55,238 bases of DNA from Ornithinibacter sp. (GTDB taxonomy: Bacteria > Actinomycetota > Actinomycetes > Actinomycetales > Dermatophilaceae), in assembly GCA_035702525.1 (NCBI GenBank), contig DASSQL010000367.1, forward strand, positions 1-55,238, in the 5' to 3' direction. The translations under genes were made by a program, and so were the position numbers. Under the pieces are notes generated by a model. That model was not told the DNA's origin and did not search any database. It worked only from the letters and a program-made list of their open reading frames with translations. The number at the start of each line of letters is the position of its first letter. Position 1 is the stretch's first letter. Positions 1 through 55,238 of this stretch are shown here, piece by piece.

Positions 1-546
1 CCACGCGCCACGGGCCACACCGGGGCGGAGCGGGCCCTGCGGCCCCACCAGCAGCCGGATGCCGGTCGCGACGCGGGTGCCGCACCCCCCGGTCCCGGCG
101 TGGTCCGGTCCGGCCCCGCCGGCCCGAGCGCGGTCGCTGCAGCCGCAGCAGCCGGCGCGGCAGCCCAGGCCGACGGGCGCGACGACCTCGATGCGACCGC
201 ACGGCATCCGGCACCGCCCGCGCCGGCCCGACCGAAGCGCACCAACCCCGCCGACCGGCCGTGGCTCGACGTCGACGGCGAGCGCTACCCGCTGATGGGC
301 GCGATCACCATCCTCGGCCGCGACGACAGCGCCGACATCATCCTCGACGACCCCGGCATCTCGCGGCGGCACAGCGAGCTGCGGGTCACCACCGACGGCC
401 CGCACTTCGTGACCACGATCCGCGACCTCGGCTCGACGAACGGCACCTTCGTCAACGGCGAGCGGATCACCAGCGAGCACCTCGAGGACGGCGACCGGGT
501 CACCGTCGGTCGCACCTCGATCACCTTCCGCGGGGGCCGGAGGTGA
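1..546 (+). CDS. fhaA: FhaA-like FHA-domain protein, 5'-truncated by window edge
   Basis: Frame is open from base 1. C-terminal FHA motifs LGR...ISRRH...DLGSTNGTFVNG; first gene of the fhaA-fhaB-pstP-rodA-pbpA-pknB cluster. Confidence 0.85.
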   Translation, partial: PRATGHTGAERALRPHQQPDAGRDAGAAPPGPGVVRSGPAGPSAVAAAAAAGAAAQADGRDDLDATARHPAPPAPARPKRTNPADRPWLDVDGERYPLMGAITILGRDDSADIILDDPGISRRHSELRVTTDGPHFVTTIRDLGSTNGTFVNGERITSEHLEDGDRVTVGRTSITFRGGRR

Positions 547-553
547 CCCCGGC

Positions 554-1081
554 GTGCTGAGCGAGCTCACCCTGACCGTCATGCGGCTGGGGTTGCTGGT
601 GCTGATGTGGTTCTTCGTCTTCGCGGTGGTGGGCGTGCTCCGCGGCGACCTCTACGGCACCCGCGTCAAGCGCCGGTCCGCCGGCGGCGGCGGCAAGAAC
701 GGCAAGGCCGCCGCGCGCGGCGCCGCGCCCGCACCCCCCAGCGCCGCGCGGCCGGAGAAGAAGAACCGGGCCGCACGCGGCCGCAAGGGCCCCACCAAGC
801 TCACCGTCACGGCCGGGCCACTGGCCGGCACCACGCTGCCGCTGCGCCCTGCGGGCACCCTGATCGGCCGCAGCCCCGAGTGCGCCCTGGTGCTCGACGA
901 CGACTACGCGAGCGGCCGGCACGCGCGCATCTTCCAGGACGACGACGGCACGTGGAAGGTCGAGGACCTCCGCTCCACCAACGGCACCTTCCTCGGCGCG
1001 ACGCGCCTCACCGAGCCACGCGAGGTGGCGGTCGGCAGCGTGCTGCGGATCGGCCAGACCGTCGTGGAGCTGCAGAGGTAA
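554..1081 (+). CDS. fhaB: FhaB/FipA membrane-anchored FHA-domain protein
   Basis: N-terminal TM helix (LGLLVLMWFFVFAVVGVL), FHA motifs IGR, SGRHA, DLRSTNGT; synteny. Confidence 0.9.
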   Translation: MLSELTLTVMRLGLLVLMWFFVFAVVGVLRGDLYGTRVKRRSAGGGGKNGKAAARGAAPAPPSAARPEKKNRAARGRKGPTKLTVTAGPLAGTTLPLRPAGTLIGRSPECALVLDDDYASGRHARIFQDDDGTWKVEDLRSTNGTFLGATRLTEPREVAVGSVLRIGQTVVELQR

Positions 1082-1084
1082 CGG

Positions 1085-2509
1085 ATGCCCTTCGCGTTCC
1101 ACTACGCCGCCCGCTCGGACGTGGGCATGGTCCGGTCCAACAACGAGGACTCGGGGTATGCCGGCCCGCACCTGCTGGCCATGGCCGACGGCATGGGCGG
1201 CCACGCCGGCGGTGACGTCGCGAGCTCCACGGTGATCGGCGCCCTGGTGCGGCTCGACGGCGAGGCCCTCGGCGGCCGCGACGTCAGCCACGCCCTGCTC
1301 GACCGCATCCACCGCGCCAACACCGAGATCGGCGACCAGGTGCACGCCGACCCCAGCCTCGACGGCATGGGCACCACGCTCATCGCGATGCTCCGGGCCG
1401 GCGACAAGATCGTGCTCGCCCACATCGGCGACTCGCGCGCGTTCATGGTGCGCGACGGCGTGGTCACCCAGATCACCAAGGACCACTCGTTCGTGCAGAA
1501 CCTCGTCGACGAGGGGCGGATCAGCCCCGACGAGGCGCAGACCCACCCGCAGCGCTCGCTCGTCACCCGGGTGCTCACCGGCGCCGACGACGACGAGCCC
1601 GACCTCGTCGTGCGCCAGGGCCGCATCGGCGACCGCTACGTCATCTCCTCCGACGGCCTCACCGACTACGTCGCGCGCGACACCATCCACGAGGTGCTCA
1701 CGGCCACGGCCGACCCCGGCGAGACCGCCGACCGGCTGGTCGCCCTCGCGCTGCGGGCCGGGGCTCCCGACAACGTCACCGTCGTGGTCGGCGACCTCGT
1801 CGACATCGCCAGCCGGCCACCCACCCAGCCCCAGGTCGTCGGCGCCGCCGCCGCCCGCCAGACCGGCACCCGGCCGATCCCCACCACCCCGGCCGCCAAG
1901 GCCGCCGCGCTCACCGCGCAGGCCACCGCCGGGGCCGACACCGACGACGGGGTCACCCTGGCCGAGGAGGGGCCGCGCTCCGGGCGGGCCACCGTGCTGC
2001 GCCTGGCCGCGCTGCTCGTCGTGCTCGTCGTCGTGGTGGCCGGCAGCTCGTACGCCGTGTACGCGTGGTCCCAGCGCCAGTACTTCCTCGCCGCGCAGGA
2101 CGGCGTGGTCGCCGTGTTCCGCGGCGTCGAGCAGAACCTCGGCCCGATCTCGCTGTCGAACCCCGAGTACGCCACGACGATCGCCATCGACGACCTCCCG
2201 TCCTCGTACCAGGACAGCCTGAAGCAGGGCATCGAGGTCGACGACCGCGCCGCCGCCGACGTCCGGGTCTCCGAGCTGCGGCTGCAGGCGCAGGCCTGCC
2301 GGTGGGCCCAGCTCAACGGCGAGGTGTGCCGCACCGTGCCGTCGACCTGGACCGTGCCGACCCCCACGCCCAGCCCCAGCACGTCGCCCACCACCAGCGC
2401 GTCACCGGGTGCCACGCCGGGCGGCACCCCGAGCATCGCGCCCACCGTGGCGCCCACCGTCCCCCCGGCTCCGGCCCCCGCGGCCACGAGCTCACCGGTG
2501 ACCTCATGA
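1085..2509 (+). CDS. pstP: PP2C-family Ser/Thr phosphatase PstP
   Basis: RSNNED, ADGMGGH, MGTT, HIGDSR, SDGL, DNVT motifs; TM helix and Pro/Thr-rich extracellular tail. Confidence 0.95.
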   Translation: MPFAFHYAARSDVGMVRSNNEDSGYAGPHLLAMADGMGGHAGGDVASSTVIGALVRLDGEALGGRDVSHALLDRIHRANTEIGDQVHADPSLDGMGTTLIAMLRAGDKIVLAHIGDSRAFMVRDGVVTQITKDHSFVQNLVDEGRISPDEAQTHPQRSLVTRVLTGADDDEPDLVVRQGRIGDRYVISSDGLTDYVARDTIHEVLTATADPGETADRLVALALRAGAPDNVTVVVGDLVDIASRPPTQPQVVGAAAARQTGTRPIPTTPAAKAAALTAQATAGADTDDGVTLAEEGPRSGRATVLRLAALLVVLVVVVAGSSYAVYAWSQRQYFLAAQDGVVAVFRGVEQNLGPISLSNPEYATTIAIDDLPSSYQDSLKQGIEVDDRAAADVRVSELRLQAQACRWAQLNGEVCRTVPSTWTVPTPTPSPSTSPTTSASPGATPGGTPSIAPTVAPTVPPAPAPAATSSPVTS

Positions 2510-3888
2510 GCATCGTGTCGTCGTTCACGCCGAAGAAGGGCCGCAACGTCGAGCTGGCCCTCGTCGTCGGCGCCGTGGCCATCGTGCTGCTCGCCTACCT
2601 CAACGTCGAGCTCGCCGCCACGGGCACCATCCCACCCGGCACGCTCACCCTGGTCGGCGGCTACCTCGCGCTGGCCATCGGCTTCCACCTCGTGCTGCGC
2701 TGGCGGGCCTCGTACGCCGACCCGCTGATGCTGCCGATCATCACCCTGCTCAACGGCCTGGGCCTGGTGATGATCCACCGCATCGACATCGCGCACGGCA
2801 AGTCGATCGCCGACGGGGTGGCCCTGCGCCAGCTGATGTGGACCGCCGTCGCCATGGTCGTCGCGGCGGTCGTGCTCGTCGTGCTGCGCGACCACCGGGT
2901 GCTGCGGCGCTACACCTACCTCGCCGGCGCCATCGGGTTCGGCCTCCTGCTGCTGCCGCTGCTCCCGGTCATCGGCACGTCGATCTACGGCTCGCGGATC
3001 TGGATCCAGATCGGCCCGTTCTCGTTCCAGCCCGGTGAGATCGCCAAGATCGCGCTCGCCATCTTCTTCGCCGGGTACCTCGTGCAGACCCGCGACGCGC
3101 TGTCCGTCGCCGGGCGCAAGGTGCTCGGCCTCACCCTGCCCCGGGCCCGCGACCTCGGCCCGATCCTCGTCGCCTGGCTGGCCAGCCTGGCCGTGCTGAT
3201 CTTCGAGCGCGACCTCGGCTCCTCGCTGCTGTTCTTCGGCCTGTTCGTCGCGATGCTCTACGTCGCCACCGAGCGGGTGTCCTGGATCGTCATCGGCATG
3301 ACGCTGTTCTGCGTCGGCGCCTACGTCGCCTACCTCGCCTTCGGCCACGTGCAGACCCGCGTGCTGCTCTGGCTCGACACGTTCAGCCCGGAGGCGCTGC
3401 AGGCCTCCGACCAGCTCGCCAAGGGCCTGATGGGGATGGCGTCCGGCGGCATGTTCGGCACCGGCCTGGGCCGGGGGCGCCCCGACCTCACCTACTTCGC
3501 GGAGTCCGACTTCATCATCCCGAGCTTCGGCGAGGAGATCGGGCTGATCGGCCTGTTCGCGATCTTCATGCTCTACGCCCTGCTGGTGCAGCGGGGCCTG
3601 CGCACCTCGCTCGGCACCCGTGACGGGTTCGGCAAGCTGCTCGCGGCCGGCCTGTCCTTCTCCGTGGCGCTGCAGTGCTTCGTCGTCGTCGGCGGCGTCA
3701 CCCGGGTCATCCCGCTCACCGGCCTGACCATGCCGTTCCTGTCGTCCGGCGGCTCCTCGCTGCTCGCGAACTGGACGCTGGTCGCCATCCTGCTGCGCAT
3801 CTCCGACCACGCCCGCCGCCCGCTCCCCGAGGTGAACGCGCCCAGCGCCGTCGCGGAGGCCCGCACCGAGGTGGTGAGGCTGCGATGA
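2506..3888 (+). CDS. rodA: FtsW/RodA/SpoVE family SEDS glycosyltransferase
   Basis: Start trimmed to ATG 2506 (ATGA overlap with pstP stop). FQPGEIAK, DLGS, ESDFI, PLTGLTMPFLSSGGSSL motifs; many TM helices. Confidence 0.95.
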   Translation: MSIVSSFTPKKGRNVELALVVGAVAIVLLAYLNVELAATGTIPPGTLTLVGGYLALAIGFHLVLRWRASYADPLMLPIITLLNGLGLVMIHRIDIAHGKSIADGVALRQLMWTAVAMVVAAVVLVVLRDHRVLRRYTYLAGAIGFGLLLLPLLPVIGTSIYGSRIWIQIGPFSFQPGEIAKIALAIFFAGYLVQTRDALSVAGRKVLGLTLPRARDLGPILVAWLASLAVLIFERDLGSSLLFFGLFVAMLYVATERVSWIVIGMTLFCVGAYVAYLAFGHVQTRVLLWLDTFSPEALQASDQLAKGLMGMASGGMFGTGLGRGRPDLTYFAESDFIIPSFGEEIGLIGLFAIFMLYALLVQRGLRTSLGTRDGFGKLLAAGLSFSVALQCFVVVGGVTRVIPLTGLTMPFLSSGGSSLLANWTLVAILLRISDHARRPLPEVNAPSAVAEARTEVVRLR

Positions 3889-5336
3889 ACGCCCCCGTCC
3901 GCCGCCTCTCGATCGTCGTGGCCGTGCTGTTCGCCTCGCTCCTGGTGTCGACCACGCTCATCCAGTACGTCTTCGCGGCCGACCTCAACGCCCGCCCCGA
4001 CAACCGCCGAACCCTGCTGTCGACCTTCGCCCGCGAGCGCGGCGAGATCCTCGTCGGCCAGACCGCCGTCGCCAAGTCGGTGCCGGTCGACGACGAGTAC
4101 AAGTACCAGCGGGTCTACGACGAGGGCAAGCTCTACGCCCACGTCACCGGCTCCTACTCGTTCTTCGGGGCCTCCGGCGGCCTCGAGCAGGCCGAGAACT
4201 CGCTGCTGTCCGGGTCGAGCGACAAGCTGTTCTACCGTCGGGTGTCCGACCTGTTCACCGGGCGGCGCGCGCAGGGCGCCAACGTCGAGACCACCCTCGA
4301 CCCCAAGGTGCAGGCGGCCGCCGCCGACGGCCTCAAGGGCATCAAGGGTGCCGCGGTGGCGCTCGACCCGAAGAGCGGCGCGATCCTGGCGATGGTCAGC
4401 AACCCCACGTACGACCCCAACGACCTCGCCAGCCACGACCTGCGCGAGGTCGAGAAGAACTCCACCGCGCTGAACAAGGACCCCGGCAAGCCGCTGCTCA
4501 ACCGCTCGATCAACGAGCTGTACCCGCCGGGCTCGGTCTTCAAGGTCGTCACGGCGGCCGCGGCGCTGTCGACGGGCGAGTACACCGAGAACTCGGTGCT
4601 CCCCGGCCCGGCGGTGCTCGACCTGCCCGACACCTCGGCCGACCTGCCCAACCACGACGACCGGGCCTGCTCGCCCAGCGGTGAGGTCACGATGACCGAG
4701 GCGCTGGCGGTGTCGTGCAACACGGCCTTCGCCTACCTCGGGATGCAGATCGGTGCCGACGCGCTGCAGTCGCAGGCCGCGAAGTTCGGCTTCGGCGACG
4801 CCCTCTCGGTACCGATGCGGGTCACCCCCAGCAGCGTCCCCGGCGAGCTGAACAAGCCGCAGCTGGCGCAGAGCTCGATCGGCCAGTACGACGTGCAGGT
4901 GACCCCGCTGCAGATGGCGATGGTCGCCTCCGGGGTCGCCAACCGCGGTGTCGTCATGAAGCCCTACCTCGTGGAGTCGGTCATCGGCTCCGACCTGTCG
5001 GTCATCGAGTCGGCCGACCCGCAGGAGCTCTCGCAGGCGGTGACCCCCGAGGTCGCCGCGCAGCTCACCCGGATGATGGAGGCCGTCGTCGAGGACGGCA
5101 CCGGCACCAAGGCCCAGATCGACGGCGTCGCCGTCGCGGGTAAGACCGGCACCGCGCAGCACGGCGAGGGCCGCAAGGCGCACGCCTGGTTCATCTCGTT
5201 CGCCCCGGCGAACGACCCGAAGATCGCGGTCGCCGTCATCGCCGAGGACGGCGGTGTCGCGGGTAGCGAAGCCGGCGGCGGCACGGTCGCAGCCCCGATC
5301 GCCAAGCAGATGATGGAAGCACGGTTGAACCGATGA
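3885..5336 (+). CDS. pbpA: Class B penicillin-binding protein PbpA
   Basis: Start ATG 3885 (ATGA overlap). Transpeptidase motifs SVFK (SxxK), SCN (SxN), KTG. Confidence 0.95.
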   Translation: MNAPVRRLSIVVAVLFASLLVSTTLIQYVFAADLNARPDNRRTLLSTFARERGEILVGQTAVAKSVPVDDEYKYQRVYDEGKLYAHVTGSYSFFGASGGLEQAENSLLSGSSDKLFYRRVSDLFTGRRAQGANVETTLDPKVQAAAADGLKGIKGAAVALDPKSGAILAMVSNPTYDPNDLASHDLREVEKNSTALNKDPGKPLLNRSINELYPPGSVFKVVTAAAALSTGEYTENSVLPGPAVLDLPDTSADLPNHDDRACSPSGEVTMTEALAVSCNTAFAYLGMQIGADALQSQAAKFGFGDALSVPMRVTPSSVPGELNKPQLAQSSIGQYDVQVTPLQMAMVASGVANRGVVMKPYLVESVIGSDLSVIESADPQELSQAVTPEVAAQLTRMMEAVVEDGTGTKAQIDGVAVAGKTGTAQHGEGRKAHAWFISFAPANDPKIAVAVIAEDGGVAGSEAGGGTVAAPIAKQMMEARLNR

Positions 5337-5348
5337 GGAGAGCACAGC

Positions 5349-7169
<1,821 letters not shown>

Positions 7170-7182
7170 CGACCACGCCGGG

Positions 7183-7839
7183 TCAGCCGGCGGCGACCAT
7201 CCGGGCGACGCCGGCGGCGTCGTGCACGAGCGGGCTCAGGCCCGCCGAGCGGGCGACGGCATCCGGCATCCCGCACAGCTGGAGCCAGTTGGCGAGCATC
7301 CGGTGGCCGCCGTGGGTGAGCACCGACTCCGGGTGGAACTGCACGCCGTGCAGCGGCAGGCTCGCGTGCCGCACGGCCATGATGATGCCGCTCTCGGTGC
7401 GGCCGTTGGCCAGCAGCTTTTCGGGCAGCGTGGCCGGCTCGATGGTCAGGGAGTGGTAGCGGGTCGCGGTGAACGGGTCGGGCGCGCCCTCGAGCACCCC
7501 GGTGCCGTCGTGGTGCACCTGCGAGGTCTTGCCGTGCAGCAGCTCGGGCGCCCGCCCCACGGTCGCGCCGAGCACGACCCCGAGCGCCTGGTGGCCGAGG
7601 CACACCCCGAGCATCGGCTGCTCCCGCTCGGCGCACGCCTCGATCATCGCCATCGAGACCCCGGCCTCCTCGGGCGTGCCGGGGCCGGGTGACACGAGCA
7701 CCCCGTCGAACTCGGCACCGTCGGCCGGGGCGACCGCGTCGTTGCGCACGACCTCGCACTCGGCGCCGAGCTGCTCGAGGTAGCCGACGATCGTGAAGAC
7801 GAAGCTGTCGTAGTTGTCGACGACGAGGATGCGGGTCAT
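7183..7839 (-). CDS. trpG: Aminodeoxychorismate/anthranilate synthase component II (class I glutamine amidotransferase)
   Basis: DNYDSF, SPGPG, GVCLGHQ, RYHSL, GVQFHPE; conserved position convergent on pknB. Confidence 0.95.
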   Translation of the reverse strand: MTRILVVDNYDSFVFTIVGYLEQLGAECEVVRNDAVAPADGAEFDGVLVSPGPGTPEEAGVSMAMIEACAEREQPMLGVCLGHQALGVVLGATVGRAPELLHGKTSQVHHDGTGVLEGAPDPFTATRYHSLTIEPATLPEKLLANGRTESGIIMAVRHASLPLHGVQFHPESVLTHGGHRMLANWLQLCGMPDAVARSAGLSPLVHDAAGVARMVAAG

Positions 7840-7863
7840 GGCGTCAATGGTGCACCGTCGCCG

Positions 7864-8022
7864 TCACGGGCCGACGGTCGAGTCCGTGAACGGCAGCAGC
7901 GGGCTCACCGCCGGGAACACCCAGGTGAAGCAGACGGCCACGACGAGCAGGGCCAACACGAGGCACTGCACGGCCTTGACCCAGCGCGGGCCGGGCAGGT
8001 GGCGCCACAACGCGGCATACAC
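7864..8022 (-). CDS. Small 52-aa membrane protein (MYAALWRHLPGPRWVKAVQCLVLALLVVAVCFTWVFPAVSPLLPFTDSTVGP)
   Basis: Translated by hand: GTG at 8022, TGA at 7864-7866. One hydrophobic helix; fills the gap between sortase and trpG. Not in the ORF track (under 60 aa). Confidence 0.8.
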   Translation of the reverse strand: MYAALWRHLPGPRWVKAVQCLVLALLVVAVCFTWVFPAVSPLLPFTDSTVGP

Positions 8023-8025
8023 GGG

Positions 8026-8712
8026 TCAGCCCTTCGTCGGGGGAGTGAGCCAGCGGGACGGCACCCACTGGGCGCGCGGGATCGCCTCGACCAGGCGGCC
8101 GTGCACGACGAACCGCTGGGTGGCGCTGTACTTCGGGTGGCACGACGTCATCGTGATCAGCGCCTCGGTGGGGGTGCCCTTCGGGTCGCCGGGCACGGGG
8201 TCGATGACCTCGACGTCGCCGGGGCGCACGATCTCGCGCGAGGTCACCTCGTAGACGTACACCTCGGCCGCGGTCTCGACGACCACCCGGTCGCCGTCGA
8301 CGAGCTGGTCGACGTCGTGGAAGGGACGCCCGTAGGTGGTGCGGTGCCCGGCGACAGCGAAGTTGCCGACCTGCCCCGGCCCCGCCGTGCCGACGTAGTG
8401 TCCGACGCCCAGGGCCAGCACGGGGCGGCCGGTTCCCTCGATGACCGGGCGCACGAAGTCGCTCCCGAAGCGCGGGATGCGCACGACCGCGAACGCGCCG
8501 TCCTTGCCGATCGCGGCGGGGATGCCGTTGTCGCCCACTGGTCCCGGGGTACCGCGGGCGAAGTCGTCCTCGAGGGTCTGCACGATCTGGGCCTGGGCCC
8601 GGTCGGCGACGACGTCGGTCCACCACAGCTGCCAGGCGGCGAAGAGCAGCAGCAGCACGCCCAAGGTCACGAGCAGCTCGCCGGACCAGCCGACGACGCG
8701 GCGCACCCTCAC
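8026..8712 (-). CDS. Class E sortase
   Basis: N-terminal TM; GNFAVAGHR (His), ITMTSCHPKYS (TLxTC-like Cys) and downstream Arg. Confidence 0.9.
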   Translation of the reverse strand: MRVRRVVGWSGELLVTLGVLLLLFAAWQLWWTDVVADRAQAQIVQTLEDDFARGTPGPVGDNGIPAAIGKDGAFAVVRIPRFGSDFVRPVIEGTGRPVLALGVGHYVGTAGPGQVGNFAVAGHRTTYGRPFHDVDQLVDGDRVVVETAAEVYVYEVTSREIVRPGDVEVIDPVPGDPKGTPTEALITMTSCHPKYSATQRFVVHGRLVEAIPRAQWVPSRWLTPPTKG

Positions 8713-9470
8713 GAGGCGGGGACTACGGCGTGCTCCGGCACGATCGAGCCGCTGTAGGCCGGGAAGGTCTGCTGCCCGACGTTCTTCACGTCGTAGCCGA
8801 GCCCGACCGCGATCGACCAGTCACGCAGGTTGGCGACGGCCGGGTCGGTGTCGAGCGAGGCCCGCATGGCGTCACGGTCACCGATCGCGGTGATGACGTA
8901 GGGCGGTGAGTACACCCGCCCCTGCAGGATGAGGGTGTTGCCGACGCACCGCACGGCGCTGGTCGAGACCACCCGCTGGTCCTGGAGCATCATCGCCTCG
9001 GCGCCGCCCTTCCACAGCGCGTTGACGACCGACTGCACGTCCTGCTGGTGGATGACGTAGTCGTCGGGGTCGGCGCCGGCCGGCACCTCGCCCCCGGCGA
9101 GCTTGGCGTCGTCGAGGGTGACCCGCAGCGCCGGGCCGCGCACCCCGGTGCGGCCGGCCGCGGTGGCGATCTCGTTGGCCTGGCGCTCGAGCTTCTGGGT
9201 CTGCAGGTCGCCCGGGGCGAGCGCCGCGGTGGCCTCGTCGACCTGGCCCTGCAGGTCGTTGAGGTCGGAGGCCCGCGTCTCGTTGGTGCGGTTCTGGGCC
9301 CGGATCAGGTCGGGCAGCTGCGCCTGGTCGGTGCGCAGGTCCTCGCCCTGCGAGGCACGCACGCTGGAGGCGAACAGGGTGCCGGCGACGAGCGCCGCGA
9401 CGGGCACCAGCCAGGGCCACGGGGAGGGACGGTTCACCCGTCCCGCGTGTGTGCCGGCCACCGTGACCAC
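8709..9470 (-). CDS. DUF881 family membrane protein
   Basis: GPALRVTLDDA, HQQDVQSVVNALWKGGAEAM, RCVGNT, YSPPYVITAIGD; divergent from crgA. Start uncertain. Confidence 0.85.
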   Translation of the reverse strand: MVTVAGTHAGRVNRPSPWPWLVPVAALVAGTLFASSVRASQGEDLRTDQAQLPDLIRAQNRTNETRASDLNDLQGQVDEATAALAPGDLQTQKLERQANEIATAAGRTGVRGPALRVTLDDAKLAGGEVPAGADPDDYVIHQQDVQSVVNALWKGGAEAMMLQDQRVVSTSAVRCVGNTLILQGRVYSPPYVITAIGDRDAMRASLDTDPAVANLRDWSIAVGLGYDVKNVGQQTFPAYSGSIVPEHAVVPAS

Positions 9471-9532
9471 CTCCGTTCCTCTGACACCGTCTACGCTAGG
9501 CCAACACCATCAACGCCACGAGGAGACCGTTC

Positions 9533-9784
9533 GTGCCCGAGTCAAAGGGTCGCTCCAAACCCGCATACACCCCGCCGCGCACGGCGCAGAAGAACACGAC
9601 GCCGAACGCGCGCTGGTTCGTGCCCGTCATGCTCGGCCTCATGGTGGTCGGCCTGCTCTGGGTCGTCACCTACTACATCTCCGGTTCCGCCCAGTACCCG
9701 GTGCCCGCCCTGGGCCGGTGGAACCTCGGTGTCGGCTTCGGCCTGATGCTCTCCGGCTTCCTGATGACCACCCGCTGGCGCTGA
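9533..9784 (+). CDS. crgA: Cell division protein CrgA
   Basis: MPESKGR start, two TM helices, WN motif, ends MTTRWR; RBS GAGGAG upstream. Confidence 0.95.
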   Translation: MPESKGRSKPAYTPPRTAQKNTTPNARWFVPVMLGLMVVGLLWVVTYYISGSAQYPVPALGRWNLGVGFGLMLSGFLMTTRWR

Positions 9785-9804
9785 GCGAGCGTCCCACCCC
9801 GAAG

Positions 9805-9857
9805 TTATCCACAGGGGTTGTCCCCACTGGGGATGAATGACACGCGTGTAATCCACA
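9805..9857. promoter_or_regulatory. Cluster of four DnaA boxes
   Basis: TTATCCACA (9805-9813, perfect), TTGTCCCCA (9818-9826), TCATCCCCA on minus strand (9828-9836), TAATCCACA (9849-9857), all within an 83-bp convergent intergenic gap. Confidence 0.8.
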
Positions 9858-9867
9858 GCCCCGGGCC

Positions 9868-10767
9868 TCAGCCGGCCAGGGCGTACTTCCCGAGGGTCAG
9901 CACGACGAGCACGATGAGGATGCCGCCCATCGAGACCCAGTGCACCCGGGTGTCGGGTGCGGGCTCCAGCGGGCCCCGGTTCCGGCCGGTGTAGGCGATC
10001 GCCGCGGCCACGGCCGCCCCGGTGAGCAGCCCACCGAGGTGGGCCTGCCAGGCGATGCCCGGGATGACGAACCCGATGACGGCGTTGACGCCGATGATCA
10101 CGTACATGCCGGCCGACGACCGGCCGAGCCGGCGCTGCAGCACGAGGAACGCCCCGAACAGGCCGAACACGGCGCCGGAGGCACCCACCGCACCGGTGCG
10201 CCACATCCCGTAGTTACCGCCGGCGGCGTCGGCCACCGTCGTCGGCACCGAGAGCAGCAGGTACATGACCGAGCCGCCGAGGGCGCTGAGCAGGTAGATG
10301 GCGACGAACCGGGCCCGCCCGAGCATCGGCTCGAGGTAGCTGCCCATGACCCACAGCGCGTACATGTTGAACGCGATGTGGGTGATGCCGCCGTGGGCGA
10401 AGGCCGAGGTGAGGAAGCGCCACGGCTCGGACCGGCCCAGGATCGGCACGAAGGCGATCGTGTCCTGCAGGCCCGGCACGACGTACTGCGCGACGAAGAC
10501 CACCAGGCAGATGCCGATCAGGGTCATCGTCGCGACGGGTCGCCCGTCGGTGACCGAGCCGCCGAAGACGGTGCGCGCCTGGCGCACCGTCTTCGCGCCC
10601 TCGGCCACGCAGTCGACGCACTGGATGCCGACCGCGGCCGGCCGCTGGCACTCCGGGCAGGTCGGCCTCATGCACCGCTGGCAGCGCACGTACGACTCTC
10701 GGTCGGGGTGCCGCGGGCACACGGGAACCGGCGCGACGGCATCCGGGTAGGACGGTTGCTCACTCAC
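9868..10767 (-). CDS. Rhomboid family intramembrane serine protease with N-terminal Cys/His zinc-finger-like domain
   Basis: CPRHP...CQRC...CPEC...CVDC; WR, HIAFN, GASG (catalytic Ser), AHLGG (catalytic His). Confidence 0.92.
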   Translation of the reverse strand: MSEQPSYPDAVAPVPVCPRHPDRESYVRCQRCMRPTCPECQRPAAVGIQCVDCVAEGAKTVRQARTVFGGSVTDGRPVATMTLIGICLVVFVAQYVVPGLQDTIAFVPILGRSEPWRFLTSAFAHGGITHIAFNMYALWVMGSYLEPMLGRARFVAIYLLSALGGSVMYLLLSVPTTVADAAGGNYGMWRTGAVGASGAVFGLFGAFLVLQRRLGRSSAGMYVIIGVNAVIGFVIPGIAWQAHLGGLLTGAAVAAAIAYTGRNRGPLEPAPDTRVHWVSMGGILIVLVVLTLGKYALAG

Positions 10768-10808
10768 GCCGTGTACCCGTTCCTCGTCGCTGGGCCCGCG
10801 AGTGCGGG

Positions 10809-11327
10809 TCAGTCCTCGATCTCGACGCGCTCGATGACGACGTCGTCGAGCGGCTTGTCCATCGAGCCGGTGGGCACGGCGGCGATTGTGTCGACGACCT
10901 CGCGGCTCGGGCCGTCGGCGACCTCACCGAAGATGGTGTGCTTGCCGTTGAGCCACGAGGTGGCTCCGACGGTGATGAAGAACTGCGAGCCGTTGGTGCC
11001 CTTGCCCATCCGCTTGCCGGCGTTGGCCATGGCGAGCAGGTAGGGGCGGTCGAACTGCTTGTCGGGGTGGATCTCGTCGTCGAACGCGTAGCCCGGGCCA
11101 CCCATGCCGCGACCGAGCGGGCAGCCGCCCTGGATCATGAAGCCGGGGATGATCCGGTGGAAGACCAGACCGTCGTAGAACTTGGTCGGGTTGGTGCGGC
11201 CGGCGTCGTCCTTGTACTGCTTGGTGCCGGTGGCGAGACCGGTGAAGTTGGCGACGGTCTTGGGGGCCTCGTTCGGGAACAGCTCGACGACGATGGGCCC
11301 GTGGTTGGTGTGCAGAGTTGCCTTCAT
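10809..11327 (-). CDS. ppiA: Cyclophilin-type peptidyl-prolyl cis-trans isomerase
   Basis: Start trimmed to ATG 11327 (MKATLHTNHG). FHRIIPGFMIQGG, LAMANAG, TNGSQFFIT, WLNGKHTIFG. Confidence 0.95.
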   Translation of the reverse strand: MKATLHTNHGPIVVELFPNEAPKTVANFTGLATGTKQYKDDAGRTNPTKFYDGLVFHRIIPGFMIQGGCPLGRGMGGPGYAFDDEIHPDKQFDRPYLLAMANAGKRMGKGTNGSQFFITVGATSWLNGKHTIFGEVADGPSREVVDTIAAVPTGSMDKPLDDVVIERVEIED

Positions 11328-11451
11328 GCCGTCGATCCTCTCATGTGCCGCGGGAGGTCCCGCCTCGTGATCCCGCCGACCCCGGAGCGCGTGGAACAGC
11401 GCAAACAGGGCAGGATGGGAGCAAGACCAACGTCCAACACGAGGAGGACAC

Positions 11452-12309
11452 GTGTTCCGCACACCGAGCAGGACCGACCAGGCCAAGGACGCCGTGGCGG
11501 CCGGCGCCGAGAAGGTGACCGACGGCGCCCAGGTCGCCGTCGACAAGGCCGCTGAGCTCAAGGTGAAGGCCGGCGAGGCCGCGACCGCCACCGCCGCCGG
11601 TGCCGCCGTCGCCAAGGAGAAGGCGTCCGACGCCGCCGAGGTCGCCCGCGACACCGCCGAGACGGTCAAGGAGTACGCGCAGGAGGCCGCGGAGACCCTC
11701 GCCCCCAAGGTCGAGCACGCCCGCGAGACGTTCGTCGAGGACGTCCTGCCCAAGCTGGCGAGCGCCCTCGCCGCGATCGCCGCCGGCGCGGCTGCCGCCA
11801 AGGAGACCGCGGTCGACGCTGCCGACCGCGCGCCCGACGCCTACGCCGTGCTGAAGGGTGACGCCGTCGCGAAGAAGGGCGGCAAGGGCAAGTGGATCCT
11901 GCTGCTCGGCGCCCTCGCCGCTGGTGCCGCGGTCATGGCCTGGCGCAAGAGCAACGAGCGCCCCGACCCCTGGGCGACCGCGGGCTCGTACACCCCGCCG
12001 AAGCCGGTCTCCGAGAAGGTCAGCGACCTCGCCGGGGCCGCCAAGGAGAAGGCCACCGAGGTCAAGGACGCCGCCGTCGACAAGGCCGGCGAGCTCAAGG
12101 ACAAGGCCACCGACGCCAAGGACGCCGCGAAGGACAAGGCGGCCGACGCCAAGGACGCCGTCGACGACAAGGTCTCGGACGCCCAGGACGCCGTCAGCGA
12201 CGCCGTCGACGAGAGCGACGACACCGCGGTTCCCGCGCTGTCGGAGACCTCCGAGGGTGCCGACCTGTCGACCCCCAACCTCGACACCGGTTCGACCGAC
12301 AAGGCCTGA
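11452..12309 (+). CDS. Ala/Lys/Asp-rich membrane-anchored hypothetical protein with 11-residue repeats
   Basis: RBS GAGGAGG; central TM (WILLLGALAAGAAVMAW); repeats such as KDKATDAKDAA; divergent from ppiA. Confidence 0.8.
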   Translation: MFRTPSRTDQAKDAVAAGAEKVTDGAQVAVDKAAELKVKAGEAATATAAGAAVAKEKASDAAEVARDTAETVKEYAQEAAETLAPKVEHARETFVEDVLPKLASALAAIAAGAAAAKETAVDAADRAPDAYAVLKGDAVAKKGGKGKWILLLGALAAGAAVMAWRKSNERPDPWATAGSYTPPKPVSEKVSDLAGAAKEKATEVKDAAVDKAGELKDKATDAKDAAKDKAADAKDAVDDKVSDAQDAVSDAVDESDDTAVPALSETSEGADLSTPNLDTGSTDKA

Positions 12310-12332
12310 CCCGCACACCAGCACCACCACGA

Positions 12333-12366
12333 ACGCCGGCCGTCCCCGACAGGGGCCGGCCGGCGT
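12333..12366 (+). terminator. GC-rich stem-loop after the 11452-12309 gene
   Basis: ACGCCGGCCG-T-CCCC / GACA loop / GGGG-C-CGGCCGGCGT: 15-bp stem with one mismatch, no long U tract. Confidence 0.6.
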
Positions 12367-12394
12367 CGTCGTGGGCCCCGGGCCGGCGCCACGA

Positions 12395-12450
12395 CCCGAG
12401 TTGGGTGCTCAACCAGCTGCCCGGGCGACCGCCTGAGCACACAGCTCGGG
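12395..12450. repeat. REP-like palindromic element, copy 1
   Basis: CCCGAGTTGGGTGCTCA-N22-TGAGCACACAGCTCGGG imperfect inverted repeat; near-identical direct copy at about 12687-12742. Confidence 0.75.
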
Positions 12451-12557
12451 CCCAAGGCTCTGGCTCCGTGGACGCACCCCCCGGCACCGGGCTCTGGTCC
12501 GTCTGCGGGAATGGCGGTGGTCTGCGGGAGTGGCGGTGCCACAGCACCGCCACCCGA

Positions 12558-12662
12558 GCAGACGGACCAGAGCGCGGCAGATGGACCAGAGCGCGGCAGA
12601 TGGACCAGAGCGTGGCAGAAGGACCGGAGCAGGGCAGGCGGACCAGAGCGGGGCATGCGGAC
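12558..12662 (+). repeat. 19-bp tandem repeat (consensus GCAGAYGGACCAGAGCGCG), five copies plus a partial copy
   Basis: Units start at 12558, 12577, 12596, 12615, 12634 and 12653, degenerating rightwards. A perfect 16-bp inverted copy lies at 12491-12506. Confidence 0.85.
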
Positions 12663-12686
12663 GCCAGGGCTGGTGTCGCCAGTTCC

Positions 12687-12742
12687 CGGGGGTCGGGTGC
12701 TCAACCGGCTGCCCGGGCGACCACCTGAGCACCCGACTCGGG
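12687..12742. repeat. REP-like palindromic element, copy 2
   Basis: GTCGGGTGCTCA-N22-TGAGCACCCGAC perfect 12-bp inverted repeat; loop ACCGGCTGCCCGGGCGACCACC almost identical to copy 1. Confidence 0.75.
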
Positions 12743-12746
12743 TACC

Positions 12747-14600
12747 TCAGAGGGTGAGGCCGTGGCCGAAGGGGAGCAGCGGGTCGTCGTAGCCGGGCAC
12801 GTCCTCGCCGTGGGCGCGCACCTGGTCCATCGACCGGGGCAGGTCGAACGGCAGCCGGCCCCGCGGTGGGATCCGCCCGGTCAGTGCCTCGAGCAGGGCG
12901 TCGTCGCTGGTGCCGTAGCTCGCGACCACGGCATCGGCGACCGGCAGCAGCGGGGTGAGCACGGCGGGCCGGTCGAGCACGACGTCGATCACGAGGCGGC
13001 AGTGCGCGGCGACCCGCTGCAGCCGCACGACCAGCCCCGGCGGGAAGTCGAGCGACCCGGCGTGGAACCACGACTCGAGGAAGAGGTCCGAGCGCGGCTC
13101 GAACGGCGCCGTCAGCCGCACCAGCGCCACGTCGGCGTCCTCCGGACGGTCCACCGGGATGCCGTGCCGCGCCACCACCTCGGGCGTCACGTTCTCGGCG
13201 TAGATCCGCAGGCCACCTGCGAGCGGGAGGACGGGCCCGGCCTCCGTCGCCTCGTTGGTGAGCACGGTGACCGAGCGGGCCTGGGCCTCGTAGCCGGCGG
13301 CCCGGAAGTCCTCACGGCCGACGATGCGGGTCGCGGCGTCCTCGTCGACGAACGGGTCGTCGAACAGCCCGAGGCGGAACTTCACGGCCAGCAGGCGCCG
13401 GGCCGACGCGTCGATGCGCGACTCGGTCACCCGACCCCGGGCGACGAGGTCGAGCAGCACCTCGACGCACTCCTCGCCCCCGAACTGGTCGGCGCCGGCG
13501 AGCAGGATGCGCTCCATCCGCTCGTGCGGGTCGAGGTGCTCGACGCCCCAGGCGCGGGCCGGCAGCACCTGGTCGCCGACGTGGTTGTCGTTGACCAGCT
13601 CCCAGTCGGTGAGCACCACGCCGTCGTAGCCGAGCTGCTCGCGCAGCAGGCCGGTGACGACCTGGGCGTTGAAGCCGAACCCGACCTCCTCGATCGGCAC
13701 GCCGTCGACCTCGAGGCCGACCGGCATCCCGTAATAGGGCATGACCGCGGCGGTCCCGGCCGCGATGACGGCTGGGAAGGGTGCCAGGTGGTCGGCGAAC
13801 CGCCCACCGGGGTAGACCTGTTCGCGCCCGTAGGGGAAGTGCGCGTCCTCGCCGTCCTTCTGCGGGCCGCCGCCGGGGAAGTGCTTCGAGGTGCAGGCGA
13901 CGCTGTCCGGGCCGAGCACGGCGCGCTGGAAGCCCTCGAGGTAGGCCGTGCCGAGCTCGGTCACCAGCGCCGGGTCCTGGCCGAACGTGCCGGCCTGCCG
14001 GCCCCACCGGGGCTCGGTCGCCAGGTCGAGGGTGGGGTGCAGGGCGGCCCGGATGCCGACGGCCAGGTACTCCTGCCGGGCCATGTCGGCGAACTCGCGC
14101 ACGGCGTCGGCGTCGCGCAGCGCGGCCAGGCCGAGCGGCTCGGGCCACTGCGAGAACGCCTTCGCGGTGAACGAGACCCCGGCGTTCTCGATGAACGCGT
14201 GCCGGGGGTCGCTCGAGATGGTGACCGGGATGCCGTGCGGCGCGCGCTCGGCGACCGCCTGGAGGGCGTTGTGCCAGCGGGCCGCCATCCGGGGGTCGTC
14301 CAGCGCGTGCACGTTGAAGTGGTTGAGGTGCTTGTCCAGCACCACGACACTCGTCGGCGACTTGCTGATCGCGCCGGCGGCCTCGATGACCGTGCCGTCG
14401 GCTCCCGCCTCGATGACGGTGTGGAACATCAGGCCGACCTTCTCCTCCAGGCTCAGCCGGCCCAGCAGGTCCTCGACGCGCGCCTCGACGTCGAGACGGG
14501 GGTCCTCGTAGGGGTCCATCCGTCCGTTGCCGTTGAGGTCGCGGAACCGGACCCCGTCGGGGCCGACGAGCCGTGGCAGGCGCGGCAGGGGGGTGGTCAT
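12747..14600 (-). CDS. GH3 beta-glucosidase (cytoplasmic)
   Basis: LSLEEKVG, EPRWGR, KHFPG, VMPYY, LLREQLGYDGVVLTDW (nucleophile Asp), GRLPF, FGHGL; no signal peptide. Confidence 0.92.
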   Translation of the reverse strand: MTTPLPRLPRLVGPDGVRFRDLNGNGRMDPYEDPRLDVEARVEDLLGRLSLEEKVGLMFHTVIEAGADGTVIEAAGAISKSPTSVVVLDKHLNHFNVHALDDPRMAARWHNALQAVAERAPHGIPVTISSDPRHAFIENAGVSFTAKAFSQWPEPLGLAALRDADAVREFADMARQEYLAVGIRAALHPTLDLATEPRWGRQAGTFGQDPALVTELGTAYLEGFQRAVLGPDSVACTSKHFPGGGPQKDGEDAHFPYGREQVYPGGRFADHLAPFPAVIAAGTAAVMPYYGMPVGLEVDGVPIEEVGFGFNAQVVTGLLREQLGYDGVVLTDWELVNDNHVGDQVLPARAWGVEHLDPHERMERILLAGADQFGGEECVEVLLDLVARGRVTESRIDASARRLLAVKFRLGLFDDPFVDEDAATRIVGREDFRAAGYEAQARSVTVLTNEATEAGPVLPLAGGLRIYAENVTPEVVARHGIPVDRPEDADVALVRLTAPFEPRSDLFLESWFHAGSLDFPPGLVVRLQRVAAHCRLVIDVVLDRPAVLTPLLPVADAVVASYGTSDDALLEALTGRIPPRGRLPFDLPRSMDQVRAHGEDVPGYDDPLLPFGHGLTL

Positions 14601-14667
14601 CGCAGGTGGTCCCTTCTCGGACGTCGTCGGTCGATCTCGCGCGTGGTGCCCGGGCAGCGGGTCGTGG

Positions 14668-17600
14668 TCAGGACGTCCCCGGTACGACGACCTCGAGCTC
14701 GTCGCCGCCAGGGAGCAGGGCGTCCTCGAGGTCGGCCAGCTCGACGACCAGGCCGCCGCGGCGGTACGGGTTCGCCGAGCGGGTCGCCGGCAGGTCGCGC
14801 CCGCCCAGCCGGACGGCGGAGGGCCCGTGCCCCGCGCCGGCCACGCGGTAGCGGACCCGCAGCAGGCCGCCCGCTAGCGGCACGCTGGCCGTGAGGCCGT
14901 CCAGCCGGGCCGGGAGGACGGGGTCGATCTCGACCTGCCCGGCACGCCGGCGCACCCCGAGCACCGAGTGCACGACGATCCGGAGCAGCACCCCCGGCCC
15001 GGACGAGTAGACCCGCCAGCCGCCCTCCAGGCCCGTCGCGCCGGTGAGCACCTCGGCGTACCGGGCGGCGAACTCGACCCGGTCGTGGCAGGCCGCGTCC
15101 GAGCTCGACGGGTAGGTGTTCGCCTGGCGCCGTCGGGCCCCTGGCACCACGTCGACCGTGGCGGGTGGCAGCACCTGCATCAGCCCCAGCCACAGGGCGT
15201 CGGCGTCGCCCCAGCGGGCCATCGCCTCGCACCAGCGCAGGTGCGCGTGCACGTACATCAGCCCGATCTCCCGGCCGACGAAGGTCGCCGTCTCGGCACG
15301 CTGGAAGTGGCTCATCAGCCCACCGGAGTACGGCGGTGGCCGGTCGAACAGCCGCACGCCGTCCACCCCCATGAGGTGCTCACGGACCAGCGCGACGTGG
15401 TGGGCGGCCTCGACGGGGTCGAGGAGGTCGTCGCCGAGGGCGTGGATCATCTGCAGCGAGCCGTGCCGCAACCCCGTCTCGCCGTCCCGGGGGTGGACGA
15501 GCAGGCGGGTCACGGCGACCTGCCCGCGCTGGTCCGGCGGCTCGAGCCGGGCGTACCCGGCCAGCTCGCCGTCGACCAGGAGGTGCCTCTTCAGGTCGCC
15601 GGCGACGGCCGCGGCCTGGGCCCGCAGGTCGCCGACGAACTCCTCCTCACCACCCACGGTCTCCAGCCCGTCGGCGAGGGTCCGCAGGGACTGGTGGTGC
15701 AACGTCACGGTCCACGAGCTGCACATCGTCACGGCCATCGCCGGGTCGGCGGGTTGCAGCGAGTCGTTCCAGTCGCCGTGGCCGTACGCGACGAGGTGGG
15801 TCCCCGGCAGGAAGTGCTCGCGGGCGACCTCGAGCGCGCGCTCGACGTGGGTGCGCACCGTCGACGGGGGTCCGGGGTCGGCGTCGGCCGGGGCGTACCA
15901 GGGCACCTTCTCGTCGAGGAGCGTGGCGTCCCCCGACGCCTGGAGGTACCGGCCGACGGCGAGGACGGGCCAGTGCACGACGTCGCCGTGCGGCGGCTCC
16001 ATCCGGAAGTCCTCGTCCCCGGGGAGGAAGCCGAATGCCTGGGGCCAGGTGCCGTCGGTGTTCTGGGCGGCGAGGATGCGCAGGAGCAGGGCGCGCACGT
16101 CGGCCTGCCGGTCCAGGGCGAGCAGCAGCTCGACCGGGCCCTGCGTCACGTCGCGCGTCCCCCACGCACCACCGGAGTACTGCTCGAGCCCGCGCGGCGA
16201 CAGGAAGTGCACCAGGGCGTCCCGCACCAGCCAGGGCAGGCTCACGTCGAGCGCTTCCGCCTCGGACCGGGCCACGGAGCCCGGGTCGCCGCCGACGCGC
16301 AGGGCGGTGACCGCGGGCCACCAGTCGCCGGGCCGGCCCTGCTCGGCCATGTCCTCACGGTCGTCGGGCCCGGGCTCGCTCTCGGCCGCCCCCGCGGGGT
16401 CGACGGTGACCTCGACGTCGAGCCCGAGCCCGGCTCCGGTCCACAGCGTCACCACGGACGCGCCGCGGCTCTCACCGTCGCCGAACAGCGGGCCGTCGTC
16501 CCCGACGGTCAGGGGAGTGCCGCTGCGCAGCGTGATGGTCCCGGCCGGGAGCGCCACCGCGATGCCGTCGGGCCTCTCGCGGACCTCGGCCATCCCGGGG
16601 GCGGCTGGGAGCGGGTCGTCGCCGGTGGCCAGGTGCAGCGCGAGCAGCACGCGCCGCTGCGGGCCTGACGTGACGCGAACCGACATCCGCACGGTGTGGT
16701 CGGCGGTGGCTGCGGTCGTCCGCACCTCCAGCACACCACCGGCGTCCTCGCCGTCGGGGTAGAGCACGTGCACCCAGCGGGCGCCGTCCGGCGTCATCGC
16801 GAACGCGGACGGCAGGTCGAGCAGCCGCCACCGGCCTGCCACCTCCACGAACACGCGCACGCCGTGGTCGGGGTGCAGGCCGAGGTAGCCGCGGACCGTC
16901 GTCAGCACCCGGTCGTCGGAGGCGTTCCCGCGGGTCAGGTACGACAGCGGGGACCCCGTCATCCAGCACGTCACGGTGAGCGATCGGGGGTCGGGTGCAG
17001 CCGTGTCGCCGGTGCGCAGGATGGTGCCGTGGGGGCGCAGGACGCCCACCTCCTTGGCCCGGGTGACCACGTGCTCGTCGTCCGCCGTGAAGAACGACAG
17101 CAGCGTGCCGTCCTCCCGGCGCTCGACGGCGCGCCACGGTCGCGGCCAGAGCCGTTCGACCTCGGCGTCGGTCACCGGCCGCGCGGCCAGGGTGCGGTCG
17201 GGGTCGTACGCGCCGGTGGGGGCGGCGAGTGCCGCTCCGGCCGCGGTCTCCGGCTCGGGCAGCATCGCCGCGAGGACCGCCGCCACCGTGCGGGCGAGGT
17301 CGAGCGCCTGGTGGACGAAGCGGACGTCGGCGTCGGACGTGGCGTCCGGGTGGTCGGCGACCAGCAGACCGGCGAACGAGGTCGCCAGCCCTTGACCGGG
17401 CTCCAGCCGCTGCCGTTCGGTCTGCAGGGCGGCGAGGGTGTGCTCGTGCTGCCGTCGCCGCGACGGCAGGTCGCCACCGAGGCCCTCGGGGGGCAGCCCG
17501 GCCCGTGCGGCCAGCCCGTGCACGTCGATCGCGTCGGTCGCCCACGCGACCACCGGGGTCGTGCAGGCGAGCACGCACCACGGCGTCATCCCCGACTGGG

Positions 17601-18111
17601 CCAGGTTCTGGCGCACCGCGAGGGCCGTGCCGAAGCCGTCGCCGTGGAGCGGCGCGATGTCGAGGTACTGGCTCACGTACAGCTCGTTGGTGCGCAGCAT
17701 CCCGGGTGCCGCGAGGGCGACGTCATGGGTGTGCACGACGTCCACCTCACGTGCTCCGGGCCCGTCGTTGCGCACCTCCACGTGCCACGCCCAGGCGGTT
17801 CGAGTGGGGTCGAGGGTGAGCACCACCCGCCATCCGAGCCCGCCGCCGGCCCGGCCGGTGACCACGAGGGCGCCCTCGTGGGTGCGGGCGGCGGACCCCG
17901 ACCCGGCCCCGAGCATCGGCCAGCTCCGGCCGGTCGCCCGGTCGCGGAGCCACAGCTGCACCAGGGCCGGCGCGAAGGCCGAGGCACTGTGCTGGACCAG
18001 CTCGACCCGGTCGGTGCCGAGCGAGGCCGGGGCACCGCCGTCCACGAGGACCGCGCGCAGGCCGCCGGACGACTCGAGCACCCACGGCGGCCGGACCACG
18101 ACCCCGCTCAT
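14668..18111 (-). CDS. GH94 glycoside phosphorylase, 1,2-beta-oligoglucan phosphorylase (SOGP)-like
   Basis: Start trimmed to ATG 18111 (about 1147 aa). GLEQYSGGAWGTRDVTQGP, YGHGDWNDSLQP, MCSSWTV, GREIGLMYVHAHLR, GGWRVYSSGPG; size and motifs fit the SOGP subgroup. Confidence 0.8.
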   Translation of the reverse strand: MSGVVVRPPWVLESSGGLRAVLVDGGAPASLGTDRVELVQHSASAFAPALVQLWLRDRATGRSWPMLGAGSGSAARTHEGALVVTGRAGGGLGWRVVLTLDPTRTAWAWHVEVRNDGPGAREVDVVHTHDVALAAPGMLRTNELYVSQYLDIAPLHGDGFGTALAVRQNLAQSGMTPWCVLACTTPVVAWATDAIDVHGLAARAGLPPEGLGGDLPSRRRQHEHTLAALQTERQRLEPGQGLATSFAGLLVADHPDATSDADVRFVHQALDLARTVAAVLAAMLPEPETAAGAALAAPTGAYDPDRTLAARPVTDAEVERLWPRPWRAVERREDGTLLSFFTADDEHVVTRAKEVGVLRPHGTILRTGDTAAPDPRSLTVTCWMTGSPLSYLTRGNASDDRVLTTVRGYLGLHPDHGVRVFVEVAGRWRLLDLPSAFAMTPDGARWVHVLYPDGEDAGGVLEVRTTAATADHTVRMSVRVTSGPQRRVLLALHLATGDDPLPAAPGMAEVRERPDGIAVALPAGTITLRSGTPLTVGDDGPLFGDGESRGASVVTLWTGAGLGLDVEVTVDPAGAAESEPGPDDREDMAEQGRPGDWWPAVTALRVGGDPGSVARSEAEALDVSLPWLVRDALVHFLSPRGLEQYSGGAWGTRDVTQGPVELLLALDRQADVRALLLRILAAQNTDGTWPQAFGFLPGDEDFRMEPPHGDVVHWPVLAVGRYLQASGDATLLDEKVPWYAPADADPGPPSTVRTHVERALEVAREHFLPGTHLVAYGHGDWNDSLQPADPAMAVTMCSSWTVTLHHQSLRTLADGLETVGGEEEFVGDLRAQAAAVAGDLKRHLLVDGELAGYARLEPPDQRGQVAVTRLLVHPRDGETGLRHGSLQMIHALGDDLLDPVEAAHHVALVREHLMGVDGVRLFDRPPPYSGGLMSHFQRAETATFVGREIGLMYVHAHLRWCEAMARWGDADALWLGLMQVLPPATVDVVPGARRRQANTYPSSSDAACHDRVEFAARYAEVLTGATGLEGGWRVYSSGPGVLLRIVVHSVLGVRRRAGQVEIDPVLPARLDGLTASVPLAGGLLRVRYRVAGAGHGPSAVRLGGRDLPATRSANPYRRGGLVVELADLEDALLPGGDELEVVVPGTS

Positions 18112-18140
18112 CGGGTGACCTCCGTCAGCGGGCACCGCCA

Positions 18141-18178
18141 CGACGCGTGCTGCCGGGCCCAGGCGGCAGCACGCGTCG
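18141..18178 (-). terminator. Perfect 15-bp stem-loop between the GH144-like and GH94 genes
   Basis: CGACGCGTGCTGCCG-GGCCCAGG-CGGCAGCACGCGTCG; terminator or mRNA-stabilising hairpin. Confidence 0.6.
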
Positions 18179-18196
18179 CGCGTTCGTGGGGTCGGT

Positions 18197-19852
18197 TCAC
18201 TCGGCGACGATCCCGGCGCCGAACTCCTCGATGCCGATGACGGGACGCAGCGCCTTCTCGACGTCCGGGGTGCTGAACGCCTTGCGCAGCAGGCCCTTTC
18301 CGAGCACGTTGCCGAGGGCACCCATGACCATGGCCTGGTCGAGCGAGAGGTAGCGACGGGCGATGGTGCCGCTGTGCACGGCGACCGCGTCGAAGAAGCC
18401 GCCCGTGCCGTACGCACCGAGCTTGTCCTGGATGCGGATCAGGTTGGCGGTGGCGTCACCGCGCTCGAACATCATCGCCAGGAACGAGGCGTGCGGGGTG
18501 ACGACGCCGTCGCCGTAGGTCGGGTTCGGGTTCGTCGCGGGTCGGCAGTCGCCGAAGCCGACGTCGAGGTTGGTCTTCTCCTGGTCGGAGAAGTAGCCCT
18601 CGGGGTTCAGCCCGAGTGCGTCGACGCCGTACTCGCGGTAGCCACCGGCGGGGTTGCTCGACGGCGAGAAGCCCCAGTAGCCGTACTTGGCGTCCTCGAG
18701 GCCGTGCTCCCGCTCGGCGCGCACGTGCAGGGGGTGGTTGACGCCCCAGCTGCGCGGTGCCCACTTCTCCTCCGGCACGAAGACGGCCGGCATCAGCTCC
18801 TCGAACATGCTTCCGCCCCAACCGGGTACGACGTGCATGCCGCGGTAGGTGTACGCGCCCTCGTAGACGTCGATCCCCATGTAGGTACGGGTCTCGCCCA
18901 CCGGCTGCATCTCGTGCCACGACCAGTCGCAGGTCGCCGGGAAGGTGCGCCACGGCGCGAAGTAGTGGTGGCCGGGCACCTGCCCGGTGAGGATGCCGAG
19001 GTAGCTCGTGATCCGGGTCTCCGACACGATCGTGTCGTAGTGGTGGGTGGTCAGCCAGACGTCGTCGCCCCCGATGTGGGTGCCGAGGAAGGTGCCGCCG
19101 GGGCGCCCGTCGGCGAAGGGGTAGAAGCCGCCGTGCATCAGCCCGCCGGGGCGGATGCCGGCGTGGCCCGGGATCTCGCCGGCGTCGTAGAAGGCGTCCC
19201 AGCGCATCCGGTCGAAGAGGGCGGCGGCCAGCGGGGCGGCCGCGCCCCCGGCGTTCTTCACCACGAGCAGCGCGGCACCGAGCCAGCCGCTGTCGACGCT
19301 CGACACGAACGGCTCGACGTGGCTGCCGTCCTCGGGCCAGGTGTGCAGGGTCGCGCCGGTCGCGGGGTCGTACCAGTTGAAGAACATGCCGCTGGGCTCG
19401 TGGTGCTCCATCGAGGCCAGCGTCGTCAGCGTGCGGGTGAGGCGAGCCGTGCACTCACGAGCCGTGATGATGCCGAGCTCGCGGGCGACGATCGCCGACC
19501 ACAGGTAGCCGCCGATGTTGGTCGGCGAGGTGTAGCCGGAGCGGTCGCCCGCGGCCAGCGACTCCGGGATGTTGTCGGCCGGCAGGCCGGTCTCCGGGGG
19601 CGTCATCGCGGCCAGGCTCCGCCACGTGTCGCGGGCCCAGCGCTGCAGGCGGGAGTTGGAGGCTCCGGTCACGGCATCCGGCAGGGATGCCGTGCGGGTA
19701 CTCGCCTCGGCGTGCGGGCTGAGCCCGAGGGCGGCGAGCATCGCCGTGCCGCCGACGATGAAGTGGCGACGGCCGGGGGTGGCCAGGCCGCGCTGGACGC
19801 GGGGCGCGCCGGCAGGGGTGGACGAGGAGGCGGGGACGGTCTGGTCGGACAT
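18197..19852 (-). CDS. Tat-exported glucoamylase-like (alpha/alpha)6 glycoside hydrolase, GH144/Cgs-domain related; putative endo-beta-1,2-glucanase
   Basis: Start trimmed to ATG 19852. Twin-arginine signal GRRHFIVGG...AEA; motifs TSPTNIG, VSSVDSG, GGSMFEELMP, YWGFSPS, VVTPHASFLA, GFFDA, YLSLDQAM. Confidence 0.75.
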   Translation of the reverse strand: MSDQTVPASSSTPAGAPRVQRGLATPGRRHFIVGGTAMLAALGLSPHAEASTRTASLPDAVTGASNSRLQRWARDTWRSLAAMTPPETGLPADNIPESLAAGDRSGYTSPTNIGGYLWSAIVARELGIITARECTARLTRTLTTLASMEHHEPSGMFFNWYDPATGATLHTWPEDGSHVEPFVSSVDSGWLGAALLVVKNAGGAAAPLAAALFDRMRWDAFYDAGEIPGHAGIRPGGLMHGGFYPFADGRPGGTFLGTHIGGDDVWLTTHHYDTIVSETRITSYLGILTGQVPGHHYFAPWRTFPATCDWSWHEMQPVGETRTYMGIDVYEGAYTYRGMHVVPGWGGSMFEELMPAVFVPEEKWAPRSWGVNHPLHVRAEREHGLEDAKYGYWGFSPSSNPAGGYREYGVDALGLNPEGYFSDQEKTNLDVGFGDCRPATNPNPTYGDGVVTPHASFLAMMFERGDATANLIRIQDKLGAYGTGGFFDAVAVHSGTIARRYLSLDQAMVMGALGNVLGKGLLRKAFSTPDVEKALRPVIGIEEFGAGIVAE

Positions 19853-19877
19853 GGTCGGGCCTTTCGTGCGTGGGGGT

Positions 19878-19910
19878 TCACGGCCGCCCGGGGTCACCGG
19901 GCGGCCGTGA
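19878..19910 (-). terminator. Perfect 14-bp stem-loop between the ABC permease and GH144-like genes
   Basis: TCACGGCCGCCCGG-GGTCA-CCGGGCGGCCGTGA. Confidence 0.55.
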
Positions 19911-19920
19911 CGGGATGGTG

Positions 19921-20748
19921 CTACTTGATGCCGGTGGTGGCGATGCCCTCGATGACCTTGCGCTGGAACGCGAGGAAGAGCAGCAGGATGGGGATGACGA
20001 CGACCGTCGCCCCCGCGAGGAGCAGCCCGTAGTTGGTCGAGTTCTGTCCCTTGGAGTACAGGGCCAGGGCCACGGGCAGGGTGTACGTGTCCTCGGTCTG
20101 GGCCACCACCAGGGGCCACAGGAAGTTGTTCCAGCTGCCGAGGAAGGTGAGGATGCCGAGCGTCGCCAGGGCCGGCCCGCACAGCGGCAGGATGATCCGG
20201 GCGAAGATGCGCAGCTCCCCGGCGCCGTCGACCCGGCCTGCGTCGAGCAGGTCTCGGGGCAGGCCGAGGATGAACTGCCGCATCAGGAAGACGCCGAACG
20301 GCGCGGCCAGGAACGGCAGCATCAACCCCGGCAGCGTGTCGACCAGGCCGGCGTTCGCGACGAGCACGAACAGCGGCACGAAGGTGACCACGCCCGGGAT
20401 CATCAACGTCGCCAGCACCGCGACGAACACGACCTTCTTGCCTCGGAACTCGAGCATCGCCAGGGCGTAGCCGAGCATCGAGCAGAAGAGCAGGTTGCCC
20501 GCCGTCACCACGACGGCGACGATCGTCGAGTTGGCGAAGTAGGTGCCGAAGCTCAGCTGGGAGAACAGCTGGGAGTAGTTGTCGAGCGACGGGTTCTGCG
20601 GCCACCAGGTGGGTGGCACCTGGCGCAGCTCGGTCGTCGTCTTGAGGCTGCCGAGCACCATCCAGACGAACGGTGCCGCGACGACCACGACGGCGATGGT
20701 GAGCAGCACGTACAGCCACCACTTGCCCTTGGCGTTGATCGAGTTCAT
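19921..20748 (-). CDS. Carbohydrate ABC transporter permease (MalG-like)
   Basis: EAA-like loop LLDAGRVDGAG, WNNFLWPL, about six TM helices. Confidence 0.95.
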   Translation of the reverse strand: MNSINAKGKWWLYVLLTIAVVVVAAPFVWMVLGSLKTTTELRQVPPTWWPQNPSLDNYSQLFSQLSFGTYFANSTIVAVVVTAGNLLFCSMLGYALAMLEFRGKKVVFVAVLATLMIPGVVTFVPLFVLVANAGLVDTLPGLMLPFLAAPFGVFLMRQFILGLPRDLLDAGRVDGAGELRIFARIILPLCGPALATLGILTFLGSWNNFLWPLVVAQTEDTYTLPVALALYSKGQNSTNYGLLLAGATVVVIPILLLFLAFQRKVIEGIATTGIK

Positions 20749-20755
20749 GACGGCC

Positions 20756-21724
20756 TCACTGGTTCTCTCGCAGGAACCGGAACTGGATCGCCGTGACGAC
20801 TGCGATCACGACGAAGATGAGGTAGCTGAGGGCGGCCGCGTACCCGTAGTTGCCGAAGCCGAACTGCTTGTACGTGTACATCGACATCGAGATGGTGCTG
20901 TCGAGGGGGCCACCGTTGGTCATGACGAAGGGCTCCTCGAAGAACTGCAGGTAGCCGATCATCGTGATGACGCTGACGAACAGGATGATGGGGCGCATCA
21001 GCGGGAGGGTGATGTGCCGGAACCGTTGCCACGCGCTGGCGCCGTCGATCGCGGCCGCCTCGTGCAGCATCCACGGCACGGCCTGGAGGCCGGCGAGGAA
21101 GATGATCATCGAGGTGCCGAAGTTGCGCCAGGACGCCATCATGATCAGCGCGGGCATCGACCAGTTGGGGTCGCCGAGCCAGTTGGGGCCGGGGATGCCG
21201 AACCAGCCGAGCGCCGTGTTGATCAGCCCGAAGTCGGCCTGGAGCAGGAACTGCCAGACGACCGCCACCGCGACGATGGAGGTGACCACCGGGGTGTAGA
21301 AGCCCAGCCGGAAGGTCGACCGGAACCTCGTGATCCCACGGTCGAGGGCGACGGCGGCCGCCATCCCCAGGGTCAGGGTCAGCGGCACGCCCACCACGAC
21401 GAAGTACGCCGTGTTCCGGGCGGCACGCAGGAAGGTCTCGTCGGTCAGTGCCCTGGTGAAGTTCTCCAGGCCGACGACCTGCACCGAGAACGGTGTCCTG
21501 AGGTCCTTGGCCTTGGTGTCCGTGAAGCTCATGAAGAGCGACTGGAGCACCGGCCAGACCGTGAAGACGAAGAAGAGCAACAGGAAGGGCAGGGCGAGGA
21601 TCCACGCCGCCCGCCCCTCCCGCAGGCGCGAGCCAACGCGCTTGCGGGAGGGAGCGTCCGGCCCGGGGGTCCCGGGCTGAGCGGTGCCGACTGCTGCGGC
21701 GTCGCGCTCGGTGGCGGTGGACAT
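20756..21724 (-). CDS. Carbohydrate ABC transporter permease (MalF-like)
   Basis: EAAAIDGA loop, ITLPLMRP, MTNGGP. Confidence 0.95.
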   Translation of the reverse strand: MSTATERDAAAVGTAQPGTPGPDAPSRKRVGSRLREGRAAWILALPFLLLFFVFTVWPVLQSLFMSFTDTKAKDLRTPFSVQVVGLENFTRALTDETFLRAARNTAYFVVVGVPLTLTLGMAAAVALDRGITRFRSTFRLGFYTPVVTSIVAVAVVWQFLLQADFGLINTALGWFGIPGPNWLGDPNWSMPALIMMASWRNFGTSMIIFLAGLQAVPWMLHEAAAIDGASAWQRFRHITLPLMRPIILFVSVITMIGYLQFFEEPFVMTNGGPLDSTISMSMYTYKQFGFGNYGYAAALSYLIFVVIAVVTAIQFRFLRENQ

Positions 21725-21726
21725 GG

Positions 21727-23004
21727 TCAGCTGCCGGTGCCGATGGACTCGGCCTGCTTCTGCACGGTCTTCAGTGCAGCGGCCGGGTCAGCGCCGGTCT
21801 TGGTGACCTTCTCCATCTCGGTGTCGAACGACGTGACGACCTGCTCCCACGTCGGGAACGACGGCGGGGCCTGGGCGGTCTCGAGCTGCTTGCCGAACAC
21901 GGCGAGCTTGGCGTCAGCGGTGAGGGCCGGGTCCTGCCAGGCGCTCTTGACCGAGGGGAGGTCGGTCGACATGCCGTACCACTTGACCTGGGTCTTGGGG
22001 TCCGAGAGCCAGTTGACGAGCTTCCACGAGGAGTCGCGGTTCTTGGTGTTCTTGAAGACGACGAGGTTGGAGCCGCCGACGAACGACGAGGACTGCTTGT
22101 CGGCCGGGATCGGCATGACGTCGTACTTGTCCTTGAAGCCCTTGCCACCGGCCTTCTCGACCGCGGACATCATCCACGGGCCGGAGATGAACATCGGCAC
22201 CTTGCCGCTGGCGAAGTCGGGCTCGGTCGTCGGGGTCGCCGGCGCTGCCTTGTCCGAGATGCCGTCGGTGAAGAACGACTGGTAGTACTGCGAGGCCTTG
22301 AGCACCTCGGGGCTGTCGAAGTTGTACGCCTTGCCGCCATCCTTGGTGAGGTCGGCGCCCGCGGACCACGCGAACGGCATGACCGACTGCCAGGAGCCGG
22401 TGCCGCCCGCCTGCAGGCCGATGCCGTACTTGGCGCCGGCCTTGTCCTGCATCGCCTTGGCCATCGACTTCAGGCCGGCCCAGTCGGTGGGGGGCGTGGT
22501 GATGCCGGCCTTCTTGGCCAGGTCGGTGCGGTAGTAGACCAGGCGGGTCTCGACGTACCACGGCACACCGAACGACGTACCGCCGACCTCGGTGGTCTTC
22601 TGGGCGCCGTCGAAGAAGGCCGACTTGTCGACCTCGCCGGGGGTGGGGTCGAGCGCGCCCATGCCGGCGAACTCACCCATCCAGGTGGTGCCGACCATGG
22701 CGACGTCGGGGGTCTTGTTCGCGGTGATGGCGGTCGTGAACTTGTCGTGCGCGGCATCCCACGGGATCGCGGTCACCTGCACCTTGACACCGGGGTTGGC
22801 GGCCTCGAACTCCTTGGTGAGGCCGGGCAGGCTGGCGCCCTCGGCGCCCATGGCCCACACGGTGATGGTGCCCTTCGCTGCGCCGGAGGCCACGGCCTTG
22901 CCGGTCTCGGCGGCGCCGGTGCCGGCGGCCTCGCGTCCACAGGCGGACACGGTCAGGGCCAGTGCGGTGACGCCGGCCAGGGTGATGGCGGAGGTGCGTC
23001 TCAT
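21727..23004 (-). CDS. Sugar ABC transporter substrate-binding lipoprotein
   Basis: Start trimmed to ATG 23004 (MRRTSAITLAG). Lipobox LTVSAC; family 1 SBP features (ITVWAM, PDVAMVG, VPWYVETR, FVGGSNL). Confidence 0.93.
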   Translation of the reverse strand: MRRTSAITLAGVTALALTVSACGREAAGTGAAETGKAVASGAAKGTITVWAMGAEGASLPGLTKEFEAANPGVKVQVTAIPWDAAHDKFTTAITANKTPDVAMVGTTWMGEFAGMGALDPTPGEVDKSAFFDGAQKTTEVGGTSFGVPWYVETRLVYYRTDLAKKAGITTPPTDWAGLKSMAKAMQDKAGAKYGIGLQAGGTGSWQSVMPFAWSAGADLTKDGGKAYNFDSPEVLKASQYYQSFFTDGISDKAAPATPTTEPDFASGKVPMFISGPWMMSAVEKAGGKGFKDKYDVMPIPADKQSSSFVGGSNLVVFKNTKNRDSSWKLVNWLSDPKTQVKWYGMSTDLPSVKSAWQDPALTADAKLAVFGKQLETAQAPPSFPTWEQVVTSFDTEMEKVTKTGADPAAALKTVQKQAESIGTGS

Positions 23005-23096
23005 CGGTCTCTCTCTTTCGGGGTTGGGGCAGTGATCGGTGGAGGGTGGGTGGGTGGAACAGGGATGCCGTGGCGAGCCGGCGGTGACCGGGGTCG

Positions 23097-24110
23097 CTAC
23101 CCGGCGGCGTGGCCCGGCGGGCAGCCGCACGAGCTGCGGATGACCACCTGGGTGGCCAGCACCCGGCGTTCGGCGCTCGGCTCGGCGCCGGAGACCAGGT
23201 CGTGGAGCCGGTCGGCGGCGAGCGCCCCCAGCTCCTGCACCGGCTGGCGGACGGTGGTCAGGCCGGGCCGCACGTAGCGGGCCGTCATGACGTCGTCCCA
23301 GCCGACGATCGCGATGTCCGCGGGCACGTCGACGCCACCGTCGGTGAGCCGGGCCATGACGGCCAGGGCCAGCTCGTCGTTGCCACAGACCAGGGCATCG
23401 GCGGGCAGGTCGCCGGCCAGCAGCAGCTCGGCCACGGCGGTGCCGTCCCGCTCACGGAACTCGGCCCGCACCGGCTCGGCCGGTGTCAGGCCGTGCTCGC
23501 GGTGCGCGGCGGTGAAGCCCTCGTAGCGCTCCAGGAGGTCGGCAGCGGCGTCGATGTCGCCGACGAAGCGCAGGTTGGTGCGGCCGTGGTCGACGAGGAG
23601 GTGCTCGGTGAGGAGGCGGGCGCCCTCGACGTTCTCGGCGGCGATCGCCTCGATGCCGTCGCGGGCGTGCCCGGCGATCACGACGACCGGCTTGCCGCTG
23701 CTGGCCACGTAGGCGTCCGACCCGAACACGGCGATGCCGTCGACCCGGGTGGCCAGGGTGCGCAGCGCGCGGTCGCTGTCGCCCTTGGTGCCGGCCAGCA
23801 CGAGCATGACGCTCTTCTCGAGCTCGGCCGCCCGGGTCTCGAACCCGACGAGCAGCTCGGCGTAGTAGGGGCCGCTCAGCTCGGGGAGCACCAGGCCGTA
23901 GGTGTCGTGGTGACGCACGGCCAGGCTGCGGGCGGCGCCCGAGGGCAGGTAGTCGAGGGCGGCGACGGCATCCAGCACCTTGCGCGTCGTGCGCTCGGAC
24001 ACCACAGGGGACCCCTGGAGCACCCGCGACACGGTCGCGATGGAGACGCCGGCCCGGTCGGCGACGGAGTAGATCGTCGCCCCTCGGCGTGCGTCATCGG
24101 TGACTGCCAT
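23097..24110 (-). CDS. LacI family transcriptional regulator
   Basis: TIYSVADRAGVSIATVSRVL helix-turn-helix, hinge ARSLA, VPADIAIVGWDD, LTTVRQP, RSSCGC; start ATG 24110. Confidence 0.95.
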   Translation of the reverse strand: MAVTDDARRGATIYSVADRAGVSIATVSRVLQGSPVVSERTTRKVLDAVAALDYLPSGAARSLAVRHHDTYGLVLPELSGPYYAELLVGFETRAAELEKSVMLVLAGTKGDSDRALRTLATRVDGIAVFGSDAYVASSGKPVVVIAGHARDGIEAIAAENVEGARLLTEHLLVDHGRTNLRFVGDIDAAADLLERYEGFTAAHREHGLTPAEPVRAEFRERDGTAVAELLLAGDLPADALVCGNDELALAVMARLTDGGVDVPADIAIVGWDDVMTARYVRPGLTTVRQPVQELGALAADRLHDLVSGAEPSAERRVLATQVVIRSSCGCPPGHAAG

Positions 24111-24127
24111 GGTCCTGCCTTCGTCGT

Positions 24128-24141
24128 TGAAAGCGCTTACA
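24128..24141. promoter_or_regulatory. LacI-type operator
   Basis: TGAAAGCGCTTACA near-perfect palindrome with central CG, 17 bp upstream of the lacI start. Confidence 0.75.
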
Positions 24142-24354
24142 TTTCTCACTCCAGAGTGCTCAGGGCGGGCCGCCAGCGGGGGCTAAGGAATGTCACGAAA
24201 TGGTAACGGTGATGCGGGAGCCCCCCAGGGAGGCGCCGGGCCCGCCCCCAAGAGTCTGCGTACTCCGTTGTGGCACAGCCACTTTCATCCAAGCCAAACA
24301 GCACTTCGCGCGCGTCACCGGCGCCGGAAAGTCCTTCGAACGTTGCCGCGCCTA

Positions 24355-24366
24355 GGGCAGCTGCCC
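24355..24366 (+). promoter_or_regulatory. Candidate LuxR-type activator site
   Basis: Perfect palindrome GGGCAGCTGCCC followed by GATG; putative -10 TAGTCT at 24392-24397. Confidence 0.45.
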
Positions 24367-24430
24367 GATGCGCACCCGGGTCGGCCGTTCCTAGTCTCCG
24401 AACAGGGGTACCGAGGGCAGGAGGTGGGTC

Positions 24431-25417
24431 GTGGGTGGGTTGACTCGCACACTCGTGGCGTCACTCGTGGCGGTGGGGGCGACCCTGGCCGGGTCAGCCG
24501 CCGCGGCGGCCGCCGCCCCCGACTCGGTGGTCGGGTGCGCCCGGCGGTGTTCGGCACCAACCGCCCCGGCAGCCGTGCCCTCGGGCGGGTGCAGCCGGCC
24601 CGACGACGACCTGCGGGTCAGGTGCCTGTTCGACGCCACGGGCGAGCCCGAGCACTGGGTGGTCCCTCCCGACGTGAGCTTCGTGCACATCGACGCCTGG
24701 GGGGCCGGCGGTGGGGTGCCGGCGGTCGGGTTCCCGCAGGCACGGTCGGCGGGCGGGCGGGGTGCCGGCATCTCCGCCACCGTCGACGTGGTCGGCGGGG
24801 AGACGCTCACCATCGCCGTCGGTGCCCGAGGACGGCCGACCCGCGACGACTTCGCGCCGTCGGACGGGGCCGATCGGCACGTCGTCAGTGCAGCCGGCGA
24901 GGACACGACGGTGGCGGACTTCGCCGGTCACTGGCTCGTGGCCGGGGGCGGGGGCGGCGCCTTCGCCGCCGCAGAGGGTCGCGGGTGGTTCGGGGTCGGC
25001 GGAGCGCCCGGGTCCGCGAGCATCCGGCCGGACCGGCAGGGCTTCGGCGCCCGGATCGACCCGCTCGCGAAGGTGGGCGACGGCCGCCTCCGCCTCGTCT
25101 ACGACCTGTTCGACCGCGACGGGCGGCCGTCCGTGGTCGTCCGGCCGGTCAGTGGCCACACCGACGGGCGCCGCCACTTCACCGTGGTGTTCAGCGAGCC
25201 GGTGACCGGGTTCACCGCCGAGGACGTGCAGGTGGACGGCGCCGACCCGGGCCGGTTCGTCGCCACGGTTCGCGCCGCCACCCCCTTCGACGGCGCGCAC
25301 TACGCCATCACGGTGTTCGTGACGACGCCCTCCGGAACCGTGACGGCGGTCGTGCCGGCGGGGGTGGCCACGGACGACGAGTTCAGCACCAACACGGCAT
25401 CGTCGGCGACGCCGTGA
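24431..25417 (+). CDS. Secreted hypothetical protein with glycine-rich domain and C-terminal Ig-like domain
   Basis: RBS AGGAGG; signal peptide; IDAWGAGGG and VAGGGGGA Gly-rich motifs; FTVVFSEPVTGFTAEDV Ig-like strand pattern. Confidence 0.65.
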   Translation: MGGLTRTLVASLVAVGATLAGSAAAAAAAPDSVVGCARRCSAPTAPAAVPSGGCSRPDDDLRVRCLFDATGEPEHWVVPPDVSFVHIDAWGAGGGVPAVGFPQARSAGGRGAGISATVDVVGGETLTIAVGARGRPTRDDFAPSDGADRHVVSAAGEDTTVADFAGHWLVAGGGGGAFAAAEGRGWFGVGGAPGSASIRPDRQGFGARIDPLAKVGDGRLRLVYDLFDRDGRPSVVVRPVSGHTDGRRHFTVVFSEPVTGFTAEDVQVDGADPGRFVATVRAATPFDGAHYAITVFVTTPSGTVTAVVPAGVATDDEFSTNTASSATP

Positions 25418-25440
25418 GGCGGCAGGTCGCCGGGCCGGGT

Positions 25441-27819
25441 TCAGCGGCCGGGCGCCACGCCGGTGCGCACCGCCCAGGTGGCGGCCTCGGTGCGACCGCG
25501 CACCCCGAGCTTGCGGTAGATCGCGACAGTGTGGTGCATGACCGTCTTGCTCGAGATGCCCAGCGCGAGTGCGATCTCCCGGTTCCCCGCGCCGTCGACG
25601 AGCATGAGGAGCACCTCGTGCTCGCGTGCCGTCAGCGGCTCGGGCGAGGGCGCCGGGGTGGGCCGGGCCGGCCGCTGGTCGAGGGGAGGCGTCGCCAGCC
25701 GGGCCATCAGCTTCTCGGCCTGCCGGAACGCCTCGAGCAACGACGGCGCTTCGGTGAGTGACCCGGATGCCGTGCCGGGACCGGCGTCCTGGACGAGGTC
25801 GGCGGCGGCGCTGTAGGCGAGGTAGTCCGGCCGCCCCAGGGCGTTGCGCAGCAGCGGGTCGAGCGGCGCCAACGTGGCGCACAGCGGTGCGGCGTCGACG
25901 AGCTGGCCCGCGGCGACGAGCACCCGCACCGGCACGGTGAGCATCGTCGCGGAGGGGAGCGGCTCCACGCCCAGCCGGCTCGCGCCGATCGGCAGCAGCT
26001 GCAGCGTGAGCCCGGCCGCCGACCCGACGTCACCGGCATCCAGCGCCTGGGTGACCAGCTGGCCCAGCACGATGGCGGCAGCGAACCCGTCCTGGTGGCG
26101 CCAGGCGGACTCCAGGAGGTCCTGCGCGGCGGGCAGCGGCAGCTCGGGCGCCCCGGTGTCGACGACCCCCATCGCGCGCAGGAAGATCGCCGCGTAGTCC
26201 GTGGCGACCCGGTCGCCGGTGGCCGACCCGCCGGCGAAGGCGGCCAGCAGGAGGGCCCGGGCCGGCTCGACCTGGCCCTGCGACAGGGCTCCCATCCCGA
26301 CCCACATCCGGAACCGGGCCAGGCGCCCCGGGTCGTCGTGCCGCTCGGCGAGCTCGAGCCCTTCCGCGATCCCGGCCTTGGCCAGCTCCATGTCGAGGGT
26401 CAGCGGCAGGGTGCGGATGGTCAGCTCGAGCGCGTCGAGCAGGGCCGCCGGGTCGCCCGAGGTGCGCGCGGTACGGATGGCCTGCTGCACGCGCTCGAGG
26501 GTCCAGGTCGCGAAGGCCTCGCGGTCGTCGACGTCGGCCGGCAGGTGGCTCACCGACCACACCAGGGCACGTGCCGCGAGCACGTCGTCGTGGTGGGGTC
26601 GTCCGAGCAGGTTCTCGACCCGGGTGGCGACCGAGGCGCGGCCGCCCGGAGCGGTCGTGACCCGGGCGGCCTGCAGGGCCAGGTCGAGCGCGGCGTCCGC
26701 CGAGCCGTCGAGCTGCGCCCGGTCGAGCGCCGCGAGCACGTCGGCCATCTCGTGCGGCTGCAGCGCCTCGCCGGTGCGACACCTGGCGCGGACGAACCGG
26801 TCGTGTCGATGAACCACCTCGGCCCGGGTCCCGTTCTCCGCGAGCCGTTCTCCCGCGAACGCCCGCACCGGGGGGAGCAGCGAGAAGAGCGGCTCCTCGG
26901 CGTCACCCGCGTCGACGTCGACGAGGGAGACGTCGAGCAGGGTCGAGAGGAGGTCGAGCGCCATCCCGTCGGACGGCGCCACCGAGGCGATCCCCTCGAG
27001 GGTCGTGGGACCGTCGAACACCGACATCGCCGCGAGCAGGTCGGCGGCCGCAGGGGGGAGCAGGTCGACGGTCCAGGCGAGGGCGGCGAACAGGCTCTGG
27101 TGGCGTTCCGGCGAGCCGGCCGGCGCACGGTCGAGCAGCCGGTGCCCCGTGGGCGCCGAGAGCTGCGCGGCCATCAGGGTGAGTGGCATCGACCCCGCGC
27201 GCGCGGCCGCCAGCTCGATCGCCAGCGGGAGCCCACCGACGGCACGGCAGATCTCCTCGGCGGCGCGCAGGTCGGCCGGGCTCGGCGGGTGGGTGACATC
27301 GCGCGTCAGCGCACGCTCGACGAACATCCGCAGCGCCGCCGGCTGCTGTTCGTCGGTCCCGTCCCGGCCGACCGGCAGCGGTCCGAGCCGCACGACTCGC
27401 TCTCCGGGAACGCCGAGCTCACCCAGGCTGGTGGCCAGCACCCGGGCCGCCGGGTAGCCCTCGAGCAGCGCCAGCACCACCTCGGCGGCACCGTCGACCT
27501 GCTCGAGGTTGTCGAGCAGCAGCAGCACCGGCTCCCCCGCGAACGACCGCCACAGTGCCTGGGCGGGTCGTTCGCCGAAGGCGACGGAGGCCCCGAGGGC
27601 GGCCACGACCGCGTCCGCCATCACCTCGCCCTCGCGCACCGAGCTGAGCGGCACGACCAGCCGGTGACCGAGCTCCCACGCGTCGACGCCAGCGAGCGCC
27701 AGCTTCGTCTTGCCGACGCCGGACGGGCCGGCGAGCACCACCGCCCGCACCCCCGGGTCGGCGAGGAGCGCGAGCACCGCCTGCAGCTCGTCGGCCCGGC
27801 CGATGAGCGGCCCGGCCAT
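25441..27819 (-). CDS. Large ATP-binding (NB-ARC/STAND-like) LuxR family regulator
   Basis: Start trimmed to ATG 27819. LIGRADEL, Walker A GPSGVGKT, Walker B LLLLDNLE, GLPLAIELAA, C-terminal LTAREHEVL...NREIALALGISSKTV. Confidence 0.9.
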   Translation of the reverse strand: MAGPLIGRADELQAVLALLADPGVRAVVLAGPSGVGKTKLALAGVDAWELGHRLVVPLSSVREGEVMADAVVAALGASVAFGERPAQALWRSFAGEPVLLLLDNLEQVDGAAEVVLALLEGYPAARVLATSLGELGVPGERVVRLGPLPVGRDGTDEQQPAALRMFVERALTRDVTHPPSPADLRAAEEICRAVGGLPLAIELAAARAGSMPLTLMAAQLSAPTGHRLLDRAPAGSPERHQSLFAALAWTVDLLPPAAADLLAAMSVFDGPTTLEGIASVAPSDGMALDLLSTLLDVSLVDVDAGDAEEPLFSLLPPVRAFAGERLAENGTRAEVVHRHDRFVRARCRTGEALQPHEMADVLAALDRAQLDGSADAALDLALQAARVTTAPGGRASVATRVENLLGRPHHDDVLAARALVWSVSHLPADVDDREAFATWTLERVQQAIRTARTSGDPAALLDALELTIRTLPLTLDMELAKAGIAEGLELAERHDDPGRLARFRMWVGMGALSQGQVEPARALLLAAFAGGSATGDRVATDYAAIFLRAMGVVDTGAPELPLPAAQDLLESAWRHQDGFAAAIVLGQLVTQALDAGDVGSAAGLTLQLLPIGASRLGVEPLPSATMLTVPVRVLVAAGQLVDAAPLCATLAPLDPLLRNALGRPDYLAYSAAADLVQDAGPGTASGSLTEAPSLLEAFRQAEKLMARLATPPLDQRPARPTPAPSPEPLTAREHEVLLMLVDGAGNREIALALGISSKTVMHHTVAIYRKLGVRGRTEAATWAVRTGVAPGR

Positions 27820-28179
27820 CGTCAGCAGGCCCGGTCGCTCGGGTCCGGGTGGGTCCGGCCGCTGACCGCCGCCCGCTGGGTCGTCCGCCACGCGCGGCGA
27901 GACGCCGGCCGTCCGGGTGGACGGTCGGCGTCGGTGCACACGGCCCGTGTTCCGCGTCGTCGTGGTCACCCCTGGATGCGTCGCCCTGCGCGGACGTGTG
28001 GTCGGTGTGCCAGACCCTATGCCGCAGGTCAGGGGCGGTGGAATAGCCCGATGTGACTACGCCGGCGCCATCGGCCACCAGGCCGGTACGAGGCAGGTTG
28101 TTGCCGCCGGCCCGGTACCCACCTAGTGTCGTTCGGACGGCAGGTCCTCCGACCCGCCACGACGCAGTGGGGCAGGGCG

Positions 28180-28644
28180 ATGAGCTTCGACACGACGAAC
28201 GGCACCCGGGGTGGGCGCCAGCCCAGGGGAGCCTTCCTGAAGTGGACGAACAAGGTCATGGCCGGTCGGATCGCCCGCAAGGGCAAGGCTCCCGGCATGG
28301 GGTTCGACGCCCTGGTGCTGGTCACCGTCGGCGCGAAGAGCGGCGAGGAGCGTCGCATCCCGCTCGGCTGGTTCCCGGGCAAGGACGGCAGCTGGCTCGT
28401 GGTGGCCGCCGCGGCCGGGGCGCCGAAGAACCCGGCCTGGTACTACAACCTGGCGGCCCACCCCGACCGGGTGTCGATCGAGGTGCCCGGCGGCCCGATC
28501 GCGGTGCGTGCCGAGCAGCTGCACGGCGCCGAGCGCGACGAGGCGTGGCAGCAGATCGTCACCGCCTCACCGCAGTTCGGCAAGTACCAGGAGAAGACCG
28601 ACCGCGAGCTGCCCGTCATCCGGTTGGTCGCCAGAACGCCGTAG
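28180..28644 (+). CDS. Deazaflavin (F420)-dependent nitroreductase, DDN family
   Basis: LVTVGAKSGEER, GAPKNPAWYYNLAAHP, YQEKTDRELPVIRL; start ATG 28180. Confidence 0.9.
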   Translation: MSFDTTNGTRGGRQPRGAFLKWTNKVMAGRIARKGKAPGMGFDALVLVTVGAKSGEERRIPLGWFPGKDGSWLVVAAAAGAPKNPAWYYNLAAHPDRVSIEVPGGPIAVRAEQLHGAERDEAWQQIVTASPQFGKYQEKTDRELPVIRLVARTP

Positions 28645-28654
28645 TGGCACCCGG

Positions 28655-30646
28655 TCACGGTGCGGCGACGGCCGGCACCAGGTGCTTGCGGCCGGTGACC
28701 AGGGCGAGGGTGTAGCAGACCGCGACGACCCCGAGAAGGGCGTTGAAGCCGAGGATGAGGGCCAGGTACTCGAGCGCCCCGCCCACCATCGCGCCGAGCA
28801 GGTTCGCGCCGAACGCCGTGGTCGACTCCCCGACGCCCTTGAACCGCACCGCGAAGATCAGGTTGGCGACGAAGATCGGCAGGAACGCGATGGTCACCCC
28901 GGCGACGAACCGCGGCACCGGGCCGAGGTCGAGCAGGAGGTCGCCGGGCACCAGCCAGGCCAGGGCCAGGGCCGCCAGCAGTGCGGGGTAGAGCAGCACC
29001 GGCCGGGCGATGCGCACCCGCCGCGCCACCTCGATCGCCGCCAGCACGCTGAGCAGCACCCCGGCGAACACGGCGGCGTTCACCGCCCAGGTGGTGCCGA
29101 AGAGCAGGGCGAACTGCACGACGTTCTTGGTCTCGAGCAGCAGGAACGCGACCCCCATGAAGAACAGGTCGGTGTAGGGCGCCATCTGCTTGAGCGGGCC
29201 GCCCACCCAGCGCACCAGCACGAGCGACGCGACCAGCACCAGCCCGAGCATCCACAGGTAGAACGACGGGATGGTGCGCGTGCCGAGGTAGGGGAACGGC
29301 CGGTCGTCGACCGACGGCTCGAGCTCGCCCACGCGCGGGGTCCAGGTGGTCGTGCAGCCGCCGGTCGAGGCGTCGTCGCGCAGCGAGAGCACCGCCTGCT
29401 GGCGCTGGCCGTGCGTGGGCCCGAGCTGAACGCAGGGCGCGGTGCCGTAGACCGTGCGGATGGTGTTGGCATAGCGGTCGAGCAGCCACGGCTCGTAGTA
29501 GTTGTACATCGCGAACGTGCCGCCGCGCTCGAGCAGCGAGCGCGCTCGGGTCAGCGCCTGGGTGGTGAACAGGTAGTTCTCCAGGCGCAGGGCCGACTGG
29601 CCCGTGACGATCGTGGCCGAGTCGGGCAGCGCGAACAGCACGAGGTCGTAGCGCCCGGCGGTGCGCTCCATGAAGGCCCGCCCGTCGTCGACGTGCACCG
29701 TGACCCGCGGGTCGGAGTAGGGCCGGTCCGGGTGCCGGTCGCGCCCGATCTGCACCAGGGCCGGGTCGATCTCGACCGCGTCGACCCGCTTGGCTCCCTG
29801 GCTGAGCGCGACCGCGACGTCGTTGCCGGTGCCCGCACCGATGACGAGCACGTCGTCGTGCGGCCCGGCGTACGTGTAGGGGTAGAGGTAGAACGGTGAG
29901 TCCTTGGTGATCTGCGCGACCGAGGCGGTGGTCTGCAGCGGGGTGTTGTTCACGTCGATGCGCACGTTGCCGCCCGACGCGGTCTCGGTGTGGATCTTGT
30001 AGTACGGCGACCACTGGTAGGAGCCGACGAACGACTCCAGCCCCAGCATCACGACGACCGCCGTGATGCCGGCCGCCGGCAGCCACCGACGCGACCGCAC
30101 GCGGGGCCCGAGCAGGATGACGAAGACGGCGGCCGACACGCCCGCCCAGGCGAGCGGCGGCATCCGCAGGAACGACAGCCCGGCGAAGGTGACGATGCCG
30201 AGCAGCGAGCCCCCGATGTCGAGCCGGTAGGCGTCGAGCGGCTCGAACAGCGCGAAGGTGCGCGCGACCTCCTGGGCGAGGGTGCCCAGGGTCGCGACGG
30301 TGACCAGGAAGATCACCGTCAGCGACAGCCAGCGCGGGAGCGGGCCCAGGCCGAACGACCCGACCAGTGCCCACCCACCCGCGCCGGTGGTGCCGGTGCG
30401 CACCGAGAAGGTGAGCACGAAGGCCACGAGCAGGGCGAGCAGTGCCGGTGCGAGGGGGAACAGGTCGCGGCCGCGGCCGCCCCGCAGGAACCCCAGGCCG
30501 ATGCCGAGGAAGCTGGCGAGGAGCACGAAGTTGGTGAGGTGCACCAGGTAGAGGTTGTTCGACGACGTCCACCGGATCAGGGCGAGCTCGACGAAGAGCA
30601 TCAGCGCGCTGGCCAGCACCAGCCTGACCCGCGGCGAGAGCGTCAC
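28655..30646 (-). CDS. Membrane-embedded spermidine synthase-like / SAM-dependent transferase
   Basis: Start trimmed to GTG 30646 (TAGGGT -10 seven bp upstream, probably leaderless). N- and C-terminal TM bundles flank a Rossmann domain with VLVIGAGTGND, VEIDP, DDGRAF, DDRPFPY. Confidence 0.8.
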   Translation of the reverse strand: MTLSPRVRLVLASALMLFVELALIRWTSSNNLYLVHLTNFVLLASFLGIGLGFLRGGRGRDLFPLAPALLALLVAFVLTFSVRTGTTGAGGWALVGSFGLGPLPRWLSLTVIFLVTVATLGTLAQEVARTFALFEPLDAYRLDIGGSLLGIVTFAGLSFLRMPPLAWAGVSAAVFVILLGPRVRSRRWLPAAGITAVVVMLGLESFVGSYQWSPYYKIHTETASGGNVRIDVNNTPLQTTASVAQITKDSPFYLYPYTYAGPHDDVLVIGAGTGNDVAVALSQGAKRVDAVEIDPALVQIGRDRHPDRPYSDPRVTVHVDDGRAFMERTAGRYDLVLFALPDSATIVTGQSALRLENYLFTTQALTRARSLLERGGTFAMYNYYEPWLLDRYANTIRTVYGTAPCVQLGPTHGQRQQAVLSLRDDASTGGCTTTWTPRVGELEPSVDDRPFPYLGTRTIPSFYLWMLGLVLVASLVLVRWVGGPLKQMAPYTDLFFMGVAFLLLETKNVVQFALLFGTTWAVNAAVFAGVLLSVLAAIEVARRVRIARPVLLYPALLAALALAWLVPGDLLLDLGPVPRFVAGVTIAFLPIFVANLIFAVRFKGVGESTTAFGANLLGAMVGGALEYLALILGFNALLGVVAVCYTLALVTGRKHLVPAVAAP

Positions 30647-30733
30647 CCGCGCCACCCTAGGGGCAGCCTCGACGGGGGCTGCCGTTCCGCCCCGACCTGG
30701 GCCATGATCGGTCCACGACCCCGAGGACGGACC

Positions 30734-31810
30734 ATGCACTCCTTCGAGCACGACACCGGCGCGTCGCGGACCGTCTTCGGCGCGGGCACCGTGTCGCGGG
30801 TGCGCGACGAGCTGACCCGGGTGGGGGGCCGGCACGCCCTGGTGCTGTCGACCCCGGGCCAGCGGCGTCTCGCCGAGCAGGTGGCCACCGTGCTCGGCAA
30901 CGCCGGCGCAGGCGTGTTCGACGGCGCCGCCCCCCACACCCCGGTCGAGGTGACCGAGGCCGCCCTCGCCCGGGTCCGGGAGGTGGGCGCCGACTCGGTG
31001 GTGTCGATCGGCGGCGGCTCGACGACCGGGCTCGGCAAGGCGCTCGCCGCCCGCACCGGCATGCCGCACCTGGTGGTGCCCACGACCTACGCCGGCTCCG
31101 AGGTCACCTCGCTGCTCGGTGAGACCGCCGACGGCGAGAAGGTGACCCGAACCGGCCCGGAGATCCTGCCGCGGGTGGTCGTCTACGACGTGGCCCTCAC
31201 CACCACGCTGCCGTGGTCCGTCACCGTCACCAGCGCGGTGAACGCGATGGCCCACACGGTCGAGGCCCTCTACGCGGCCGACCGCACCGCCGAGTCCGAT
31301 GCGATGGCCGTCGAGGGGCTGGGCGCCCTGGCCGGCGGGCTGAGGTCGCTCCAGCACGAGCCCGACGACCTCGACGCGCGCGCCGACCTGCTCTACGGGG
31401 CGTGGCTGGCCGGGCGGTGCCTCGAGGCCGTCGGCATGGGGCTGCACCACAAGCTCTGCCACACCCTCGGCGGCAGCTTCGGCCTCCCGCACGCCGCCAC
31501 CCACACCGTGGTCCTTCCCCATGCCATGGCCTACAACGCACCGGCGGCGCCCGATGCCATGAGCGCCGCCGCCGCGGCCCTCGGGGTCGACGACGCCCCC
31601 TCCGGGCTGCAGGCGCTGGTCGCCCGGCTCGGCGGGCCGACCGACCTGCACCACCTCGGGTTCGCCCTCGGCGACGTGCCACGGGCCGCCGACCTGGCCA
31701 CCGCCCGCCCCTACCCCAACCCCAGACCGGTCCGGCGCGACGGCATCGTCGAGCTGCTCACCCACGCGACCGACGGCACCACCATCCACTCGACGAAGGA
31801 GAACCGATGA
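30734..31810 (+). CDS. Maleylacetate reductase (iron-containing alcohol dehydrogenase family)
   Basis: Start ATG 30734 with RBS GAGG. GGGSTTGLGKA, PTTYAGSE, NAMAH, MGLHHKLCHTLGG, PHAATH, PYPNPR. Confidence 0.88.
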   Translation: MHSFEHDTGASRTVFGAGTVSRVRDELTRVGGRHALVLSTPGQRRLAEQVATVLGNAGAGVFDGAAPHTPVEVTEAALARVREVGADSVVSIGGGSTTGLGKALAARTGMPHLVVPTTYAGSEVTSLLGETADGEKVTRTGPEILPRVVVYDVALTTTLPWSVTVTSAVNAMAHTVEALYAADRTAESDAMAVEGLGALAGGLRSLQHEPDDLDARADLLYGAWLAGRCLEAVGMGLHHKLCHTLGGSFGLPHAATHTVVLPHAMAYNAPAAPDAMSAAAAALGVDDAPSGLQALVARLGGPTDLHHLGFALGDVPRAADLATARPYPNPRPVRRDGIVELLTHATDGTTIHSTKENR

Positions 31811-32319
31811 CCACGCCCGACCCGTCCACCCCCACCCCGGCCGAGCTCGAGGCCCGCCGGGCGGAGATCCGCGCGGCCCACCTGCGCCCCACCGGGTCCC
31901 GGCCCGCCTCCACCGCCCGCGGGCTGCACCACACCGCCTTGATCAGCGGCGACGTCGAGCGCACCGTGCGCTTCTACCAGGACGTGCTCGGGTTCCCCCT
32001 GACCGAGCTGATCGAGAACCGCGACTACCCCGGCTCGTCGCACTTCTTCTTCGACATCGGCAACTCCAACCTGCTCGCGTTCTTCGACTTCCCCGGGCTC
32101 GACGTCGGGCCCTACGCCGAGGTGTTCGGGGGCCTGCACCACATGGCGATCTCGGTGGAGCCGGAGCGCTGGCACGCCCTGGTCGACCGGCTCGCCGAGG
32201 CCGGGGTCGAGCACGAGGTCCACAGCGGGGTGTCGGTCTACTTCCGCGACCCCGACGGCGCGCGCATCGAGCTCATCGCCGACCCGCTCGGCGAGATGTA
32301 CGGCAACCAGGTGCTCTAG
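31807..32319 (+). CDS. VOC (glyoxalase/dioxygenase) family protein
   Basis: ATGA overlap with the upstream gene; GLHHTAL, FYQDVLG, GLHHMAI, YFRDPDGARIEL. Confidence 0.9.
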   Translation: MTTPDPSTPTPAELEARRAEIRAAHLRPTGSRPASTARGLHHTALISGDVERTVRFYQDVLGFPLTELIENRDYPGSSHFFFDIGNSNLLAFFDFPGLDVGPYAEVFGGLHHMAISVEPERWHALVDRLAEAGVEHEVHSGVSVYFRDPDGARIELIADPLGEMYGNQVL

Positions 32320-32945
32320 GCCGAGGGCGCGCCGTCGGCGGCGGCCTCCGCGTCGGCCTCGACGAAGCCGCGGTGCAGTGCGTACAGCGCCTCGGTGAGC
32401 AGCTGGCGGTCGGTGCTGCGCGGCCGGGCGTGCCGGTGCAGCGCGAGCCCGTCGAGCAGCGCCACCACCATCGGCGCCCGCTCGTCGGCGTGGGCGATGC
32501 CCAGCGCCACCAGCGACGCCTCGGCACCCCGCTCGATGCTCGCCATGATCCGGTGGGCCGTGGGCTGCAGCTGCGGGCGGCGGCGGCACTCCAGGTAGAT
32601 CTCGAACTGCGCCACCGTGTCGGGTTCCGGCTCGGACATCACCGCGTCGACGAACCGGTCGATGGCCTCGCGGGGCCCCAGCTCGGCCTCGGCGACCTGG
32701 GCCGTGACGGCATCCACGCGTTGGACGATGCGCTCGCCCACCACGTGCAGCGCGGCGGCGACGAGCTGGTCGAGCGAGGAGAAGAAGTAGCTCGTCGTCG
32801 ACGTCGACATCCCGGCCCGCGCCGCGATCGCCCGGTGGGTCACCCCCGCGACGCCCTGCTCGGCGATGACCTCGACCGCGGCGTCGAGGAGGGCGGCCCG
32901 GCGCGCGCGGCCACTGGCCCGGTGGGTGGCTGGCCTGATCGACAT
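32316..32945 (-). CDS. TetR family transcriptional regulator
   Basis: Start trimmed to ATG 32945. RRAALLDAAVEVIAEQGVAGVTHRAIAARAGMSTSTTSYFF helix-turn-helix. Confidence 0.92.
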   Translation of the reverse strand: MSIRPATHRASGRARRAALLDAAVEVIAEQGVAGVTHRAIAARAGMSTSTTSYFFSSLDQLVAAALHVVGERIVQRVDAVTAQVAEAELGPREAIDRFVDAVMSEPEPDTVAQFEIYLECRRRPQLQPTAHRIMASIERGAEASLVALGIAHADERAPMVVALLDGLALHRHARPRSTDRQLLTEALYALHRGFVEADAEAAADGAPSA

Positions 32946-32962
32946 GACCCGAGTGTGCCAAG

Positions 32963-32984
32963 AGTCTGGACATTCGTCCAGACT
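32963..32984. promoter_or_regulatory. Putative TetR operator in divergent promoter region
   Basis: AGTCTGGAC-ATTC-GTCCAGACT perfect 9-bp inverted repeat, extended by GTGCCA/TGGCAC (32955-32993). Confidence 0.75.
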
Positions 32985-33038
32985 TGCTGGCACCCTTGGA
33001 CCGGGCAGGCCCGCCCGCACCACCTCAGGAGGCACCCC

Positions 33039-35318
33039 GTGGAGCACCTCTCCGCCCGCCAGCACGTCATCGACATGTGTCGCACGATGCTCGAGCGCGG
33101 CTACCTCAAGGCCACCGAGGGCAACGTCTCGGTGCGGGTGCCCGGTCGCCGCCTCTACGCCGTGACCCCCAGCAACTACTCGTACGACCGGATGCGCGTC
33201 GAGGACGTCTGCATCGTCGACTTCGACGGCAAGCACGTGCCCGACGACGACCGGCCCGGTGCCGCCCTGGCGCCCTCGATCGAGTGCGGCATGCACGCCA
33301 ACATCTACCGTGCCCGCCCGGACGTGCACGCGATCGTGCACACCCACCAGCCCTACGCCTCGGCCCTGGCGGTGCTGCGCCGCCCGATCCCCGCGCTCAC
33401 CGACGAACAGGTGCGCTTCCTCGGGCGTGAGGTCGCGGTCATCGACTACGCGCCGTCGGGCACCGGCTTCCTGGCCAGGAACGTGCAGAAGAAGATCACC
33501 AGCGGCGACAACGCGTTCATCCTCGCCAACCACGGCATCGTCGCCGTCGGAACCGACCCCGAGCGCGCCGTGTTCAACATGGCCCTGCTCGAGAAGGTGT
33601 CGATCGCCTACCTGCTGGCGCTGACCACCGAGTCGGGCAAGGTCTACACGATCCCCACCCCGATCCGTGAGATCGCCTTCGCCAAGCTGCGCAAGGACGA
33701 GAAGCGCATCGCCGCCCAGATCACCAAGTCCGTTCCCGTGGAACGAGTTCCGGATGCCGTGCCGCTCCCCAGCGCGGACGCGGCGGCCAGCGCCGTGGTG
33801 GCCGAGCGCGCGGCCTTCGCCGTGGCCGAGCCCGTCGTGCCGGCCGAGGCACCCGGTGCCGAGTCGGCCCGGCTCGGCTACGCGATCAGCAGCTACCCCG
33901 ACGTCGAGGCCACCATGGAGCGCCTGCGCGCCCTGGTCGACCAGCCGGTGCGCGGCCTGCGGCACGACGCCCTCAACGACGTGCTCGAGTGGTTCGAGAC
34001 CAAGTGCCAGGGCAGCAAGCAGCTCACCGACCGCGCGAAGTCGCGCATCCCGGGCGGGGTGCAGCACAACCTGGCCTTCAACCACCCGTTCCCGCTCGCG
34101 ATCGACCGCGCCGACGGCGCGCACCTCACCGACCGCGACGGGAACGTCTACATCGACTTCCTCCAGGCCGGCGGCCCGACCCTGCTCGGCAGCAACTACG
34201 CGCCGGTGAACGAGAAGGTCGCCGAGGTGGTGCGCGAGTCCGGGCCGGTCACCGGGCTCTTCCACGAGTACGAGCTCAAGCTGGCCGAGTCGATCCACCA
34301 CTACATGCCACACATCGAGATGTACCGCTCCCTCGGGTCGGGCACCGAGGCCGTGATGGCCGCCGTCCGCGCCGCGCGGGCGTTCACCGGCAACAAGGTC
34401 GTCATCAAGGTCGGCGGCGCGTACCACGGCTGGTCCGACACGCTCGTCTACGGCCTGCGGGTGCCGGGCACCTACCGGATGAACGCCAAGGGCATCCCGT
34501 TCGGAGCCACCAGCGCGACCCGGGAGGCCTTCCCGCACGACCTGGGCGCCCTGCGCCGCAAGCTCATCGAGAACCGGGTGCGCGGCGGTACCGCCGCCGT
34601 CGTGCTCGAGCCGCTCGGCCCCGAGTCGGGGACCCGCCCGGCGCCGGAGGACTACAACGCCCGGGTGCGCGAGCTGTGCGACGAGTTCGGCGCCCTGCTC
34701 GTCTTCGACGAGGTCGTGACCGGCTTCCGGGTCGGGATGGGCGGTGCCGCGGGCTACTTCGGCGTGACGCCCGACCTCACGGTGCTGGGCAAGGCCGTCT
34801 CGGGCGGTTACCCGATGGCCGGCGGCGTCGGCGGCCGCGAGGACGTCATGGCCGTGTTCGGCTCCGGCCTCGACGGCAAGAGTGGCGCGCACGTGCAGGT
34901 CGGCGGCACCCTGTCCGCCAACCCGCTCTCCTGCGCCGCCGGGTACTTCGCGATCGAGGAGATGGCCCGCACCAACGCCCCCGTCGTCGCGGGCCGCGCC
35001 GGTGACCGGCTGGCCGCCGGCCTGCAGCGGCTCGTCACGAAGCACGCCCTGCCGTACGTGGTCTACAACCAGGGCTCGATCGTCCACCTCGAGTGCAGCG
35101 GCGTGATGCTGCTCGACATGCACAACCCGGTCAAGCTCTTCAAGGAGAACAAGCCCCGCAAGCAGCTGATGGAGCAGATGGGTGCCGCCTACACGGCCAA
35201 CGGCATCATCACCCTGGCCGGCTCGCGGCTCTACACGTCGATGGCCGACACGGATGCCGTCATCGACGACGCGCTCGAGCGCTTCGACCGGGTCTTCTCG
35301 ATGGTCGACGGTGTCTGA
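33039..35318 (+). CDS. Fusion: class II aldolase (FucA-like) plus class III PLP aminotransferase (GSA-aminomutase-like)
   Basis: GTG 33039 with RBS AGGAGG; single 759-aa frame. N-domain: EGNVS, TPS, PSIE, HTH, LANHG. C-domain: SGTEA, GAYHG, LVFDEVVTGFR, DLTVLGK (PLP Lys), GTLSANP. Confidence 0.9.
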   Translation: MEHLSARQHVIDMCRTMLERGYLKATEGNVSVRVPGRRLYAVTPSNYSYDRMRVEDVCIVDFDGKHVPDDDRPGAALAPSIECGMHANIYRARPDVHAIVHTHQPYASALAVLRRPIPALTDEQVRFLGREVAVIDYAPSGTGFLARNVQKKITSGDNAFILANHGIVAVGTDPERAVFNMALLEKVSIAYLLALTTESGKVYTIPTPIREIAFAKLRKDEKRIAAQITKSVPVERVPDAVPLPSADAAASAVVAERAAFAVAEPVVPAEAPGAESARLGYAISSYPDVEATMERLRALVDQPVRGLRHDALNDVLEWFETKCQGSKQLTDRAKSRIPGGVQHNLAFNHPFPLAIDRADGAHLTDRDGNVYIDFLQAGGPTLLGSNYAPVNEKVAEVVRESGPVTGLFHEYELKLAESIHHYMPHIEMYRSLGSGTEAVMAAVRAARAFTGNKVVIKVGGAYHGWSDTLVYGLRVPGTYRMNAKGIPFGATSATREAFPHDLGALRRKLIENRVRGGTAAVVLEPLGPESGTRPAPEDYNARVRELCDEFGALLVFDEVVTGFRVGMGGAAGYFGVTPDLTVLGKAVSGGYPMAGGVGGREDVMAVFGSGLDGKSGAHVQVGGTLSANPLSCAAGYFAIEEMARTNAPVVAGRAGDRLAAGLQRLVTKHALPYVVYNQGSIVHLECSGVMLLDMHNPVKLFKENKPRKQLMEQMGAAYTANGIITLAGSRLYTSMADTDAVIDDALERFDRVFSMVDGV

Positions 35319-36552
35319 GCCCGCGCTGGGGCTGCCCCCCGCTCCGGTCCACCGGGTGCGCACCGCGCGCTGGGCCCTGCTCTTCGCCTTCGCCGCCCTC
35401 GTCGCGTCGACGCAGGTGCTCTGGCTGTCGTTCGCGCCGGTGACCACCCGCGCGGCCGAAGCGCTCGGTGTCTCCGAGGGTGCGATCGGCGACCTCGCCG
35501 TCGTCAACCCGGTGCTCTACGTGCTGCTCGCCATCCCGGCAGGCCGCTGGGCCGACCGCCGGTTCGGCATGGCCCTGTCCACCGGCGCTGCGCTCACCGC
35601 CGGGGGCGCGCTGCTGCGCGCGCTCAACCCCGACTCGTACGGGTGGGTGCTCGCGGGGCAGGTCGTGCTCTCGGTCGGCCAGCCGCTGGTGCTCAACGCG
35701 ACCACCAAGGTCGCGGCCCGCTGGTTCCCGGCGACCGAGCGCACCCGCGCGATCGCCGTCGGCAGCGGCGCCCAGTTCCTCGGCATCCTCGTCGCGGCGA
35801 CGACCGCGAGCGCCCTGATGGATGCCGGAGGCCTCTCGCTCCTGCTCGGGGTGCACGCCGCGTTCGCGGCCGTGGGCGCCGTCGCCCTCGTGGTCGCCCT
35901 CGCACTGGTGCCGCCCGCCTTCGCCCCGGATGCCGGGCCCGCACCGTCGCTGCGCTGGCTGCGGCACGACCGGCTCCTGCTCAAGCTCGCGGCCATGTTG
36001 TTCGTCGGGGTCGGCCTGTTCAACGCGCTGGCGACCTGGCTCGACCCGATCCTCGCCGACCTCGGCATGCCCAACGCCGGGGGCACCATCATCGCGACGA
36101 CGACCATCGCCGGCCTGGTCGGCACCGCCGTGCTGCCCGACCTCGCCGCGCGCCGGGACCGGCGCCGCACCGTGCTGCTCACCACGACCGTGCTCGCCGT
36201 CGTGGCCTTCCCGCTGGTCGCGGTGCTGCCGACCCTGTGGCTGGTCGCGGTCGCCCTCGCGGTCGTCGGGTTCTTCCTGCTGGCCGGCCTGCCCATCGCC
36301 CTGGACTGGTCCGAGCTCGAGGCCGGCCCGGAGCGGGCCGCCACGGCCACCGGCTTCCTGCTCCTGGCCGGCAACCTCGGTGGCGCGGTGCTCGTGCTCG
36401 CCGTGCAGGTCGTCGTCGGCAACCCGTACCTGGCCCTGGGGGCGTTCGCGCTCCTCGCCCTGCCCGGCGTGCTCGTCGCGAGCCGGCTGCCCTCGCACGG
36501 CGGGTCGCACCGTGACGACGAGTCCGCCGCCTCGCGGGACGCGGCCGGATGA
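35311..36552 (+). CDS. MFS transporter
   Basis: GTG 35311 overlaps the upstream stop; about 12 TM helices, motif A GRWADRRFG, WFPATERT. Confidence 0.9.
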   Translation: MSEPALGLPPAPVHRVRTARWALLFAFAALVASTQVLWLSFAPVTTRAAEALGVSEGAIGDLAVVNPVLYVLLAIPAGRWADRRFGMALSTGAALTAGGALLRALNPDSYGWVLAGQVVLSVGQPLVLNATTKVAARWFPATERTRAIAVGSGAQFLGILVAATTASALMDAGGLSLLLGVHAAFAAVGAVALVVALALVPPAFAPDAGPAPSLRWLRHDRLLLKLAAMLFVGVGLFNALATWLDPILADLGMPNAGGTIIATTTIAGLVGTAVLPDLAARRDRRRTVLLTTTVLAVVAFPLVAVLPTLWLVAVALAVVGFFLLAGLPIALDWSELEAGPERAATATGFLLLAGNLGGAVLVLAVQVVVGNPYLALGAFALLALPGVLVASRLPSHGGSHRDDESAASRDAAG

Positions 36553-38153
36553 GCGGGTTCGTCCTCGGCGTCGACCTCGGCACCGGGGGCCCCCGGGTCG
36601 CGCTCGCCGGTACCGACGGGGTGCTCGTCGGCCACGAGAAGGAGACCGTCGAGCTGCGGCTGCTCCCGGGCGGGGGGGCCGAGCAGGACCCCGATGACTG
36701 GTGGCGAGCGATCCTGACGGCGAGCGGGCGCCTGCGCGAACGGCATCCGGCTGAGTACGCGCGGGTGGCGGCCATCTGCATGAGCAGCCAGTGGGGCGGC
36801 CTGGTGCCGGTCGACGCCGACGGCCGGCCCGTGCACCCGGCCCTGACCTGGATGGATGCGCGCGGCGCCCGGTACTCGCAGGAGCTCACCGGCGGTGGCC
36901 TGCGGGTGCCCGGGGGCTACAACGCACGGGCGCTGCGGCACTGGCTGTCGAGGACGGGCGGGGTGCCCACCCGCACCGGTAAGGACCCGGTGGGGCAGGC
37001 GGCCTGGCTGCGCCACGAGCGCCCGGAGGTCGATGCCGCCGCGGTGTGGCTGCTCGACGTGCCCGAGTACCTCACCATGCGGCTGACCGGTCGCGCCGTC
37101 GCCGGCTGGGACACCGCCGTGCTGCGCTGGTGCACCGACAACCGTGACCCCTCCGCCGTCGTCTGGGACCCGGCCCTGGCGCAGCGCTGCGGGCTCGACG
37201 TGCGCCGGCTGCCCGAGCTGGTGCGCCCCGCGAGCGTGGTGGGCACCGTGCTGCCGGCGGTCGCCGCCGACCTGGGCCTGCCCGACGGGGTGCGCGTCGT
37301 CGCCGGCACCGGCGACACGACCGCCGCAGCCGTGGGGGCCGGTGCCACCGAGGAGTACGACGCGCACCTCTACGTCGGCACCTCGGCGTGGCTCAGCTGC
37401 CACGTGCCGTTCAAGCGCACCGACATCGTGCACAACATCGCCTCGCTGCCCTCGGTCGTGCCCGGCACGTACTGGGTCGCCACCGTGCAGGACGTCGCGG
37501 GCAAGGCCGTCGACTGGCTGCTCGACTCGGTGGTCTACGCCCAGGACGGCATGCTCGAGGCCGCACCCCGTCCGGCCGACGCGCTCGACCGGCTCAACGC
37601 GCTCGCCGCGAGCGCACCACCGGGCTGCAACGGGGTCGTGTTCACGCCGTGGCTCAACGGCGAGCGCACCCCCGTCGACGACCCCACCGTGCGCGGCGGC
37701 TGGTTCAACGTGTCACTGTCGACCACCCGGGCCGACCTCGCGCGCAGTGTCTTCGAGGGCATCGCGCTCAACACCCGCTGGATGCTCGAGGTGGTGGAGG
37801 GGTTCACCAGGCGCGGTGCGCCGGCGGGGCTCTCGTCGCTGCGGTTCATCGGCGGCGGCGCGAGCTCGGCGCTGTGGTGCCAGACCATGGCCGACGTCCT
37901 GCAGGTGCCGGTGCGCCAGGTCGCCGACCCCGTCGTGGCCAACGCCCGCGGGGCCGCGCTGATCGCGGCGATCGGGGTGGGCGAGCTGGACTGGGCCGAC
38001 GTGCCCTCCCGGGTGGAGATCGCGGCCACGTACACCCCCGACCCGGCGGCCCGGGCGGTGCACGACCGGCAGTACGCCGCGTTCCGTGACATCTACCGCC
38101 GCACCCACGGCCTGTACGCCCGCCACAACGCGGGGCGCGGCGACGCCGACTGA
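36549..38153 (+). CDS. FGGY-family carbohydrate kinase (xylulokinase-like)
   Basis: ATGA overlap; GVDLGTGG, EQDP, TWMDAR, GTGD, VGTS, PWLNGERTP, FEGIA, IGGGA...WCQTMADV. Confidence 0.92.
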   Translation: MSGFVLGVDLGTGGPRVALAGTDGVLVGHEKETVELRLLPGGGAEQDPDDWWRAILTASGRLRERHPAEYARVAAICMSSQWGGLVPVDADGRPVHPALTWMDARGARYSQELTGGGLRVPGGYNARALRHWLSRTGGVPTRTGKDPVGQAAWLRHERPEVDAAAVWLLDVPEYLTMRLTGRAVAGWDTAVLRWCTDNRDPSAVVWDPALAQRCGLDVRRLPELVRPASVVGTVLPAVAADLGLPDGVRVVAGTGDTTAAAVGAGATEEYDAHLYVGTSAWLSCHVPFKRTDIVHNIASLPSVVPGTYWVATVQDVAGKAVDWLLDSVVYAQDGMLEAAPRPADALDRLNALAASAPPGCNGVVFTPWLNGERTPVDDPTVRGGWFNVSLSTTRADLARSVFEGIALNTRWMLEVVEGFTRRGAPAGLSSLRFIGGGASSALWCQTMADVLQVPVRQVADPVVANARGAALIAAIGVGELDWADVPSRVEIAATYTPDPAARAVHDRQYAAFRDIYRRTHGLYARHNAGRGDAD

Positions 38154-38220
38154 GAGAGGACCTGGAGGCCGCCCGACCGCCTCTAAGGATTTCCACAGGT
38201 TGGCGGAGGACGATACAGAG

Positions 38221-39375
38221 ATGGCCCTCATGCAGCGGGCCCGCAGGGGTTCCATGGTCGCCGCGGCCGCGCTCGTGGTGGCGGGGCTGTCGTGCGCCCC
38301 TGAGGCCTGGGCCACCGATGCCCCGCGACCGGGTGCGACCCCGTCGCCCACCGGCAGCACCCCTTCGAGCACCCCCGGCCCGACGGTGCCCAGTGCCGCC
38401 GAGGTCGCGAAGGCGAAGGCCGCCGCCGCGGCGGTGGCCAAGGAGGTCGCCGACATCACGGCACAGGTGGCGAAGGCCGAGGCCCGGCTCGAGGTGCTGC
38501 AGCGCGGCGTGGCCGATGCCGTGACGGCGCAGGAGGAGGCGCAGCGGCAGCTGGCCGCCGCCGAGGCGTCGCTGCTGCGCGCGACCGCGAACCTCGCGAC
38601 GGCCCAGCTGGTGCGCGCGAACGCCGACCGCTCGCTCTCCGCGACGGCCGCCCAGCTGTACATGCAGGGCAGCGACCTGCAGGACCTGACCACCCTGGTG
38701 CTCGCCCCACCCAACGTGATGTCCGACCTCGCGATGGTGATGGACCGCAACGCGCACCGGGTGCGCGACGACCTCGACGCCGCCACGTCGGCGGCGCAGG
38801 ACGCCGCCACCCAGGAGCGGCTGCTCGGCGATGCCCGCGATGCCCGCGACCTCGCGGCCACGGAGGCGCTCGGCACGCTCGACGCCGCGAAGAAGGAGGC
38901 CGACCTGGCGGGCGCGGAGGCAGCCACCCTCGGGCAGAAGCAGGAGGAGCTGACCGCGCGGCTGGTCGTGCTCGAGCAGGGCGCCGCCGACCTCGAGGGG
39001 CTGCGCGAGGCTGCTGCGCGACTCGGCAGCACCGGTCTGGTCGGGGTGCAGGCGTCCGGGGGCGCACCCCGGGCCGCCCAGGAGATCGCCCGCCTGAAGA
39101 TGGCGTCCTACGGCTGGGACGCGGGGGAGTTCACCTGCCTCGTCGGGCTCTGGAACGCCGAGTCGGGGTGGAGCTGGAGTGCCACCAACCCGTCGTCGGG
39201 GGCGTACGGCATCCCGCAGGCGCTGCCCGGCTGGAAGATGGCGAGCGCGGGCAGCGACTGGCTCACCAACCCGGCCACCCAGATCAGCTGGGGGATGGGC
39301 TACATCCGGTCGGTGTACGGCTCGCCGTGCAAGGCCTATGAGCGGTTCCGCTCCCGGTCGCCGCACTGGTACTGA
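38221..39375 (+). CDS. Secreted coiled-coil protein with C-terminal lytic transglycosylase (SLT-like) domain
   Basis: Signal peptide, long Ala-rich coiled coil, LWNAESGW (catalytic Glu), NPSSGAYGIPQALP, NPATQISWG, C-terminal WY. Confidence 0.85.
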   Translation: MALMQRARRGSMVAAAALVVAGLSCAPEAWATDAPRPGATPSPTGSTPSSTPGPTVPSAAEVAKAKAAAAAVAKEVADITAQVAKAEARLEVLQRGVADAVTAQEEAQRQLAAAEASLLRATANLATAQLVRANADRSLSATAAQLYMQGSDLQDLTTLVLAPPNVMSDLAMVMDRNAHRVRDDLDAATSAAQDAATQERLLGDARDARDLAATEALGTLDAAKKEADLAGAEAATLGQKQEELTARLVVLEQGAADLEGLREAAARLGSTGLVGVQASGGAPRAAQEIARLKMASYGWDAGEFTCLVGLWNAESGWSWSATNPSSGAYGIPQALPGWKMASAGSDWLTNPATQISWGMGYIRSVYGSPCKAYERFRSRSPHWY

Positions 39376-39445
39376 CGGCACCCGCCCGCTCCTCCGCGAC
39401 CGTCGACGCCCCGTGTCGTGGGATGCCGTGCGCTAGGTTGCGCTG

Positions 39446-40720
39446 ATGAACGAGCCCACCGGGGCGCAGACCCCGGGGACGGAGGAGGGCGTGGGTGAGC
39501 GCGCCATCGACGCGCTCCTCGCACAGGCCCGGTACGCGGCGCCGCACGAGCTTCCCGAGCTGGTGACCGAACAGGCGGTGCGCCTGGGGGCGCTCGACGC
39601 GACGATCTACCTGGTCGACCTGCAGCAGGTGTCACTCACCCCCTTCATCGGGCAGGCCGGCCCGGGGGCGGCACCGCGTCCCACGCTCCTGCCGGTCGAC
39701 TCCACCGTGGCCGGGCGGGTGCACCAGCACGGGCAGGCCATCGTGCAGCCCGGCCCGGAGACCGGCGCGACCGTGTGGTTGCCGCTGCACGACGGCGCCA
39801 CCCGCCTCGGCGTGCTCTCCGTGCACGTCGCCGACCCCGACGACGTGGCCACCCCGCAGGATCGGCTGTCGGTCTGGCTCGGCCGGTTCGCCTCCCTCGT
39901 GGGCCAGCTCGTGGCCCTGCGCGCCCGCTACGGCGACAGCATCGTCGTCGCCACGCGCTCGGCCGAGGTGGGTCTGGCCGCGGAGATCCAGTGGGGACTG
40001 CTGCCACCGCTGACCTTCGCCTCCGCCCAGGTGTCCGTGGCCGGCATCCTCGAACCTGCCTACGACGTCGCCGGCGACTCCGTCGACTACGCGGTCGACC
40101 CGGGCGTCGCCCGCATCGCCATCTTCGACGGCATGGGGCACGGGCTGCGCAGCGCCCAGCTGGCCGCCCTGTCCGTCGCGGCCTATCGCAACGCCCGGCG
40201 AGGTGGCCGCTCGCTCACGGCGACGGCGGCCGCCATCGACGAGGCCGTGGAGGCGGGGTCGGGCGGGGAGTCGTACACCACGGCCGTCCTCGCCGAGCTG
40301 GACACCGGCACCGGGCAGCTGTCCTGGGTGAACGCGGGCCACCCCGAACCGTTGCTGCTGCGCCAGGGGCAGCTCGTTCGAAGCCTGCACGTCGACCCCG
40401 GCCTGCCGTTCGGGCTCGGGCTGCGCGACACCGACCACGCCTATGCGGTGGGTACCGAGCAGCTCGAGCCCGGTGACCAGGTGCTCTTCCACACCGACGG
40501 CGTCACCGAGGCCCGGTCGCCGGCGGGTGACCAGTTCGGGGTCGACCGGCTCGTCGACCTCCTTGCCCGCACGGTCGCCGAGAACCTGACGCCCGCGGAG
40601 TCGATGCGCCGCGTGGGACGCGAGCTGCTCGCGCACCAGGAGGCCCACCTCACCGACGACGCCACCCTCCTGCTCCTGCACTGGCCGGGCCAGGCCGTGG
40701 CTGGCGAGGGGCCGGGCTGA
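39446..40720 (+). CDS. SpoIIE/RsbU-type PP2C phosphatase with N-terminal GAF-like domain
   Basis: VAGD, IFDGMGHG, NAGHP, HTDGVTE, DDATL; TAGGTT -10 six bp upstream (probably leaderless). Confidence 0.9.
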   Translation: MNEPTGAQTPGTEEGVGERAIDALLAQARYAAPHELPELVTEQAVRLGALDATIYLVDLQQVSLTPFIGQAGPGAAPRPTLLPVDSTVAGRVHQHGQAIVQPGPETGATVWLPLHDGATRLGVLSVHVADPDDVATPQDRLSVWLGRFASLVGQLVALRARYGDSIVVATRSAEVGLAAEIQWGLLPPLTFASAQVSVAGILEPAYDVAGDSVDYAVDPGVARIAIFDGMGHGLRSAQLAALSVAAYRNARRGGRSLTATAAAIDEAVEAGSGGESYTTAVLAELDTGTGQLSWVNAGHPEPLLLRQGQLVRSLHVDPGLPFGLGLRDTDHAYAVGTEQLEPGDQVLFHTDGVTEARSPAGDQFGVDRLVDLLARTVAENLTPAESMRRVGRELLAHQEAHLTDDATLLLLHWPGQAVAGEGPG

Positions 40721-40730
40721 ACCGGTCGCC

Positions 40731-41129
40731 CTACCCGACGTCGAAGGCGGCCCACACCGACTTGCCGACGCCCGCGTCGACCACCACGCCCCAGTCACGG
40801 CTCACGACGTCGACGATGGCCATCCCACGGCCGACGACGTCGTCGTCCCCGGCCTCCACCAGCACCGGCATCGACACCGACCCGTCCTCCACCGCGAGGA
40901 CCACGTCGTCGGGGAAGGCCGTGATCGTCACCGTGAACGCCGTCCCGGCGTGCCGCAGGGCATTGGTCGCCAGCTCGCTCGCCACCAGGGTGACGTCGTC
41001 GACGAGCAGGGCCAGGTCGTGCCCGGTCAGGTGCTCGCGGACGAACCGCCGAGCGGTGGCGACGCTCTGCCGCTCCGGCGCCAGGGTGATCCCGTGGGCC
41101 CACAGGGGTCCGACTCTCCGACTCACCAT
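40731..41129 (-). CDS. RsbW-like anti-sigma factor / HATPase_c kinase
   Basis: ARRFVR, LVASELATNALRH (N box), VEDG, GRGMAIV, GKSVW; start trimmed to ATG 41129. Confidence 0.88.
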   Translation of the reverse strand: MVSRRVGPLWAHGITLAPERQSVATARRFVREHLTGHDLALLVDDVTLVASELATNALRHAGTAFTVTITAFPDDVVLAVEDGSVSMPVLVEAGDDDVVGRGMAIVDVVSRDWGVVVDAGVGKSVWAAFDVG

Positions 41130-41389
41130 CCACCCCCCCGCCCTCGCCGCAGCAGGCACTGCCGCTACGGCAGACGTCAGTGCATGGTCTGGGCACGAAT
41201 GTGACGCCGTATGCCTCCACCGTAGCCAGCCGAGGTGCGCCGTGGTCCCTCCCGTGAGGGCCATCTGGTGTGACCCCGGGCCCACACCCGGGATCGGCGT
41301 GGTGATTGCCGCTAAGGTCGACGGGTCAGAACCGTTCGCCCGTGACCGCGGTGACGCTCGAGCCCTTCCGCAGAGGCCAAGGAGAGCGC

Positions 41390-42160
41390 ATGCGCGAGTC
41401 GGATCCTCGGATCAGCGGTGGTGGGGATGACGAGCTCACGGCCCGGATGGCCCACGCCAACCGCCTCATCGACGACGAGCCGCGTCGGGCGCGCGGGCGC
41501 CGCGGCCACATCGGTCGGCTGGACCGGTTGTGTTCGGTGCTGACCCGGGTGCTGCCGGCGTCCGGGGTCGGGCTCAGCCTCCTCACCGATGACAACCACG
41601 GAGGCACGGTCGCCGCGTCCGACGCGAGGAGCCGCAACCTCGAAGAGCTGCAGTTCACCCTGGGCGAGGGCCCCTGCATCGACGCCTACGTCTCGCGCCG
41701 GCCCGTGCTCGAGCCCGATCTCGACACGCACGGCGCCCGACGCTGGCCCGGCTACGCCCTGGCCGCGCAGGAGCACGGCGTCCACGCCGTCTTCGCGTTC
41801 CCGCTGCAGGTCGGGGCGGCTCGCGCCGGGGCCCTCGACGTCTACCGAGCCGAGGCGGGGTCGCTCAGTGCCGAGGCCCTCACCCAGGCGGTCACCTTCG
41901 CCGACGTGGCGATGGGGCTCCTCGTCGACGGCCAGGCACAGGCCGGCGAGCACCGCGCCTCCACCGACCTGGACCACGCACTGGCCAACCGCCTCGAGGT
42001 CTACCAGGCCCAGGGCATGGTGATGGTCGACCTCGGCGTGGGCATCGAGGAGGCCATGGCCCGGCTGCGGGCGCACGCCTTTGCCGAGGGCCGATCCATC
42101 GGGGATGTCGCCCAGGACATCGTCGCCGGTAAACTGGTCCTGGATCGGGACCGCACATGA
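41390..42160 (+). CDS. GAF plus ANTAR domain protein
   Basis: RBS AAGGAG; LEELQFTLGEGPC, AFPL (GAF); VYQAQGMVM...AMARLRAHA...VAQDIV (ANTAR). Confidence 0.88.
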   Translation: MRESDPRISGGGDDELTARMAHANRLIDDEPRRARGRRGHIGRLDRLCSVLTRVLPASGVGLSLLTDDNHGGTVAASDARSRNLEELQFTLGEGPCIDAYVSRRPVLEPDLDTHGARRWPGYALAAQEHGVHAVFAFPLQVGAARAGALDVYRAEAGSLSAEALTQAVTFADVAMGLLVDGQAQAGEHRASTDLDHALANRLEVYQAQGMVMVDLGVGIEEAMARLRAHAFAEGRSIGDVAQDIVAGKLVLDRDRT

Positions 42161-42212
42161 GCCCCACAGCAGCGACGCGCTGGCGCGCCACACGAGCGGG
42201 AGGCCGGACCGC

Positions 42213-42938
42213 ATGATCGCCGTCGATCGCCTGGCCGAGGTCTTCGTCGAGGTGGCTGACACCCTCGTCGACGACTTCGACGTCATCGAGTTCCTGGAGT
42301 CGCTGACCAGGCACACCGCCGAGGTCAGTGACACGGCATCGGCCGGCCTGCTCCTGACCGACGCGCACGGCCGGCTGCAGTACATGGCGTCCTCGGCGTC
42401 GTCGGTGAAGATGCTCGAGCTGTTCCAGCTGCAGTACCAGGAGGGCCCCTGCCTGGACTGCTTCAACACCGGCACCGCCGTCGTCAACAGCGACCTGCAC
42501 CAGGCCGGGGAGCGGTGGCCACGGTTCGCGCCGCGTGCCGTCGAGGCCGGGTTCCAGTCGGTGCACGCCTTCCCGCTGCGTCACCGCCAGAAGGTGATCG
42601 GGGCGCTGAACCTGTTCAGCGCCGACGTCGGGCGCCTCCAGGAGATCGACGTCCGCATCATCCAGTGCCTGGCCGACATCGCCACCATCGGGCTCCTCCA
42701 GGAACGCACCATCCGCAGCGGCGAGATCCTCACCGAGCAGCTGCAGAGCGCCCTCAACAGCCGGATCACGATCGAGCAGGCCAAGGGCGTCCTGGCCCGC
42801 ACGCACGGCATCAGCGTCGACGCCGCGTTCGAGCGGATGCGCGGCTACGCCCGCGCTCACCACCACCGGCTCAGCGACGTGGCCCACGATGTGGTCGCCG
42901 AGCCCGGTCGCCACCCGGAGCTCACCACGGCGGTCTGA
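42213..42938 (+). CDS. GAF plus ANTAR domain protein
   Basis: RBS GGGAGG; LELFQLQYQEGPC; QLQSALNSRITIEQAKGVL...AFERMRGYAR...LSDVA (ANTAR). Confidence 0.9.
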   Translation: MIAVDRLAEVFVEVADTLVDDFDVIEFLESLTRHTAEVSDTASAGLLLTDAHGRLQYMASSASSVKMLELFQLQYQEGPCLDCFNTGTAVVNSDLHQAGERWPRFAPRAVEAGFQSVHAFPLRHRQKVIGALNLFSADVGRLQEIDVRIIQCLADIATIGLLQERTIRSGEILTEQLQSALNSRITIEQAKGVLARTHGISVDAAFERMRGYARAHHHRLSDVAHDVVAEPGRHPELTTAV

Positions 42939-42962
42939 CCCGGTCGAGCGCGGGCCGGCCCG

Positions 42963-43358
42963 TCAGGCGAACGCGCCGGGCCGCATCGGCAGCCCGCCCG
43001 GGCGGGCGAGCGAGCGGTACATCGGCAGCCGCTGCGCCTGCAGTACGTCCAACAGGTCGAACAGGCGCCTGACCGACCCGGCGGCACCGGTCAGGACCAG
43101 CGGCACCCGCCGCCGAGCCGTCAGGAGCAGGTGGGCGGAGGCGACGTCGCAGAAGGTCAGGTCGGTGACGTCGACCTCGGCGGTCGTGTGGCCGAGGGTG
43201 GTGAGCAGCTCGAGCTCGCGCCGCAGCATCTCCAAGGTGGCGATGTCGGCCTCACCGGACAGCTCGAGCACCCAGGGGCGGCCGTCACGGTGACGGGCCC
43301 GCAGGGTTGCGCACGAGACGGTTCGCGACCACAGAGGCGTTGCGACGACGGTTCCCAT
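42963..43358 (-). CDS. STAS-domain anti-sigma factor antagonist
   Basis: LSGEADIAT, VDVTDLTFCDVAS, VRRLFDLL; start trimmed to ATG 43358. Confidence 0.75.
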   Translation of the reverse strand: MGTVVATPLWSRTVSCATLRARHRDGRPWVLELSGEADIATLEMLRRELELLTTLGHTTAEVDVTDLTFCDVASAHLLLTARRRVPLVLTGAAGSVRRLFDLLDVLQAQRLPMYRSLARPGGLPMRPGAFA

Positions 43359-43459
43359 GGTGACTCCGGCGGTGGTGGGTGACGCCACCGGGGTCCCGGG
43401 CAGCCGTGCTCCTTCGAGTGTAGGTCGCGGTGTCAACCGCTGGCGCGGTCCGAGACGGC

Positions 43460-45583
43460 TCAGCGGGCCGCCAGTGCGTCGGTGAGCAGCGACACCAGCG
43501 CCTCGAGCTGCACGTCGGCCGACGAGCCGACCTCCTCGTCGGAGCCGTCGAGGGCCCTGGCCGCGAGCCCGGCCTTGTCGTCGATGAGCTCGGCGAGGCG
43601 CGAGTCGATGGTCTGGGCGGCGATGATCCGCCACGCGGTGACCGGCTCGGTCTGACCGATGCGGTGCACCCGGTCGATGGCCTGGGTCTGCTCCGCCGAA
43701 GTCCAGGACAGCTCTGCCAGAACGAGGTTCGAGGCGACCTGGAGGTTCAGGCCCACGCCGGCCGCGGTGAGGGAGCACACGACGACGGCGACGTCGGGGT
43801 CGGTGAGGAACGCCTCGATGTTGGCCTTGCGCACCTTCGGCGTCTGGTCGCCACGGATGGAGGCGTAGCGAAGGCCGCGCTTGGCGAACGTCTGCTCGGC
43901 GGTGTCCATGACGTCGATGTGCTTGGCGAAGAACACGACCTTGCCGACGTTGCGGGCCAGCTGGGCGGCGTAGTCGGCGGCGAGACCGGCCTTGGCCTGG
44001 CCGATCTTGCGCATCACGGTGAACACGTTGTCGCCGGTCTTGTCCGAGCCGGCGTTCTTGCGCTCCGCCACGGCGACCCGGCGCACCAGGTCGTGGTCGA
44101 TGCCCTCGATGTCGACGACCACCGGACGGGCGGCCAGCGCCGCGTCGTACCGGGCGACCAGGCGGCGGGCGAGCTCCTGCTCCGCGGCGCGGATCGAGCG
44201 GCCGGCCTCGTCGTCGAGCTCGACCGGCAGGTCGGCCACGCGGCGGGCGGGGATGTCGGAGGCGACGTCGACCTTGCGGCGGCGCACGATGCCGAGGTCG
44301 ATGACGCTGGTGCGCGCGGCGGCGTAGAACCCGCGGTCGGCCGGGGTCAGGCCGGTCTCCTCGAGGGCCGCCATGAGGGTGCGGTTCGGCTTCTTCTCGC
44401 CGATCCAGCCGAGGAACTGCCAGATCGCCTTGAAGTCCTCGATGTCGTTGATGAGCGGCGTCCCGGTGAGGGCCATCAGCAGCGCGTTGGCGCTGCGCGA
44501 CCGGATGCGCTCGGACAGCTCGAGCACGTGCTGCGAGCGCTGCGACGACTTGTTCTTGATGAAGTGCGCCTCGTCGACGACCATGCCGCGGAAGCCGTGG
44601 TTGCCCAGCCAGCCCACGTGCCGGTCGAGGATCTCGTAGTTGACGATGACGATGTCGGCGAAGCCGTCGATGGTGTCACCGTCACCGTGGATGACCGTGG
44701 CCTTGCGGCGGGGGGTCCACAGCTCGGCCTCGTGGGCCCAGTTCGTCTTGACGACGTTCGGCACGACCACGAGCAGGGGGAAGGCGTCGGCGGCATCGGC
44801 GGCGAGCAGCGCCTGCGCGGTCTTGCCCAGGCCCGGCTCGTCGGCGAGCAGGAAGGTGCGGTGGCCGGCCGCGGCCGCCGCCACGACCTGGGCCTGGTGG
44901 TGCATCAGCTCCAGGCCCCGGATGCCGTGCACCACGTCCGCCGGCTCGGGCAGCGGCATGCAGGTGGCGTCGCCGCCGTACTCGAAGGCGCGGAAGAGGG
45001 GGGTGAGCAGCTCCCAGCTCGCGAGCCGGTTGGTGGTCGGTCGGGCGACCGGCACCGCCGAGAAGTCGGGTGCGAGGAAGGGGTTCGCCAGCTGGCGGGC
45101 GATGACCGTCTGGGGCACGACCCGGCGGGTGGTGGTCGCCGACTGGGTGGGGGCCTCGGGCTCCGGCTCCGGTGCGGGCTCGCGTCCGGCGGATCGGAGC
45201 AGGTCGTTCTTGAGGTCGACCGCCTGGGGCGAGACGAAGGCCCCCTCGGCGAGCAGCTCGAGCAGGGAGGTGTCGCGGGCCGCGGTCTTGGCCAGGATCG
45301 TGGCGATGCCGTCGAGCCGTGACAGCATCGCGACCCGCTCGCTCTCCGCGGCGGTGGTGTCGGCCTTGACCCGGGCCCGTTCCTCGCGGACCAGGAGGGC
45401 GACCACCTGGTAGGCCGTGCGCCCGCTGGGCCGGACCTTGCCGCGCTGGGCGGCGGCCTCGACCTGCCGCACGGTCTTGGCGAGGACGGGGATGATTCCC
45501 TCGTCGTCACCGGCGTGCGAAGTGCGCCGGTCGCGCGGCGGGGTACGCGGCGCACCGGCTCGGCGCGATGTTCGCTGTGCCAA
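43460..45583 (-). CDS. SNF2-like superfamily 2 helicase
   Basis: LLADEPGLGKT, VVDEAH, LTGTPLIN, KVVFF, AGVGLNLQ, QAIDRVHRIGQ; probable TTG start at 45583 with AGAAGGA upstream. Confidence 0.9.
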   Translation of the reverse strand: MAQRTSRRAGAPRTPPRDRRTSHAGDDEGIIPVLAKTVRQVEAAAQRGKVRPSGRTAYQVVALLVREERARVKADTTAAESERVAMLSRLDGIATILAKTAARDTSLLELLAEGAFVSPQAVDLKNDLLRSAGREPAPEPEPEAPTQSATTTRRVVPQTVIARQLANPFLAPDFSAVPVARPTTNRLASWELLTPLFRAFEYGGDATCMPLPEPADVVHGIRGLELMHHQAQVVAAAAAGHRTFLLADEPGLGKTAQALLAADAADAFPLLVVVPNVVKTNWAHEAELWTPRRKATVIHGDGDTIDGFADIVIVNYEILDRHVGWLGNHGFRGMVVDEAHFIKNKSSQRSQHVLELSERIRSRSANALLMALTGTPLINDIEDFKAIWQFLGWIGEKKPNRTLMAALEETGLTPADRGFYAAARTSVIDLGIVRRRKVDVASDIPARRVADLPVELDDEAGRSIRAAEQELARRLVARYDAALAARPVVVDIEGIDHDLVRRVAVAERKNAGSDKTGDNVFTVMRKIGQAKAGLAADYAAQLARNVGKVVFFAKHIDVMDTAEQTFAKRGLRYASIRGDQTPKVRKANIEAFLTDPDVAVVVCSLTAAGVGLNLQVASNLVLAELSWTSAEQTQAIDRVHRIGQTEPVTAWRIIAAQTIDSRLAELIDDKAGLAARALDGSDEEVGSSADVQLEALVSLLTDALAAR

Positions 45584-45843
45584 GCGGATCCTTCTACTCA
45601 GTCGGACACGGCGTGGAGCCGACGGCGCGGGGCCCACCGAACCTCAAGGCGACGCGACTGCGTGGCCGACAGGACGGCATCCGGACCACCGCGGACGCGC
45701 GCCAGGGACCTAGCCCTGGCCCCCGTGTCACTGATGCGTCCTCGCCGAACGACGGGACGCACGCCAATCGTACGTCGTCCGGCGCCGGAACGGGTGCCCG
45801 GTGGGTCGCGAGACTCTGACGTGGGCTGTCGCACGGGTCCGGG

Positions 45844-46677
45844 ATGGCCGATCATGGGGTCGTGCGCACCGGGACCTCGAACGACAGGGCAGCCGCCCTG
45901 CTCGCGCTGCACTCCGGCCCCGGCTTCGTGCTGCCGAACGCGTGGGATGCCGGTTCGGCCCGGGTTCTCGAGCAGGTCGGCTTCCCGGCCGTCGCCACCA
46001 CGAGCGCGGGGATCGCCTGGGCGTGCGGGGTCCCCGACGGCGGTGCCATCGACCGCGACGCGATGCTCGGGCACATCGGGCGGATCGTGGATGCCGTGGG
46101 CGTGCCGGTGACCGCCGACCTCGAGGACGGGTACGGCGCGACCGCCGAGGAGGTCGGCCGCACCGTGGCGCGGGCCGCCGAGCTCGGTGCGGTGGGCGCC
46201 AACATCGAGGACGTCACGGGTGGGCGGCTGTACGGCATCGAGGAGGCCGTCGAGCGGCTGTCCGCGGCCCGGGTGGCGGCCCCGTGGGGCACGTTCGTGC
46301 TGAACGCGCGCACCGACACGTACTTCGTCGGCGTCGAGGGCGACGTGTTCGCCGAGACCGTCGAGCGGTGTTCTCGCTACCTCGAGGCGGGCGCCGACTG
46401 CGTCTTCGTGCCCGGCGTCGTCGAGGCCGACGACATCCGTCGGCTCGCGGCCGCCATCCCCGGCCCGCTCAACGTGGTGGCCGGGTTGGCGAACACCATC
46501 GACGCACCCACGCTGTTCTCGCTGGGCGTCGTGCGGGTCAGCCTGGGCGGGAGCCTGGCCCGGGCGTCGCTCAGCCTGCTGGAGCGAGCCGGCCGCGAGC
46601 TCGTCGAGCACGGGACGCTCGGCTTCCTCGACGGTGCGATCTCGTACGCCGACCTGCAGCAGCGCTTCGGCGCCTGA
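45844..46677 (+). CDS. Isocitrate lyase/PEP mutase superfamily protein
   Basis: PNAWDAGSAR, ATTSAG, TADLEDGYG, GANIED, NARTD, AGADCVFVP; start uncertain. Confidence 0.9.
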   Translation: MADHGVVRTGTSNDRAAALLALHSGPGFVLPNAWDAGSARVLEQVGFPAVATTSAGIAWACGVPDGGAIDRDAMLGHIGRIVDAVGVPVTADLEDGYGATAEEVGRTVARAAELGAVGANIEDVTGGRLYGIEEAVERLSAARVAAPWGTFVLNARTDTYFVGVEGDVFAETVERCSRYLEAGADCVFVPGVVEADDIRRLAAAIPGPLNVVAGLANTIDAPTLFSLGVVRVSLGGSLARASLSLLERAGRELVEHGTLGFLDGAISYADLQQRFGA

Positions 46678-46697
46678 GTGCGTTGGTCGGCCGCGCG

Positions 46698-47777
46698 GTG
46701 AGCACCCGACCCGAGCAGGTGCTCGACGGGCTCGTGGCCAGTGGGCGTGAGCCCGGTGGTGCGGTGGCCATCGTGCGTGACGGGGTTGTCCTGGTCGACC
46801 ACTGCGCCGGCACGCGCGACGGTGGCTCGCCGTGGACGGCCGACACCCTCGTGATGACCTTCTCGGTCGCCAAGCCGTTCGCCGCGCTGGCCTTCCTGGA
46901 TGCCGTGGCCGAGGGGGTCGTCGGGCTCGACCAGCGGGTCACCTCGGTCTGGCCGGCGTTCGAGCGGGCGGGCAAGGGCGACACGACGATGCGTCACCTG
47001 CTCGCCCACCAGGCCGGGCTCCCCGCCTTTCCCGAGGCCGCGCTCCAGGTCGAGTACGACGACCGGGAGGCGCTCGTCGGCCTCCTCGCGGCGGCTGCCC
47101 CGGTCCACCCGCCGGGTGCCGGGGTCGCCGAGCACGCCCTCACCTACGGACACCTGCTCGACGAGGTGCTGCGTCGGGCCACCGGCGAGCCCCTGGTCGA
47201 GCGGTTCACCCGCCTCGCTGCGGTGGGTGGGTGGGACCTGCACCTGCGGGTCGAGCCCTCCGACTTCCCGCGGGTGGCAACGCTCGTGGAGCCGACGGGG
47301 CGTTGGCGCTCCGACTACCTCGCGGACCCGCGCTGGGGCCCGGCGCTGGGCCGGCCGCCCGGGCTGCTCGACGTCGAGGTGCTGAACTCCGAGCGGTTCC
47401 GGGGCACGCCGTTCCCGGCCGTGGCCCTGCACGCCTCCGCGCTGTCCCTGGCCCGCTTCTACGACGACGTGGTCCGACCTTCGGGTCTCGTCGCGGGCCG
47501 GCTCGGCCACGACCTGTGGCACGCGTACGTGTCGCCCGCGGCGGTCGGCCACGACCTGGTGCTCGACCGGCCGGTCACCTGGACGCTCGGCTTCCAGGTC
47601 GACGAGGAGGACGGGCGGGTCGCCCTGGGGATGGGTGGGGCTGGCGGCTGCTCGGCCTGGGCAGAACCCGCCGCGGGCTACGGCGCCGCCTACCTGACCC
47701 GGGGGCTGGGTGGACACGACCGGGCCGAGCTGGTCTGGGACGCCGTCGCGGCCGGCATCCCACCGACTACCTCTTGA
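46698..47777 (+). CDS. Serine hydrolase, beta-lactamase class C / esterase family
   Basis: FSVAK (SxxK), LLAHQAGL, HALTYG, GAGG; start trimmed to GTG 46698. Confidence 0.85.
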   Translation: MSTRPEQVLDGLVASGREPGGAVAIVRDGVVLVDHCAGTRDGGSPWTADTLVMTFSVAKPFAALAFLDAVAEGVVGLDQRVTSVWPAFERAGKGDTTMRHLLAHQAGLPAFPEAALQVEYDDREALVGLLAAAAPVHPPGAGVAEHALTYGHLLDEVLRRATGEPLVERFTRLAAVGGWDLHLRVEPSDFPRVATLVEPTGRWRSDYLADPRWGPALGRPPGLLDVEVLNSERFRGTPFPAVALHASALSLARFYDDVVRPSGLVAGRLGHDLWHAYVSPAAVGHDLVLDRPVTWTLGFQVDEEDGRVALGMGGAGGCSAWAEPAAGYGAAYLTRGLGGHDRAELVWDAVAAGIPPTTS

Positions 47778-47946
47778 CCCCGGCGTCCCGGGTGGTCACT
47801 CGGAAGTGGCCGCCGTGCGAGGTGGGTCTGCAGGACGATCACCACGCACGGCGGCCCGGGGCCCCGTACTGCGTCCGGGGGAGGGCCCCTGCGGGCCGCT
47901 GATCCGTCGCCCTGGGAGGGAGACGCGTCGGATCTGCGGTTCCTCG

Positions 47947-47994
47947 ATCACGGCTGGCGCCAGTGTGCTCATCACTGCTGGCGCCAGCGTGCTT
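47947..47994. repeat. 24-bp tandem duplication, each unit containing the palindrome CTGGCGCCAG
   Basis: ATCACGGCTGGCGCCAGTGTGCTC / ATCACTGCTGGCGCCAGCGTGCTT. Confidence 0.8.
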
Positions 47995-48209
47995 GGGGGT
48001 GTGGAGCCGGGCGGCCGCTGTCGAGCCGGCGGCGCGCAGGCGGCGGCCTTCCGGGTCGTGCCCAGCAGCACCGGGCGTGCGGCAGCCAGCGGGACGCGGG
48101 CGCACCCGCGCACGCCGAGCGTGCCGCTGCGCTTCGATGGCTGCCATGCCGGACTCCCACGATGGTGCTCTCGCCACCGGGGTCCAGGGCAGCCGTACCC
48201 CTTCAGAGT

Positions 48210-48238
48210 AGGCCTGTCGGCCCCGTTCCGACAGGCCT
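48210..48238. other. Perfect 11-bp inverted repeat (terminator or operator)
   Basis: AGGCCTGTCGG-CCCCGTT-CCGACAGGCCT, about 85 bp downstream of the acyltransferase stop. Confidence 0.55.
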
Positions 48239-48321
48239 CGGGGCGGTCGCGCACCGAGCGCGGGGCCGGCCGGGCCCCTGACCTGCAGCGCGGCGCCCGC
48301 TCTGGTCGGCGGGAAAGCCGG

Positions 48322-50229
48322 TCACTGGCTGATGGCGGCTCGGATCAGGCGGGCGTAGGCCTTGGCCCCGGCGCCGGGCCGCGGGTGGATGCCGTCGGAG
48401 TACAGGAGCCTGGGGTGCTGGGCGGCGTAGGTGTCCCAGTCGACGACGACCACGTTTCCCGTGCCGAACCGTCGGCCCGCGCTGCGGATCGATGCGTTGG
48501 ACTGGGCCGTCCACGACCGGTCGGCGTGGCAGGTCACCAGGACGACGCGCCTGCGGTCCTGCAGCAGGGTGAGGATCGAGGTGAGGTCGGCGCTGCGGAT
48601 CCGGCCGTTGGTGCCCGCGCCGATGACGACCACGTCGCCGAGCCGGCCGAGCCTCTTGCGCTCCCGGATGCGGTCGAAGATCACCTCGGGCTGCCGGCTC
48701 ACGGCGGCGTCGACGGTGACCTTGGGGAGCTGGGCGTCCAGGGCCGCGGAGGCGGCGAGCATCACGGAGTCGCCGACCGCGGTGGTGGAGGTGGCGCCCT
48801 GGTCGTCGGGCTCGGGCTTGGCCGGCTGGGCTACGGGCGGGGCGGCGCGCGGCGGCCGCGACGTCCTCGGTGCGGGCGTGGCCGGTTCCGTGGCGGTGGG
48901 CTGTTCGGCTGCTCTGGCCTTGGTCAGCGGGCCCGTGCCGACCGGGGCGAGCGCCCTCAGCTCGTCCGGCAGGGTGGGCTCGCGAACCACGCTGAGCCCC
49001 ACGCCGAGCGCGATGACGGTGCAGACCGTCGCGATGACGGCCAGGTGCCGCCGGGTGAGGGGGCCCAGGCCGCTGGGCTCGTTCAGGTCGGCCCAGAGCC
49101 GGCCGACCGCTCCCCGGCGCACCGGCATCTCGACGTACCGGTACGAGAGCGAGGCGGCCAGGAGGGTGAGGCCGAAGCGGGCCACCTCGACGGGCCAGCC
49201 ACGCGACTCGAGGTCGGCTCCGGGGCGCAGCACCATGAAGATCGGCCAGTGCCAGAGGTAGATGCCGTACGACCGCTGACCGACCCAGCGCAGTGGTTGT
49301 ACCGACAGGGCCCGGGCGAACCCGGTTCCGTTGACGGCGGCCGCTGCCACGACTCCGGCGGTGAGCACGCCCACCCACAGGAAGCCGCCCCGGTACAGCG
49401 CCCACGACATCGGGTCGGCGAACCGGAAGGCCGCGACGAGACCGACCAGTGACGCCAGGCCGATGCCGCTGACCGTTCGGCGGGCCTGCGGCGTGAGGGC
49501 CGCGATCGCGCCTCGTTGCGACCAGTACGTGGCCAGGACCGCTCCGACCAGCAGGGACATGGCGTGGGTGTCGGTGCCGAAGTAGACCCGGCCCGAGTCG
49601 GTGACGAAGGGGATGCCGTCGCGGATCGCGATCCACGCCATCAACGTCGTCGACGCGAGCACCCCGGCGGCCGCGCCGATGCGCACCGCGAGCGCCCCGC
49701 CGAGTCGCCAGAGGCCGTAGAGCAGCAGCGGCCAGACGAGGTAGAACTGTTCCTCCACCGCGAGCGACCACAGGTGCTGCAACAGCGGGGGCCGGCCGGT
49801 GGCCTCGAAGTAGGGGGTGCCGTGCAGCACGTACCCCCAGTTGGTCACGTAGAGCACCGCCGAGATGGCGTCCTCGCGGACTCGCGCGGCGGCATCCTGG
49901 GCGACCGTCATCGCGAGCAGTGAGGTGGCGACCAGCACGAGCACCAGCGCCGGCAGGAGCCGCCTCGCGCGGTGCAGGTAGAAGCGGCCGAGGCGCAGGC
50001 GGCCCCGGGCGTCGAGCTCGCTCAGCAGCAGTGAGGTGATGAGGAACCCGGACAGGGTGAAGAAGACGTCGACGCCGAGGAAGCCGCCGGGCAGCCAGTT
50101 CGGGTTGGCGTGGAAGATGAGGACCGCCGTGACGGCGATCGCCCGCACACCTTCGAGGCCGGGCATGCGCTGCAGCCGCCCGCTGCGCACCGGGGTGGGC
50201 GCGGGTCTGTCGATGACGTCAGCCGTCAT
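48322..50229 (-). CDS. OafA/OatA-like acyltransferase (AT3 membrane domain plus SGNH domain)
   Basis: LEGVRAIA, GGFLGVDVFFTLSGFLI, RARRL, HLWSLAVEEQFY, SYGIYLWHWP; C-terminal VGDS, GTN, DGIHP. Confidence 0.92.
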   Translation of the reverse strand: MTADVIDRPAPTPVRSGRLQRMPGLEGVRAIAVTAVLIFHANPNWLPGGFLGVDVFFTLSGFLITSLLLSELDARGRLRLGRFYLHRARRLLPALVLVLVATSLLAMTVAQDAAARVREDAISAVLYVTNWGYVLHGTPYFEATGRPPLLQHLWSLAVEEQFYLVWPLLLYGLWRLGGALAVRIGAAAGVLASTTLMAWIAIRDGIPFVTDSGRVYFGTDTHAMSLLVGAVLATYWSQRGAIAALTPQARRTVSGIGLASLVGLVAAFRFADPMSWALYRGGFLWVGVLTAGVVAAAAVNGTGFARALSVQPLRWVGQRSYGIYLWHWPIFMVLRPGADLESRGWPVEVARFGLTLLAASLSYRYVEMPVRRGAVGRLWADLNEPSGLGPLTRRHLAVIATVCTVIALGVGLSVVREPTLPDELRALAPVGTGPLTKARAAEQPTATEPATPAPRTSRPPRAAPPVAQPAKPEPDDQGATSTTAVGDSVMLAASAALDAQLPKVTVDAAVSRQPEVIFDRIRERKRLGRLGDVVVIGAGTNGRIRSADLTSILTLLQDRRRVVLVTCHADRSWTAQSNASIRSAGRRFGTGNVVVVDWDTYAAQHPRLLYSDGIHPRPGAGAKAYARLIRAAISQ

Positions 50230-50351
50230 CGCGGCTCGCTATCACCCGCCCGATTCTCCGGCGCCGTCGGATCCGCTGTCCCGCCGCCACGCCGCACGCG
50301 CTGCCTGACGTCGAGTCCGCCCGAGACCTGACCCACCACCTCGGCTGACGG

Positions 50352-51383
50352 TCAGAGCGAGACGATGATCCCGCGCCGGTCGAGCACGGTGGCGACGGCG
50401 ATCGTGATGACGGCGATGGCGGCGGCCTGGACCAGGCTGAGCCACAGGGGAGCACCGGCATACCACCAGTCGACGCCGGGCAGCTGGAGGGCTCCGAGGA
50501 GGAGGAGGTTGGCGAGGTAGAGAAGCAGGGCGTTCCGCCCCACCCGCTGGACCGGGAGCCACCGTGTCGGGTGGCCGCCCACCAGGGCACCGAGCGCGGT
50601 GAGGACCAGGAGGCTCAGCCCCAGGCTGAGGAGCATGTAGGTGGGTGAGGCGGCATCCTTCGAGACGTCGACCCACTGCGACAGGACGAGTGCCGCGACG
50701 ACCGCGGCCACGCCGGTCACCGCTGCCAGCTCGAGCCGGCGCGCGGGGTCGTGGATCCGCCGGCCGGCGTCGACCACGGCGGTGGTGAGCATCAGCAGGG
50801 CGGCCCAGGAGACGACTCCCGGGAGCCCGTTGTGCGAGGTGTGCAGCACCGTGGCGCCCCAGCCGTGGTCGAAGAACCACTGGTAGACCGCCAGGCAGAG
50901 AAGGCCGGTCAGGGCGCGCACGACAGGCGGGGCGAAGACGACGGGGAGCAGCAGGAGGGTCGCGCCGCCGAGGGCCTGGAGCACGCCCCAGTAGCCGCTC
51001 ACCCCGGGGACGGGGTCGACCATCGCCTGTCCGGCGCTGATGACCGCACCGATGCCGATGAGCGCCAGGCCGCGGGTGGCGAGGTGCCGGTACGCCGCTG
51101 CGCTTCCGTCCTGGTCGCGGCGGCGGCGCATCGAGGGGCCGACCGTCAGGGCGATGGCGACCACGAACATCGGGGCGACGAGGTCGGCGACGGTGTAGCC
51201 GACGCCGACGGTGTGCTTGATGAAGGGCGGGAAGACACGCACCCCGAGCTCGAAGTTGCCCAGGGCCATGAGGAGGACGGCGATGCCGCGGAAGGCGTCG
51301 GTGGTGGGGTCACGTGCGGTGACGGGTGACGTCGTGGGTGCGTGCCCGACCGCGGGGGTCGTGCCCTCGGCTGCGATGCCCAT
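50352..51383 (-). CDS. Heparan-alpha-glucosaminide N-acetyltransferase-like (DUF1624) membrane protein
   Basis: DAFRGIAVLLM, TVADLVAPMF, WGVLQ, VSKDAASPTY, VGRNAL; RBS AGGAGG. Confidence 0.78.
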   Translation of the reverse strand: MGIAAEGTTPAVGHAPTTSPVTARDPTTDAFRGIAVLLMALGNFELGVRVFPPFIKHTVGVGYTVADLVAPMFVVAIALTVGPSMRRRRDQDGSAAAYRHLATRGLALIGIGAVISAGQAMVDPVPGVSGYWGVLQALGGATLLLLPVVFAPPVVRALTGLLCLAVYQWFFDHGWGATVLHTSHNGLPGVVSWAALLMLTTAVVDAGRRIHDPARRLELAAVTGVAAVVAALVLSQWVDVSKDAASPTYMLLSLGLSLLVLTALGALVGGHPTRWLPVQRVGRNALLLYLANLLLLGALQLPGVDWWYAGAPLWLSLVQAAAIAVITIAVATVLDRRGIIVSL

Positions 51384-51627
51384 GAGGCCTCCTTGCGGCC
51401 CGTGGATGCCGCACGGCTGCCTGTCGGCGCTCGCCCAGGGCTCGTCGTGCGTTCCCGCGGGCTTCTCCCTCCAGCGTCCCGCGTCAGGCGGTCAGAAGCC
51501 ATGGTCAGTGGGCTGCTGCTCAGTCACATCGCGGGTCGAGGCCTCGGGGGTGCAGGGATGACCTCGAGCGCCGCGTGGTCCTCCTGGTCTATTTACGCCT
51601 GCGCCGGCGATCCGTCACGCTGAGGAC

Positions 51628-54456
51628 GTGCCAGCGACGGACGGGCTCATCGGGCGTGAGGCTGAGCTCGCCGAGGCGGCCGCCGCCATCCGGAGGCTGG
51701 GCGCGGGCCGCGCCGCCGCCCTCGTCATCGAGGGCGAGGCCGGCATCGGCAAGACCCGCCTGGTGCGCAGCCTGGTCGAGGATGCCAGCGCTCGTGGCAC
51801 CACCGTCTTCTACGGCCGCACCCACCCCTTCGAGCGCACCCGCCCGTTCGGCGTGCTCGCCGAGGCACTTGCCCTGCGGCGACGTTCGCCGGATCCTCGT
51901 CGGGCAGCCGTCGCCGAGCTGCTGGCGGGCGCCGGCGCAGCGGCCGGCGCGCCCGCGGTCGGCGACGTCCAGTACCGGGTCGTCGAGGAGGTCGTCGACC
52001 TCGTCGAGTCGGCCTGCGCCGAGCACCCCGTGCTGCTGGTGGCCGAGGACCTCCACTGGGCCGATGCCGGCAGCCTGCAGGCGATCTCGTCGGTCGCCCG
52101 GAGCCTGCCGCTGTCACCCGTGCTGGTCGTCGTGACCACCCGACCGTCCCCGTTGCCCGGCGAGCTGGTGAGGCTGCTCGACGACCTCACGGCCGCAGGG
52201 GCTCCCACGGTGCACCTCCAGCCGATGACGCCCGACCAGGTGGGCGAGCTCGCCGCTGCCGTCCTCGGCCTGCCGCCGGGGCCGGTGCTGAGCGGCCTGC
52301 TGGACAAGGCGGGGGGGAATCCGTTGTGGGCGAGAGCGATCCTGCGCACCCTGGGAGACGAGGGGCTGCTTCGCAGCACGGGAGATGCCGTCGACTCGAC
52401 CACGTCGCAGCTCCCCGCCTCCTTGGGTGAGCTGGTGGTGCGGCGGCTCCGGGACCTCCCGCCGGAAACGCTGGAGCTGCTCCAGGTGACCGCCGTGCTC
52501 GGTGACGCCGTCTCGGTGCACGACGTCGCGGCACTTGCCGGCCGTCCCCCTGCCGAGGTGGCCGCCCGGCTCGGCGAGGCGTTCGAGGCACACCTCCTGG
52601 ACGAGGCCGACGAGCGGGTGGTCTTCCGCCACCCGCTGGTGCACGACGCGGTCTACCAGCACCTGCCCGCCCCCGCCCGCCGCCTCCTGCACCGCCAGGC
52701 GGCGGTGGCCCTCGTGGCCGCCGGGGCCGACCGGCTCGACGTCGCCGACCACCTGCTGCACGGGGCCGAACGCGGCGACGAGGAGGCCGTCTCCTGGCTG
52801 CGGGAAGCAGCCCGGGAGGCGTCGGCGCAGGCGCCCTTGGTTGCCGTCGAGCTGCTCCGGCGGGCCCAGGCGCTGCTGCCGCCGACCCATCCGGACGCGG
52901 ACGGCGTCTCGGCCGAGCTCGTCCAGGCCCTGCTGCGCGCCGGTCTGGTGACCGAGGCCTCGAGCCTCGCCGAGTCGGTGCTCAGCCGCAGGCACACCGC
53001 CGAGGTGGATGTTCCGGTGCGGCTCGCCCTGCTCGGCGCGCTGGCCCTGCAGAACCGGGCCGAGGAGGTGGTGAGCGTCGCGGAGGCCACCCTGGCGATG
53101 TCACCAGGGCTCCACCCCGTGCAGCAGGTGCCGGTGCTCGCGCAGCAGAGCTGGGCCCACACCTACTCCGGCGACCAGGATGCGGGTGCCGCCGTGGCCC
53201 GGCGTGCCCTGGCCGTCGCGGAGGAGGCGGGCGACGACGCCATGACGGTATGGGCCCTGAGCGCCCTGCTCGTGGCGGTGGGCCGTCAGGGCCGATACGG
53301 CGAAGCTCTCGGTCATGCCCGGCGGGCCGCGGCCCTGGCGGCGCGGGCGCCCGTGACGAGAGCCCTGCCGCTCCAGCCCGCGTTCTTCCTCGGCCTGGCG
53401 CTGTTCGACTGCGACCTGCTGCCCGAGGCGCGCGCCGCCTACCGCGAGGCCCTCGACGACGAGTTCACCTCGGGCTGGTGGCTCTCGGACACGCTCCTGG
53501 CGGATGCCGTGGTGTCGTTCGCCCGAGGTCAGTGGGATGACGCGGTGCCCAGCCTCGTCGCCGGTGCCCAGGCCGCTCAGGACAAGGGGAACGCCCTGCT
53601 CCTGAGCCAGTCGCTGGCCTACCGGGTCATCATCGCCACCGGGGTCGGGGACCTGCGCGCCGCCCGCGAGCTCGCGACGGGGATCGTCGCCTCCGTGGAG
53701 GGCGACCGGCTCGGCTACAACGCCGGCATCCTCGGGTCGGCCGTGGCCGCGCTGTTGGCCGCCGACGGCGACGACGGCAGTGCCTATGAGGTGCTGCTGC
53801 GGTGCTGGCGGTTCGAGGCTGAGCGGGGCGACCGCTTCTACCACCGCTGCCTGGCGCCGGACCTCGTGCGCCTCGCGGTGGCGCTGGGTCACCCAGAGGT
53901 GGCCGCGGAGGTCGCCGACGTGGTTGCGGCCGGTGTCGCGCTGGCGCCCGAGGTGGCATCCGTGCGCAGCCTCGCGCTGCGCTGCCGGGGGCTCGTGCTC
54001 GACGACCCGGACCTCCTGCTGGAGGCGGTCGAGGCCGCCCGCCAGGCGGCCCTCCTCGTCGACCACGCCGGGGCCTGTGAGGACGCCGCGGCCTCGCTCG
54101 CCCGGTGCGGGCGCCACGAGGAGGCGTCGGCTCTCCTCGGCGAGGCGCTGGAGCGGTACGAACGGGCCGGCGCCGACGCCTGGGCAGCCCGGGTGCGGGC
54201 GGGCCTACGCGCCCTTGGCGAGCATCCCGCCCCACGCGGCCCTCGGGAGCGGCCGACCGAGGGCTGGGCGAGCCTGACCCCCACGGAGCGGTCGGTGTCA
54301 GTGCTCGTGGCCGAGGGCCTGACCAACGGCGCGGTCGCCCGGCGGCTCTACATCTCGCCGCACACCGTGAACACACACCTGCGGCACGTGTTCGCAAAGC
54401 TGGGCGTGTCGAACCGGGTGGCCCTGGCGGGAGTGGTGAATCGCTCGATCGAGTGA
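51628..54456 (+). CDS. Large ATP-binding LuxR (LAL-type) regulator
   Basis: LIGREAEL, Walker A GEAGIGKT, Walker B VAEDLHWAD, GGNPL, FRHPL, C-terminal LTPTERSV...GLTN...ISPHTVNTHLRHVFAKLG. Confidence 0.92.
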   Translation: MPATDGLIGREAELAEAAAAIRRLGAGRAAALVIEGEAGIGKTRLVRSLVEDASARGTTVFYGRTHPFERTRPFGVLAEALALRRRSPDPRRAAVAELLAGAGAAAGAPAVGDVQYRVVEEVVDLVESACAEHPVLLVAEDLHWADAGSLQAISSVARSLPLSPVLVVVTTRPSPLPGELVRLLDDLTAAGAPTVHLQPMTPDQVGELAAAVLGLPPGPVLSGLLDKAGGNPLWARAILRTLGDEGLLRSTGDAVDSTTSQLPASLGELVVRRLRDLPPETLELLQVTAVLGDAVSVHDVAALAGRPPAEVAARLGEAFEAHLLDEADERVVFRHPLVHDAVYQHLPAPARRLLHRQAAVALVAAGADRLDVADHLLHGAERGDEEAVSWLREAAREASAQAPLVAVELLRRAQALLPPTHPDADGVSAELVQALLRAGLVTEASSLAESVLSRRHTAEVDVPVRLALLGALALQNRAEEVVSVAEATLAMSPGLHPVQQVPVLAQQSWAHTYSGDQDAGAAVARRALAVAEEAGDDAMTVWALSALLVAVGRQGRYGEALGHARRAAALAARAPVTRALPLQPAFFLGLALFDCDLLPEARAAYREALDDEFTSGWWLSDTLLADAVVSFARGQWDDAVPSLVAGAQAAQDKGNALLLSQSLAYRVIIATGVGDLRAARELATGIVASVEGDRLGYNAGILGSAVAALLAADGDDGSAYEVLLRCWRFEAERGDRFYHRCLAPDLVRLAVALGHPEVAAEVADVVAAGVALAPEVASVRSLALRCRGLVLDDPDLLLEAVEAARQAALLVDHAGACEDAAASLARCGRHEEASALLGEALERYERAGADAWAARVRAGLRALGEHPAPRGPRERPTEGWASLTPTERSVSVLVAEGLTNGAVARRLYISPHTVNTHLRHVFAKLGVSNRVALAGVVNRSIE

Positions 54457-54457
54457 T
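54440..54457 (+). promoter_or_regulatory. Candidate LuxR-type activator site overlapping the regulator stop codon
   Basis: ATCGCTCGATCGAGTGAT 18-bp near-perfect palindrome; putative -10 CAGCAT at 54479-54484. Confidence 0.5.
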
Positions 54458-54541
54458 GTCGTCGGTTCTGCCCGCGCGCAGCATCGAGGGGTCCACCGCG
54501 CTCGGCAACCGGCCGGGCGCCAGACCACCCGGAGGTTCCCG

Positions 54542-54805
54542 ATGCCCAGGATCGTCATCACCCACGCCGTCAAGGACGTCGAGAGGTGGCTCCAGGGCCA
54601 CGACGAGCGGCACGCGGCAGTCCCGGGCATCGCCAACGGCGCCGACCTGGTCGCCCTGGACGGCAGCCCGCAGACGGCTCTCACCTTCGACGTCGACGAC
54701 GTCAGCGCCCTGACCGCGATGCTCGCCGACATGCCTCCGGACGTGGCCGCCCAGGCCGAATCGCACGGGGTGCTCATGCCGATGACCGTCTACGTCGAGC
54801 GGTAG
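54542..54805 (+). CDS. Small hypothetical protein (87 aa, possibly ferredoxin-like/dimeric alpha-beta barrel)
   Basis: RBS GGAGG, GC-rich third codon positions, ITHAVKDVERW...HGV pattern; likely co-transcribed with the cyclase gene. Confidence 0.7.
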   Translation: MPRIVITHAVKDVERWLQGHDERHAAVPGIANGADLVALDGSPQTALTFDVDDVSALTAMLADMPPDVAAQAESHGVLMPMTVYVER

Positions 54806-54814
54806 GGGAGCACC

Positions 54815-55237
54815 ATGAACCACGCGGCGACGATGCGACGGTCCTACGAGCTGATCAGCCACGGCGACATCGACGGGTTCGGCCGCCTCGTGGCGACCGG
54901 GTTCGTGGAGCACCAGGTGACCCCGGGCCTCCCCCCCACCAAGGAGGGTGTGCTCGAGCTGTTCCGCGGCTACCTGGCCGCATTCCCGGACCTGCGGATG
55001 CACGTCGACGAGATCATCGCCAGCGGCGACACGACCGTGGCGCGGGTGACCGTGACGGGTACCCAGGACGGCGAGTTCATGGGGATGCCGCCCTCCGGCC
55101 GCCGGGCCGAGGTGCAGCTGATCGACATCATGCGGTTCGACGACGCCGGTCTCATCGCCGAGCACTGGGGCGTGGTCGACAGCCTCTCGTTGCTCCAGCA
55201 GCTCGGCATCATCCCGACGGGCGCACCCACGGCGTAG
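54815..55237 (+). CDS. SnoaL-like ester cyclase (NTF2-like)
   Basis: AAFPDL, GTQDGEFMGMPPSGR, IAEHWG...LLQQLG; RBS GGGGAG. Confidence 0.9.
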   Translation: MNHAATMRRSYELISHGDIDGFGRLVATGFVEHQVTPGLPPTKEGVLELFRGYLAAFPDLRMHVDEIIASGDTTVARVTVTGTQDGEFMGMPPSGRRAEVQLIDIMRFDDAGLIAEHWGVVDSLSLLQQLGIIPTGAPTA

Positions 55238-55238
55238 C

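Follow-up and report, generated by a model that had tools for sequence, protein, structure and literature searches.

Organization of the gene cluster

What kind of compound is processed by an operon that combines an FGGY kinase and a class II aldolase with an aminotransferase and, as an earlier note on this DNA observed, contains no isomerase gene? The operon spans positions 32316-38153 of contig DASSQL010000367.1 (GCA_035702525.1) of Ornithinibacter sp., in a window (the whole stretch of DNA analyzed) of 55,238 nucleotides. Genes encoding an aldolase-aminotransferase fusion (759 aa, 33039-35318), an MFS transporter (413 aa, predicted start, 35311-36552), and the kinase (534 aa, 36549-38153) lie head to tail on the plus strand, overlapping by 8 nt (fusion/MFS) and 4 nt (MFS/kinase). 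A TetR-family regulator (209 aa, PF00440 and PF17940, i.e., TetR_N and TetR_C_31; 32316-32945, minus strand) is divergent from them. The gene calls and overlaps agree with the arrangement that the earlier note had described.

The 93-nt region between the TetR and fusion genes (32946-33038) contained a Shine-Dalgarno-like site (33027-33032) upstream of the fusion ORF and a palindrome with 9-bp arms and a 4-nt spacer (32963-32984). Arms of at least 9 bp were reached in 11 of 2000 dinucleotide shuffles, and the palindrome was the sole match with at most one mismatch across the 3.7-Mb assembly. Of 15 close TetR-type loci, 13 retained it, vs. none of the 10 PucR-type loci examined, and it is likely to be the TetR operator. 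A promoter scan found no sigma-70 site, the one terminator-like site was at chance level, and a repeat search returned GC-rich noise and nothing else. Upstream Fe-ADH and glyoxalase genes were rejected as members of the system, being convergent with the TetR gene and confined to close relatives. RNA runs gave matching contigs of 90-95% similarity, which carry no information on expression.

Aldolase-aminotransferase fusion

The aldolase module (aa 1-226, including a C-terminal helix at aa 207-226; 33039-33716, plus strand) contains a PF00596 domain (aa ~8-188), and its nearest solved structures were FucA (4C24) and DrdA (6BTD). Residues N29, T43, S80, E82, H101, H103, and H165 align with those of FucA/DrdA, and the three metal His, the catalytic Glu, and the phosphate-site Asn/Thr/Ser are all present, which assigns the module, by sequence, to the class II aldolase/adducin fold with an intact active site. 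L-fuculose-1-phosphate aldolase (FucA) was rejected as its identity, with scores under the equivalog cutoffs (87 vs. 400 bits for TIGR01086, and 115 vs. 264 bits) and no isomerase in the loci. L-ribulose-5-phosphate 4-epimerase (AraD) was also rejected: the catalytic position is Glu here, AraD needs Asp, and there is no araBA context. The araB-D-A-like operon of the genome sits on another contig (C386), with an AraD-type copy carrying Asp.

The C-terminal module (aa ~289-759; 33903-35318, plus strand) matched PF00202 at 165.7 bits (cutoff 30.5), with D557 and the PLP-binding K585 conserved, and is classified on this basis as a class III PLP aminotransferase (GSA-aminomutase-like). Its nearest characterized relative in both fold and sequence is HemL (PDB 4E77, E 1e-62), and the top Foldseek matches were D-phenylglycine aminotransferase and HemL. 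The N-terminal Ser/Arg motif by which HemL binds the substrate carboxylate is replaced by a His/Leu-type motif in the window protein and its family, and none of the 319 family sequences examined at top motif counts retains the substrate-binding Arg motif. Both NCBIfam HemL models scored under cutoff (TIGR00713, 248.6 vs. 527.3 bits; NF000818, 268.3 vs. 398 bits), and a canonical hemL adjoins a hemB-like gene elsewhere in the genome (contig C52). A role as GSA aminomutase, which the earlier note had considered as a possible refutation, is excluded by the cutoffs and motif; the module belongs to a separate subfamily that is now mis-annotated as GSA aminomutase.

The fusion, one 759-aa ORF as previously claimed, is not an assembly error, because the aldolase is located in the same stretch at all 77 actinobacterial genome loci and a contig from a soil run (independent or the source itself) covers the linker (33603-33970) with zero differences. 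Its structure model was mediocre (pLDDT 71.4, active-site loops below 50).

FGGY kinase

The kinase contains PF00370 and PF02782, with catalytic D9 and D256 invariant in 24 sequences, and is placed by these features in the FGGY carbohydrate kinase family; its structure model was good (pLDDT 89.5). XylB was the best NCBIfam and fold match, at 250 bits against a cutoff of 380 (TIGR01312) and 25-27% identity. However, the Gln-x-His-Gly and Gly-Asp-Asn motifs of the XylB sugar contacts are absent, xylA is not a neighbor, and the operon kinases form one clade, distinct from GlpK and separate from XylB at SH-aLRT 99 in a quick tree that placed long-branch controls unsurely. The suspicion that the kinase might be a xylulokinase was thus removed. 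Carriers keep XylB elsewhere, adjoining xylose-isomerase-like genes, and the window genome also has a XylB outside the operon.

The common feature of the clade is a basic amphipathic lid (aa 103-150, with an amphipathic helix at 126-136; 36855-36998, plus strand). Between 148 clade and 24 control sequences, the lid differed in length (44 vs. 37 aa), charge (+4.0 vs. -0.4), and hydrophobic moment (0.73 vs. 0.56). Several paralogs of this undescribed clade, now mis-annotated as xylulokinase, occur per genome.

Distribution and variant loci

The kinase, aldolase, and aminotransferase genes co-occur across several bacterial phyla, which settles in the affirmative whether they keep together in other genomes. 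Within 5 kb of the aminotransferase, the kinase was found at 72 of 77 actinobacterial and 48 of 80 gut metagenome loci, and the aldolase at 77 of 77 and 55 of 80, respectively; the loci are redundant within lineages, and these counts overstate independence. No kinase was adjacent at 16 of the 52 gut loci with full flanks. The trio was also present on plasmids of Burkholderia ambifaria and Butyrivibrio fibrisolvens. Thirty-five loci on viral contigs, all generic HemL-like at 28-38%, were left out of the counts.

In other loci, the partners of the kinase are swapped. A saccharopine-dehydrogenase-like gene (PF03435/PF16653) adjoins the same kinase clade at 17 of 19 loci, and in some genomes with this gene the operon aminotransferase was not found (0 of 24 in family f31). 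Elsewhere, a RuBisCO-like protein stands in place of the aldolase. The aminotransferase or its substitute accompanies the kinase with either third enzyme, and the presence of a non-homologous amine/carbonyl oxidoreductase in its place fits an aminotransferase step that makes the ketose. The idea that the transaminase takes over the role of the isomerase would predict such substitutes, and gains from them. A RuBisCO-like protein as the obligatory partner of a second aminotransferase subfamily was rejected (48 of 51 genomes vs. 21 of 51).

Proposed pathway and its substrate

Considering these features, it is probable that the operon follows a catabolic scheme leading from an amine to a ketose, a ketose-1-phosphate, and aldol cleavage; we infer the reaction order and direction from the gene content. 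The compound broken down is likely a 2-amino-1,3,4-triol with a hydrophobic tail. After conversion of the C2 amine to a ketone by the aminotransferase and phosphorylation of C1 by the kinase, aldolase cleavage between C3 and C4 would release dihydroxyacetone phosphate (DHAP) and a long-chain aldehyde (pentadecanal from t18:0). The aldehyde would be handled by a class 3 aldehyde dehydrogenase (ALDH) or by a reductase; genes for these adjoin the operon in some lineages and are elsewhere or missing here.

Phytosphingosine, or a similar sphingoid base, is the best single candidate for the substrate, although we regard this assignment as somewhat short of probable. Its configuration is D-ribo. The 2-keto form would be a 5-alkyl analogue of the DrdA-type substrate, which in the accessible text of PMC6079011 is 3R,4R 5-deoxyribulose-1-phosphate. 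Several observations count for a hydrophobic substrate or product: the longer basic amphipathic lid together with the lost XylB sugar contacts; a homolog in Leptonema together with endoglycoceramidase neighbors at one locus; and a 4-TM GtrA-type gene at 42 of 80 gut metagenome loci, with the MFS family at none of the 80. The Leptonema illini aminotransferase is 67% identical, and four Leptospira species also carry one; the system is known there from the aminotransferase alone. Long-chain fatty acids are the carbon source of L. illini, according to the portion available of PMC3746420.

Sphingoid bases have antimicrobial activity and occur widely in plants, in fungi, on skin, and in the gut. The route may serve detoxification as much as nutrition. 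A widespread lyase-independent sphingoid route, passing the head group into glycolysis and reaching anaerobes through aminotransferase/amine dehydrogenase and aldolase/RuBisCO-like variants, is a slightly more tentative proposal; in anaerobes, a lipid ketose-phosphate would serve as the substrate of the RuBisCO-like protein. The operon is of interest as a two-protein, assayable candidate for this route, with occurrences in soil actinomycetes, Burkholderia, Leptospiraceae, and rumen/gut Firmicutes-like contigs. Independently of what they act on, its kinase and aminotransferase represent an FGGY clade and a subfamily that had not been described, and the system gives context to an unassigned group of RuBisCO-like proteins.

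The neighborhood expected in the earlier note (ceramidase, ALDH, or beta-oxidation genes) was absent from the actinobacterial loci. ALDH neighbors occurred at 7 of 183 loci (about four lineages), all of class 3, with E-values of 1e-111 and 3e-94 against human fatty aldehyde dehydrogenase (4QGK) and weak lactaldehyde-dehydrogenase scores; their best NCBIfam model was benzaldehyde dehydrogenase MdlD, and class 3 ALDHs also accept aromatic aldehydes. DFR/GRE2-like reductase genes were among the neighbors. At locus L092, the aminotransferase lies beside two endoglycoceramidase homologs (E 1e-115 and 5e-43), and L043 has one weak GH5 neighbor; endoglycoceramidase-like neighbors were seen at just two distinct places among 183 loci. 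These class 3 ALDHs and lipid-type neighbors fit a hydrophobic aldehyde. On the other side, the C4 hydroxyl required for the aldol cut is absent from sphingosine and sphinganine, no ALDH lay within 5 kb at the 77 actinobacterial loci, and no class 3 ALDH was found at E<=1e-60 in the window genome or four other genomes. Neutral ceramidase (PF04734) was not found in the window genome (84% complete), in three of five carriers tested, or in 51 Geothermincolia-like genomes. The other two carriers had only weak matches, inside sugar ABC/PTS clusters distant from the operon, and these were not counted. One gut lineage had a match under cutoff 8 kb away. In Micromonosporaceae, 3 of 21 carriers and 5 of 130 non-carriers had a ceramidase (Fisher p 0.08, kin not independent).

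This lack of lipid genes near actinobacterial loci and of a ceramidase link would suit the same chemistry on a small 2-amino-2-deoxy-alditol (a pentitol or hexitol with D-ribulose/L-fuculose-type C3-C4) yielding DHAP and glycolaldehyde or lactaldehyde. Such a substrate accounts equally well for the trio, the absent isomerase, and the FucA likeness, and a polar solute needs an MFS, which is present here. We nevertheless consider it unlikely: 88 annotated neighbor proteins (part of the genes) showed no recurrent sugar ABC/PTS or LacI/DeoR, the ALDH neighbors included no lactaldehyde- or glycolaldehyde-type dehydrogenase, and the altered kinase lid and contacts and the occurrence in Leptonema argue against it. 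To our knowledge, no abundant natural amino-alditol exists.

Less likely still is another lipophilic, aryl, or N-substituted amino-polyol taken through the same three steps, such as an N-alkyl/methylated amino-triol, a fumonisin/AAL-type aminopolyol fragment, or an aminohopanoid side chain. The ALDH and reductase neighbors suit any hydrophobic aldehyde, and kinase paralogs are multiple. The saccharopine-dehydrogenase-like family acts on secondary amines, and its members here, near corrinoid methyltransferases, suggest that part of the clade may act on N-substituted or methylated substrates. However, a distribution over gut, rumen, soil, and sediment calls for a common molecule, and from a terminal amine the product would be an aldose, still in need of an isomerase.

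It is improbable that transamination follows aldol cleavage, in a sulfoglycolysis-like order in which a terminal-amino ketose-1-phosphate releases the amino-aldehyde to be transaminated, or that the aminotransferase is a phospho-lyase on a phosphorylated amino alcohol. Fusion to the aldolase would channel a reactive aldehyde, and the class III fold includes amino-alcohol phospho-lyases. Yet the ketose source would go unexplained, with neither isomerase nor polyol dehydrogenase recurring; the aminotransferase or its substitute accompanies the kinase with either third enzyme alike; and a phospho-lyase would strip the phosphate bound by the intact FucA-type site (N29, T43, S80). The biosynthetic direction, in which DHAP and an aldehyde are joined and the product is aminated, yielding an amino-triol as in the synthesis of iminosugar precursors or a sphingoid synthesis independent of SPT, is the least probable, since the fixed partner is a kinase (72/77) rather than a phosphatase, ALDH neighbors would drain the aldehyde, and a divergent repressor with a transporter is typical of catabolic loci, despite the reversibility of aldolases and transaminases, a 49%-identical aminotransferase inside an NRPS/PKS cluster (L334), and a phosphatase nearby at single loci (L110, L354).

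Comparison with known systems

In sphingoid breakdown by sphingosine kinase, sphingosine-1-phosphate lyase, and ALDH3A2/Hfd1, the base also ends as a fatty aldehyde for a class 3 ALDH. The lyase cuts C2-C3 to give phosphoethanolamine, whereas the proposed sphingoid route would deaminate first and cut C3-C4 to give DHAP. FucI-FucK-FucA of L-fucose / D-arabinose catabolism and DrdK-DrdI-DrdA of 5-deoxyribose salvage also use a kinase and a metal-dependent class II aldolase to turn a 3R,4R ketose-1-phosphate into DHAP and an aldehyde, as given in the same available text (PMC6079011). Their metal ligands and catalytic Glu are kept in the operon aldolase, but the His-Tyr-Met segment of FucA is Asp-Glu-Gln, the kinase belongs to a separate FGGY clade, and a PLP aminotransferase or amine dehydrogenase-like enzyme replaces the isomerase. 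A precedent for the amine step is FumI of Sphingopyxis sp. MTA144 (PDB 6HBS), a class III PLP enzyme that converts the C2 amine of a sphinganine-like, long-chain aminopentol to its 2-ketone; as far as described in the available part of PMC3136697, its substrate has no C1 hydroxyl and no kinase-aldolase step follows. FumI is distant from the operon aminotransferase (E 1e-24, vs. 1e-62 for HemL). The Pseudomonas SphBC pair, an oxidoreductase and a cytochrome unlike the operon, guards against phytosphingosine, and the product of its sphingosine metabolism is unidentified in the accessible sections of PMC11398299. The literature covered on the pathway and on bacterial sphingoid catabolism, mostly outside subscription journals, did not describe the gene set; PMC12134224, in its available part, concerns PKS/oxoamine-synthase biosynthesis, a different subject.

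Regulator and transporter

The operon TetR was present at 15 of 77 actinobacterial loci and a PucR-type regulator at 61, which leaves the earlier suggestion of a lipophilic ligand from TetR control a thin argument. The MFS occurred at 21 of 77. TetR, limited to close relatives, and the MFS are lineage accessories. The best NCBIfam model of the MFS was TIGR00903, under cutoff, and its Atlas annotation is generic MFS only. W38 and Q124 were invariant in seven cluster MFS and recall, by residue only and not by alignment, the TM1 Trp and TM4 Gln (W125/Q214) of the FLVCR/SLC49 amino-alcohol transporters (FLVCR1/2) in the available text of PMC11168923.

Organization of the operon

The region under study comprises four genes, encoding a TetR regulator, an aldolase-aminotransferase fusion, an MFS transporter, and an FGGY kinase. 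The TetR gene (32316-32945, minus strand) is divergent from the operon and separated from it by 93 nt, and a palindrome with 9-bp arms, a length reached by 11 of 2000 shuffles, lies in this gap (32963-32984). On the plus strand, a 759-aa ORF (GTG start at 33039) fuses a class II aldolase domain to a class III aminotransferase domain and is followed by the MFS gene (overlap of 8 nt, from an inferred start) and the kinase gene (overlap of 4 nt with the MFS gene). The overlapping, divergent layout described in the earlier note was confirmed from ORFs, shuffles, and relatives. Because the palindrome was retained in 13 of 15 close loci although the flanks drift, was absent from all 10 PucR-type loci examined, and is single-copy in the window's assembly, this putative element is likely the TetR operator. 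The nearest loci identify the host as an Ornithinibacter-like actinomycete, and the stretch was also present in soil and rhizosphere sequencing runs.

Conserved core and distribution

These genes form a real, conserved module that is apparently undescribed, and no description of the pathway was found in the literature searched. The 77 genome loci (from the best 80 of 179 relatives) spanned Ornithinibacter-like taxa, Micromonosporaceae, Nocardioidaceae, Kineosporia, and Actinotalea. Since the fusion occurred in 77/77 loci and a kinase within 5 kb in 72/77, with other genes less frequent (e.g., MFS in 21/77), the conserved core is aminotransferase, aldolase, and kinase. TetR control, which had been proposed for the system, is likely for this operon with its palindrome, but a divergent PucR-type regulator was usual among these loci (61/77 vs 15/77 with the window-type TetR). 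Presence was patchy, with 3/121 genomes in the host family, 14/401 in the phylum, and 21/151 in Micromonosporaceae. In two Kineosporia loci, the fusion and PucR lacked an adjacent kinase and were followed by AHSA1/START-like and old-yellow-enzyme genes.

Co-occurrence of the trio extended to metagenomes and to unfused plasmid versions in Burkholderia ambifaria (TetR, kinase, aldolase, aminotransferase, degenerate second aldolase, SDR, ALDH) and Butyrivibrio fibrisolvens (kinase, aldolase, GtrA, aminotransferase). Among 80 metagenome loci (the best 80 of 592 with the Butyrivibrio protein as query), 48 had an adjacent kinase, 55 an aldolase, 42 a GtrA-type membrane gene, 52 a TetR, and 4 an ALDH; with full flanks, the kinase was found in 36/52.

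The aminotransferase belongs to its own subfamily, scoring well above generic HemL-like proteins, with members in Leptonema, Leptospira, Duganella, Chitinimonas, Mesorhizobium, Oscillibacter, and Streptomyces, and relatives at ~44% identity in Syntrophales, Smithellaceae, Desulfobacterales, and Helarchaeales. One subfamily member (49% identical) lies within an NRPS/PKS cluster with DUF6002 (L334:2913-19998).

Enzyme identities

The aminotransferase retains the PLP residues D557 and K585. It was rejected as GSA aminomutase (HemL) based on a score below HemL cutoffs, the absence of the N-terminal Ser/Arg motif, and a canonical hemL elsewhere in the genome (contig C52, next to a hemB-like gene). 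Xylulokinase identity was likewise rejected, as the kinase scored below the XylB cutoff, lacked XylB motifs, and fell into one group with 30 further kinases from these clusters, separate from XylB, GlpK, and the remaining controls (SH-aLRT 99; quick tree of 46 rows); XylB-like and araBDA-like loci were located elsewhere in the genome. The aldolase has the complete FucA/DrdA catalytic set, with Glu at the site where AraD has Asp. At the sequence level, neither a xylulose/ribulose kinase nor a GSA aminomutase was therefore recognized, and the module lies outside the Fuc, Xyl, Ara, and Hem systems.

In L109:13402-14049 and in the second halves of gut aldolases (L110:10604-11503), the Asp-Glu-Gln motif and C-terminal helix seen in the window's single aldolase are found on a degenerate aldolase-fold unit that has no metal ligands, while the catalytic unit has neither. 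Such a unit might join a hetero-oligomer and contribute the aldehyde side of the active site.

Module variants and proposed reaction scheme

Geothermincolia-like and related genomes have the same kinase clade, followed by a RuBisCO-like protein replacing the aldolase (L093, L099, L101). The aminotransferase was found in 0/24 genomes of family f31, and loci without it carried a saccharopine-dehydrogenase-like gene behind TetR and preceding the kinase, adjoining it in 17/19 loci. As two unrelated amine/carbonyl enzyme families occupy the same slot, this context provides the best evidence that the slot would make the ketone for kinase and aldolase, standing in for an isomerase. The module resembles fucose and 5-deoxyribose breakdown in logic, but with a transaminase in the isomerase position, and the catabolic scheme advanced in the earlier note is probably correct. 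The RuBisCO-like protein was near-universal in the Geothermincolia-like class (48/51 genomes, vs 21/51 for the aminotransferase), and a tie between the two was rejected.

In uncultured Actinomycetota (L365:3477-8852, L366, L386-L388, L393, L394), TetR, the saccharopine-dehydrogenase-like gene, a same-clade kinase, and the RuBisCO-like gene form an operon, in some cases followed by an acetoacetate-decarboxylase-family gene. At L356, L359, L360, L389, and L390, the neighbours of the saccharopine-dehydrogenase-like gene and a kinase paralogue include corrinoid proteins, a B12 radical SAM gene, DUF1638, and methyltransferases of the URO-D/MtaA type, which suggests a methylated amino-polyol substrate. 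Pyruvate-formate-lyase-like glycyl radical enzymes occur near the kinase or aminotransferase at L387:4500-7457 (with a ~200-aa N-terminal extension) and L104:16541-18901.

Candidate substrates

In the DrdA precedent, the FucA-type aldolase substrate has a C1-phosphate, a C2-ketone, and a 3R,4R diol (PMC6079011). Because a FucA-type aldolase requires these features, a 2-amino-1,3,4-triol would be the expected starting material. Phytosphingosine, the speculative substrate of the earlier note, is a common natural molecule of this shape with a hydrophobic tail, and its 2-ketone-1-phosphate, taking the configuration as D-ribo, would be a 5-alkyl analogue of the DrdA substrate. FumI, a class III enzyme, deaminates C2 of a sphinganine-like aminopolyol (PMC3136697).

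A hydrophobic tail is hinted at by several independent observations. A search of 183 loci yielded ALDHs in 7 of them (~4 lineages), all of class 3, to which human fatty aldehyde dehydrogenase also belongs. A DFR/GRE2-like reductase (58% identity) was common to a Marmoricola and the Burkholderia locus. Compared with 24 control kinases, the kinase has a longer and more amphipathic lid of basic character, with residues 126-136 forming a helix in the predicted structure. Gut loci have the small GtrA-type membrane gene, and a recurrent sugar uptake system was not found among their annotated neighbours; one lineage has a sugar MFS ~9 kb away, and another an ABC system ~5 kb away. One stretch (L092/L338:185-7915) has an aminotransferase (65% to that of the window) next to two endoglycoceramidase homologues, together with a RuBisCO-like protein and an alpha/beta hydrolase. 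Leptonema illini, whose aminotransferase is 67% identical, is described as living on long-chain fatty acids for carbon and energy (PMC3746420).

Other results speak against such a substrate. None of the 77 actinobacterial loci had an ALDH nearby, and class 3 ALDH was not found in the window's genome (E<=1e-60). Neutral ceramidase was not found in that genome (84% complete) or in 51 Geothermincolia-like genomes, and it went undetected in 18 of the 21 carriers among Micromonosporaceae; the 3/21 carriers with it compare with 5/130 non-carriers (Fisher, p 0.08, kin not being independent). In addition, the regulator at most actinobacterial loci is of PucR type rather than TetR, aromatic aldehydes are also substrates of class 3 ALDHs, and part of the kinase clade neighbours corrinoid methyltransferases, suggesting other substrates for that part. 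These contrary points are compatible with action on free bases or detoxification; phytosphingosine-type bases are tentatively the most likely substrate. In Propionicimonas and Actinotalea, several ceramidase-fold paralogues cluster with sugar ABC/PTS genes (L339:2002-9280, L340:5993-9227), but these clusters have no relation to the operon.

Other features of the region

Iron-ADH and glyoxalase/VOC genes (30734-32319) are convergent with TetR, with overlapping stop codons and synteny only in close relatives; the iron-ADH presumably resembles maleylacetate reductase. Downstream of the operon in 12 close loci, a secreted coiled-coil protein without a Pfam match (38086-39375) has a C-terminus that we take to be transglycosylase-like. 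From the ORF text, positions 100-10767 hold a run typical of an actinobacterial origin region, presumably FHA, PP2C, RodA, PBP, Ser/Thr kinase, sortase, CrgA, and rhomboid-like genes.
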